Positions 1 to 64,000 of a stretch of DNA of 64,000 nt are shown piece after piece. The notes beneath the pieces were generated by a model. The model did not search any database, was not told where the DNA came from, and saw nothing but the letters and a program-made list of their open reading frames with translations. Source of the DNA: Octopus sinensis (Eukaryota); NCBI RefSeq assembly GCF_006345805.1, contig NC_043005.1, positions 90,892,001-90,956,000 on the forward strand, in the 5' to 3' direction. A program made the translations under genes and the position numbers. Each line of letters begins with the position of its first letter. Position 1 is the first letter of the stretch.

Positions 1-418
1 TATGTATGCATGTATTCACTCAGATTTGTGTAGATGTATATTTACGTACATATTTCTATATATTTCTATATGTGATCTTATATGTGTATTTATGTTAATA
101 TACACTTTTGTATACACATGTATAAGTAATTTTATTTTGTGTACGTTCATTACACATATTCAGCAACCTATCTTTCTTTCTTTCTTTTCTTTTCCTTACG
201 GAAAGTATATTTTCTCCCCTATTCGTTACTTGTATAGAGTCCTTTAGCTTTGCGCTCCTCTCCCATCCTCTCACTCACCTCTTTCCCTCGCTATCTGTTA
301 CATCTAAGATCCTTCCTTTTTCTTTTTCTTTCCCCCTCTCGGCGTTTTAAAATTTACTTCTCGTCTATATATATATACCAAGTGATTTTTGCATGTGAGC
401 ATGATTGCGTACATATGT

Positions 419-511
<93 letters not shown>

Positions 512-756
512 TATATATATATATTATATATATATATAAGTATATACTTATAATTTTAAAATAAACATACAAATTTACACACGAAGACACATAGTCTATA
601 CCCTAGGGACGTAGCTTCAACAGTGTTCTTTCTGATGTGAATTTGCTACCCAGGTATCGGTTATCTTTCGAATTATCCTTAATAAGATAATTCATTCAAC
701 TACTCAAGTATATAAATATATATATATACATATGTATATATATATATACATATATA

Positions 757-858
<102 letters not shown>

Positions 859-1034
859 ATGAATTTCTTGTGTTTGACGGCATGAGCTGTCTTTTTTTTA
901 TATAACTTTTTTTTGATAAGTTCATTTCAGGAACTGAAACATGTTATAATGTATATATATAAAAATTAAAAATTGTATAATACAGCAGCATTTTCGAACT
1001 TCATTTTTTACAAATATATATATATATATATATC

Positions 1035-1065
<31 letters not shown>

Positions 1066-1653
1066 CTGTATTTGTGTGTATAGTTACGTCTTACATATAT
1101 ATGTCTGTATATGTATGTAGTCTGTGTACATCCATCTGTGTATTTTGATGTATATATGTATATTGATGGTTTAGTTTGCGTATATACTGTTGTAAAATAT
1201 TTATGTAATGCAGCATGAAAATTTTAATTTTAATTTCTATTGTATTAATTGTATAATTGAATTATATTTCATATATATTTATTTGCAATATGTATTTTGA
1301 ATCCACTCTTCGATTTAAGGTTTTCCTCAATTATAATAGGATCAACTTATATTGAATTCATATATTTTGTTTATTTTGTTCATTGCATGCTTAAGAACGT
1401 TAATTGAAACGACCAAGGACACAAATCCATTTTTAAAGGTGTATCCTTTAATTAGTTTTGATCATATCATTATTTCTTTTCTATTTTAACAAAACTGTCC
1501 GACGAACGGGAACGTGAAACTCTGAGTAACAGCTTTTGTTATATTTCTGCTGCTTTTAAATAAAGCATATTACTCTACCTCTGGTATTTGAGTACTCTTT
1601 TTTTTCCCACTTTATTTCACATTTATGTGCTTACTCCGGTATGTATGTATATA

Positions 1654-2561
1654 TATTGTGTCATCTCATAAATAATGTTGGTTTTTTGTACTTCTTAAAT
1701 TTTTGAAACTTAAGACAGAGTTCTTTTTTAATCTAAAATATACTCTCATTTTCTACAATGTTCTTCCATCTACCTAGTAGACTTGCAAGGCCCCTCTTCC
1801 AAAGTTCACATGTCTGTGATGAAAAATACTTCTCCAGTACTGTGCTGACTTGGTCAACAGAATTCATATTTTTTCGTCCAAATGATTTTGAAGACTGCAG
1901 AATAAATGATAATCAGATGGGGCAATGTCCAGCGAATATGGTGGGTGGGGCATAGTTTCCCATTCGAACTACTCCAGCCCTTGGAATGTCATCCTTGCTG
2001 TATGTTGCTGAGTATTATCCTGATGGAAGAACACCTTTTGTCTTGAAACCAAAGATGGTCGTTTTTCTTCTAATGCTGGTGTCAATGAATGGTTGAATGA
2101 CCAAATTCAAGCTTCTCTGTTAGTTCCTCAACAGTTACAATGGGATTTTGTTGCACCAGAGTTTGCAGGACATCCTCATGAAGCTCTACAAATCTTCCAG
2201 GACAAGGCTAATTTTCTAAGCTGTAGTTTCCAATTCAGAATTTCTGAAACCACCGTTGATACTAGCTTACACTTATTATCCGATCTCCATAGACTGCATC
2301 AATATTCCTCACACTTTCCATTGCTTTATTGCCTTTATTGAACTCATAAAGCAAAATATGCCAAATATTCTCCTTTGCCACTTCCATTATAGCTTTGAAA
2401 AAGTAACTGTTAAAATCGAACTGCACTCTTCAAAACTTGCTCTAAGAATAAGCACAAGGTAAAATTACAACCTGCTTTTATAGCAAGTTGATGCAGGTAG
2501 TTTATCCCATCCCCCTCCAACTTTTAAGTCATGCAGTTGAAAAAAACTGCATGACCCAATA
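1654..2561 (-). mobile_element. Decayed mariner DNA transposon, internally deleted
   Basis: Minus strand reads FHQDNTQQHTAR...HPPYSLDIAPSDYHLFCSLQNHL (mariner DD34D region); degenerate TIRs tattgtgtcatctcataaataatg / gcatgacccaata; TA flanks. Confidence 0.88.
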
Positions 2562-3429
2562 TAAATATATACATACATGTGTGTGTGTGTGTGGTGTGTG
2601 TATTTATATATATATACTATGGTGGACTGAGTCTAAAAATATTGGTTGCCAGGAAACTAAGGCAACCCACTCACAACCTACAATACTATCATTTAATTTT
2701 TATAATAAATAAATAACATTTTCAAGAAAAACTTAAGTGGAAACAAAAAGTTGTAATTCAAATTTTTGTGAAAAAATGTATGTTTTTCAATCATTGCAAT
2801 GTATATGTACTGTACATATTATTGGCAGTATACAGTAATACCAATTGTAAATTCAGAATGAATTTTTAGATAAATGTTTTGGTGAATATATAGTATACTG
2901 TTATTTTGGAAGTGTACTGATATTTTGATAATTTTTAACCAAACTGAAAATAATAACCAATAAATCTATAAATCAATTTCATTATTTTTAATGAAGATTC
3001 TTTACTGTCAAAGTTTCCTTGTGAAAATCATGGCATTATAGCCAATACATCTTCATACATATACATCATTTGTTTGTTTATTTGCTCTTTACAAAAGAGG
3101 TTTCTTTCAAACAACTTGTCCATATATTGTTTTTAATTAAACATACATCAGTGCATCTAAAAATAAAGGATAAATTTACATGATTTTGATTTCTTCTACT
3201 TATAATATTTTACTTCCTTCTATTTTTCTTCTTTCCCTGCTCTTGCCATTACTTTTTTTTTATAAAGCCCTTGTAACATTTTCAGAATAGCAGTATATTA
3301 TACATGTACCAATTTTTTAAAGTTTTAGATAATTGGTGGACATATTTAAATAGTTTACTTGTGCTGCACACTTTACACATTAACAAGTAGTTCAAATGTA
3401 CAAAACTTCAATTACATGCAATCCACTAT

Positions 3430-4330
3430 ATTAAGAGCAAAGTTCACTAGAAGATTGTGCGAATCTGTCAATAATTGCCTCTGAAACCAATTCACCCAAC
3501 AATTCATTTTCAATGAATTGCAACATGTGTGCTTCTAAGTTCTCCTCAGATAGCAGTGGTACCTGCCCTAGATATAGAAACAAAGACTGGAATAGTATAC
3601 AAAGAACTTCTTAACCTTGTCTTTATGATCTTTAGCTTTGAAAATGTCCTCTTACATTGGACTTGGGTAACTGATAGAATACAGATGACTTTATAAAGTT
3701 CATAAAGGTTATCATATGCCTTGTCATGAAGCCTGTTGGATGCCAGAATTTTTAGTATACTCAATGGGCAAATACTGCAAATTTTACAGTTGTTGTAACT
3801 GGAACCCATATTCTTGCCATCGTTAAGCAATAGTTTTAATAAATCAAAATTTGAAGCAAAAGAAGACAATTCCAATCTTACTTGATCTTTGCTGATTTGT
3901 GGAAACAACTTAATAATACCTTCCAATGCTTCAACATGAAGGCCTTTCTCTGTGATAGTTTTAAACTTATCTGGTTCCAAGCAGAATAAATCTTTATTCC
4001 ACTGTTTGTGTTGTACAAATCTTGATCCTAGTGACTTAACCTTATTAGGTTAAACACATTTACCAAAAAAATCAGCTAGAAAATCTGAGGAACTTCCATC
4101 ATCATTAACAAGCTCATCTGCTATTCTTTTCTTCTTCCTCTGTCCAAAGCATCAATTTCCAATGTTTGATTTTCATCCATATTCCAAATCCTTGCTGCGA
4201 ATTTTATCAAATGTTCTCGTCTGTTCCTTCAACTTTGTTGTAGCTGAATCTACGAAACCCCATGCAGTAAACATATCTAATGATGATGTGGAAGTAACAC
4301 ATGTATGGTACATTGCCAGGATCTAAGTAA
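3430..4330 (-). mobile_element. hAT transposase fragment, C-terminal dimerisation domain
   Basis: ORF 3546-3980: YDNLYELYKVICILSVTQVQCKRTFSKLKIIKTRLRSS, continuing as LEAHMLQFIENELL...IIDRFAQ after a frameshift. Confidence 0.85.
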
Positions 4331-4840
4331 CAAAAAACTTTGAAATTCAAATCCTGCCCCACCAACCAAGCTAGGCCTTGTGTGTGTGCCTATATATATA
4401 TATATATATATACACTCTCGGAGTGGTTGGCATTAGGAAGGTCATCCAGCTGTAGAAACTCTGCCAGATCAAGATTGGAGCCTGGTGCGACTGTCTGGTT
4501 CACCAGCCCTCAGTAAAAATCGTCCAACCCATGCTAGCATGGAAGGCTGACGTTGCACGATGATGATGATGATATATATATATATATATATGTGTGTATA
4601 AAAGAGTGGTGAGCTGGCAGAATCCTTAGCATGCTGGGCAAAATGCCTAGCAGTATTTCGTCTACCATTACGTTCTGAGCTCAAATTCCATTGAGGTCAT
4701 CTTTGCCTTTCATCCTTATAGGCTCAATTAAATAAGTACTAGTTACATATTGGGGCCGATGTAATTGACTTAATTCCTTTGTCTGTCCTTGTTTGTCCTC
4801 TCTATGTTTATATCCCTGTGGGCAATAAAGAAATATAAAC

Positions 4841-4871
<31 letters not shown>

Positions 4872-4888
4872 TATTATATTATATAATA

Positions 4889-4935
<47 letters not shown>

Positions 4936-4972
4936 TATATATATATATATACATATACATACATATATATAT

Positions 4973-5045
<73 letters not shown>

Positions 5046-5213
5046 TATATATAGGTACAGGAGTTGCTGTGTGGTAAGTAGCTTGCTTACCAACCACATG
5101 ATTCTGCGTTCAGTCCCACTGCATGGAACCTTGGGCAAGTGTCTTCTACTATAGCCTTGGGCTGACCAAAGCCTTGTGAGTGGATATGGTAGACGGAAAC
5201 TGAAAGAAGCCTG

Positions 5214-5258
<45 letters not shown>

Positions 5259-5478
5259 CAATTTATAAATGACTAATAAAAAAGAATAACCACCTTTGAA
5301 AATATGCTGTATACATATATATACGCTTTTAAATATACTCAGATAAAGGCATACGTTCATATATATACCTGCATAAAAGCATATTTAAACAAGAAAACAA
5401 ATTTAATTTTAAATATGATTTATTCACCAAGTTTCTAAACCCTCCATTAACAATTTTCTTCTTTTGTTAACTCATTAG

Positions 5479-5866
5479 GATCAACCAACAGAAACTGCGA
5501 ACATGCTCTCAAGTGCCGAACCAATGGAGCAAGATGATAATGCTCTAAACTCGCAGTCTAAGACAAACGTGATGCAAAAAACGGAAAGTTCACAGATTAC
5601 AGACATAAACACAGAGTTTCTGTCAAATATGATTGTACCGACAACTCTCAATAAGGATCCATTGATAGGAGAAACAATGAATGAGGAAGCTATAAACAAA
5701 GAAAGATCTTTCACAAAAGCAACATCATCATTGGAAGAAAACAACATATATATTAATGATATGTCTATAACAAAAGAGAATCAAGGTTTACTTTCTAGTG
5801 AGAACCAAAATCAGTTCACAAACAATTTCAGTTCAGTACAGCCTTCTACAACAAAAGCTGTCGAAA
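5479..5866 (+). CDS. RPTP exon 1 (in window): Ser/Thr/Asn/Glu-rich mucin-like stalk
   Basis: Acceptor ttaactcattag|GAT CAA, open frame [15 protein letters not shown]...TTKAVE, donor A|gtaagt; phase 1 matches the next exon. Confidence 0.65.
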
Positions 5867-8800
5867 GTAAGTTACTCTGAGGCTTTAAAATGTGAATGAC
5901 ATGTTTTTTGCTGTATATAGGAATGGCCATTTTGACAGTTTAGCCAATAAAAACACACACTATATATTTTGTGTGACTTTGCTTCAGTGTTATTTATTTT
6001 TTACATTAATCTTAATACAAAATACAAAATGGCTGACAGTTAGTAAGGAGAGACACACAAATAAGAAAGAAGAAAGCAAAGGACCACTGATGCGGTCACA
6101 GGAGTGTGAAGAAAGAACTCTGGCTGAAATAAGATTAAGATTAATGTAAAAAATAAATAACACTGAAGCAAAATAACACCAAATATATAGTGCGTGTGTT
6201 TTTATTGGCTAAACTGGCAAAATGACCATTCCGAAATACAACAATATATGTTTCAATACACGATTTCACATGAAAAATTTTGCAAAACAAACATATAAAT
6301 GACATGTTTTTTATTTTATTTTATTAAGAGCTCTTCAATGAAATTTTTGTATCTTTTGAGTTCTCCATGAAACTTTATTTATTTATTGTTTTCCATTACC
6401 TTTTCTATATTTTCCAATGTATTATGGATATATTAGATTGTTTCCCCTTATGGATCCAGTTAGTGGATATCTTGTTAATAACAGTTGTTAAGAAGATTCT
6501 CTGGTTATCAACCTTCTGGTAGTGAAAGGATGTGATTTCATTTTAATATATCTTTTATCTTGGTATTGCACTAATCTGCTTCTCATCATTGGCATTGGTG
6601 ATGACTATGATCTCATTTGGCTTGATGGGACTTCTCAAGCACATATCACTAAAGGTCTCAGTCACTTGTCATTGCCTCCGCGAGGCCCAACATTCAAAGA
6701 TCATACTTCATCACCTTGCCCCATGTCTTCCTGGGTCTACCTCTTTTATAGGTTCCCTTCATCATTAGAGTGTGGCACTTCTTCACATAGCTGTCCTCAT
6801 CCATACACATCACATGACCATAGCAGTGCAGTCATCTCTCTTGCACACCACATCTGATGCCTCTTATGCCCAACTTTTCTCTCAGAACACTTACACTGTT
6901 GTGCATGCACAGACATTACACATCCAGCAGAGCATACTAACTTCATTTCTTACAAGCCTATGCATGTCCTTAGCAGTCACAGCCCATGTTTGACAGCCAT
7001 GTAGCATGGCTGTTCACACACAGGCATCATACAGTACCTTTCACTCTGAGAGGGAGGCACTTTGTTACCAGTAGAGGTAGGAGATCTCTGAACTTTGTCT
7101 AGACTATTCTTATTCTAGCAGTGATGCTCTTGAAGCATCCATCCTTGCTACTGACTTGGTCACCTAGGATGGTATTGACTGCTTCTAGTTTCCATTTAAC
7201 GGAGTCTGTTTACTGTACATTTTTAGTGTTTATTGTAACTGTGCACCTTCCACACAGGAAAACTATTTTTCCTGTTAACCTTCCTCTGATATTACTGCAA
7301 CTGTTATGTGTCCATAGCTTACACTGGATACATTTTATGGAGTTTCTACCTACACTTTTTCCACAGATCAAGCAGGGTCATCTACCTGAAGGGATTTGTG
7401 ATTTGTCTGCTCTCCTACTTACTAAAATTTTGTTTTTTGTTAGATTGACTCTTAGGCTCTTTGATTCCACAGCTTGCTCCCATGTCTGAAATTTCTTCTC
7501 TAGTTCTTGTAGTAATTTGTATTAAATAAAAACATTATGCCTACCTGGAGAAGACAATGAGAAACGCCCCAATATGTCTATATATCTACCTCTAATAAAT
7601 AGTCATATGAAGCCTACAATTCTCTATGGATGCAGCTATTTCTAGCCAGTAAAAACTGGCTAGAAATAGCTGCAAAATACCCTCCAGTCACACCTGCTTT
7701 AAAAATGGAAGTACACATATTGAAAAAGATAGGATTGTCATGGCTGGAAAACCTTTGATTGATATTTAGGCTGACCTAGAGCCAAACAACAGGAAAATAC
7801 AAAAGCAATATGATTATAAAACAGTTAAGAATAAATAATTTGTTTCATTTTTTTAAACTTTTTACCCATTTTTAAAACTTCTTTCATTGCAGGAAGACCA
7901 TTTGCACTGCATGTAACTAATGCAACTGAAACAAGTATAAGTGTGTCGTGGAACGTAACAGAAAATATTAAACAATTTATGGTCAGCATAGATTGCTGTA
8001 ACCAGAAGTATAAGGATTTTATAGTCAACACTACCAGTACAACGATTACAAACCTCACATGTAGTGGGTGCTGTTATGATATAGCAGTAAAAAGTCTCTA
8101 TGGCAATAATAAATCCAGTCAACCAATAAGTACAACTAATTATACTGGTAAGTACTTAATTATTGTTACTGTTTATGTTGTTGATGTATTTTGATGGGGC
8201 ATGATGGCTGTGATGTTAAGGTGTTGGACTAATGATCTGTAGGATCATGAATCCAAACCTTACTACTGCCATCATGTTATGCATAGCAATTGCCTTAGTG
8301 TGCCTGACTGACATTAAATCAATGTTTAATACTTGGCAGGTTGCTCAACTGTAAGACTAGTATTCCTACATTATTTACATTATTTACATTTGACGGATAT
8401 TTGTCCTCATCTTGTTTGTTGTGAACACAACGTTTCAGCTGATATACCCTCTGGCCTTCTTCAGGTGTCTTGGTGAAATTTCGAACCTGGGTTCTCATTC
8501 CTAAGGTTCTCTTCAGAGTAGCAAAATTCAGGTTCTTTTTTATTTTCAGGCAAGTTGACAAGAGCAGTAGCTGAATTGCTGGCTTTATTTTGCATCATTT
8601 ACAACAAACAAACTAACTTTGCCCTACAAAGGCAGGTGGCTCTTCCTGCCTTACTGCATTGACTATTCGAAAAATAAGCATATGGACTTAAATAATTTTA
8701 CTTAAATAATTTTTTCTCTGAAATTAATAAAAATTACTGGGGCTATACATGAAAAGAGTAGGCTTAAAATTAGATGGGCTTATTTTTGGAAAAACTCAGC

Positions 8801-9446
8801 AATGTTTTTATAATTTTTGTTTTAATAAAATACAGTAAATTTTTTAAACATTATTCTCAGCTGCAATATTTTAAGAGTTTTAATTTCGAGTACTTTTTAG
8901 TTTCATTTAGAGGTGATGATTTAGCAAATTCTACTGTAGAATTCTTGTTCTGAACTTTTCCAGGTGTAATAAATTAACAATATTAACATGCATGTTCCCA
9001 CATTTTTCATTGTAATATATGTATCCAGGTATATAACTTGTGAATTGTAGAGTTGAAAAAAAACTAATCTTTAGGAAAACAACAACAATAACATAAAGGA
9101 ACAGAACAGTTAGTTAATAAATGGGTTATATTTCTTCAAAGTCCATTTATTTATGATATTTAAATGAAACAAAGTACATTTACAAAACAGATAAACAGAA
9201 AGAAAATATAGTATATTCTTTACTCTTTACTCTTTTAATTGTTTCAGTCATTTGACTGTGGCTATGCTGGAGCACCACCTTTAGTCGAGCAAATCGACCC
9301 CAGGACTTATTCTTTGGAAGCCGAGTGCTTATTCTATTGGACACTTTTGCCAAACTGCTAAGTTACAGGGACGTAAACACATATATATATATGAATGTAT
9401 ATATGTATGTGTGTGTGTATATGTTTGTGTGTCTGTGTTATTAATA

Positions 9447-9481
<35 letters not shown>

Positions 9482-10468
9482 GTGTGTGTATATGTTTGTG
9501 TGTCTGTGTTTGTTCCCACCAACATCACCTGACAACCGATGCTGATGTGTTTACATCCCCGTAACTTAGCAGTTTGGCAAAAGAGACCAATAGAATAAGC
9601 ACTCGGCTTCCAAAGAATAAGTCCTGGGGTGGATTTGCTCGACTATATATATATATACATATATACAACAGGCTTCTTTCAGTTTCTGTCTACCAAATCT
9701 ACTCACAAGGCTTTGGTCGGCCCAAGGATATAGTAGAAGACACTTGCCCATGGTGTCACACAGTGGGACTGAACCCACAACCATGTGGTTCATAAGCAAG
9801 CTACTTACCACACAGCCACTCCTATGCCTATAGCTACTTACCATACAGCCACTCATATGCCGATATGTATAAGAGATTAACAGTTTGAAAACTAATTATT
9901 CCTGATTTTTAAAACAAACTTTTTCTTTTGTCTTTCTCCATAATTTCAGTACCCAGGATGCCAAAAGTTGAAGTCATAGAAAAACCAACTTCAGTTGTGA
10001 TTAAAATTTTTCAAATGGATCAAGATTGTGAGTCTTTGAAAAATGACCAGAAGTGGGAAGTAACTCAGAGCAAAGATTCAGAAAGTTGCGTGATAGAAAA
10101 GGCGAATTTAAAAATACGTTTTAATTACAATTTAACAATATGGAGAGAAGTGGATGTATGGAAAAGTAAAAAAGAGTTAATTACCATCTATCTTAAAGGT
10201 ACTTTCCTTATTTTATATTATTCTGATTCAATAATCTAATAGCTAAAGACAGTGTCTGTACATTCATTATTTCATTTTTTAATGTTTGATTTACCCTGCT
10301 AGCATAAGTTGGATGATGACATATTACTAAGACATTGTTTTATAGCTAGATGCTTATCCTGTCACTTACCCTTACCTGTTTTTAAAGTAAGGGATTTTCC
10401 CACGTGTCTTTAAAAGCCCTGAACTACAGAGCAGCTTGTCAACTGTGAACTGTCAACATAATTGAGCA

Positions 10469-10499
<31 letters not shown>

Positions 10500-11524
10500 A
10501 ACATACATACATATATGAATAGAAAAGACGCTAGCTTATCTTTCATATAATGAAGAGATCTTCTATAAAAATGCTAATTTCTATAATAATGCACTTGAGA
10601 AAGCAGGATATAAGCATAAAATAACATATTATAGACCTAATGAATACATTCTTAATGAAAATAATGAAGTTAAAATAACGAGTAACCCAAATATAATATA
10701 TAAAGAATGGCTGAAACCACAGATAATAGAAAATAAATAAAGAAAATATGAATGAAAAATTTAAAAAATTATATATAAGCCCTATGATAAATGGCCAAAG
10801 TTTTGGAAATATGAAGAAAAATGAAGTTGTAAAAACAGATATTAAAGTTAATTGTAATCTCACAAAACCTTATACTAAATATAGTAATAAATATAGAAAT
10901 AATAAATACGAAAATAAAAAATCTAGTAAAACAGAAATTAATGACATTAATAACATATGTGATAATACTCATAATTGTAAATATAATATAAATAAAAAGA
11001 TATACTGCTTGATTAAACTCTGATAAACTCTGATAAATCTAATATAGATTATAGTTGTCCAAATAAAACCAATACTTTGTGGTGTATTATCCCTTTTGCA
11101 AATCAAATCAAAAACAATATAATTAAATCCATTTATTGATTAATTCATAAACATTTAAATAAGGATAATAAGTATAGCAAAATTATTAATTCTAAATCTA
11201 AAAAAAGTTGGTCATTCTTTATCAAAGAATCTTTTTGGAATTATGTCTTCAGTTAATAATAGAAAGTAAGATAGCTTTTATAACAATCGAAATCTAAGTA
11301 AAAATGATGTTAAGGTAATTTATAATAATAAAATGGAAATAACCCATATTGACTCCCTTACTAACCCAAATAATATGAATAAAAATAATATTTATTATTT
11401 ACATTATTTACATTTGATGGATATTGCTCTTCATCTTTGTTACTTTCCAGCCATCATCAGGTGTCCTGGGGGAATCTTGAACCTAGGTTCTCATTCCTAA
11501 GATATTTTTCTGATGTTATTATTA

Positions 11525-11568
<44 letters not shown>

Positions 11569-11959
11569 GAGATCACTGCTTGGAATTCAACTCAGAATCT
11601 TAGAGTTAGTAGCCCACGCTCTTAACCACTACACCATATGCACGTGAGCTAATGGTTAAGTGCATGGGCTACTAACCCCAAGATTCTGAGTTTGATTCCA
11701 AGCAGTGACCTGAATAATAATAATAATAAGAAGAAGAAGAAGAAGAAGAAGAAGAATAAGAATAATAATACATCAGAAAAATAGCTTACGAATTAGAACC
11801 CAGATTCGAAATTCCCCCAGGACACCTAATGATGGCTGGAGAGTACATCAGTTGAAAATTGTGTTAACAACAAACAAGATGAAGAACAATATCCATCAAA
11901 TGTAAATAATGTAAATAATAAATATTATTGTTATTCATATTATGTGGGTTAGTAAGGGA

Positions 11960-11996
<37 letters not shown>

Positions 11997-12019
11997 ATGT
12001 ATGTATGTATGTATATATG

Positions 12020-12055
<36 letters not shown>

Positions 12056-13685
12056 TGTGTACGAACAGCTATGCTACATGGCAGTGAAACATGGGCCGTG
12101 ACTGCTGAGGACATGCGTAAGCTCGTGAGGAATGAAGCCAGTATGCTCCGATGGATGTGTAATGTCGTGTACTTACTCGACAGAGCGTTAGTACTTTGAG
12201 AGAAATGTTGTACCTAAGAAGCATCAGTTGTGGTGTGCAAGAGAGACGATTGCGCTGGTATGGTCATGCGGCGAGAATGGATGAAGATAGGTGTGTGAGA
12301 AAGTGCCAATCCCTAGCAGTTGAGGGAACCCATGGAAGAGGTAGACCCAGGAAAACCTGGGACGAGGTGGTGAAGCACGACCTTCGGACGTTAGGTCTCA
12401 CCATGGAAATGACTAGAGACCGAGACCTATGGAAGTATGCTATGCGTGAGAAGACCCGGCAAGACTAGTGAAGCCATAACCCGTGGCCCCTACCTGGGAC
12501 ATAGTCAGTCCACCTGTGCATACCTTCCTTCTTGTGACACTTGGGAAGACCTGTTGAGGCAAGTGAAAATCAAAATCAAATCAAATCAAATCAAACCAAA
12601 TCAAAATAGATGAACATCATTGGAATTTGTATCCTTGTGGTACCAGTGCCGGTGGCACATAAGAAAACCATCCGAACGTGACCGTAGCCAGTACCGCATC
12701 GACTGGCCTCCGTGCTGAGGGCACGTAACAAATACCATCGAAGCGTGGCCGTTCGCCAGCCTCGTCTGGCACCTGTGTCGGTGACACGTAAGAAAACACC
12801 ATCCGAGCGTGGCCGTCTGCCAGCCTCGTCTGGCACCTGTGTCGGTGGCACATAAAATCACCCACTACACTCTTGGAGTGGTTGGCGTTAGGAAGGGCAT
12901 CCAGCTGTAGAAACACTGCCAGATCTGACTGGCCTGGTGCAGCCTTCGGGCTTGCCAGACCCCAGTTGAACCGTCCAACCCATGCTACCATGGAAAGCGG
13001 ACGTTAAACGATGATGATGATGATGATATATATATATATATATATATAAGAATTTTTGTGTAATAAGATAAAAAAACCAAGGCTGTGTAGATATTAGAGC
13101 ATTTATAGATAGAAGGTCTTACAGCTGTTTCTAGGATATTAATTAATAATATCTCTTCATCGGAGACAGTGTGAGAGGAAAATTAAGTCATAGTTAGTTT
13201 CGATGTGATACAAAATAGAGAGTGAGGTGGAGGAATATATATATATATTAATCAAAGTGTACAGTATTCTATATCTATTACAGCCAATTTTACCAGTTGG
13301 TTTCATACTAGGGATTCGACAGAGTGTTACGTAACAGTCTGATTAAGTAACTCTTCACTCATCAGAAGTAGCCACTATGGAATGAAATATGGCAACTATA
13401 TAAATATATATATATATATATATATGGAATAATTACTCTGAAGTACAGTGTAGAATATATTGTATAAAGGGTCGTAGGTAAGGCCAAAACAATTGAAAGT
13501 AAATGTAAGGTAAATCACACGAAAACAAATATATGAGTTAATGCATACAAAAGTTCAAAATGCTATTTGTTTAATATTCTGGATAACTTTGTGTGTGTGT
13601 GTGTGCACATAATATATACACATGCACACACACACATATATATACACACATACATATATACATGCACATACACATACATACATAT

Positions 13686-13728
<43 letters not shown>

Positions 13729-13755
13729 CACACATACGCACACATATATATATAC

Positions 13756-13834
<79 letters not shown>

Positions 13835-14909
13835 CGGATATGAGAGATTTAGTTCACTGGAGATCTGAATGAATAGGTATGCTGAGTAAGAGCTATAATT
13901 GATCATCCGTTGGGTTCAAAGTTCACAGCTGAGGCTGGAGCTAGGGGTCCGTATTTGGCTTCCATGTTAGCAGGTATACATTAGAATAAAAGGACATCGA
14001 AAGCAAGGCAGAATGAGTATCTCAAGTCATTTATGATAATTTAATTACAGTAAGGTCAATTTGAAGTCTTACAGCTGTTTCTGGGATATCCCAATTGATA
14101 GGCTAGCATGTCTGTACACTGAGTAGTCCATCATCAGAGACAAAGTGAGTATGTATGAAAGTTCTGGACAGTTTAAAGGAATAAAATAGAAGAATAAAGA
14201 ATAAAGAGTAAAAGTAGATATTTTTTTCCAAAGTTTATGGCAATTGGTCCATATTTCCATGAAGGTATAGATCCTTATGCTTAATCCTGGGTAAATCCAG
14301 GCAGAATTTTGGCAGTATTTTGAATGATGTGTTCATGTTGGGCAAATAGTCTGTTAGCTAGTGTGCATGGGTATACAGAGTCAGAAAGACAGACATTAAG
14401 ATATTTTGATGCCTGCCACCAGTTCTGTCTATCTTGATGTGTGTCTTTCTCACTCTATATACCCACACATACCATTTGCATACTAGTTAACCATTTCAAC
14501 AATGAATGCATCATTCAAAATTCTGCCTGGATTTACCTGGGATTAAGCATGAGGACCTAAACCCTTCACAGAAGTACAGACCATACACTTTGGGAAAAGA
14601 TGAATTGTGAACTTTTGTTATACAGTCTGCATACTAATATCTACTTTTACTCTTTATTTTTCTATTTTATTCCTTTAGACTGTGAATTTCCCTGTCTAGA
14701 GCTTTCATTTATACTTTGTCTCTGATTGCAGAATACCCAGTGCATGGGCATGCTAGCTTATTACTTGGGATACCCCAGAAACAGCTGTAAGACTTCAAAT
14801 TAACCTTACCATAATAAAACTATTATAAATAACTTGAGCTAATCATTCTGCCATGGTTTTGATGTCCTTTTCCCTCTAATGTGCATGTCTGTGTGTGAGT
14901 CTGTGTATG

Positions 14910-14956
<47 letters not shown>

Positions 14957-15373
14957 TCACATATCTCTTTACTCTTTTACTTGTTTCAGTCATTTGACTG
15001 CGGCCATGCTGGAGCACCGCCTTTAATCGAGCAACTCGACCCTGGGACTTATTCTTTGTAAGCCCAGTACTTATTCTATCGGTCTCATCGATTGTCAAGC
15101 AATGCTAGGGGAACAGACACACAAACACATACACATACACACACACATATATATATACATATATACGACGGGCTTCTTTCAGTTTCCGTCTACCAAATCC
15201 ACTCACAAGGCTTTGGTCGGCCCGAGGCTATAGTAGAAGACACTTGCCCAAGGTGCCACACAGTGGGACTGAACCCGGAACCATGTGGTTGGTAAACAAG
15301 CTACTTACCACACAGCCACTCCTGCACCTATATATATATATATATATATATAATATATGTGTTTATGTATGTA

Positions 15374-15412
<39 letters not shown>

Positions 15413-15779
15413 TTTATAGAAAAACAAAAGACGAAGACAGGTGTATGAACAACAAGCAAGTGTTTTAGTTTGACACTCAGGAAAAATGAATTAGTCTTTT
15501 ATGTTTCAAGCTTATGCTCTTCAGCAGAAAGGAATAAGAGAAATTAAACAGAGTGAGAATGAAAAAAACTTGTAGATTTCAAAGGTCCAACATGGCAAAT
15601 ATACATATATATATTACTTATTATACTGACCCAATGTTGGACTTTCTTGATAACATGCATTGTAATATCAACCAGTCTTCAATTATTATCAGAAAGAGCT
15701 ATAAAGATAAGACTTAATATATTTACATTCATATCATACAAAGCCTCTTAAAAATACACGTTAATGTGTTTGTGAGTGA

Positions 15780-15818
<39 letters not shown>

Positions 15819-18800
15819 TGTGTGTGTGTATGTGTGTGTATGTATGTGTGTGTAAGTGAAGGCACATGTCTCAGAGGTTAGAGCATCAGGCTTACAGTTT
15901 GAGTTAGTGGGTTTCAATACCTGGACCAGGCTGTGTGTTGTGTTCTTGAGCAAAACACTTTATTTCATGTTACTCCAGTTCACTCAGCTGTAGAAATGAG
16001 TTGCAATGTCACTGGTGCCAATCTGTGTCAGCCTTTGTTCTCCCTTCGATAACATCGGTGGTGTGGAGAGGAGAGGCTGGTATGCATGGGTAGCTGCTAG
16101 TTTTTCATAAACAACTTTGCTCAGACTTATGCCTCAAAGGGGAAATTTCTACATGCAATCCCATGGTCATTCATGACTGAAGGAGGTTCTTTACCTTTTT
16201 ATAGGTACATTCACCACACAACCACACAAATACTCACACATACAGACTCACACACTTATACATTTATATATATGTACTAGAGTTATTTATTTATACAAAC
16301 AGATACATGAATAAATAGATAGTGAGAGAGATACAGAGAGAATGAGAAATATATATATACATCATCTGCTTTCATATTATATGTACAGAGTATTAACACT
16401 TTCCTTTAACATATTGCAGAACCTAATGCAGTGAGTGGTTTATCACACATAGTTAACCAAGGTGATATACATATCTACTGGCAGAAACCAAAAAATTCAA
16501 AAGTAAATTCGTATCAAATCACTGTTACTATTGAGAATCCATATATATATAATTGCACAAATACAACTACAAACATGACTTATTACATAATAAACGACTT
16601 TTTACCAGGTAACTATTTTAGTGACCTTTTCAGTTCTCATTTCCCTTTGTTTGGACATTCCTGAAATCCCTATTAATATTTTCTTTAATAACTAACTTAG
16701 CCTGTTTCTTTTTTATAACCTTTCTTAAGCAGAAATGATAGATCACTTATAGTATTTAATTTGAATTCAAATACTTATTTCTTTATTGTCCAAAAGGGGC
16801 TAAACATAGCGGGGACAAACAAGGACAGACAAAGGTATTAAGTCGATTACATCGACCACCAGTGTGTTCTTAATTTATCGACCCCGAAAGGATGAAAGGC
16901 AAAGTCGACCTTGGCGGAATTTAAACTCAGAACGTAACAGCAGATGAAATACCGCTAAGTATTTCACCTGACGTGCTAACGATTCTGCCAGTTAGCCGCC
17001 TATGCCAGCTCACCACCTATATTTGAATTTGAATTCAAATACTGTTAGGGCTATGTTTGGGGGTCTGTCAACAGTCTGAGAGGTGGTGGGAGGATACATT
17101 GAAATAATTATCAGGCATGTATTTGAGTTAATTGACTATACTTTTCACTCATCTAACCTATAAATTTATCACCCTTTTTTAATGTAAGAAATCATTTATA
17201 TAGCATCAACTGCTATTACTGCATCAATAACTACAAAAGTTTCAGCTTCAGTATTGTTTCTATATAGCAAAAGAATCTAATTGCTTTGTGTGAAATTTAA
17301 CCATTTCCATACCAACCTTCCAGTGAGCATCTCAGGTTCATTGATGAAAAACTAAATTTTTGGGAAGCCCATATTTAGATTAAGATTTTTTATCGTAATT
17401 TTATGCAACAATCTTTTATTTTTCTAAACACTAGCTTCATATCGAATTAAATGTAGTTATTTTGCAAAGTCTTTTGAAACTTTTTGCTATTTTCAAAATT
17501 AATATAAATACATAGACAGTGTGTTTCATTATAAATATGGTGACAAAAGGAATAGAATATTTATGGAATCCTTTAGATGTTCTGACAATGCTTATGGTTG
17601 GGTAGAGACAACGTTTTATTGGCATGATCTTTGAGTACAAAGAAATTTGTTAATGTGTAGTTATCTTGATAACCATTATGTGTATCTAAATCAAATATGG
17701 GGAACTGCTTACCTTCACTGAATTCGAAATCACCAACTAAGAAAGTCTTTAAAACCCATGTGAAAGACTGTCTAACTTTAAGACCTAAACAATAATTTAT
17801 TGTAAGTTACATGCCTATGAATTAGTAACATTAAAGATTCCCTAGTTTTTTCAGCACAAATGGAACTTACACGTTTTATATACTTAAAACTAAAAATTTC
17901 AAGATAAGAGGAATTCTGGATGATTTCTGTCTTTTTAGTAATTTGTCATAGACTGCTTTAATATTGTATAGTAAATACGGGCATAGTATATTTTATATTA
18001 CTTAATATGGTATCAGTCACTTGAATTAAATGGCTGTTGCTTATCTATTATTGTTTAACTAAATAAGACTATAATTTAAAGACTTACCAGATGTGACCAC
18101 ATTATCTAATGTGTATTTCCTTTTTTAAAATAACAGGGTGATGTTTAAGGAATCTTTGACAGCTAATTGTAGAGGCTCTCTTGATTAGCTTGATGATGTT
18201 GCTCACGTATTTGCTGTTGAAAAACAAGTCGTCATTATTCTTATCCTCATTAACAGCAGCATTATCTTCAGTTTCTAATTCATTTTTCACAGATGCAATT
18301 GCTCACTTCAATTTAATTAAATTATAATCAAACTAATCTGTCTGCTTCAAATTTAATATAAAAGCTTTTAATCTGACCCTGGGCAACCACACTTCAAGTT
18401 TCACAATTATACAATACAAAACAATTGCAGCGTGGAAGGTGTTTACAAGCCATGCAGCACAAAGTTTTGTCAGTGAACAGGTCGTGGTCTCAAAGCGACG
18501 AAAATATTTTGACAAATTAAATTTAAATGTTGAAGTGAATCTAACGGTTTTTGTGTGTTTCTTAAATGGGTTATAAACACCTTCCACACTGCAACTGTTT
18601 TCGTTCCAGCACACAATCTCAGATCAGATCACTTGCTATTCAAGTACATCTCCGTAATTATACAATAGTTTATGGACAAAAAAATGGTATTCTTGACAAC
18701 ATATTCCAGAAGCTGATTTGGTCAGACACAGTTTGGGGTTCAAATTCATTTCATGTCTGTTTTGCCTTTCTGTACTTTAAGTTTAATAAAGCATGTAACA

Positions 18801-21800
18801 GCAGTCTATATCTTAGGAAAGAAAACAGTAAAACATCACATAATGTCTAAAATGTTGTCCCAACCTACTTATTAGTCTAACCCTTTCGTTACCAGCCCGG
18901 CTGAAACTGGCTTTAGCTTTGAGTACAAATGTCTTGTTTTCATAAGTTTTGAATTAAAATCTTCCACCAAACCTTAGTCACAATTTATGTTCCTAACACT
19001 AGCCTAATGATAACTAAGCTATTTTACTAAATTCTTTGTTATATTTAAAGCAATTGAAAGAAACACGAAGCTTCTCAATATAAATACAGTAACAAAAGGG
19101 TTAACATTAGTAGATTCATCATTCATGAAATTGCTGCAGATGCTCCACTCAAATCGTTAACCATAGACATCTCAACCTCAAAGTGTCTACACTGTAAGTT
19201 AAAATAACTATAGTAAAGCAATATGCAAAGCGCTGTATTCCAGAAGCCATATAATATGCAATAAGAGCAAATTTTAATATTTCAGAGTAACATTGCACAC
19301 ATTGCACAACTAAATTTTGCAATATCTAGACATCTAGTTATAATTTATGAATTTATTGTTAATAATTTCAATGTAAAATAATATTGGACATTATAAACTT
19401 TGATGTGTGACAGAAAGAGGAACAGGTCCACTGACATGATTCAAGCGATGACTCCATCACTTGCTCAAATATTTTTACCAAATTACACAGAACACCTACT
19501 GGTCTTTGTCTTTAAATTAGGTAATTAAATCAATTTCTTTTTTAATTGCACTGCTTTAGCTTACGATATAATTTAGATGTTAGTGTAGCAGAAGAGGTTA
19601 AATTCCATATATACTCTTTACTCTTTTACTTGTTTCAGTCATTTGACTGTGGCCATACTGGAGCAACACCTTTAGTCGACCAAATCGACCCCAGGACTTA
19701 TTCTATTGGTCTCTTTTGCCAAACCGCTAAGTTACAGGGACGTAAACACACCAGCATCAGTTGTCGAGCGATGTTGGGGAGAACAAACATAGACACTTAA
19801 ACATATACACACACACACAAACACATATATATATATGTACAACAGGCTTCTTTCAGTTTCCATCTACCAAATCCACTCACAAGGCTTTGATCGGCCCGAG
19901 GCTATAGTAGAAGACACTTGCCCAAGCTACCACGCAGTGGGACTGAATCTGGAACCATGTGGTTTGTAAGCAAGCTACTTACCACACAGCCACTCCTACT
20001 TATACACTAATGTCCACCTTGGAATGGTACTTCAGGTTAATTGAAATTACATGGATTTATTGTTTCTGCTTTTTTTTTTATATATACATTCTATTTGTAT
20101 GTCAAACACAATCCTACTTTCTAACATTATCCTACTTTATATCCTACTAACAAAGTAATTCAAATTATATTCTATTAAAATAACAAATGTTCTTCAAACT
20201 TCAAGGTCTTCTGAAGTTTTGTTTTCAAATTCATCATGTATTTATTGAACACTCTTTAACAACACTTTTTCAAGATCCTTGCCTTCTCTAAATCTTCTAT
20301 CAATCTTTGGTCTCTGAAACCTATACTAAACTATACTAAAAGTGTAACAATTTCCATTCCAAATATTAACAATTTTCCTCTAACATTATCAAATATATCT
20401 AACATTATCAAATATAATTATGTGAAATATTGGCAGCACTATTGTAATGGCTCCAATTTCATATAAATATTCCTATTTACTAATCCTGTATTAACCCATC
20501 TTTTTTACTGCTACTGATATTTTTTTAAGACAGCATGGTAAGATTTGAAGATGATTCGGCAGAAGCAGGTCAAGTGACCACGTGGAAGCTCTGAACATGC
20601 AAGGAACAGTTTGTTATTGTAACAAATATAAGCACTGAAATAGCTGCTACATCAATAGTCCATCAGGACATAAAAATCAACAGAACAAAGATATTAAAGC
20701 AGATGAGACTTGCATATGATGGCAGACTATTGCTGGAACTTGGCTCATGAGCTTTCCAAGGTTCAAGTTTCAAGAAAATCATCGAAAAGCAAATTCATGA
20801 GAAATTATGCATAAATGAGAATACGATTTGTCTGTAGAAATATGAAGACTTTTTATTAGTTTTTAAGTAGGATTTTAAGAAAACGTTCTGGTTTTGAAGA
20901 AAAACCAATTTCTATGTATGTTTGTATGATATGCCTAGTTAGCTGTTTTATTGAAATAACAATGATATTCTACAGATCCAGTATCTTACAATCTTAACAA
21001 CATGGTAATAAATGGATGTCATTTTCAGATTCTATGATCAAAAATCCCCTAGTTCAGGTTAAAACTATTTGACAACAAAGAAAATACTTTCTCTTGTTGA
21101 CCTGTGTAATTTTTCAATTGATTTGAGTTGACTCAAGCTACCACTAGCATATTCACACTAGTAAGTCAACATTCCCATGGTCCACAAATACAAGTACAGT
21201 AAATAACAGCAATCTCAAAGATTGAAGTGCTGTTAATGTGGATGTTTCACTGTCTAGGAAGTATTGTTTTTTAATATGTTAAATAAGAATTAATGATATT
21301 AATGACTATAAATAATATTTTATTAGCAACAAATTGAGCTGCTGAGCTGAAATCAAAATCGTGTAAGTGGACATGAAAAAGCTAATGTATGTGTGTGTGT
21401 GTGTGTGTGTTAGATGATATATGTTTTATATAAATAATATATACATCAAACTATGTTCAACTAAATAGCCACATCTGAGTATTGTATTTGCAGATGTGGC
21501 TATTTAGTTGAACATAGAATACACAAAATATAGCAAGTTTCATTGAAAATAAGTTAAATCAAATTGAAGTCCATAAAATATTTAAAAGAATGCTTGGACA
21601 GAAGTATTGATATGGATTAAATGATTATATGTTGATAAAGTGTTTTGAATTCTTAGAATCTTTGCAGTATTCTATGTTTATCATACTACAACATTATTTT
21701 TTCCTCTAAGGTACCAAGTACACAGTTGATGTATTTGCTATTAATTATATTGGAACTAGTACCAAAAGTAGCCTATCTTTTACAACTCCATCTAAAGGTA

Positions 21801-24776
21801 AGTCTATTTTAATCATTTCTATTTTAATATATATTTCAGGCATTTGATATCATCAAATTATTTTAGACTATGTTCTACAGAGCTACAGGTGCTAAATTAT
21901 TGATCAAATGTTATAATTTACATACCTGTAGGTGATGCATTTTAACCTAAATATTCTCTGCTGATACTATCATAAATTTAATACAATGTTCTTTTCTATA
22001 AGTGTGTGTGTGTGTGTGTGTGTGAAATTTATAGAAAAACAAAAGACGAAGACAGGTGTATGAACAACAAGCAAGTGTTTTAGTTTGACGCTCAGGAAAA
22101 ATGAATTAGTCTTTTATGTTTCAAGCTTATGCTCTTCAGCAGAAAGGAATAAGAGAAAATAAACAGAGTGAGAATGAAAAAAACTTGTAGATTTCAAAGG
22201 TCCGACATGGCAAATATATATATATATATTACTTATTATACTGACCCAATGTTGGACTTTCTTGATAACATGCATTGTAATATCAACCAGTCTTCAATTA
22301 TTATCAGAAAGAGCTATAAAGATAAGACTTAATTATATATTTACATTCATATCATACAAAGCCTCTTAAATACACGTTAATGTGTTTGTGTGTGTGTGTG
22401 TGTGTGTGTATACTTACAAATTAATTTTTACTTATTCCACCATGAGATTAATTGCATACAGTTAAGCAGAAATTGATGAGGGCTAGGCATCAAGATGTGG
22501 TGAGTCTTACAATAGAGAAAAATTATAGCAGCATCCATTAGCTTTAGAAAAGATATAGTCATAGAGAACTATAGAGAGAGAGTTCAAGCTAGTAATTCAA
22601 ATTGAGGAAACATCACAATGTGCAAGTGGCTATAATGGTCCTAGAGTGCACTTAAGTGAAGATTTTGTAAAAAATGACAGACTGGAATTGGTAGCTTTTG
22701 GTTCCTAGTTTGTCACACTCTCCAGTGGAAACCTAGAGTACTACAAAAATTTTTATTTTAGCAGAACTTGGGATCTGCTCTGTAAGCATTATTACTCCAT
22801 ACCAGGCTTGTTCAATACTGTCTTGGCAGCCATCTGTTGCAGCTGGCAGCAAACCAGAAGCATGGAGCAGTGACACTGAAGATGAAAGATTCAACAATTG
22901 GTACAAAAAAAAAAAATAATAACTTCAGGCACATAACTCTCCAAAAGTTGAAGACTTTGGTAAAGATGCTAATTAAGAGGCTGTCATTTATCATTGTTGG
23001 TGTTTTCTATGATGCATGAAGTTGTATGCTCTCAAATATTTCTATTCAGGTCAAGTTCCACTTTATGTGATACATTGTAGACTAGGCCAAGAATAGATCT
23101 GATTTTCATGAATAGATCTGATCAATACAGATCAGTATAAAACTTACATAAAAATTGGAAATTTCTACATAACAGCTATCCTTAGAACTGATGGTTTCAG
23201 TCCCAGCTTCAGAAGCTGGATTACATCAATGTACCATGGCGTCTGTTCAGTGCTCAAACTAAATGGCCACTTCTCAGAACTGTTTTGCACCAAATCATAT
23301 TCTGCATATACCGATAGCATTACAATCATGGTTTTGGATGCTTCAGAGATAGTAGTCAACATCATACTGGAGGAGTACCAAGAGTGTACAGGAGTATTCA
23401 TCAACTGGGACAAGTCAGTGGGCTTGCAACTAAGCACCCAAAGAGGATAATGATGCTATTCAATGTCAGTTTCTGTTGCAGGACTCAGTCCAGTAAAATG
23501 AATTGCCATTGGTTAAGATGCTTTGGGTTTGGCTTCGATTGACTCTCCAGATGGATGAGAATTAAAAATAGGAAAGTAGTCAGTCATACACAAAAAGGAG
23601 TTGAGAGGAAGTTGTCTCTGGAATGTTTAAGCAGAAGTTGCTAAGACTTATAACATCTTAATGGATATTGCTGTCTGATTATTAAATCTTGTCCCCAGAA
23701 ACATCTGAGCATATTTTTCAATTTCTTACGATGGGAGAGATAGTAGTAGCAGTGTTTTTTTCTCTTTCTTTATCTCACAACCTCTTTTTCTTTTTTCCAG
23801 TTCCTGGTGTTGTAAACATCACCATCAGTGAAGCAACAGCTTTTAATGTCACTATTTCCTTAAGTCACCCAGAGACTTTTATGGGAGACATCCTTGGGTA
23901 TTTTATTGAGATTTACAAAGGTCAAAAGATGCCAACTGATAAAAAACCACTGAAAATATATCACATAAAATGTTATAACTGTTCACAGGTAAAGACCCAT
24001 GCATTTCAGTCTTACATATTTCTGTATTTCATAAACAATAAGCTTCGGGATGGGGGCTGGTTTAAACTGTTGATCAGTAGTTCAAATTTTGTTCTGTATT
24101 TACCTGACAAAACATGATACTGTACTTTATGGCTGTTGTTTAATCCCTGTGACAGCTCTGATGAAACAGACCTATGATTAACAGTGTTTTATCTGTAATA
24201 AACTCATCTTTTTATTTCTCCAAAACATTTTTGCTTTTAGGATAGCATTGCATTAACAAGGCATCATGGAGGCAAAGTGGCTGAGTTTCTTTTGAGCGTT
24301 GAGCCTCACAGAGGCAAAGTGGCTAAGTTCTCCAAATAGTCCAACCCACTTTGTACCTTGAAGGTCTACTTTGACACCTTTTTATCATTATTTATAACTC
24401 CTATTCTGCTCTGGTACCCTCTTTCATAGTTTACCCGTCTACTTTTTCTCTAAGCATAAAGCTTTCTCTCCCCCACTTGGAGTTTGTAGTCTTGCAAACT
24501 GCTTGATGGCTTCACAAGTGCTGGTGACACAAAAAAGAACTTTGTGAACACTGTAAAGTGGTTGGCATTAGGAAGGGCATTTAGCCATAGAAACCATGCC
24601 AAACAGACACTAGAATATGATGCAGTCATTAGGCCTATCAGTTCCCATCAAGCTACCCAGCCCTTACCAGTATGGATCTAGGATGTAAAACGATGATGAT
24701 TATATAAATGTGTGTGTGTGTGTGTCTATATGTACATACATACATACATACATACATACATACATACATACATACA

Positions 24777-24808
<32 letters not shown>

Positions 24809-25015
24809 AACTAGCAGAATAGCTCGGCATTGCTCGAGTTTGTTTCCTTTTTGACCCTTTAGAATTGAAATATTTGAAAAGTAAAAATTTTGCATTATGT
24901 AGCTTGTTATTCCCTTTAAGTTGACATTTTTCTGGTTGAAATACACTGAAAATGGTGACACAGCAGTCAAAAAATCGTATATGTGTGTATATTCATATAT
25001 TTATATGTATGTATG

Positions 25016-25068
<53 letters not shown>

Positions 25069-25724
25069 GGCAAATGTTTACCAGGTGTAAACCATTTGTT
25101 TTATTATCCAATACATATATATATATATATGTATATATGCACAAACACACACACTTCTATGTGAGGCTGCATATGAATATTCAATTGTTTGATCATTCTA
25201 TAGCTTAAGAAACAGAACGGGTGTAAAAGTATGTATTCTTGTTTTTCTCATTGATAGGCAAATGCTTCCAGACCTGACAGCTGTCCTTGTTCCCAACCAT
25301 GTAATAATATGCAAGAGAAAACTCTCCACAGCTTGGGAGAACACTTTTCTTTGAATTCACTGACTCCAGCTACATCTTACTTAATATCAGCCCAAGCTTA
25401 TACATCTGCTGGTTGTGGTAATATAAGTGAGAAAATCTTCATGACAAATGAAAGTAGTAAGTAGACAGAAGAGATTATGTGGTTAAGACAGTGAGATATG
25501 ACTGAGTGGTTAAGAAAGTAAAGGCCTTGCAGAATGGTTCAGCAGTTTGCATTACAGACATATATAATTCTTAGTTGGATCCCACTACATGACAGTTTGG
25601 GCTTGTATTCTCTACCGTAGCCCTCAGGTTTACCAAAACCTTCGCAAGTGAAATTTGTTACACAGAAACTGTTGGAAGCTGGTCATACACACACACACAA
25701 ACACACACACACACACACGAACAC

Positions 25725-25755
<31 letters not shown>

Positions 25756-27645
25756 TAATTTAGAAGGCTTGGAGGTGATATACAGATATTATATATTAGA
25801 AAAAATAAGGTATTCAGAGATCTGGATGGTTGTACATATACAAATATTTATTAACATGTCACATACTTTTACAAATCACATATAAGAGCTTTCATCTACT
25901 CTAATAGATTCTTCTGATTTAAATTGTGTGAATGGATTTGTTTCTTTTTATAGTATTAGTGAATGGGTTATGGTGGAGAGAAAGAGAGGGGGGAGAGAAG
26001 AGTAATGTGGAGTGTAAAGGGTAGGGAATGAGGGAGAGGAATGGAGAGATAGTGGAGGGAGAAAGTGAGAGAGAGTATGTGTGTTTGTGTGTGTGCATGG
26101 GTGTGTGGGCGTGTGTGCATGTGTGCGTGTGTGTGTGTGTGTGCCTGTGTATCTGAAAGTGTGCAAGAGAGGTGACTGTGCTGGTATGGTCATGTGATAC
26201 ATATGGATGAAGGCAGATATGTATAGAAATGCTGATTTTTTAACTGTGGAAGGAACACGGGGTAAAGGTAGACCTAAGAACATATGGGACGAGGTGGTGA
26301 AGCACGATCTTCAAACTTTGAGCCTCACAGAACTAACGACTAGTGACCAAGACCTTTGGCAATATGTTGTGCTTGAGAGAACCTGTCAAGCCAAGTGCAC
26401 CAGTAACTAGTTCTAATTTTTATGCTTGTTAAAAACTTGCAGTCATTCCCTATGTGTGCCCAGCTAAATGCCTGGAAAAGAATAATCGCTGCCAGAGCTT
26501 GATTTTCCTTTGATGCACTCCTTTGAAAAATCAATTAATTCTGTAAATAAAAGTTTTATCTAAATTATATCATGTTTTTGCCTGTAAGACATTATCATTA
26601 CTATTTTCTTTTTCTTTGTTTGTTTCAGCTCCATCTAAAGTGCAAAATCTTGTTATTAATATAACTGAAACTGAGGCTTATATGGAATGGCAAGAGCCCA
26701 AACATCCTAATGGAAAAATACAGTATTATTTGCTCTATCTCTACCATAATGATTCGCTTAGTGTATTAGGAAATAGCACTGAAAAGAACTTTGTGTTTGA
26801 AAATCTTGAACCATATCAAAATTATACAGTCAGTATCGTTGCCATGAATTCCCTGCCAGGTGAAAAATACACTCGAAAATTCAAGACAAAGATTGGTGGT
26901 AAATTGTTCTATTTTAATAATTCTTTTTATATTTGTAAATGAAATTTGTAAGAGTGATTTGCTGTACTTGATGAGATGCATCAAGCTAAGTAAAAATTGC
27001 TGCCTCTCACACATACAAGCTTGTTTTTTCAGGTGTCAGTGCCACATAAAATGCACCTGTGCCAATACTGCATAAACACACGCATGCCAGTGGCACATAA
27101 AAAGCACCAAGCACACTCTTTTAAGAGATTGGCCTTAGGAAGGGCATCCAGCTGTAGAAACCACACCACAGCAGACAGTTGGAGTCTGGACAGCTCTCTG
27201 CCAACCAGCTCCATGTCAAACCGTCCAACCCATGTCAACATGGAAAACAGACATTAAACAATGATAACGATGATGATGATGAAATGCATCTTCTGGTCAT
27301 TTGATTAGCATATCTTAAAAAGAGCTATGATATGTTTAACCCTTTGGTATTCAGATTACTTCATCAAATGTAATGCTTATTTGTTCGTATTGTTTTGAAG
27401 GCTTTGATATTTTAGTGAAGTGATTATTTATTTTTGAAATGACATTGTGGAGTAGGTGTGAGAGGCCAGATCTAGTCAGCTTGCATGTAAAACGGGCAGA
27501 ATATTTTGGGCTGGATATGGCCAGTTTAAATGCTAATGGATTAATAAGAGAACAAAGAGCTTTTGCCTTGCCAGATGCCTTTTTTGACAGTATATGATAT
27601 TGCATCTGTATAATCTATGTGTGTATACTTACACTTATTAGTGCA

Positions 27646-27717
<72 letters not shown>

Positions 27718-28804
27718 GTATATGCACCAAGATATTAAGACATATTTTCTTTTTCTTTGTTTGTTTCAGCTCCATCTAAAGTGCAAAATCTTGTTATTAA
27801 TATAACTGAAACTGAGGCTTATATGGAATGGCAAGAGCCCAAACATCCTAATGGAAAAATACAGTATTATTTGCTCTATCTCTACCATAATGATTTGCTT
27901 AGTATATTAGGAAATAGCACTGAAAAGAACTTTGTGTTTGAAAATCTTGAACCATATCAACATTATACAGTCAGTATCGTTGCCATGAATTCCCTGACAG
28001 GTGAAAATTGCACTCGAAAATTCAAGACAAAGATTGGTGGTAAATTGTTCTATTTTAATAATTCTTTTTATATTTGTAAATGTAATTTGTAAGAGTGATT
28101 TGCCATACTTGATGAGATGCATCAAGCTAAGTAAAAATTGCTGCTTCTCACACATACAAGCTTGTTTTTTCAGGTGTCAGTGCCACATAAAATGCACCTG
28201 TGCCAATACTGCATACACACACGCATGCCAGTGGCACATAAAAAGCACCAAGCACACTCTTTTAAGAGATTGGCCTTAGGAAGGGCATCCAGCTGTAGAA
28301 ACCACACCACAGCAGACAGTTGGAGTCTGGACAGCTCTCTGCCAACCAGCTCCATGTCAAACCGTCCAACCCATGTCAACATGGAAAACAGACATTAAAC
28401 AATGATAACGATGATGATGATGAAATGCATCTTCTGGTCATTTGATTAGCATATCTTAAAAAGAGCTATGATATGTTTAACCCTTTGGTATTCAGATTAC
28501 TTCATCAAATGTAATGCTTATTTGTTCGTATTGTTTTGAAGGCTTTGATATTTTAGTGAAGTGATTATTTATTTTTGAAATGACATTGTGGAGTAGGTGT
28601 GAGAGGCCAGATCTAGTCAGCTTGCATGTAAAACGGGCAGAATATTTTGGGCTGGATATGGCCAGTTTAAATGCTAATGGATTAATAAGAGAACAAAGAG
28701 CTTTTGCCTTGCCAGATGCCTTTTTTGACAGTATATGATATTGCATCTGTATAATCTATGTGTGTATACTTACACTTATTAGTGCAAGTGTGAGTGTGTG
28801 TGTG

Positions 28805-28859
<55 letters not shown>

Positions 28860-31800
28860 GTATATGCACCAAGATATTAAGACATAATGAAAATATTTTA
28901 TGCTCATTCATTTCAGGTTGATAATGTATTATCACCATGCTTCTGTTCATTTCTTATTGAAATATTTTTAACACTTTATGCATAGATTCTTCTTCAGATT
29001 ATCACTACATGCTTGGTTTATTTTCTCCTCCTTCACAGCACCAGAACCTGTAAACATCACTCTTGTCAATAGAACCAGTAAATCAATAACTATAAAGTGG
29101 AAATCCCTGCACCCCAATGGACCAATCAAAAAATATATTGTCAGCTGGAAAACTGTAAAAGAAAGTACGCCAAGGTCTATGAATACAACTAAGAAAAATA
29201 CTTATACCATAACTGATCTTGAACCCTGCAGAGATTATAAGATCAAAGTAGAAATCTGTAATACCAAATATTGTAAAGACAGTAAATTATTTCGTGCACA
29301 AACAAAGATTGGAGGTTTGTAAATATATTTATAATTACTAGCAGAACCAGTGAATATTTCATGCAATTAATAGTAAACCTATAGAGTTATTTCTGAAAAT
29401 TTTATCCAAAATGTCTGAAAGTGTATCCTGTGTTGTATAAGAATAGAAAGATAGTCACTCATCTGCTAATCATTGAAAAGTGAAAGAAATTGGAATACAA
29501 TGATTACTTAATACTCTTTATACATACATTTTATATACTTTATGCATAATTTTATAGTTGTAATACACAGTGCTCAGGTATTAAATATTCACTCATCTAT
29601 TTTCCCCCATAAACAAAAAAAAAATCACCATACTCTTTTACTCTGTTACTTGTTTCAGTCATTTGACTGTGGCCATGCTGGAGCACCGCCTTAAGTCGAG
29701 CAAAATACCCCAGGACTTATTCTTTGGAAGCCTAGTACTTATTCTATCGGTCTCTACTGCCGAACCGCTAAGTTACGGGGACATAAACACACCAGCATCG
29801 GTTGTCAAGCAATGTTGGGGTGGGGGAACAAACACACATACATATACATATATATGACAGGCTTCTTTCAGTTTCCATCTACCAAATCCACTCACAAGGC
29901 TTTGGTCAGCCCGAGGCTATAGTAGAAGACACTTGCCCAAGGTGCCACGCAGTGGGACTGAACCTGGAATCATGTGGTTCATAAGCAAGCTAATTACCAC
30001 ACAGCCACTGTCGATTATTTGTATTAATTCCAGTACTCAGCCAGTTGTGGGGCACATGGCTTAGTGGTTATGGATAATGTACTCATAATTGTAAGGTTGT
30101 GGCTTTGAATCCTGCAGTATGTTGTGTTTTTTGAGCAAAACACTTCATTTCACATTGCTCCAGCTAACTCAGCAAGCAAAAATGAGTAATCTTGCAACAA
30201 ACTGGTATCCTGACTGGGTTGGAGTGGAATATATATGTCACAGTATGCTGGAAAAGGGTCTGATGAACCTATGGCTCCTGCTGGACCTTTGATCTTGTTG
30301 ACTTAATTTACTATTTATTTTACCGGATCTCTGTTGAGTAATTAATATAGTTATATTGAGTTACCTCCCTTGATGCTGGTGTGTTTACGTCCCTGTAACT
30401 TAGTGGTTTGGTAAAAGAGACCGATAGAATAAGCACTAGGCTTACAAAGAATAAGTCCTGGGGTCGATTTGCTCAACTAAAGGCGGTGCTCCAGCATGGC
30501 CACAGTCAAATGACTGAAACAAGTAAAAGAGTAAAGAAACCCAAAAGAAAGTTAGGAAAATAAACTCTATATTTTGTGTATGCATGTATGTGCATCTCCC
30601 TGTGTGCATATGCATGTGTGTGTGTAAGAGCGAAAGATGGATGGAGATATATATATAGAGAGAGAGAGAGTTACATGTGTCTGTCAGGGCAGACAACTGG
30701 TTGTGCTTGAATTCCGTATTCTAGTTTCAAAGCACTCATAAACACATAGAGTAATGAGCTGTTAAGGAATGACTTGCTAACCAATTTACATGTAGTTGAA
30801 TGAACTGTAATATTGTAAAACTAGTACTGTGTCGAAATATGAGAAGCAGTCGTTTGGAAGGTAGAATGGCACCCAGCAAGTAGTGACACCATCATCATCA
30901 TCATCATCATCATAATCATCATCATCACTATAATGGTGATTGAAGTATTGGTAATAGTGTTGATGATGACATTGGTGATAATGATTATAGCCGTGATATA
31001 TTCTAAATATTCTTTTACAATATAGTACGTACATATTTTATTAAATGAATGTTTTATTATAGAATAAGGTTCTTTTATTCTAAATTTTTTTCCCTGTCAT
31101 CACAGTCCCACACCCGGCACGAAATGTTAATGCTAAGGCAGAGTCTGCAACAAGCATTCGTGTCTCTTGGGAGGAACCGATGCAGTACACAGGACCAACT
31201 ACATATATCATTCAGGGACAGTGTTTAAAGTCCTCAAGAATACTGAAGACTTTTCTTGGGCCATTCACTGTCTCAGGTGAGATATCATTTTGGTTTTTTC
31301 TTCTGATCATTTTGGATTTTTCTTCTCATTAAATCATTAAACAAAATGTCTTTCTTAAGTTGAAATCCTGCCAAAATCAACTTTGCATTTCATCTCACCC
31401 AAGCAATAAAATATAGTACTGGTCAGGTGCTTGTGGGATGGGGGGGTAATTTAATTGACTTACCCCCTCCTCCAAATATCTGGCCTTGTGCTTATGTTAG
31501 AAACAATTATTGCTTGTATTATCAGGGTACTAAATTTACAGGATTTTGTTATGTGTTCTTTTACATTCTGAATTAATTTTTTACCAGGGTCATTTATGTT
31601 ATTCATCCTTCTAGGATTAACTATATACGTCACCCAAAATATGTAGCGTGTACCTCTCCTAGAAATCAGATGCAGGCATGACTCTGTAGCTAAGAAGTTC
31701 TCTCTACAACCTTATGCTTCTCACTTCGATTCCACTTTGTGATGATATTTGTGGTATGTGTCATCTATAGCCTCAGTTGAGGATATAGCTTAAATAATGC

Positions 31801-32287
31801 ATTGCTTTGAATGATCTTTTTGACATTTGCATTAATGCAGACATGTAAATAATTTATTTATTATTAAATATAATAATGTAAATTATTTACCTGTTTTTAA
31901 ATTACAAAACAAATTGTTGTGATATTAGAATCTTCTTCTTGTTAAATAAAATTTCATCAAACTATTTCTGTCATTTATGATTTTATATATGTGTATGTAT
32001 ATTGTATGTATGTGTATATATATATATGCACACATACAGGGTATCCAGAAAGTTTTGCCTCATTTTTATTTTACGTGGAACTGTGCCAAAAGGCTCGTTG
32101 CAATGTTGCTTTGCATTTGCTTTCTTGTATTGAAAACAGTTTGAACCATTTCGTTTGTAGTTATCGTTGTTGCATCATTGTTTCATTCGTAGTTATTATT
32201 CATCATTGGTCTAGACAATAAGATAGATTAATTGAAAAACCTACAATAGATTTCAAAATAAGAATTGGATGAAGTATTTTTGACACC

Positions 32288-32343
<56 letters not shown>

Positions 32344-34475
32344 CGATCTGGCACAAACGTTAGTGTGCCTGTTAAAATGCTTAACTGTAATTTGTCTGTC
32401 ATTACGTTTTGCCTCGCCTGGCACGTAAAAAGCACCCACTACACTCACAGAGTGGTTGGCTATTGTGACTTCATGGACTGAGAAAAGAAATTTGTGACAT
32501 CTTGTGTTTTCCAAGCACATTGCAGAGTAAATGAAATAGCTACAGGTGGAAATTGAATCTGGTTATATTTGCTGCTATACTAAATGTAATGGTGTGGGTA
32601 ATTCAGTAATTACTTATATCTACCTCACAGGTTTCAATAATACCTCGTTTCTTGTAAAAGACTTAGCAGAATACTGGCCATACGTATTTGAAATTACAAC
32701 AAGTACTGAAGCAGGAAATGGTTCCACAGTAACCACTTCACGCACTCTGACAGAGGAATCAAGTAAGCTTTCTATCTTTCTATCTTTCTCATTCTCATTT
32801 GTCTAGTCATCAACCACATTACATCATTCCTCCGCACTACGCTATGCCATTCAAACAATGCTATACTACACTGCTGCAACCAAAAATTTTGTCATGATCA
32901 CTTGACCTGCTAAAAACAGCTGTCAAATCTTCGTCATATAATGCCCTATCATCTTAGAAAAGAAAGAACTGTTGAACTGCATTATCCTAAATACAATTTA
33001 TCTAAATAAATGTTGACATGGCCAAGAATCTACAGACATTAAATTGAACTCTACCATTTTAAGAAGAAACAACCCATTGGCAATTGTAACCTTAGGCATA
33101 CAAAAACAACAGGATGGTCATAGTTGGAATATCTTTGATCAAAATAATCTGCCAGACATTAGAAATAATATCACACTGCACCACATAACTAAGAAACATA
33201 CATGGTGTATGTAGAAAAATAGTAATAGTCATTTAGGCAAGTACCATAGGACTGCTATTTCTGAGCAGACCTAAGCCATAGGACCTCTCTTTCTGAGCAA
33301 ACCTAGGGCTACATAACAATAGCAAAAGCATCTCACCACATTGTACTACACAATATTACAATACACTGTGCTATATAACATCACATGAGCCAACAAAGAA
33401 ACCTCTTCATGGTCGCCCTTACAACTAGAAATAGTAATAAAATTTGCACAGATCATACCCTAGTGTCTTAAAAACAAGGTAATAATATAATTCTAGATAT
33501 ACTCAGCTTTAAAAAATGGCAAAACTGTCAAAAAGAAATCATCTTTGTTCATAAGTTTACTTAATCGGGATTCATCTAGGGCTAAACACAAATTATAACA
33601 CCATATCAAACACACCATATTGCATCACATGAATACTACATCATATTTTACCTCACCTCAACACACAATACTACATTCCAGCATGCTACACCACATTACA
33701 TTACAATTTATCACATTTCACCACAATCAAACCAAATCATATTCCAGCACACAACACTTGATAATACTGCATAATATTGTTAGACCTAAATAAAATTTTA
33801 TCTCTTTGTCCTGAATGCAGCGCCTGGACCAGTCAAAAGTTTGGATATTTATGTCAATTATTCCTGCTATATTGCATTACTGGTTACGTGGAAGAAACCA
33901 CTTCCTGAAGATGAAAATGGTATTATCACTAAATATGAAATAACTTATTGGGCTGATAATGATGACAAAGTAAGTTACTCTCTTCAATATAATCTGACAG
34001 TATGTATCCAAACTTATATACACACACACACACACACACAAATATTTATGTATATAAATCCATATCTGTATCTATCTATCTATCTTCCCACGGATAAACC
34101 TTATCTGCTTCCCCCTTTACACCGTACATCATGACACTATGATACACGATCCCTATTGATCGTTTTTTTTCCTCTTCCCCTTTTTTTCTCTATTTTCTTC
34201 TTGCTTTTCTTTTGTTTCTTTTCCTCTTTTTTCTTTTTTTCTTTTTTCCCTTTTACGATCCCTTTTGATCGAAAACCTACGCAACTTTTTTTTTTCATCC
34301 CCCAAAAGAAAAGCTCTACCTTGTAATTTGTCCCATCTGTGTGCAGCCCTGTGTGGCCAATAAAGAAACTTATGTATCTATCCATCTATCTATCTATCTA
34401 TCGGTTTAACTGTCTATCTATCTATCTATCCATCTATCTGTCTATCTATCGGTTTAACTGTCTATCCATCCATCC

Positions 34476-34515
<40 letters not shown>

Positions 34516-36338
34516 ATCTATCTAGCTAGCTAGATAAATAGATAGCTATGTCTGTCTGTCTGTATGTATGTATGCATGTAAATCTATAAGATAAATCCTG
34601 TTCTGTGTGTGTGTGTGTAAAAGATTATAACGGCCATAATTTTCATCAGATTTTCTCCGAACTGGAAACATACATTACTTACGTTCCAGAGATGGTTTTA
34701 GACTCTTAAAATTTTTCACATGAGTAATGGGCCCCTTGGTGGCAGAAAATACACATTCCTAGGTTACTTGCAAAAGGGAGGTAACTCTTTGTGAAGTAAC
34801 TTTCAGAAATTGATTGTCTCCCTTACATTCATTGGTCAAAAAATTATCACAATCTTATCTAATATATAGAATAGAGTATGTGTGTATTCACTTTTCACGT
34901 GAAAACAGTTACACCAATTGCTTCCATATTTTGACCTCGGACACATGTTAGGCTCCCCATTTGATTTTTTTATCAAAAAAAAAAAATATTGCTTTTTACA
35001 TTAGATTCACATCTATGAAAGTTTTTTAAATATTTACTTCCAGTTTTCTAGTATCAGTGATGTCTGTATCTATATCTATATCTCTCTATTTATCTCTGTC
35101 TATTTCCATCTCTTTATCTATCTCTCTATCTATATTTCTCTATCCATCTCCATCTCTATCTATCTCCCTATATCTATCTGTCTATATCTATATCTATCTT
35201 ATTTGTCTAACTAGCTAGCTCTCTCTCCCCTCTCTATATCTCACTCTCTATTGTTTTCACTTTCATTTTTCAGATGCTATTGTTTTCACTGTAAGTTTTT
35301 AATTGCTATTTACAAACAACAACAACAAATTACTAACAGAAAAAAGTTCACAATTACTGATGAAAGTAATTTCAGACATAATTTACTGACAGAAGTAACT
35401 TCATAAATTTCACTTCAATCCATACACTTCGTTAAATTTGCCTACAAATTTGTTATTTTACTTTCGTAATATTTTGTGCTTTTTTTTTTATGGAATTACT
35501 GATAAAAGTAAGTTCATAATTTACTGTCAGAAGTAACTTCAAAAATTTCATTTAAATCCGTACACTTAGTTAATTTCCCTAAAAATTTCTTATTTACTTT
35601 TGCAACAGTTTTGTGTTTTTCTGTTGTTAACAGTTTTTTTTCTGGTTCCTTCAATACTGGCTCTTTGGTTTACAAAGTGACAAATTTCACTTAGACCCAT
35701 ACAATTCTTTATTTCCTGTAAAAAATTCTTATTTACTTTCTGCCCATCATATTAAGAAATATAATTTCTTTTACCCAGTTATTTTCATTGTTCACTATCT
35801 TCTGCACCCATGTATTTCTATAAACATATATAACGATACCTAGAAAGAAAGCGTCAAATTTATCTATAATGTCAATGTCAGCCAAATTAATGTCTCTGTC
35901 CAGAGAAAGAGAGACAGCTGCAGAAAGGGAAGCATACCAAGAAACGAATAGACTGTGCATTACAAAAGCCAGAGCATCTCAAAGTGATGAACAGAGGTAT
36001 GCATGGCTGACAAGGAATAGGATCTCCACTGCAGAATGAAGAGCAGTTGCAACATCTCAGAGAGGCAACTTCTATGAAGCAGCTTTCAATTATGATCCAG
36101 TGGTTCATTATGCAGATGGCACTAGAGTTTCCATTGGTGCAATGACAACTGAGTGCATACATTGTAAAGCAAGGAAGTGGCCTGGAGAAACACCTGCACT
36201 GTGCCGCAGTGGTGGAAAGGTTATACTCCCTGCAATCCCCTAACCTCCAGAGCCATTGAAGAAACTGTTGTCATCAACTGATCAAGATTCCAAGCACTTC
36301 CAAATCAAAATTAGATAATGCAATGCTGCACTACAGAT

Positions 36339-36383
<45 letters not shown>

Positions 36384-36543
36384 GATGGGCTTCTTTCAGT
36401 TTCCATCAACCAAATCCATTCACAAGGCATTGGTCAGCCCAAGGCTATAGTAGAAGACACCTGCCCAAGGTACCACACTGTGGAGCTGAACCTAGAACCA
36501 TATGGTTGGGAAGCAAGCTTCTTTCCACACAGCTACACCATTG

Positions 36544-36582
<39 letters not shown>

Positions 36583-39500
36583 ATAAAGATAAGATCATTA
36601 TTTAAAATACCGATCATATCAGGTAGCTAACGTGGGAATAAAAACCTCATAGGTAATAATTATTATTAAAATTATAATTAAGAGTACCTAAGAGATACCA
36701 CCATGCTATATATATAAATACACACACACACACAGACAGTTGATAGAATACCCAGCTGATGGGTGGTTTAGCAGCCAGCAAAGTAGTTGGCAGTTTGTTT
36801 CCTCTTACAGGAATTGCATTGCAACCAATATCAAAAAATTTAACTATCCTATCAATAGCAGCAAAATCCAGGTGAGTTGTTGTGTTGTAGCTTAGCTCCA
36901 AGTCAGTCTTGATTGCACAGACTTATGATCAAAGGGATTCTAGCCATGACCATTACATCATTTTCTTTTTCTCCATCAGAATGTATATTAAACTACATTA
37001 TCCTGTGTATCCTTTATTTTTTTTTAAGATAATGGAACATGAGTTGAAGGAAATGTGGTTATTATTTCTAGCTTCACAAGTAACTGCTTAGGTGCTCCTT
37101 TGTTGGCTAGGAGATAAGTAGGCACCACAGGAAAATATAGTTAGATGTTCTGAGTAACAACAGCACAGTAAAAACTAAAAATGTTTTGTAAGATCCAAAT
37201 GTTAAGTTGCAATCTTTCTTTCAGGAAACGTATTTTGCAATCAAGAAGAAGGATTGGATATTGTGCCAGCAATCTCTTCCCACAATGTTCAGTCTTTCTT
37301 GTGATTCCTTTTCTGTTTCCATAAGTAAGTCAAAAATGTAAGAGATATTGTATACTCTACACTGGCTAATCTGCTTTTATCAGTGTTCCCTATCTTTGGC
37401 AAGGTCAGCAGCTCCTTAAAATCTTATATTACAACCATCATAGGTCCTCATTAACTTGTGCAATGAATGTCTTTCACAAAGTTCTTCTGACAAAATGAGG
37501 ATCTGTAGTTTACTTTGTGACTTAGAAATGTGGCCAGTGTTATAGTTGTCCATTCAAAATCTATCTGTCCCAATATAAAATGCTATCAACTGGGAAATCC
37601 TGCACTCTCACAGCTAATATTTATTTGAGGAAGCAATTTATACATAGTTTCGTGATCTGCAAGAAATAGCAACCAAATTTCTCTCAAACTTTTATATAGT
37701 CAGTGGAGTTAAGAATGTGACTCTCAAATTTGCAAGCTTCACTCCTATATTTATGAGATTAATACAGCTGAAACTTAATCTCAACACCTTTAATTCAATT
37801 TCTGCAAAAAATACTTGGATGGAGACTACTCTGGATACTTGCAACAGAATGGACTCTGCTAAAGGCACACAAAGCAGTGTGATGGTATTAAATGGGATGA
37901 CTTACTGAAATAAAAGAAGTTCTTCTTTTCTTTTATTTTTGGAACAAATTTGTTGTATGGAAATGTAGTGGATTTATTGCGGTGTTCGTTTCATCCCTTT
38001 ACATTCTGATATCAAATTCCACCTAATCATCTTTACCTTTTTTCCTTCCATGGACAGCTCAATAATTGGCAGTTAAGAACTGTACCCAATAATATAAAGT
38101 ACCAGTCAAGAACTGGAGCCAATTGTACAGGAGTCAGCAAACTGGGGTAAAAATGAAATTCTTGTGGGTAATGTGAACTCATTAGACATAAGTAAAATTA
38201 TATAAGAAAATGTATTCCTTGTTATGGCAGAAATTTTTCTTCTGATATGAGGAGGCAGTCAAAAAGTTGTTGCCTTTTGTAACAGCCTACATTTGTGAAC
38301 AAGGATTTTCCTCTCTAATGAACATAAAAACAAAGCAGAGAAATTAATTGGACCCCGAAGACTGTATCCAAATTGCTCTGGCATCAAAATGCCCCAATTT
38401 TGATGCAATTGTAGCAAAATTGAAACATCATTTCTCCAAAACCTGAAATGAAAAGGTTTCCAGAAAAACCCTTTTGTTTCATAACGAGGATATTAATTTA
38501 TTTTATCACATTTGTTTTATACGTTTTATATTTATAATTGTATTCTACATATAAATAGATTCAAAAAATCTTTTGAATTCAAAGAATCTATGATTTGCTT
38601 CTTTTCAAATCATGGGGGTAACATCAGCATAATTATATTTTGGGTTAATTGGTTAAAAAAGTTCCCTGATACCTGAAATGCAGCAGTCAAGAAGTGAGAT
38701 AAACTTATTTAACAAGCACCCTCCTCCCAATGCAGTTTTGTGACTTTATGCCCAATCTTAAAAAAATATTACCATCTGAAGTTCCAAGCTTATGCACATT
38801 AATCCTTTAGCATTAAAACTGGCCATGTCCAGTCCAAATATTTTACTTGTTTTACGTTCAAATCTGCCAGATCAAGCCTCTCAGACCTACCCTTCAGTGT
38901 CATTCTAAAAATAGACAATCACATCATTGAAATCTTGAAGCTATAAGATAATATATGATTAATTTTTTTTAATGTGTATAAATAAGCATTACATTTGATT
39001 AATTAATCTGAATGCTAAAGCGTTAATTTTGTATTGATTCTTTTATGTAGAAGAAAATATGTGTTAATGCTACTCTGTTCTCAACCATGATGATTGCATT
39101 AGGAGAGCATAGCTACACAATACAGGTAAGTGGCATCTCTTTGCAATAAACATAGATTCTTGACATAATTATAATGTAGTACTAAATATCAATGTAACTA
39201 TTAAGAGTCAAACTAATTCAAATCATTGGGATGTTGGTCAGGGATCTTTTCGGTTTGAACGACAGTTTTTAACATAATTTCTAGGTAACTAAAAAATTTA
39301 AAACTTTGTATACTGGTAGAATGTGTTTATAAAACATCTTTTTCTTTTGGCTTTATTGAGAAAATTCTATAGTTTGTAAGATATTTGTTGTTTTTTTTCT
39401 TCAATTTCTGCAATTTCAACCAGTCACTGACGTCTATTGAGGTAAAAAAAACATTCTGTGCCGTATGAATATATCCCTCGTTTAAGAAACAGATTGGGTT

Positions 39501-42500
39501 TATTTACATTTGTGAAGAAAAAAAGGTACCCTTCCTCCCACCCCTAACCCTAAAATAGATTGAAATGCAATAGACCGATACTAGGTGCATAATTATGGGT
39601 GACAATTTCATATGACACTGCTAGAAAAAACTGCCGTTCAATCCGAAAAGATCCGTTGGTCAGTTGTCCAAAGGTTTCCATGATCTGTATCCTGTGACAG
39701 GCACAGAATAGTGTTTCTAGTATTTAACTTTCAGTGGTCCACTTCACCCTTCTGTAAGCTCAGAATAAATAGGCCAGTGTTTGAAATGTGAGGGATTATG
39801 CAATGGAGACAGCATTTCCAACTTTTCAGCTCATGAAGAAGTGGAGTTTATATAATATCTTTCTGCTCCTGCTTCTTCTCAACTTCAGCCTCCCAGACAT
39901 TAGAGTACCCCAACTTCCTAAGACCCATTGTCATCACTGATTATGAATGTTATGAAGTAAATAATTCAACAATGAATGAATACATTTCTATAACATAGTT
40001 TGACAAGTTTTGGTCAGCTATATGTTCATATATTCCAATAGAGAAGAACTATCTCAAAACCTGCAACGATTTCTAAGAATGTAAACAGACTCACTATATC
40101 ATAATATCCTTACTGCTTTCATTACCATATTTTGATGTTTCTTTTTTTTTTGCCCAATAAAGAGTTGTGTGTGTGTGTGTGTGTGTGTGTGTCTGTGTCT
40201 GTGTCTCTGTGTGTCTATGTGTTTGTGTGTGAGTGTCTGTGTCTGTGTCTCTGTGTGTCTGTGTGTTTGTGTGTGTGTGTGTGTCTGTATCTGTGTGTGT
40301 CTGTGTGTTTGTGTGTGTGTGAATATAAGAATTTATTATTACCAACAGTTTCATACACTTTCTTTAAACAGCCATTATAACTGATAATTTTTAAACAAAA
40401 CAATAAGTCATTTTAAAATATACAATATACTATATAACATATATAATAATATAAGTTTAGCTACAAGAATCATTGTCTTCCTAATGAGTTTGTACAATCA
40501 ACTTATGCATATTGCATATTGTTATGTATATTGTCCAATCCCCATATACTGCATTAATATTCCTCACACTTTCCATTGTGTTGTTGTCTTTATTGAACTC
40601 ATAAAGCAAAATATGCCAGACATGCTCCTTTGTCACTTTCATGATAGATTTGTAAAAATGACTGTTAAAATCGAACTGCATTCTTCAAAACTTGCACTAA
40701 GAATAAGTACAAGGTAAAATTACTACCCGTTTTTATAGCAAGTTGATGCAGTAGTTTATCCCATTCCCCTCCAACTTTAATTCATGCAACTGAAAAATAA
40801 CCGCATTATTTATGGGATGACCCAATATTAAGTTCAATCAATATATCAAAAATGCTTTGTAAATAAATCATGGCTGAGATTCTTTTCTTGAGCATTATGC
40901 TAATAACTTAGAATAACATACTGATATTGTTGTGTTTAAGTCAGGCTCAACAATAATAGCAATGAGATAAATGTTATGGATGAGAGTAAAAGGTGTTGGA
41001 AAAAGTTTGCGTTAAAGGATGGAAAAGATAAAAATATTTTCTTAAATCAACATATTTATCCAATATATATTTGTATCGAAATTTGTTATCTCTGCAGTGT
41101 ATCAGTGCTTTTACAAGAAAGAGAAAGAGATTTATAGGAATTGTGTATTGGGTGTTTCTCGCAGGATGTATGTTAAACAAAGAAAAAAATGGTATGAAAT
41201 GATGTTAGAGGATGTCTTTTAATGGTCTGATTATCAGGCAAGATTTCAGACACAATTAAGACATCTCCAGATGTTTTCTGTTTGTATTTCAGCATAAAAA
41301 CAAAGGTTTTTCTTTTAATGGTTACCAACATTCTGTCACAGCCACCGCAATATGTGACTGGCTGTAAATATATCTTGATAGGAATGTTGATTATCTCTGT
41401 AGGTATCTTAATGTATACTGTTATAAATTACCAACTATACAATGAATATAAATCTAAAGAGAGATGGAGGAGAGATTTGATCTTCATAATAATTGTTGAC
41501 ACTGTTTTGTTTTGTTTATTATTATTCAAACATACTTCTGTGGTGCAAAAAGCAACCTACAACTTTTATCTGAGTATCTTTACAACATCCAGTAATAACC
41601 AAACAGTATTGGAGTATTAGTGATACAGGTGGTAGTTTCCCATATATTTGTAACTACCACCTGTATTATCCCTTGTGAAAGGTAGAAGAGTCCAGTTTGC
41701 TGGACATTGTTGTAGAGCTGAAAACGAGGTAATTTCTACTCTTCTCCTCTGGAAGCCATCTGCTCGCAACACCAGAGGGCGCACACTCTCCTACCCTGAT
41801 GTAATCTCCAGGAATACAGGCATCCAGCAACAGCACCTCCGTAATGCTATGATGGACCGTGAGGTCTGGTGTGGCACGGTAAATTCCGTTGTCTTGACCA
41901 CAGTCGAACAATGATGAATGACGGAGTATTAGTACATCAATAAAATGTGCAATTTAAAAATATATTTTTAAAAAAATAGTAAAAGAAAAAACTAGGAAAA
42001 ATTCCTATAACACTAACTATATGGAAGAAATATCTACAATAATTATCTGGGATATCAGGTTTCATGGTAACAAAATTATTGGTTGCATTCTTTCCAACAG
42101 AATAAGCTATTTACAAAGTATTTGTTTTGCCCCTAGGTGTTTGTCAATGTTTGCTTTTGGTTGGGGTTGTGTACCAGTTACAATCTCAATAAACACCATT
42201 TAAAAGTAAATTTAAGAAATGACCTCATAAACCATAATAATCTGTAAAAGTATTTTTAAATATATATATCTGTAGAAACTATGGCATAGAATTTTAATAA
42301 ATAAAACACTGAAAACAAAATTTGACTACAAAGCTAATGTCTTTTATTTCAGATACGTGCAGAAACTTCAAAAGGATTAGGTGACACAAGGAACAAAACC
42401 GTTTATGTCAAACCTCAAAGTAAGTTTTAACAGTGCTCGTTTTCTGTCAATGTTTCATAATATATTGTCTATATTTCAAAATTCTCTCTGATATTTTAAT

Positions 42501-45312
42501 TTTTTCAACTTAAACAGTTCCTGTGGTACCAGATAATGTGTTTGTTACAAGATCAAATGAAGAAGTTGAGGACAGTAGCAGGCAGATTGCTATAAACCTG
42601 CCCAGTAAGTTCTTTAGAGATTTCACATTTGGAAGACCAGTACAATGGGGCTTGGTCATTGCTCTGTCTGAAGCTGTTAACGAAAGTGGTAAGTTATTGC
42701 TAGTTGTTCTTAATATAACTTGATTAGTGTTAACTGAGCAAATAATAAATGCAAAGGTTTTAGGACTTGGGATTTAGTTCAGAACAGCCAATATTGCAAC
42801 AGGCTTTTTTCAAGGAATGTATTTTTTTGTTTTCATTTCTGGGTGTATATGATCCAATAAAAGTACCAAATAATAACTGGACCACTTCTCCAATGAAGGA
42901 TATTTGTCAGTCAGTTGCTCTATGCTCTAAAATTTAAACTACAGGTCCCTTCAAGGCTTAGAAGGGATTTGCTTTTTTTCTGATTTTCAAATACTAAAAG
43001 TGTCTTTAAAAATTAATTAACATTTAGTATTTTTCGAGTCAAAGGCAGTGAGCTGGCAGAATTGTTAGCAAGATAATCAACTTACCACCTCCTCTGAAAC
43101 TGCTGGCCTTGTGCCAAAATTTGATGTCAATATTTGTCAAATCAACAATAATAGCAATGCAGATTATACAGCATCTTGTATATCTTACTTTACATGGATA
43201 TATAGTACTATATAGTACTAAAGTCACAATACTGTGATATTTGTCTTGAGAAGGCATCTCATATAGGCATATAATGTTAAAAAGCACAAACATATTAGTA
43301 GGATATGAAAAGTTTCTAGCAGTGGTAGCAGAATTGCTAGATCTGAAATTTCTGCATGTTTGCACATCATCAGTAGCATCAATTACATAATAAGACAAAT
43401 TTCAACAACATGCTTAGACAAATTTTACCTCTACTGATACTGAGAAACAGTTATTACCAAATCACTGATGTCACAAATATCTGGTATGTTAGGGTTTTCA
43501 TACAGTATATCCATGTAAAGTAAGATATACAGAAGGATATTCTGAACTGATACAGCTTTTATCATTAACAAATTTTTACCCAGCCTACCAGCTATTTGTG
43601 ATACCAACAATTTCTTAATCACTGTTTTTCTATATCAGTGGAAGTGAAATTTGTCTAAGCATGCAGTGGATGTGAATATTTGCTATAGAGAGGATCTAGC
43701 AATTCCACCATCACTTCTGGGTAACTTTCATTTCCTACTAGTATTTCTGTGCTTTTTAGCACTACATATCTTATATGAGGTACTTCCTCAAAATGAATGT
43801 AATAGCGTTGTAGCTTTCTTATATCCATATTAAGTAAGGTATACAAAATGCTATACTGTATGGATTCTGTTTCCATCAGTAATCGTGAATAGCAGACAAA
43901 ACGTTTTACAATATTTACTTATATCCCACAAAATTCTCAAGTCATAAACAACAAGGCTTGATTTTTTTTCATCCTTACATCATCATCATCATCGTTTAAC
44001 GTCCGCTTTCCATGCTAGCATGGGTTGGACAATTTGTCTGAGGGCTGGCGAACCAGATGGCTGCACCAGGCTTCAATCTTGATCTGGCAGAGTTTCTACA
44101 GCTGGGTGCTCTTCCTAACACCAACCACTCCAAGAGTGTAGTAGGTGCTTTTATGTGCCACCGGCACAGGTGCCAATCAGGCAGCACTGGCAACAACCTC
44201 GCTCAAATCTTTTACACATGCCACCGGCACGGGTGCCAGTAAAGCAATGCTAGTAAAATAAGTACTATCAATGATTTAGGTTTATTTAATCAATCAAACA
44301 CCAAATTTATCATCATTTATCATTCCTGTTTTTCCTAACTTGACATAAATAGGCTATGTCTTTTATATATCATCCTGTCAGCCATCTTAGTTCTAGATCT
44401 TCTGATCTGTGAAACTCAACACTCATAATGTGTTTAACCTTAAGATTTAGGGGAAAATTAAAATGTCATTAAGTTCATTTTTTATCTTTTATTTCATAAT
44501 CTCAATAAATAATCAACTCCAGTTGGAATGAGTCCACCATACGAGCATGATCGTCGACAGAGTGGCTAACTGGCTTCCGTGCCAGTGGCACATAAAAGAC
44601 ACCATCCGAGTGTGATCGTTGCCAGAGCGGCTAACTGGCTTCCGTGCTGGTGGCATGTAGAAGGCACCATTCGAGTGGGATCGTTACTAGCATCGCCTTA
44701 ATGGCACCTGTGCCGTTGGTATGTGTAAAAAATTCGAGCAAGGTCATTGCCAGTACTGCCTGATTGGCCCCCGTGCCGGTGTCACGTAAAAAGCACCCAC
44801 TACACTCTCGGAGGGGTTGGCGTTGGCGTTAAGAAGGGCATCAAACTGTAGAAACTCTGCCAGATCAAGACTGGAGCCTGGTGCAGCCATCTGGTTCGCC
44901 AGCCCACAGTCAAACCGTCCAACCCATGCTAGCATGGAAAGTGGACGTTAAATGATGATGATGATGATGATGATTTTGCTTCTCAGATAACTTATTTGAA
45001 TAGTTTCTTGTTAATGGCAGAATGCTACACTTGTTTTTAAGTTAAGAAGACAGATTCCTTCAAACTATATTCCTTGAATTGTAGACCACTTTTATATATT
45101 TATTTTGATTTGAATTTAATTTGTTCATTAATCCTTTGCCAGATCAGGAACATTCACAACTTTATCCAAGAGAGCTAAAAGAATGGAAAGAGGTATATGA
45201 TAAAGAAACTGCATATTCTTACCGACCAACACCAACTGACTGGAAGCCACCTTCTATTCTGAGTAACGGTAAGCTATCCGAATGTAGTAGTAGTAGCAGT
45301 AGTAGTAGTAGT

Positions 45313-45390
<78 letters not shown>

Positions 45391-46814
45391 TTTGTTGTAG
45401 TTGTACCACCACTACCTCCATCACTATCGCCATCATCACTGCAGATGTTAGCTTAAGCGAAAGCCATTTTGCAGTCACTACACAAGTTAGAAATAACAGC
45501 TACATTTTTCTCATGTCATTACTTACTGTCTTACCAAAATGGAACACACTGGATTAAATAGTCTTAATAGTACACCATAGACAGACTGAAAGGCAAAATG
45601 TATGGTCATGAACAGAATGTTTTTTTTTATTTTATATTTTAATCATAGAACTGCATATTCAGGGCTGACCAACAATTAAACAACAACAATACAAACAGTA
45701 CACACAACTTATATCATAACATTTTCTAATTTAAGTGCATTGCCTACAATTTTCAGTAGTGGGGCTTAATCAACCATCATCACCTCCAGTACTTAACTGA
45801 TACCGAGGGGGGAAAGGCAAAGTTGACCTCAGTGAGTTTTGAACTTGGAGCATAATAAACAAGAATAAATACTGGTTTCCTATCTATGTTAAAACTTATT
45901 ATTATCATAATGACAGACTTGTTTGTATGTTAGGCAAAATAGCAGAATTTCTTCCAGCATTAAGGGTCAATAAAATAAGTCCCATATTGGGATTGATGTA
46001 ATTGACTATGCCCTCCTACAAAATTTCAGGCCTTGTGCCTATAGTGAAAAAGTTTTAAAATGCCGGGCAAAAATCAGGTATAGCTGATCATGTATGGAAA
46101 AATGGAGACCACCTCCCGCTGTGGGATGAAGTTAAGATAATCAACAGAGAACACCACTGGAAAATATGACAATTAAAAGAGGTTGCACTTATGTTAGGAC
46201 ACAATAACCTCCTAAGCAGACCTATTGTAGATATGAATGTAATATGGGAACCAGTTATAAGGAAATATAAAATACTAGGTTTATAAGCTCTAAAATTCAC
46301 TCTGTAGTTGCCCACAGATAGATAGCATAGTGGATAACAGCACGGGCTACTAACACATGGATTGTAAGTTCAATCCCAGGCAGGAACTTGAAAAATAAGA
46401 TCAACAGAAAAACAATATCAGTAACAACCTTAGGAATGAACAGTCTACCCCATTAGTCAAATAAAGGGTTGGATTTGAAATTCCACCAGAACACCTGATG
46501 AAGACTGGGAGTACATCAGCCAAAACATTGTGATACCAATAAACAAGGTGAGGGCACCTATCCATCCATTGTAAATTATGTTCATAATTTCTCATCTCAG
46601 AAATATAGGCAAAATGCTTAGTGGCATTTCGTCCAGCTTTACGTTCTGAATTCAAATTTTGTCATGGTTAACTTTACCTTTCATACTTTCAAGGTCGATA
46701 AATTAAGAACCAGTGAAACACTGGGGTCAATGTAACTGATTAGTACCCTCCCACCAAATTTTAGGCCTTGTGCCTTTAGTAGAAAGGATTCTTGTTGTTG
46801 TTGTTGTTGTTATG

Positions 46815-46846
<32 letters not shown>

Positions 46847-47241
46847 CATTATTATTATTATTATTATTATCATTATTATTATTGAGTGAGAGAGCAGTGC
46901 ATGCCATCAAAGTGACACTGGGGTAAAATGTACAAAGCTCAGTATACCCATCATGACTACCCATCTGATAAGGGTACACTAGGCACATGCATCACAACCA
47001 AATGTGTGCGACGTGGTGATCTCATATCAAGATAAACAGCACATGACTTTTCAGGTGGGGCCCAATTAGAATTTTCTTCTGGTCGAGTAACCCATCGCAC
47101 TCAAAAGGTCCCTGAATAAGGATTGTTTAAGGATGCTTCCAGAGGTGAATTATTCAAATCCCAAAGAATCCCTCTCAACACATGGCTATGATGCTCCCCA
47201 ACTACTGCTCATATCGTCAGCCACTAAGAGACATGCCCAAC

Positions 47242-47295
<54 letters not shown>

Positions 47296-48472
47296 GTTAT
47301 TATTATTATTATAATTATTCAGGCAGCAAGCTGGCAGAATCATTAGCATGCTGGACGAAATGCTTAGCGGTATTTCATCTATTTCAATACTTTCTGAGTT
47401 CAAATGTCACTGTGGTTGGCTTTACCTTTCTTCCTTTTAGGATCACTAAAATAAGTACAAGATGAGCACTAGAGCCACCATAAATGACTGGATCCCACAC
47501 CTCAAAATTTCAGGCCTTATGCATATATCAGATATAACTGTGCCAAAATATGAAATCATTATCAGTGGTTAGGGTTTTGCACTCATAACTGCGAGATCAT
47601 TGTTTCAATTCCTAGACCGGGTGGTGTCTTGTATTCTTGAATAAAATGCTTCATCTCACATTGTTCAACGACCACTTTGAAACCTGATGCAGGGTACACA
47701 GGCACCTGTTCAAACGTTGATTAGAAGGAGAGAGCAAGCTAAGGTGCAACATGAACATTTGATCGCTATAAACAAATCATTTGTGCAGGTCATTCAGCAA
47801 AAGCCGGACGTTCATATGTTGCCTTTGACAGGAGAGACCGTCATTGTTATTAATATTATTAGCGTCATTCTCATCATCATCATCATCATCATCATCATTA
47901 TTATTATCAGGGTCGTAAATGGCACAATTAGCAGAGTACCAAACAGATTACTCTTTTGTATTTAGTTTTGTTCTGAGTTCAAATTCTGCCAAGACCAACT
48001 GGCAGAATAGTTAGCATGCTGGGCAAAATGCTTAGTGGTATTTCGTTTTCCGCTACGTTCTGAGTTCAAATTCCGCCGAGGTCGACTTTACCTTTCATCC
48101 TTTCGGGGTCGATTAAATAAGTACCAGTTACACACTGGGGTTGATATAATCGACTTAATCCATTTGTCTGTCCTTGTTTGTCCCCTCTGTGTGTAGTCCC
48201 TTATAGGCAGTAAAGAAATAAGACTAACTGATAATCCTTACAGTGTTTATAAAGTAAAGTACTGTGGTTGACTTAATTGACTATACCCTTCCGATGAAAT
48301 ATGTAATCTGTGCCTTTGCTAAAAATCATTACTAATTTCCAATTTTGACACAAGGTCACACATTGTGAATGGTAGACAGTCACTTCTAAGACCTCTAGTA
48401 CTATGCTATCCACCTAAATAGCAGGAAGTTGTTCACAAACATAATCTAAACTTGAACCACACAAACATGCTA

Positions 48473-48507
<35 letters not shown>

Positions 48508-50421
48508 TTTTGTTTTTTTACTGATACTACAATGGTTTCTGCTTTTTAGAGATAGCCATTCTCATGTCGCATCCATTTAAGCTCATTTTGATCACTTTAC
48601 TCTTTTCCTCTCATTTCTCATATTGTGTGGCCCCTTCCTATTTTATGCACTAACAACTTTTTCTAGTTATTCCTTCTCAGAACATCAGTCTATGAATTTT
48701 TTCTTCAGCTATCACCTGGTAGTTCTTTAAGAAAAACATTAATAACATGTATGTCCCGAGGTACAGAGGGCCAACAATGGCCATGAGTACAGCTCTTTTC
48801 TCTGAACCAATTTCATATTTGTTGTTTTTTTCAATTTCAGTAATAAAAAAAAAATGAAAAATGGAAAATGAAAAACAAAGCCATCATCTTAAGGATTTGA
48901 ACTCAGAACATAAAAGATATACTAACTCAAATCATAAAAGACATTTTATGTGATTCAATGCCAAATGTACCAATCCACCACCCTTAATGTTGTGTAATCA
49001 ATATTCTGCAGTAGTACTATTTTCCAGCAATTTCTTTGTTCTTTACAGACATGAACACTATTTACATACTTGGCGCTGAAGAGGATTGTGAAGATACCAA
49101 AATATATTGCAATGGCTATTTGAAACCCGACAGATATTACCGGTGAGTTACAGTAACAACAACAACACTGTGCAGACCTATGATCAAGACCATTCCAACC
49201 ATGATCATCCTGTATTTTTAAGTGCAGGAAACCAGGAACCAATTATTTAGTGTAACATTTTTCAGATAGTAGAATGTAATTTAAGAAAGAATTGGTTGCT
49301 ATTTCTAGCAGGTCAGATGACTGCATATTCAAATAGTGTAATGTATGTTTGTTGTACTTTAGATGAAGAAAGTAAAAAAACAACAGTGCTTGAAGCTAAT
49401 CCTTACAGAGTAGATATTGTTGTTGTTTAGCTTCAATCCTGATTGAACAGACCTATGGTCAAAGCATTCCAACCATGGCCTTCATGTCTTTTTAGAAGAG
49501 TTCTCCTTTTTTGAAGACTGGAGAGTGTGATTTGAGGGAAATTTAGATGCTATTAAAAGGTCGCCTGACTGCAGATTGATGCCAGTATGGGAAAATATAG
49601 AAAATTGTGGAAAAAGAGAAAAAAATTAGAAAAATATGGGAAGATGTGGGAGATATGGAGAGAAAAAGAAATCCAAGAATTATGACTCTTGGAGGAAAAG
49701 ATTGGTTGGGAGTATTCAATATGGGGCCCAGAGATGGAAATACACTTGGGTTGAGGTATGAAAGAAGGCAGGTGCATCTAGTGTTTGGTTGTCGTTTTTT
49801 AGAGGGCACATCTAGTTTTCTAGATCAAAACAGGAGAAGCTAATGTTGTAAAGATAGAAAAGGCAGAGAGAGACTTGATACAGCATATCAGTTGGTTAAG
49901 AGCAGTTGTATATTGGTGAATGAAGGATTGCCTAATGGTGTGACGGCATTTGGTTCAATATGCTGGTAATGGTTGTACTGCACCAGATGGGTGAAGGTAA
50001 ATTTCAACATTGGTTTCTTATTCAGTTAAATTCAATCCAGTTTATACATGTTTAAATGTTTGTACACACAGCACACACACACAAATATACATGTATAATA
50101 TATATAGGGGGGGGGGGCAAATAAACTTTACTATTTGGTACTGTTACAGTACATCTCTTGCCCAGAGATTTAAAACAAGTTGTTTTTCTCTTTATATATA
50201 TATTCTTTTATTTCTGTCAGTCATTTCACTGCGACCATGCTGGAGCACTGCCTTTAGTTGAACAAATTGGCCCCAGGACTTATTCTTTGTAAGCCTAGTA
50301 CTTATTCTATCAGTCTCTTTTGCTGAACCGCTAATTACAGGGATGTAAACATACCAACATCAGTTGTCAAGTGATGTTGGGGGACATGTATAGACACAAA
50401 TACATACATACATATGTATAT

Positions 50422-50507
<86 letters not shown>

Positions 50508-53045
50508 TAAGAAAGTTTGTTTGGTAAAGCACGTGGTGAATATATAAGAAAATAGTAAAGTGTGAAAAAACGACAGAAGGCTTAAATGTTAAAAAATATA
50601 TATATTTGTGTCAAAATGTCTGGAGAATATTGGAAAACTTTTTTTTCCTTTCCTTAAAATGACATAATTTTAAAATTTTTAAAGAAATTACCGGTTTCGC
50701 GTGTAGCTTTTCAAATTTCTTGTGACCAGAAATTTGAAAAGCTACACGCGAAACCGGTAATTTCTTTAAAAATTTTAAAATTATGTCATTTTAAGGAAAG
50801 GAAAAAAAAGTTTTCCAATATTCTCCAGACATTTTGACACAAATATATATATTTTTTAACATTTAAGCCTTCTGTCGTTTTTTCACACTTTACTATTTTC
50901 TTATATATATATATATATATACATACTAGCTTAAGGTGACCTGCTCTACGCGCGGGTAAGAGTATGGTTGCTACTTTCTGTTGCTTCCTTTCGGCACGTA
51001 AAAAGCACCAACCATTCGTGGCCCCTGTCCCCCCCCCCCGGCACCTGTGCTGGTGGCACGAAAAACCCCCACTACACTCATGGAGTGGTTGGTGTTTGAA
51101 GGGCATCCAGCTGTAGAAGCACTGCCAGATCAGACTGGAGCCTGGTGCAGTCTCCTGGCTTCCCAGAACCCGGTCAAACCGTCCAACCCGTGCTAGCATG
51201 AAAAACGGACGTTAAACGATGATGATGATGATGATTCTCCCTCTTTGTTTCTCTCTCCTTTCTCTCTCACTTTCCCACTGTCTTACTCTTCCTTTCTCTC
51301 GGACTCTCCCTCGCTTTCTCTTACTCTATCTTTATCTATCTCACTCCCATTTATAAACAAAAGATCTTGAGTAAGTTAAGAAAGAAATATATTTTCAAAG
51401 ATCAATCATAAATATCAGGCAATGACAACGGAAAGGTCTGCTTCAAGGCAGACAGCAAAACACTAACATTTAAAAGGGAAAGACGAACTTGCTAGCTGAA
51501 TAAAAATAATAAAATATTGGAAACCAAAGTTTGAAGGGATAGAATCTGAGGATAGTAGAGTCACCATGGCTGGCATTTCTTAATGACGGACAGCAATATA
51601 GTGGCAGCTTAACGGCTGGCGTAAAATTTTGAACTTGATGTAAAAGAAAATTCCTAAACACCAAATTTTGAAGTGATTCTTTCTCATGACAGTAGACTCA
51701 CCATGGCAAGCATTCAAAACTTCTTCATCATGGACGGCAACACATTGAGGATTAAAAGGCTGGTGCAAATTTTTTAGCTTGATGTAACAGAGAATTCCTA
51801 AACACCCGCTCCTGTAAATTTTAATCCCCTTCCAGCCCCATTTTGACCCCTTTTCACTGTTAGGCAAATCAAACAGTGAAAAACATAAACCAAAACATAA
51901 AAATAAAAATATAATATACAAAATATATAAAATATAAAATTTTAAAATTTAAATTATTTAAATTTAAAATTAAAATTATTAATTTATATTTATAATTTTT
52001 TTTAAAATATATATAACTATCAAAAAGTATTAAAAAGTTGAATATACATAAATACAGATATATACACTTTGTATATATACATTATATATACATATTTATA
52101 TATAGAACACACACACATATATATAAATTAACCCAATAAATATCTCATTCATAATATTTGTTCTCATGATTGTGTGGTGATGGTTGTGGCGATGATAATT
52201 CTCTCTATGAATGCAGACAGACGTAGAGAGATAGAGAGAGAGAGAGAGAGTGTGAAAGCACTGTCGAAGGCGGGGAGGGGGAGATATAGAACACTGTGAA
52301 ATGACGTTATAAAGAGATAGTGAAGTATTTATAGGTATGTATATATATATATAGAGAGAGAGAATTATGAGTCAGAGGTTATGCAACTATCTGAGGGATG
52401 AATGCATCTGTAGGTGCTACTGGTGCATTACTTAACTATGTATAGGCCTTGCTGTAAGGTTAACAGTAGTTGTTGTTGTTAAGCAACAAGACGGGTAAGG
52501 GTGATTAGGTGATGGTCTAGGGCTTAGGGGCGGGAGACCCCAGACCTTGGGGAAAAAAAAAAAACTTTGGTCGTCTTGTTGTAGTTGAGGGTACATCGTT
52601 GACACCCAACACCACTGGGAGGTGGCTTCGAAGTCGCTGGAAATGGAGATCTCCAGATCCAAATTATTGAACAGCTAACAGTAGTTGGTAATTTAAGGGC
52701 AAACCATGATTTAATATATTCAGATAAGATTAGAGAAGAAATAGAGCAACATGAAACAATTACAAGTTGATCGTTAGTACTGAATGATCATAGTTTAATT
52801 ACGGTTAAGATAACATTCACGACGGTTTCAGTTTGTTAATTTTGAGGTAAACTTGCATTTATCTCGTTCCATGTAACAAACATCATCAGAATGGTTTGAA
52901 CTTTACCAGAGGAATATTGACAGAAGGTCAGAGGTTGAGAGGAGAAAAAAGGAAAAAGGAAGAGAAAAAAGAAAAGGAAAAGCTGTAAATGGAAACATGG
53001 AAAGCAGACATTAAATGACAGCGACAATGATGATGATGATATATA

Positions 53046-53095
<50 letters not shown>

Positions 53096-53604
53096 TATAT
53101 ATGTACATCACCTTCATCATGATCCTCAGTATTTAACGTCCTCCTTCCATGCTGGCATGGGTCAGAGGGTTTCACAGGGGCTGACAAGTCAGAAGGTTGC
53201 ACCAAGCTCTACTGTCTGCTTTAACATGGTTTCTATGGCTGGATGCCCTTCCTAATGCCAACCACTTTGCAGGCCATTGAGCATGTATAGACGGTTTGTC
53301 TGGTAACTGACCAGCCAAAGTCAACTGCTGCACGAACTTATGCCTCTTACTTTGGTTATGGAATTCAATGACTGCTACAAACTACTGTCATTGCTAATGT
53401 ATACATCTTGCATGGTCACATATGGGGAGAATTCACAAAAAAACAAAAGACAAAGACAGGTGTATGAACAACAAGAAGGTGTATTAGTTTGACATTCAGG
53501 AAAGTGAGAATGTCTTTTATGTTTCGAGCTTATGCTCTTCAGCAGAAAGGAATAAGAGAAAATAAACAGAGAAGGATTTAGCGATCAGGCATGGCGACTG
53601 GTTA

Positions 53605-53656
<52 letters not shown>

Positions 53657-56600
53657 AGAGAATTCACAAAAAAAAACAAAAAAACGAAGACAGGTGGTGT
53701 AGACAACAAACAGATGTATTAGTATAACACTCAGGAAGTGAAAAAGTCTTTAATGTTTCGAGCCTATGCTCTTCAACAAAAAGGAACATAGAAAGAAACA
53801 AGGAGAGAAAATAAAGAATGTGTAGTGGCTAGCGATCTATCATGAACTGACTCACTTGATGTAAATATCTTTTTCCTGTTATGTTGCAATGACAACATCT
53901 TTTTTTTGTTTTGTTTGTTTTGTTTATTGTTAATTATTAATAGATGTGTTTGTATTTGGACTTCATACACAGATTTTTGTTCTTCTGTTAATCAATCATA
54001 TAGGTTATCATTGCAGACATCATCATTGTCATCATGAAAGTCACTAACACCACCACCACCACCACCACCATTATCATCACCGCTACCACCACTACCACTA
54101 TTACCACCATCACACCAACACCACCACTACCACCATTGCCATTATCATCATCATCATCCTTTTTATTTAGTTTTTTAGTCATTGCAACAAACTAATGATC
54201 TTGAATTTAATTATTTTTCATACAATTTAAAAAGTTGAGTTTTGTTTTGTACATGTTTCCTTTTATTCTTATTTCATGTATATATATATATAGACATACA
54301 TATATAGGCGTAGGAGTGGCTGTGTGGTAAGTAGCTTGCTTACGAACCACATGGTTCTGGGTTCAGTCCCACTGCATGACACCTTGGGCTAGTGTCTTCT
54401 ACTATAGCCTCGGCCAACCAAAGCCTTATGAGTGGATTTGGTAGACAGGAACTGAAAGAAGCCTGTCGTATATATGTATATATATATGAGTGTGTGTGTG
54501 TGTGTGTATGTTTGTGTGTCTGTGCTTGTCCCCCCCAACATTGCTTGACAACCGATGCTGGTGTGTTTACGTCCCCGTAACTTAGCGGTTTGGCAAGAGA
54601 GACCAATAGAATAAGCACTAGACTTACAAAGAATAAGTCCTGGGGTTGATTTGGTCGACTAAAGGCGGTGCTCCATCATGGCCACAGTCAAATGACTTAA
54701 ACAAATAAAAAGAAAAAAGAAAATGCACACACACATATATATATTAATCTTTATTTTCTTTCTGTTTCTCTAGTGTCAAAGCTTTCATGTGCACAAAGGG
54801 AGGATGTTCAGCAACCAAGTATTCAGCACGAATGCATACAGGTGCGACACCACCATCATCTTATTTTTCTTTCTTGCAACTCATTAACTTATTTCTATCA
54901 CTTGTTCTAAACCCCATGTTGTTTGAAACAGGGTTCCATGAAAAACTCCTACTATCAACAACAATAAAAGCCCTCCTCTCACTAGCTAACGTGAGATCCT
55001 CTCCTTAAAATCACACTCTCCTACATTAAAACAGGAAAGCCACATTGGATGACTGAAGATTTATTACAAAGGCAAAATGTAAAAACATAAACAATGCATA
55101 CTGCATCAAGTAAAAGTATAAAATAAAATATGTGTGGTAAGAAACTTGCTTCCCAGCCACATGGTACTGGGTTCAGTCTCATTGCGTGACACCTTGGGCA
55201 AATGTCTTCTACTATAGCCTCAATCTAACCAAAGCCTTGTGAGCGAATTTGGTAGACAGAAACCTATAGAAGCCTGTCGTGCGCGCTCGTGTGTGTGTGT
55301 GTGTGTGTGTTTATACATGCAAAACCACGCTAATAGCTTAGAAGTGAAATTTAGGATTTCTTGGTTTTCTGTAAGTCGATTTTGATAAAACTTTTCCCAA
55401 TTGGTTTGCACACTATGGCAACACCATTGTTATGTTTTCATTATTTTGTGTAATATCCTTTCTTTTTTATTTCAGATTCTTCAGTTTTGGGGTGAACCAC
55501 ACTAATATCTTTTGAATGAAAAATGAAGGTTAATGATACATATAAAACATACATTGAGTGTATATTTAACACAAAACCTTAATAATATTATAACATTCAT
55601 TGACATAATGAATTATTTAGTCACATGAACACCATTTCAACGGATAACTTCAAAAACCCTATTAGTCATGGAAACTGTCAATTCCTTAATAGTAGCTGGG
55701 TGCTGCAGCTTTGATGGTTACCCATAAGATATCTTTTGATGTAAACTGGCGCCCATCGGCATTAACATCTTGTTTAATGATGGACCAAAGATTTTTGGTA
55801 GGGTTGCGATCCAGAGAGGCTAGTGGCCACATTGTATGCCGTAAGACCCTAGGAGTGTTTGGGTCATCCTGGCAGAGTGGAACGAAGCAATGTCATGCAT
55901 GAATACAAAATTCCTTCAGGAGATTGCAGTAGGTGGCTGCAGTCACTTTAACCTCCTCAAGCCCCTTGACTGGGCCAACAAGCCTGTCCCCAATGATATC
56001 AGCCCACAACAGGACTCTTCCACTCTGTTGTTGATGTCATAAACTTTGGTGATGCTCATCTCCAAAATAAACCCAAACATTTGCCCAACTTTCAGGTTCG
56101 TCAAGGATCGCCCTGGTTTTGTTAGTGAAAAAAAACACAACTCATGTCTGATGTCATGTACTTTTGGGTCCATTGAAGCCTCAAATACTTGTGAGGAGGC
56201 AGTTTCTGGGATTCTCGCATGGAAGCCATGGTCTCAAGGAAATGATTTCTGGTGGTTTTCAGTATATGAGAAAGTCCAGAGGTGGTGTAAATGGCTCTGC
56301 TTGTTTGCCCAGGTTTCCCATATAACTTGTGATCAATATTCCTTAAATCCCTAGTTGTCATAGTCTTAGAGGTCTCACAATTGAATCGTTTCTTCTTTGG
56401 TGCTAATGTACCTAAATAATTCATTATGTCAAAAAATTTTATAATATTATTATGGTTTTCTGTTAAATACATACTCAATATATAGATAATATGTATCATT
56501 ACCCTTCATTTTCTGAAAAAATGTCTGGATGGGCTATTTTCATTCAAAAGCTGTGAGCATTGTTCACCCAAAAACTGAAGAATCGGAAGTAAAAAAGAAA

Positions 56601-58462
56601 GGAAGTTACACAAAATAATGAAAACATAACAATGGTGTTGCCATAGTGTGAAAACCAACTATGTATACCTACAATCCCAGACAAAAATTATACAAATGAC
56701 ACCGCTACACATACCACAAACCCAATATCACACACCCCATCCCTGCAAGGACACCACTTCAAGGTAACTCTTGCCAGCTTAACAGTATACCCAACCAATC
56801 TCCTGGACCCTTTTTTGTTTCACCACTTTTTTTACAGCAGCCGCTTACCAGTTATGCTAATCCACCTCTGTCAATAGGGGACAGTCACCATATTTCCTTC
56901 CATATCAGCTGCCTCAGATGAGCGTAGAGTTATATAATCAGATTGTTACCTAACACTCTACTGTATTCTTTACATGAAACCGATTGGTAAGACCAAATCA
57001 TAATGCTAGAAGAAATGCCACTAAATATTTTTTATAGCCTGCTAATAGTTCTGCCAGTTCACCACCTTAACCCTTTCGTTACCAACCCGGCTGAAACCAG
57101 TTCTGGTTTTGTTTTCATAAGTTTTGAACTAAAATCTTCCACCAAACCTTAGTCACAATTTATGTTCCTAACACCAGCTGAATGATAACTAAGCTATTTT
57201 ACTAAGTTCTTTGTTATATTTTAATTAATTGAAAGAAACACAGAGTATCTCAACAGAAATACAATAACAAAAGGGTTAATAGTGTTTCCCATTGCTTTCT
57301 GTTAGTGTATGTATGGTTTACTCTGCTTGTCTCCTGTCCTTTCTCAAGTTTACTCTTGATACATAGAGCCTATACAATCCTTGTGTCTACACACCAGTGT
57401 ACATGCATGTACATGTTGAAAAGAGTAGAACGAGGTGGTCATGAATGGAACACCTTTATCATAGGTCTTCTTAGTCAAGATTGATCTCAGGCTAAACAAA
57501 CAATAATGGCCGTCTATCCTTGGAATGATATGTATGTTGAAAAGAGTAGAACGAGGTGGTCATGGATAGAACACCTTTATCATAGGTCTTCTTAGTCAAG
57601 ATTGACCTCAAGCTAAACAAACATACAAACAAACAAACAATAATGGCCATCAATCCTTGGAATGATATTTATGATGTACCCACGTGACGCACCTATATGC
57701 TTAGGGCTAGGCCACCTGTATACCTTGTTTTGTATACCTTTGCCACAGGGATGTCTGCAATTTTATCTGTAACTGGAGCCCTTGACAGGTACTACCACCT
57801 TGAGTTAAGGCACACCTGGGAGTATAGGTGACTAAGGTGTAATTGTACACTCCCGCAAAACCCCTAATGTTTAATGTCTTGCCCAGGAAATTGATATATC
57901 CACCAAGCACAAGAATATTGTCTGTCCTGAGTCAATGTGATGTTGGGGTGAAAGAATCTCCATGCTGGAGCACTGCCTTTAGTCGAGCAAATCGACCCCA
58001 AGACTTATTCTTTGTAAGCCTAGAACTTATTCTATTGGTCTCTTTTGCCGAACTGCTAAGTTACGGGGATGTAAACACACCAGCATCAGTTATCAAGCGA
58101 TGTTGTGGGGACAAACACAGACACACAAACATACATATATATACATATATACGACGGGCTTCTTTCAGTTTCCATCTACCAAATCCACTCACAAGGCTTC
58201 GGTCAGCCCGAGGCTATAGTAGATGACACTCGCCCAAGGTGCCACACAGTGGGACTGAACCCTGAACCATGTGGTTGGTAAGCAAGCTACTTACCACACA
58301 GCCACTCCTGTTTACTATAAATTCACAGGTAACAGGTAAATGGTGGCAAGAGTGTTGAAACAGATTCATTTGCCTTACAACTATATCTCAGAAGAAACCT
58401 GCTGTTTCAACAGCTATACCTGAATGTCATCTTCTGTTGATCCTCATCTCACATCACATCAA

Positions 58463-58496
<34 letters not shown>

Positions 58497-61317
58497 CTCT
58501 CTCTCTCTCTCTCTATGTCTCTTTTTCTCTCTCTCTCTCTCTTTCACTCTGTGTTTGTCTTTTCTATTGCATCATATTTTTTTTCTCTCCTCAGATAAAG
58601 ACCGTACAGCTATCTACATCACAGTTCCAGTCTTGCTAGTAGCTGCTACTGTAGCAATGAATATAGTATTTATCATGTGGCACAAGAAACTCTAGTAAGT
58701 AACAAATGGTTGGCTACAGTCTTAACACACACACACACACACATACGTACATGTGCAAGTCCACTCGTGTATATTGTGCATGTGTTTGTGTATGAGTGTG
58801 TATGTGTTGTATATTTGTGTGTGTGCAACGTAGGTCATATATCAGCATGTGTATAAATAAGATATTTTTTTTCAGAATGAGATAAAAAAAAACTAAGGTT
58901 GTGAAGATTTTAGAATATTTATAAATAGAAGGTCTTACAGCTGTTTCCAGGATATTTATTATATTCCTTTATCGGAGACGGTGTGAGAAAATGGTCATTG
59001 CAAGTTTAGAGTTTGTACACAGTGCTATTGAATCAAGGGTTTTATTTAAAGTGACCTAAAAGTAGGGAATGTATTTGTAAGGTCAAATTGGAATAGCACT
59101 GTGTACAAACTCTATACTTGGAATGACCACTTTTAAATACTATTGGATTTTACTCACAAGGTATTGGAATCTTATATGTATACCATTCTGCCTAAATAAT
59201 GGATCTACAAATGCAATATCCCTGCATATCTCACATCTATTTTCATTCCTCCACTTCACTCTCTACTTCGTATCTTATCTGAATTAAATATTGCTTAACC
59301 ATTTTCTCACACCATCTCCAATGAAGCTCCAATAGAAACATTTCAGAGTGTTTGGGTGTCAATCTGAGGACGGTACAATTTGAGGACATGTACCAAGAGT
59401 GATAAAAAAGATCAAACATCCAGTCAATATCATGGTGTTTGGAGTGATCACTAGTGATGGCGACATTATGCCTCCATTCATCTTCCTACATGATCTCAGA
59501 CTCAACATGGGGACCTACATTAAGTGCCTGAATAAGTGGAAGAAAAGAAGCAAGGAAAAATATTAGGTAGCTAGGAGAGAAATTAGACATTAAGTATACA
59601 TAGCTTTATTCTTTTATTCTTTTATTCTTTTATTCTTTTACTTGTTTCAGTCATTTGACTGTGGTCATGCTGGAGCACAGCCTTGAAGGATTTCAGTTGA
59701 ACAGATTGATCCCAGGAATTATATTTTTTAGCCTAGTACTTGTTCTGTCACTCACTTTTGCCGGACCGTTAAGTTACCGGGTGTAAACACACCAACACTG
59801 GTTGTCAAGTGGTGATGGGGTGACAAATACAGACACAAAGACACACACAGACACACACACACACACATATATATAATTGTGTGGTAAAAAGGTGGTGAGC
59901 TGGCAGAAATGTTAGCACGCTGGGTGAAATGCTTATCAGTATTTCGTCTGCCGTTACGTTCTGAGTTCAAATTCCGCCAAGGTCAGCTTTGCCTTTCATC
60001 CTTTTCGGGGTTGATAAATTAAGTACCAGTTACGCACTGGGGTCGATGTAATTGACTTAATCTCTTTGTCTGTCCTTGTTTGTCTCCTCTATGTTTAGCC
60101 CCTTATGGGGAATAAAGAAATAAGAAGCTTGCTTCCTAACCATGTGATTTTGGGTTCAGTTCCACTCAATTCCAACTTGTAAGTGGATTTGCCAGATGGA
60201 AACTGAAAGAAGCCCAGCATGTGTGTGTGTGTGTATCAATGTAAGTGTGTCTTTATATTTGTCCCTCACCACCGCTTAACAACCAGTATTGGTTTGTTTA
60301 TGTACCCACAACTTAATAAAAAGGGTCCAATAGAATAAGTACCAGGCTTAAAAGAAAAATAAGTTTTGGGGTCAATTTGTTCAACTATGCCCTTCAAGTC
60401 CAGCATGGCTTCTGGCCAAAGTAAAAGATATAAAATACAAGATATAAAAGTAAAAGATATAAAATACAAGATATAAAAGTAAAAGATATAAAATACAAGA
60501 TAACTACAAAAGAATATTTCCTTCAGTTGTTTCAAGAAAAAACAAATACCCACAGTTTTGGGGTCAATTTGTTCAACTATACCCTTCAAGTCAGTGCTTC
60601 AGTATGGCTTCTGGCCAAAGTAAAAGATATAAAATAAATGATAACTACAAAAGAATATTTTCTTCATTTAACCAATTCTGTTTTTCCTTCAGTTGTTTCA
60701 AGAAAAAACAAATACCCACAGTTTCAAGTCTTGTTGATGCCAACCAAAATGGAAAGGTTAATCATTCTTTCATGATGAAAAACTCTGAATATTCACGGTA
60801 AGATATAGGTTCTTACTCATGCCTTCACTATCTGCTATTCCGGACAACCCAATATGTATGTATGTATGTCTGTCTGTCTGCCTGTATGTATGTATGTATG
60901 TATGTATGTATGTATGTATGTATGTATGTATGTATGTATGTATGTGTATGTATGTATGTATGTATGTATGTATGTATGTATGTATGTATGTGTATGTATG
61001 TATGTATGTATGTATGTATGTATGTATGTATGTATGTATGTATGTATGTATGTATGTATGTATGTATGTATGTATATGTGTATGTATATACGTACATACA
61101 TACGTATGTACACATATTTTCATAGAATGAAATTGATTTTACCGATTTCATTGTAGTTAAACATTTTTTCTTTGAATTCTTTTATTAAAACTTATTATAA
61201 GGATCATATTCATTTAATTATTTCCCTTTTTCTAGACCAATTATGTTGGCACATTTCCACAGCAAAGTGGAAATGATGAAAAGAGACTCAAACTTACAGT
61301 TTTGTGAAGAATTTAAG
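5479..61317 (+). CDS. R3-subtype receptor-type protein tyrosine phosphatase (PTPRQ/PTPRB/PTPRJ/Ptp10D-like), partial, 22 exons; 5' end and catalytic domain outside the window
   Basis: Manual spliced assembly: all introns GT-AG, phases match, 3711 nt open. About 9 FN3 repeats (P..V..L...W..P...Y...L.P...Y.V.V.A), R3 membrane-proximal motif IYILG...[17 protein letters not shown] helix, then [29 protein letters not shown], which resembles the wedge region just before PTP D1. The exact orthologue cannot be assigned without a search. Confidence 0.9.
5900..6295. mobile_element. MITE/foldback with long inverted arms, about 45 bp after the exon 1 donor
   Basis: About 105-bp inverted arms at 5912-6016 and 6132-6240 (e.g. 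gcttcagtgttatttattttttacattaatcttaat / attaagattaatgtaaaaaataaataacactgaagc). Confidence 0.75.
6610..7490 (-). mobile_element. Decayed RTE-clade LINE, 3' part
   Basis: Minus strand: [18 protein letters not shown]...[22 protein letters not shown]...[12 protein letters not shown], with stops and frameshifts; same family as 12053-12590. Confidence 0.8.
7893..8147 (+). CDS. RPTP exon 2: FN3 domain 1
   Basis: cattgcag|GA AGA CCA; [21 protein letters not shown]...[15 protein letters not shown]...NYT; donor G|gtaagt; 255 nt, phase 1-1. Confidence 0.9.
8355..8520 (-). mobile_element. Penelope-like pseudo-LTR fragment with hammerhead motif
   Basis: Minus strand 8424-8469: gacac CTGAAGA aggccagagggtatatcagct GAAAC GTT gtgtt; related to both arms of 11352-11961 and to 46490-46535. 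Confidence 0.65.
9950..10198 (+). CDS. RPTP exon 3: divergent FN3 domain 2
   Basis: taatttcag|TA CCC AGG ATG; [21 protein letters not shown]...FNYNLTIW...IYLK; donor G|gtactt; 249 nt, phase 1-1. Confidence 0.8.
10520..11345 (+). mobile_element. Decayed Penelope-like element, RT thumb/linker region
   Basis: [30 protein letters not shown] and [27 protein letters not shown]...[20 protein letters not shown] resemble the C-terminal motifs of PLE RTs; pLTR-like foldback directly downstream. Confidence 0.7.
11352..11961. repeat. About 610-bp imperfect palindrome built from PLE pLTR sequence
   Basis: Termini actcccttactaaccc / gggttagtaagggagt; arms match through to tcactgcttggaat...cttaaccact / tggttaag...ccaagcagtga; centre near 11635-11650. 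Confidence 0.9.
12053..12590 (+). mobile_element. RTE-clade LINE 3' end with (AAATC)n tail
   Basis: [17 protein letters not shown]...[21 protein letters not shown]...[17 protein letters not shown]...[12 protein letters not shown]. Confidence 0.9.
12600..13025 (+). mobile_element. SINE family C (about 55-bp internal tandem repeats; 3' end ...ggacgttaaacgatgatgatg)
   Basis: The same 3' end recurs at about 4415-4575, 24520-24700, 27090-27280, 28230-28420, 43980-44240 (-), 44510-44975, 50985-51235 and 53040-53270 (-). Confidence 0.8.
13060..13170 (-). mobile_element. PLE pLTR fragment with hammerhead motif
   Basis: Minus strand 13116-13167: gtct CCGATGA agagatattattaattaatatccta GAAAC agct GTA agac; sister copy at 58932-58979. 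Confidence 0.65.
14040..14815. repeat. About 780-bp imperfect palindrome with a hammerhead motif at each outer end
   Basis: gtaaggtcaatttgaagtcttacagctgtttctggg pairs with cccagaaacagctgtaagacttcaaattaaccttac; atgcttaatcctgggtaaatccaggcagaatttt pairs with aaaattctgcctggatttacctgggattaagcat; centre near 14415. Confidence 0.9.
14066..14141 (-). ncRNA. Putative minimal type I hammerhead ribozyme, canonical core
   Basis: gtct CTGATGA tgg...(insert)...cca GAAAC agct GTA agac: 4-bp helix I, palindromic helix III loop. Confidence 0.5.
15410..15775. repeat. 370-bp direct repeat, copy 1 (copy 2 at 22025-22390), bounded by (GT)n; 5' part belongs to a dispersed family also at 53430-53600, 53655-53850 and 63245-63430
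   Basis: By direct comparison about 4 substitutions and 2 small indels separate the two copies. Confidence 0.9.
16420..16608 (+). CDS. RPTP exon 4: FN3 domain 3, N-terminal part
   Basis: attgcag|AA CCT AAT; [35 protein letters not shown]...INDFLP; donor G|gtaact; 189 nt. Confidence 0.88.
18877..19104. mobile_element. TTAA-type (piggyBac-like) MITE
   Basis: TIR ccctttcgttac / gtaacaaaaggg; flanks ctaa and ttaa; second copy at 57067-57279 has TTAA on both sides. Confidence 0.8.
21711..21797 (+). CDS. RPTP exon 5: FN3 domain 3, C-terminal part (not in ORF track)
   Basis: ttttttcctctaag|GT ACC AAG TAC; [29 protein letters not shown] completes LPG.KY.V.V.A.N..G; donor G|gtaagt; 87 nt. Confidence 0.9.
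22025..22390. repeat. 370-bp direct repeat, copy 2
   Basis: About 98% identical to 15410-15775, same orientation. Confidence 0.9.
22450..23620 (+). mobile_element. Highly decayed L1/Tx1-like LINE fragments
   Basis: [11 protein letters not shown]...[23 protein letters not shown] resembles RT motif YADD.T...L..YE..TGA.IN..KS.GL; many stops. Confidence 0.6.
23801..23988 (+). CDS. RPTP exon 6: FN3 domain 4, N-terminal part
   Basis: ttttttccag|TT CCT GGT; [39 protein letters not shown]...CYNCSQ; donor CAG|gtaaag; phase 1-0. Confidence 0.88.
24810..24980 (-). mobile_element. Helitron-like non-autonomous 3' terminus
   Basis: CTAG at 24811 followed about 8 nt later by hairpin ctcg-gcattgct-cgag; in reverse this is the Helitron hairpin + CTAG end. 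Confidence 0.5.
25258..25456 (+). CDS. RPTP exon 7: FN3 domain 4, C-terminal part with Cys-rich insert (not in ORF track)
   Basis: ttttctcattgatag|GCA AAT; [66 protein letters not shown]; donor A|gtaagt; 199 nt, phase 0-1. Confidence 0.88.
26180..26400 (+). mobile_element. RTE LINE 3' fragment
   Basis: [12 protein letters not shown]...[25 protein letters not shown], homologous to 12250-12468. Confidence 0.8.
26629..26898 (+). CDS. RPTP exon 8: FN3 domain 5 (duplicated exon, copy A)
   Basis: ttgtttcag|CT CCA TCT; [33 protein letters not shown]...[18 protein letters not shown]...TKIG; donor G|gtaaat; 270 nt, phase 1-1. Confidence 0.92.
27770..28039 (+). CDS. RPTP exon 9: FN3 domain 6 (duplicated exon, copy B)
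   Basis: Copy of exon 8 offset by 1141 bp, with the same intact splice sites and 6 substitutions. It could be a true paralogous exon or an allelic copy mis-assembled in tandem. Confidence 0.75.
29039..29314 (+). CDS. RPTP exon 10: FN3 domain 7
   Basis: ccttcacag|CA CCA GAA; [37 protein letters not shown]...[16 protein letters not shown]...TKIG; donor G|gtttgt; 276 nt. Confidence 0.92.
31106..31276 (+). CDS. RPTP exon 11: FN3 domain 8, N-terminal part (not in ORF track)
   Basis: tgtcatcacag|TC CCA CAC; [38 protein letters not shown]...FTVS; donor G|gtgaga; 171 nt. Confidence 0.9.
32036..32292. mobile_element. Tc1/mariner-derived MITE
   Basis: TIR tacagggtatccagaaagt / aagtatttttgacaccctgta; TA flanks. 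Confidence 0.6.
32631..32762 (+). CDS. RPTP exon 12: FN3 domain 8, C-terminal part
   Basis: tacctcacag|GT TTC AAT; [44 protein letters not shown]; donor A|gtaagc; 132 nt. Confidence 0.9.
33821..33969 (+). CDS. RPTP exon 13: FN3 domain 9, first part
   Basis: ctgaatgcag|CG CCT GGA; [49 protein letters not shown]; donor AAA|gtaagt; phase 1-0. Confidence 0.9.
35880..36325 (+). mobile_element. Helitron Rep N-terminal fragment
   Basis: AAFNYDP...[47 protein letters not shown]...SKHFQIKIR is typical of the Helitron Rep N-terminal zinc-binding region. Confidence 0.8.
38128..38675 (+). mobile_element. hAT (Charlie-like) non-autonomous fragment
   Basis: [42 protein letters not shown]; ends caggagtcagcaaact and aaaagttccctgatacctg; no clean 8-bp TSD found. 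Confidence 0.75.
38799..39026. mobile_element. TTAA-type MITE, second family, ending 24 nt before the exon 14 acceptor
   Basis: ttaa-tcctttagcatt...aatgctaaagcg-ttaa; reverse-orientation copies at 27336-27544 and 28477-28685. Confidence 0.8.
39051..39125 (+). CDS. RPTP exon 14: FN3 domain 9, middle part (not in ORF track)
   Basis: ttcttttatgtag|AAG AAA; [25 protein letters not shown]; donor CAG|gtaagt; 75 nt, phase 0-0, bridging exons 13 and 15. Confidence 0.8.
39240..39658. mobile_element. MITE with about 30-bp TIRs
   Basis: ggatcttttcggtttgaacgacagttttt / aaaaaactgccgttcaatccgaaaagatcc. Confidence 0.75.
40470..40827 (-). mobile_element. mariner 5' fragment, same family as 1654-2561
   Basis: Near-identical to about 2280-2560; intact TIR ccgcattatttatgggatgacccaata. 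Confidence 0.8.
41670..41922 (+). mobile_element. RTE-like LINE 3' end
   Basis: [28 protein letters not shown]...MMDREVW...* followed by a tgatgaatga tail. Confidence 0.75.
42353..42419 (+). CDS. RPTP exon 15: FN3 domain 9, last part (not in ORF track)
   Basis: cttttatttcag|ATA CGT; [22 protein letters not shown]; donor A|gtaagt; 67 nt, phase 0-1. Confidence 0.88.
42518..42688 (+). CDS. RPTP exon 16: R3 membrane-proximal module, part 1
   Basis: ttaaacag|TT CCT GTG; [10 protein letters not shown]...[34 protein letters not shown]; donor G|gtaagt; 171 nt. Confidence 0.88.
43140..43880. repeat. Old, about 740-bp imperfect palindrome with an extra inverted copy at its centre
   Basis: catgcttagacaaatttt / aaatttgtctaagcatg; gaattgctagatc / gatctagcaattc; aaaaagcacaaacatattagtagg / cctactagtatttctgtgcttttt. 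Arms roughly 70% identical by eye. Confidence 0.75.
45143..45268 (+). CDS. RPTP exon 17: membrane-proximal module, part 2
   Basis: cctttgccag|AT CAG GAA; [42 protein letters not shown]; donor G|gtaagc; 126 nt. Confidence 0.85.
46071..46600 (+). mobile_element. Penelope-like 3' end: GIY-YIG endonuclease tail followed by pLTR with decayed hammerhead
   Basis: [44 protein letters not shown] resembles PLE endonuclease AEH.W...H...W..V.I...E.....R..KEA; acac CTGATGA agactgggagtacatcagcc AAAAC ATT gtga at 46491-46533. Confidence 0.75.
49049..49142 (+). CDS. RPTP exon 18: membrane-proximal module, part 3 (not in ORF track)
   Basis: ttctttacag|AC ATG AAC; [32 protein letters not shown] (R3-type F.IG...YCNGPLKP...Y motif); donor CG|gtgagt; phase 1-2. 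Confidence 0.92.
50540..50908. repeat. Perfect palindrome: 181-bp arms (50540-50720, 50728-50908) with 7-nt loop tgtgacc
   Basis: Base-by-base reverse-complement check found no mismatch, including the T8/A8 run. Confidence 0.95.
50728..50765 (+). ncRNA. Putative minimal type I hammerhead ribozyme with U3-A8 core variant (mirror copy on the minus strand at 50683-50720)
   Basis: agaaat TTGAAAA gc-tacac-gc GAAAC cg GTA atttct: 6-bp helix I, 2-bp helix II, palindromic ACCGGT helix III, GUA cleavage triplet. Confidence 0.5.
50926..52060 (-). mobile_element. Helitron-like non-autonomous element with a SINE C copy inserted at about 50985-51235
   Basis: CTAG at 50926 with adjacent hairpin acctgctctacgcgcgggt; body has internal short direct repeats; 5' limit uncertain. 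Confidence 0.5.
54306..54712 (+). mobile_element. tRNA-head SINE family A, full-length copy
   Basis: A-box-like TGGCTGTGTGG and B-box-like GGTTCAGTCCC, purine-rich tail. Other copies or fragments at about 5053-5215(+), 9215-9830(-), 14960-15330(-), 19610-20000(-), 29630-30010(-), 30365-30530(+), 36380-36545(-), 50205-50400(-), 55130-55280(+), 57960-58310(-), 59620-59850(-). Confidence 0.85.
54774..54841 (+). CDS. RPTP exon 19: end of ectodomain
   Basis: ctgtttctctag|T GTC AAA; [23 protein letters not shown]; donor G|gtgcga; 68 nt, phase 2-1. Confidence 0.85.
55401..56665 (-). mobile_element. Decayed Tc1-like DNA transposon with about 100-bp TIRs
   Basis: TIRs 55401-55498 and 56560-56660. 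Minus strand reads ILDEPESWA...[21 protein letters not shown]...[29 protein letters not shown], with stops. Confidence 0.85.
57067..57279. mobile_element. TTAA-type (piggyBac-like) MITE
   Basis: ttaa-ccctttcgttac...taacaaaaggg-ttaa; homologous to 18877-19104. Confidence 0.85.
57414..57668 (+). repeat. Tandem duplication of a unit of about 121 bp (x2)
   Basis: atgttgaaaagagtagaacgaggtggtcatg...atccttggaatgatat repeated at 57414 and 57535. Confidence 0.85.
58595..58694 (+). CDS. RPTP exon 20: transmembrane helix (not in ORF track)
   Basis: ttttctctcctcag|AT AAA GAC; [33 protein letters not shown], a hydrophobic stretch of about 23 aa followed by a basic stop-transfer; donor TA|gtaagt; phase 1-2. 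Confidence 0.92.
59385..59530 (+). mobile_element. Tc1/mariner-like transposase fragment
   Basis: [39 protein letters not shown]. Confidence 0.7.
59891..60123 (+). mobile_element. tRNA-head SINE family B, full-length copy
   Basis: Head ggtggtgagctggcagaa...gagttcaaattcc, tail aataaagaaataa. Other copies at about 4606-4836(+), 16770-17000(-), 47996-48221(+), plus fragments at 46600-46790 and 47320-47520. Confidence 0.85.
60363..60724 (+). repeat. Imperfect tandem duplication overlapping the exon 21 acceptor, with an internal 28-bp repeat
   Basis: gttttggggtcaatttgttcaactat...ttccttcagttgtttcaagaaaaaacaaatacccaca occurs at 60363-60554 and 60555-60720. Confidence 0.9.
60693..60797 (+). CDS. 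RPTP exon 21: juxtamembrane segment
   Basis: tttttccttcag|T TGT TTC; [36 protein letters not shown]; donor CG|gtaaga; 105 nt, phase 2-2. Confidence 0.85.
60854..61105. repeat. (TATG)n microsatellite, representative of many (TA)n, (GT)n, (CA)n, (TATC)n, (ATT)n and (AGT/AGC)n tracts in the window
   Basis: Direct inspection; these tracts explain most low-complexity ORFs in the track. Confidence 0.95.
61236..61317 (+). CDS. RPTP exon 22: wedge/pre-catalytic segment
   Basis: tttccctttttctag|A CCA ATT; [28 protein letters not shown] (RP...F..HV..M..DS...F.EE.. pattern); donor AAG|gtaagt; phase 2-0. Confidence 0.9.
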
Positions 61318-61726
61318 GTAAGTGAATTTAGGAACAGAACTTTACCATGTTGTATTTTTTATTTATTTTTTATTTATTTGACAGAAGTTAGTTGTGAAAT
61401 TGCTAAAAATTCCACAATGAGGTTGAACTAGCTTGAAGGTCATTTGAGTGGGCTATTATCTGAACAGATAACAAGCCACTTGTAGAAATTCAACTATGTA
61501 CTGATCAGAAACATTAATATAAATATGCTTTAATCTTGCCTGGTTGGACAATTAGTTGAGTAAGAAACAAACATTGTTGAAAGTTGGTTGGTTGTGCTTA
61601 TGGACTGGATGATGAAGTCAAATAAACTGGGAATCAGTCAACTAATGAAAATATTAAGATACTTAATGTAGTGAGTCAAAAAACATTATAATCAATCAAT
61701 ATCATACCTGTAATAAATATAAAGTG

Positions 61727-61975
61727 GAGGCACATGGCTTAATGGTTAGGGTATCAGCATCATGATCGTAAGATTGGGGTTTCGATTCCTGGACTGGGTG
61801 ACGCCTTGTGTTCTTGAGCAAATCACTTCATTTCACATTGTTCTAGTCCACTCAGCAGGCAAAAATGAGTAACACTGTGATGGACTGGCATCCCATCCAG
61901 CTGGGGAACACATATGCCATAGAAACCGGGAAACTGGGCCCATGAGCCTGGCTAGGCTTTAAAAGGGCGCATTTA
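61727..61975 (+). mobile_element. tRNA-head SINE family D
   Basis: ggaggcacatggcttaatggttag...gtttcgattcc head, then ttgtgttcttgagcaa central domain; copies at about 15860-16200, 30050-30230 and 47570-47680. Confidence 0.7.
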
Positions 61976-64000
61976 TTTATTTTAATAAATATAAATAGTC
62001 ATTAATGATGGGACTTGCCAATTAAGATAAAGAAGATAATGCCACAATTCAAACTGATTAAAAATTGAATGGGAATATGGAGCAGAGAGAGTCTGCAAAG
62101 TATCGCCTTACTCGTTATTTATTACCAGATCATTTATTGATTGGATAATTTAAAATAATGATGTGGGGAAATTTATCAGGGATGTCTTCATCATCATCAT
62201 CATCATCATCATTATAATCATCACTGTTTAACACCCACTTTTTCCATGCTTGCATGAGTCAGGCAGAGTTTAGAGGTAGAATTTTTAACAGCAAGATGGC
62301 CTTCCTGTCACTAGTCGTCACCTGTTTCCAAGCTTTAAAATACAAAAAAGGACAACAAAACATCCAGATAGACAAAACAAAGAAAACAAGGACAGGCCAT
62401 TTGAAGTTTTCTATCTTCAGTCAAGAACCAGATTATCCTCGCAATTTCGGCTGATTATTCTTGAGAATGCTCCAATCTGGCCAGCCCCAAGGAAAAACTA
62501 AGCTAAGAGCATTAGATTCCTTGGAAGAAAGCATCGAATGTATACAGAAACAAGGATGGAAAAAATGGACAATGTTACACAAATATAAATACAATAAAAA
62601 TGATAACAGGACATAAAAACAGGTATCTTTTGACTAAGGACAAATTGAATTAAGCTGGCACATGTGGAAATGAAGCTTTGCTGCAGAGATACAAGAATTT
62701 CACAAACACAGGGAAGAATATCGATGTAGCATGGACCACGGTCAGACCAAGAAAGAAAGAGCGAGCAGTCTGGCCGATCGGTCACGTCGAAAGAGAAGAG
62801 AGAGAAGTAGAAGCAAAGGGACAGAAGAATTAAGGAGGGGGTGAGAAAAAATGACAGGGATACAGTGAAATGAAAAGTGGAGGGAAAGTGAGTAAAAAGA
62901 GAAGGCAAAGAAATGTGAGAGAGGGGGAACGAAAGAACGAAGAGTGGAATGAATGAATAAGCATGAAAGGTTTGATAGAAATAGAATTGTACAAGATTTT
63001 GTAAAATGTGTACTTACATATAAGAGAACAAAGTGTATGTATGCTGCTATATATATATATATATATAATACAAAATGGGACAAGAACACAAAACATCCAG
63101 ACAACTAAGTGATACAAAAAGGGATGACAAAACATCCAGATAGACGATACAAAGAAAACAAGGACAGGTCATCCAAAGTTTTCTATCTTCAGTCAAGAAC
63201 CAGATTATCCTCGCAATTTCAGTTGATTATTCTTGAGGTTGCTCCAGAAAATTCACAAGAAAACAAAAGATGAAAACAGTTGGTTTAGACAACAAACAGA
63301 TGTATTAGTATAACGCTCAGGAAGTGAAAAAGTCTTTAACATTTTGAGCCTACGCTCTTCCACAGAAAGGAACGCAGAAAGAAACAAGGAGAGAGAATAA
63401 AGAATTTGTAGTGGCTAGTGATCTATCATGGTGAAGGCCGGACAGAAGGGTCACACAGGAGAGCAAGGGAGAAGGGGAGATAAGAAAGTGGTGGTGATCC
63501 CAAAACGAAGGTGCGTATGCGTGTGTATAAGAGAGTTTGTATGTGCATTTGGAAGAGGGCTGGTGATCTTGACGTGTGCGTGTGTGTATGTGTAAGTGTG
63601 AAAATGTGGGTCTGGGAAGTGATCATTGCTGATGTGTGCATGGTGGTGTGTTGTGACGTGATGTGTTGTGTGGTATGGTGGAGTAAGGTGTAGTGGTGTG
63701 TGGTGTGGTGTGGTGTTAGGGGGAGGCAGGAGGGAGGAAAACAAGGGTGGGGTGTGGATTAGGCTGAGGGTGGGGGTAGAGGTAGGGGTGTGGGTGGGTG
63801 GGGTGGGGATAAAGATAGAGTATATGGGAGTGAGTGTAAGGGGTGGTGTGGGATGGGGAAGGATAGGGAAGGTGGGGTTGGAATGTGTAGGGGTAGGATG
63901 GGCTTACGAGGGAGGGGTGACAATGAAGGGAGGAAGGAGAAGGTGGGTAGGAGTGAAGAGAAGAAATAGGAGTCGGAGCAAGAGGGAAGAGGTGGGTGGG

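What the first reader, a model, noticed from the sequence alone, without database searches (positions are those of the whole stretch)
26603..28885. Duplicated FN3 exon whose six differences are all non-synonymous and change its N-glycosylation sites
Seen: the two 270-nt, phase 1-1 exons differ at 6 nt and none is silent (S>L, V>I, N>H, P>T, K>N, Y>C). Copy A has sequons NDS and NYT. Copy B loses both and gains a new sequon, NCT, which also adds an unpaired Cys. NIT and NST are shared. All 11 substitutions in the 1.14-kb unit fall in one 321-bp block (26755-27075); about 580 bp downstream and 150 bp upstream are identical. TAAGACAT marks the left flank, junction and right end, with 10 nt lost at the junction. 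Inference: microhomology-mediated duplication, followed by partial gene conversion and/or selection, producing two glycoforms of one ectodomain module. Being symmetric exons, they could be included together or as mutually exclusive alternatives. R3 RPTP ectodomain length and glycosylation are known to matter for exclusion from tight membrane contacts.
Basis: partly seen in the sequence, partly recalled or inferred. Interest (0 to 1): 0.8.

Follow-up and report, generated by a model that had tools for sequence, protein, structure and literature searches.

The report
Young FN3 exon duplication, octopus phosphatase
One exon that encodes a sugar-coated fibronectin-type module of an octopus receptor tyrosine phosphatase has very recently been copied in tandem; this is an ordinary kind of event caught early, in a gene whose whole outer part is evolving unusually fast.

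Summary
A 1,141-bp unit (26603-27743) is repeated at 27744-28885. Each copy holds a 270-nt phase 1-1 FN3 exon. All 11 substitutions fall in one 321-bp block, and 6 of them are exonic and all non-synonymous. TAAGACAT marks both ends and the junction, where 10 nt are missing.

The gene is an R3-type receptor tyrosine phosphatase. It is colinear with an Octopus vulgaris gene (1.3% intron divergence), which has a single copy of the unit with the two TAAGACAT repeats in the pre-duplication layout. The duplication is therefore lineage-specific or polymorphic, and microhomology-mediated.

Polarising with O. vulgaris and a further octopod shows that copy B carries 7 private derived changes. At two sites B shares derived states with O. 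vulgaris while A keeps the ancestral state. The block therefore holds two old allelic lineages set in young, identical flanks.

Six of six non-synonymous changes is not significant alone (P 0.14-0.26). It matches the whole ectodomain: 49 non-synonymous against 6 synonymous differences, with sequon turnover enriched (P 0.008).

Expression of copy B is untested. Its upstream context lacks copy A's branch-point-like motifs. Misassembly remains possible at about 10%.

The parts
25258..25456 (+). Exon 7, the second half of the preceding FN3 module. Its donor at 25456 is phase 1.
   Evidence: Mapped from the exact O. vulgaris exon chain, with AG/GT kept; sequence.
25684..25760 (+). (AC)n tract in the intron upstream of exon 8A. 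It is complementary to the (GU)n tracts after each exon copy.
   Evidence: Inverted repeats. Duplex energies are -125.3 and -121.5 kcal/mol with the two (GU)n tracts. Any function is speculative.
26585..26592 (+). Left TAAGACAT, the 8-bp direct repeat just outside the duplicated unit.
   Evidence: Present at the same place in O. vulgaris and in the outgroup contig L002.
26593..26602 (+). tatcattact. These 10 nt are present before unit A and absent at the A/B junction. They hold the only UnAy branch-point-like motifs 29-35 nt upstream of exon 8A.
26603..27743 (+). Duplication unit A (1,141 nt).
26629..26898 (+). Exon 8A: 270 nt, phase 1-1, one FN3 module with sequons NIT, NDS, NST and NYT. It keeps the ancestral N64 and P76.
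26755..27075 (+). Divergent block in unit A: 144 nt of exon plus 177 nt of intron. It holds all 11 A/B substitutions.
   Evidence: It has 5 mismatches against O. vulgaris.
27085..27284 (+). SINE-like interspersed repeat inside the unit, in the part that is identical between A and B.
   Evidence: About 8 copies at roughly 73% identity elsewhere in the window.
27647..27716 (+). (GT)35 tract of unit A. It ends 53 nt upstream of the exon 8B acceptor.
27736..27743 (+). Junction TAAGACAT, the last 8 nt of unit A. It is followed directly by ATTTTC of unit B.
27744..28885 (+). Duplication unit B (1,142 nt).
   Evidence: It maps to the same single O. vulgaris interval as unit A.
27770..28039 (+). Exon 8B: 270 nt, phase 1-1, an FN3 module with sequons NIT, NST and NCT. 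It has four private derived replacements (L42, I45, N79, C80) and shares H64 and T76 with O. vulgaris.
27896..28216 (+). Divergent block in unit B. It has 7 private derived substitutions.
   Evidence: It has 8 mismatches against O. vulgaris.
28788..28858 (+). (GT)n tract of unit B. It is the same length as A's tract apart from one inserted T at 28805/28806.
   Evidence: O. vulgaris lacks the extra T.
28878..28885 (+). Right TAAGACAT, the end of unit B, followed by the unique sequence aatgaaaat.
29039..29314 (+). Exon 9, the next FN3 module (phase 1-1). It is hyperdivergent from O. vulgaris.
   Evidence: 18 of 267 nt differ (16 non-synonymous, 2 synonymous) and there is a 9-nt indel. The flanking introns differ by 1.3-2.1%.

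Best explanation
This is a real and very recent 1.14-kb tandem duplication inside an R3-type receptor tyrosine phosphatase gene. The gene is the orthologue of the O. vulgaris gene annotated 'PTPRQ' and of the O. bimaculoides gene annotated 'tyrosine-protein phosphatase 10D'.

The ancestral single-copy locus, still seen in O. vulgaris, had two 8-bp TAAGACAT repeats 1,151 bp apart around constitutive exon 8. A template switch or unequal exchange between these repeats duplicated four things: the exon, 26 nt of its upstream intron, 845 nt of downstream intron (including a SINE-like repeat) and a (GT)35 tract. Ten nt were lost at the junction.

The 321-bp block in which the copies differ did not simply diverge after the duplication. 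It holds two older allelic lineages. Copy A keeps ancestral states. Copy B is closer to the O. vulgaris allele and carries seven further private changes. The flanks are identical and young. So either the duplication joined two different haplotypes, or one copy later received a patch from a divergent allele by gene conversion.

The all-non-synonymous pattern and the sequon reshuffling reflect a property of the whole ectodomain, which evolves at or above the neutral rate with frequent gain and loss of N-glycosylation sites.

If exon 8B is spliced in, the protein gains one 90-residue FN3 module carrying 3 sequons. Whether that happens is not known.

Shown: the anatomy, the single copy in O. vulgaris, the polarity of the changes and the gene-wide rates. 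Inferred: the mechanism of origin, the source of the block and any functional effect.
For: - Anatomy and statistics of the duplication.
- Gene identity: the only PDB hit of the juxtamembrane exon is Drosophila Ptp10D. Orthologues P0002 (O. bimaculoides) and P0151-P0153 (O. vulgaris) were found. P0151 has 1 Y_phosphatase domain and 7 fn3 stretches.
- Orthology: all 21 O. vulgaris exons map colinearly to the window with splice sites kept.
- Single copy in O. vulgaris: units A and B both map to L001 22033-23175. The orthologue proteins contain the module once.
- Pre-duplication state in O. vulgaris: TAAGACAT + tatcattact on the left and TAAGACAT + aatgaa on the right.
- Polarity: B is derived at 26755, 26763, 26867, 26869, 26964, 27004 and 27075, and also carries the T insertion. 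At 26820 and 26856, A matches the outgroup (and at 26820 also O. bimaculoides), while B matches O. vulgaris. The chance of two or more such coincidences by homoplasy is about 3e-4.
- Independent change on both copies: O. vulgaris has CCGT at 26962-26965, A has CTGT and B has CCAT. This fits two separate CpG transitions.
- Young flanks: 0 differences in 820 bp, including a hypermutable (GT)35 tract. At the mean divergence this has P = 2.5e-5.
- Gene-wide context: Nd 49, Sd 6, pN/pS 2.1 (P 0.044). pN is 1.41 times the intron divergence (P 0.015). Exons 2 and 9 diverge 3-5 times faster than their own flanking introns. Eight sequon differences occur among 45 replacements, against a 6.5% null (P 0.008).
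Against: - No reads, read depth or RNA could be examined, so neither the reality of the junction nor the use of exon 8B is shown.
- The block genealogy rests on two sites. At one of them (26856) O. bimaculoides has a third state.
- The window's species is not identified. If it is conspecific with, or exchanges genes with, O. vulgaris, then 'older than the split' only means 'old polymorphism'.
- Copy B's seven private changes exceed a neutral per-lineage expectation (P 0.005). An allelic origin does not explain this by itself. A mutation burst or selection may also be involved.
- pN/pS above 1 is only marginally significant and could partly reflect relaxed constraint.
Confidence: 0.6

Rival explanations
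1. Old duplication with concerted evolution. The exon was duplicated before the window's lineage and O. vulgaris separated. O. vulgaris later lost one copy by unequal crossing-over, keeping a B-like block. In the window's lineage the flanks were homogenised by A/B gene conversion, which left a 321-bp unconverted block.
For: The ((B, O. vulgaris), A) pattern at 26820 and 26856 follows naturally if the O. vulgaris copy descends from B. A single-copy recombinant would still carry the intact left flank with the 10 nt, as observed.
Against: It needs at least four events: the duplication, the loss, and two separate conversion tracts. The identical parts (26603-26754 and 27076-27743) cannot be covered by one tract between misaligned copies. 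O. bimaculoides (annotated protein) also has the module once, and the outgroup contig L002 shows only one copy in the roughly 600 nt it covers downstream of the exon. The two (GT)35 tracts are identical to each other but differ from the O. vulgaris tract.
Confidence: 0.12
2. Assembly artefact. A and B are the two alleles of a single-copy heterozygous locus that the assembler or a gap-closer placed one after the other.
For: The two blocks do look like two allelic lineages set in identical flanks. This is what a linearised heterozygous bubble would give. No read data could be checked.
Against: The junction is a novel sequence. An 8-bp repeat sits at the end of the unit and again 10 nt before its start. 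For arbitrary contig ends the chance of this is about 8e-4, whereas a biological microhomology event predicts it. The window has no N and long microsatellites are resolved, which suggests long reads that would span 1.1 kb. The extra T and the 10-nt loss are further copy-specific differences.
Confidence: 0.1
3. Mutation shower. Copy B was synthesised by error-prone replicative repair (MMBIR-type). Its private substitutions, the T insertion and the 10-nt junction loss all arose in that single event.
For: All unambiguously polarised private changes lie on B: 7 substitutions 152-472 bp downstream of the junction, the T insertion, and the deletion at the junction itself. B's branch is long (7 against 0-1 for O. 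vulgaris; binomial P 0.016-0.07; 7 against 2.1 expected, P 0.005). Two of the differences sit in tight clusters (26867/26869 and 26963/26964). MMBIR is reported to leave nearby SNVs and indels (PMC9609164).
Against: It cannot explain the two sites where B shares derived states with O. vulgaris, so it can only be part of the story. The adjacent pair 26963/26964 is better explained by one CpG transition in each copy. The number of tight pairs is not beyond chance (P 0.19).
Confidence: 0.15
4. The two exons are kept by selection as two glycoforms of one module, and are used together or as regulated alternatives.
For: Three sequon changes among six substitutions is nominally unusual (P 0.001-0.004). 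Sequon turnover is also enriched gene-wide (P 0.008). The ectodomain has pN/pS 2.1. In-frame exon skipping is annotated in the orthologue, where P0153 lacks exon 4. The duplication doubled one arm of a possible (AC)n/(GU)n stem, the layout proposed to generate mutually exclusive exons (PMC6071210).
Against: There is no expression evidence. The sequon test is post hoc. Nothing enforces exclusivity. Exon 8B lost the branch-point-like motifs and sits behind a (GU)35 tract, a context that promotes skipping in CFTR exon 9 (PMC2978352). Y80C removes a G-strand tyrosine and adds a lone Cys. The fn3 score of B is 3.4 bits lower than that of A. The duplicate is too young for its maintenance to be inferred.
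Confidence: 0.12

Closest known systems
Tandem exon duplications in animal genes, including those that became mutually exclusive exons (reviewed in PMC9013439; PMC9741552; mechanism model in PMC6071210)
   Same: Adjacent exons have equal length and phase. They were duplicated together with flanking intron and stay in frame when both are included. One arm of a potential intronic stem was duplicated with the exon.
   Different: Most described cases are ancient and have documented alternative use. This one is 99% identical, absent from the sister genome, and has no expression data. None of the usual enforcers of exclusivity is present.
R3 receptor-type tyrosine phosphatases (Drosophila Ptp10D/Ptp4E; vertebrate PTPRB, PTPRJ/CD148, PTPRH, PTPRO, PTPRQ)
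   Same: The ectodomain is heavily N-glycosylated and only FN3-type domains were found in it. There is one transmembrane segment and one PTP domain. FN3 modules are largely encoded by phase 1-1 exons. The juxtamembrane exon aligns end to end with Ptp10D.
   Different: Several FN3 modules here are split by extra introns. The PTP domain lies outside the window. The annotated O. vulgaris orthologue has Pro in place of the catalytic-loop Arg. The size-exclusion role known for CD148 and CD45 (literature) has not been tested for any mollusc protein.
Microhomology-mediated tandem duplication (replication slippage, FoSTeS or MMBIR)
   Same: The ancestral sequence has short direct repeats at both breakpoints. 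There is a small deletion at the junction. Extra point changes and a 1-nt indel lie on one copy near the junction (PMC9609164).
   Different: The microhomology is offset from the junction by the 10 lost nucleotides. Part of the copy difference is older than the event.
Duplications that place two alleles in cis ('permanent heterozygosity'), for example the ace-1 duplications of mosquitoes (from memory, not checked here)
   Same: Two allelic lineages of the same sequence sit side by side on one chromosome.
   Different: Here the scale is one exon inside a gene. The two-allele signal covers only 321 bp, and no heterozygote advantage is known.

Membership tests
R3 receptor-type protein tyrosine phosphatase | Extracellular region built only of fibronectin type III repeats | tested here: met
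   Five window exon sets hit only fn3-type families. Orthologue P0151 has 7 fn3 stretches and no other ectodomain family. The model of exon 8A is a 7-strand FN3 with pLDDT 84 and TM-score about 0.8 to solved FN3 structures.
R3 receptor-type protein tyrosine phosphatase | Single-pass transmembrane segment followed by a juxtamembrane region | tested here: met
   Exon 58601-58694 encodes the hydrophobic stretch [24 protein letters not shown] followed by HKK. The juxtamembrane exon aligns with Ptp10D residues 23-51. No dedicated transmembrane predictor was run.
R3 receptor-type protein tyrosine phosphatase | One (not two) intracellular PTP catalytic domain | tested here: met
   P0151 has a single PF00102 match at residues 1153-1383 and ends 21 residues later. 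The domain lies beyond the end of the window, so for the window's own gene this rests on colinearity with L001.
R3 receptor-type protein tyrosine phosphatase | Intact catalytic signature HC(X)5R | tested here: inconclusive
   O. bimaculoides has VHCSAGVGRTG. O. vulgaris has VHCSAGVGPTG, with codon CCT in L001. The window does not reach this exon.
Tandem exon duplication | Adjacent exons of the same length and phase with significant sequence similarity, absent as a pair in an outgroup | tested here: met
   Both exons are 270 nt and phase 1-1, with 264 of 270 nt identical. O. vulgaris DNA has a single copy, and the O. bimaculoides and O. vulgaris proteins contain the module once.
Mutually exclusive exon pair | Exactly one of the two exons is present in each mature transcript | not testable with these tools
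   No transcript data for the window's organism could be reached.
Mutually exclusive exon pair | A mechanism that forbids joint inclusion: a frameshift leading to NMD, or an intron too short for splicing between the pair | tested here: not met
   A+B, A only, B only and neither all stay in frame without a stop. The intron between the two exons is 871 nt.
Mutually exclusive exon pair | Competing RNA structures: one docking site and one selector per exon | tested here: inconclusive
   An (AC)n tract at 25684-25760 can pair with a (GU)n tract after each exon (-125 and -122 kcal/mol). It can also pair with a third tract upstream of exon A (-101 kcal/mol). No pairing would loop out B alone. Such microsatellites are common in the window.
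Microhomology-mediated tandem duplication | The same short sequence at both breakpoints in the unduplicated state, with one copy at the junction | tested here: met
   O. vulgaris has TAAGACAT at L001 22016-22023 and 23167-23174. The window has it at the left flank, the junction and the right end. A complication is the 10-nt loss next to the junction.
Gene-conversion or recombination patch | A tract whose genealogy differs from that of its flanks | tested here: met
   In the block, A and B differ at 11 sites and B groups with O. vulgaris at 2 of them. In the flanks, A equals B and both differ from O. vulgaris at 2 sites. The clustering has P 2.5e-5.

The most novel reading that the evidence does not exclude
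The duplication has fixed two long-lived alleles of one glycosylated FN3 module side by side on one chromosome. It lies in a receptor phosphatase ectodomain that is under diversifying selection for N-glycan site turnover. The animal could then make both glycoforms, or a longer ectodomain. Inclusion of exon A could be tunable through the (AC)n/(GU)n stem whose arm was doubled by the same event.
Probability: 0.1. Interest if true: 0.6.

Novelty: new member of a known kind. Interest (0 to 1): 0.35.

Why it matters
FN3 arrays of receptor phosphatases are thought to have grown by duplication of symmetric exons. Here one such step is seen almost at birth. The ancestral breakpoints are preserved in a sister genome, and the two copies carry different allelic lineages. 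This makes it a clean case for studying how a new domain repeat enters a gene, and whether it is spliced in at once.

The wider observation may be the more useful lead for cephalopod biology. The ectodomain of this gene diverges faster than its own introns, and N-glycosylation sites are changing preferentially. This points to a cell-surface molecule under unusual pressure. None of it is surprising in kind.

Tried and rejected
- The search for homologous proteins with the 401-aa spliced peptide gave no hit, although a 95%-identical O. vulgaris protein is in the same database. The exhaustive representative search was what found the orthologues.
- A metagenome scan for a 26-mer of the exon gave 0 hits.
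- I looked up the window's own exon-A and exon-B reading frames in Logan and NCBI contigs, each with TTG, ATG and GTG starts. None is on record, so no independent reads of the junction were obtained.
- The O. bimaculoides locus could not be fetched.
- Searching with P0055 found only itself.
- I tried to polarise the intronic sites with the SINE-like repeat. This failed because the repeat starts at 27085, just after the last difference.
- Rfam and tRNA scans of 25000-29500 found nothing above threshold.
- NAHR between the flanking (TG)n/(GT)n tracts is rejected as the origin, because those tracts do not coincide with the breakpoints.
- 'All six are non-synonymous, therefore selection on the duplicate' is rejected: P is 0.14-0.26, and exon versus intron density within the block gives Fisher P 0.55.
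- Strong purifying selection on the exon is also rejected: P is 1.8e-4 at omega 0.25.

Full report
**1. What is in the sequence**

The region holds a head-to-tail duplication. Unit A is 26603-27743 (1,141 nt) and unit B is 27744-28885 (1,142 nt). They are 98.95% identical, which makes this by far the closest long repeat in the 64-kb window.

Each unit contains a 270-nt open segment flanked by AG and GT, at 26629-26898 and 27770-28039. Both are phase 1-1 and both score as Pfam fn3, with E 8e-14 and 1e-12. An AlphaFold model of the exon-A peptide is a seven-strand FN3 sandwich. Its pLDDT is 84 and its TM-score to solved FN3 domains is about 0.8.

The units differ by exactly 11 substitutions, all between 26755 and 27075. 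They also differ by one extra T in copy B's (GT)n tract at 28805/28806.

The six exonic differences give S42L, V45I, N64H, P76T, K79N and Y80C. Copy A has sequons NIT, NDS, NST and NYT. Copy B has NIT, NST and NCT.

TAAGACAT lies at 26585-26592, 27736-27743 and 28878-28885. The 10 nt that follow the first copy (tatcattact) are missing at the junction.

**2. What exceeds chance**

| Feature | Result |
|---|---|
| All 11 substitutions within 321 of 1,141 bp | P = 2.5e-5 |
| The unit's terminal 8-mer recurring within about 20 nt of the other breakpoint | about 8e-4 |
| All six exonic changes non-synonymous | P = 0.14-0.26, not unusual |
| Exon versus intron substitution density within the block (6/144 vs 5/177) | Fisher P = 0.55 |
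| Strong purifying selection on the exon (omega 0.25) | excluded, P = 1.8e-4 |
| Neutrality (omega 1) | not excluded, P = 0.11 |
| Three sequon changes among six random substitutions | P = 0.001-0.004, chosen after the fact |

**3. The gene**

The first protein search found nothing. An exhaustive search then found a 1,403-aa protein covering the whole query. NCBI names it 'tyrosine-protein phosphatase 10D isoform X2 [Octopus bimaculoides]'. Three O. vulgaris isoforms are named 'phosphatidylinositol phosphatase PTPRQ'.

The O. vulgaris protein has seven fn3 matches, no other ectodomain family, and one Y_phosphatase domain. The window's juxtamembrane exon aligns end to end with Drosophila Ptp10D, its only hit in the PDB.

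I fetched the O. vulgaris locus as L001. I derived its exact exon chain and mapped all 21 exons that fall in the window, with every AG/GT kept. The duplicated exon is exon 8 of this model.

The window is colinear with L001 over 60 kb. Intron divergence is 1.29% (576 of 44,746 sites) and varies from 0.3% to 2.9% between 5-kb bins. The source is therefore a very close relative of the O. vulgaris reference. I could not identify the species.

**4. The duplication is absent from the sister genome**

Units A and B both align to one interval of L001 (22033-23175). All three O. vulgaris isoforms and the O. bimaculoides protein contain the module once.

O. vulgaris shows what the locus looked like before the event. 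It has TAAGACAT followed by tatcattact and the unit on the left. It has a second TAAGACAT followed by aatgaa on the right, 1,151 bp away. A template switch or unequal exchange between these two 8-bp repeats, with loss of 10 nt at the new junction, produces the window's structure exactly. It also argues against a misjoin of arbitrary contig ends.

**5. History of the 321-bp block**

I aligned A, B, O. vulgaris and a more distant octopod. The distant sequence comes from Logan contigs L002-L005, found through the 152-aa reading frame P0055.

- Copy B is derived at 26755, 26763, 26867, 26869, 26964, 27004 and 27075, and also has the T insertion.
- At 26820 (N/H) and 26856 (P/T), copy A has the outgroup state, and at 26820 also the O. 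bimaculoides state. B shares the derived state with O. vulgaris. Two such coincidences by parallel mutation have a probability of about 3e-4.
- O. vulgaris has CCGT at 26962-26965, where A has CTGT and B has CCAT. This fits one CpG transition on each copy, so both lineages have changed.

Within the block, B is therefore closer to the O. vulgaris allele than to A, and B has a long private branch: 7 changes against about 2.1 expected (P 0.005). Outside the block, A and B are identical over 820 bp, including a hypermutable (GT)35 tract. They differ from O. vulgaris at only 2 of 717 sites.

Block and flanks thus have different genealogies. The simplest account is a young duplication whose copies carry two old allelic lineages in a short patch. 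That could arise in two ways:

- the event joined two different homologues, or
- one copy later received a conversion tract from a divergent allele.

Given how variable divergence is along this locus, deep and shallow coalescence side by side is not surprising. An error-prone repair synthesis may have added B's private changes (PMC9609164), but it cannot explain the shared derived sites.

An old duplication with loss in O. vulgaris and two later conversion tracts is possible but needs more events.

**6. Selection**

Between the window (with exon 8A) and O. vulgaris:

- There are 49 non-synonymous and 6 synonymous differences. pN is 1.82%, pS is 0.85%, and the ratio is 2.1 (binomial P 0.044).
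- pN is 1.41 times the intron divergence (P 0.015).
- Exon 9, next to the duplication, has 16 non-synonymous and 2 synonymous differences plus a 9-nt indel, which is 6.7% divergence. Its flanking introns are at 1.3-2.1%.
- Exon 2 is at 3.5%, against 0.67% in its flanks.
- Between O. vulgaris and O. bimaculoides, the ectodomain is 81% identical at the protein level and the transmembrane plus cytoplasmic part is 93% identical.
- Eight N-glycosylation sequons differ among 45 replacements. Random non-synonymous changes would alter a sequon 6.5% of the time (P 0.008, or 0.022 without the site shared with the A/B comparison).

So there is moderate, replicated evidence that sequon turnover is favoured, or at least tolerated, in this protein. 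There is no evidence that the duplicate pair is specially selected.

**7. Would exon 8B be used?**

All four combinations (A+B, A, B, neither) stay in frame, and the A-B intron is 871 nt. Nothing forces mutual exclusivity.

The splice sites proper are identical, but the contexts are not. The only UnAy motifs 29-35 nt upstream of exon 8A lie in the 10 nt that are missing before 8B. No such motif occurs in the 70 nt before 8B, and a (GU)35 tract ends 53 nt upstream of it. A (UG)m(U)n tract before CFTR exon 9 promotes skipping through TDP-43 (PMC2978352).

An (AC)n tract in the upstream intron could pair with the (GU)n tract after either exon. This is the 'one docking site, two selectors' layout proposed to arise from such duplications (PMC6071210). 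However, a third competing tract exists, no pairing isolates B, and these microsatellites are common here.

In the model, S42 and V45 lie in strand C', N64 opens strand F, P76 is in the FG loop, and K79 and Y80 are in strand G. B scores 3.4 bits lower than A against fn3. Use of B is an open question.

**8. Verdict**

The microhomology origin and the need for conversion or recombination hold. Selection acting on the pair, two expressed glycoforms and alternative use are not shown.
- The event is a new member of a well-known kind, tandem duplication of a symmetric domain exon. It was caught very early, in a gene with a fast-evolving glycosylated ectodomain.
- A misassembly of two alleles cannot be excluded without reads. 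I put it at about 10%.

Noticed in passing
window 29039-29314 (exon 9) and 7893-8147 (exon 2), compared with L001: These FN3 exons diverge from O. vulgaris 3-5 times faster than their own flanking introns. Exon 9 is at 6.7% with 16 non-synonymous and 2 synonymous differences plus a 9-nt indel. Exon 2 is at 3.5%, against 0.67% in its flanks. Gene-wide pN/pS is 2.1.
   Followed up: partly
L001 82512-82529 (O. vulgaris, outside the window): The annotated O. vulgaris orthologue reads VHCSAGVGPTG. The invariant Arg of the HC(X)5R catalytic loop is Pro (codon CCT in the assembly). R>W in FWRMIWE and R>H before KNRY also occur. O. bimaculoides has the canonical residues. This may be a pseudophosphatase in the making, or an individual variant.
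   Followed up: partly
window 25684-25760, 26075-26150, 27647-27716, 28788-28858: One (AC)n tract and three (GU)n tracts lie on the same pre-mRNA. Predicted duplexes are -101 to -125 kcal/mol. Pairing could loop out exon 8A alone or both copies together.
   Followed up: partly
window 58593-58601: The transmembrane exon has two acceptors 6 nt apart (cag|ATAAAG|ACC). The O. bimaculoides protein includes the two extra residues (DK) and the O. vulgaris protein does not.
   Followed up: no
L001 exon 4 = window 16420-16608: O. vulgaris isoform P0153 skips this 189-nt exon (63 aa, half of an FN3 module). In-frame exon skipping in the ectodomain is therefore already annotated for this gene.
   Followed up: no
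window 50540-50908: A 369-bp stretch matches its own reverse complement at 99% identity, making it a near-perfect palindrome.
   Followed up: no
window 15387-15793 and 22002-22409: A 410-bp dispersed direct repeat at 97% identity lies 6.6 kb apart in two introns of the gene. It is the second closest repeat pair in the window.
   Followed up: no
window 12163-12465 and 26198-26407 (+ strand): Open frames resemble the C-terminal end of a non-LTR retrotransposon reverse transcriptase (…[17 protein letters not shown]…). The second lies 200 bp upstream of the duplicated unit. Neither had a Pfam hit.
   Followed up: no
window 26603-27640 (outside the block) compared with L001: The identical parts of the unit differ from O. 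vulgaris at only 2 of 717 sites (0.28%), against a 1.29% mean. The 15-20 kb bin is also at 0.3%, while other bins reach 2.9%. This is very uneven divergence, as expected with much shared ancestral polymorphism or gene flow.
   Followed up: partly
tool behaviour: The word-indexed protein search returned nothing for a 401-aa query that is about 95% identical to a protein held in the same database. The exhaustive search was needed to find the orthologues.
   Followed up: no
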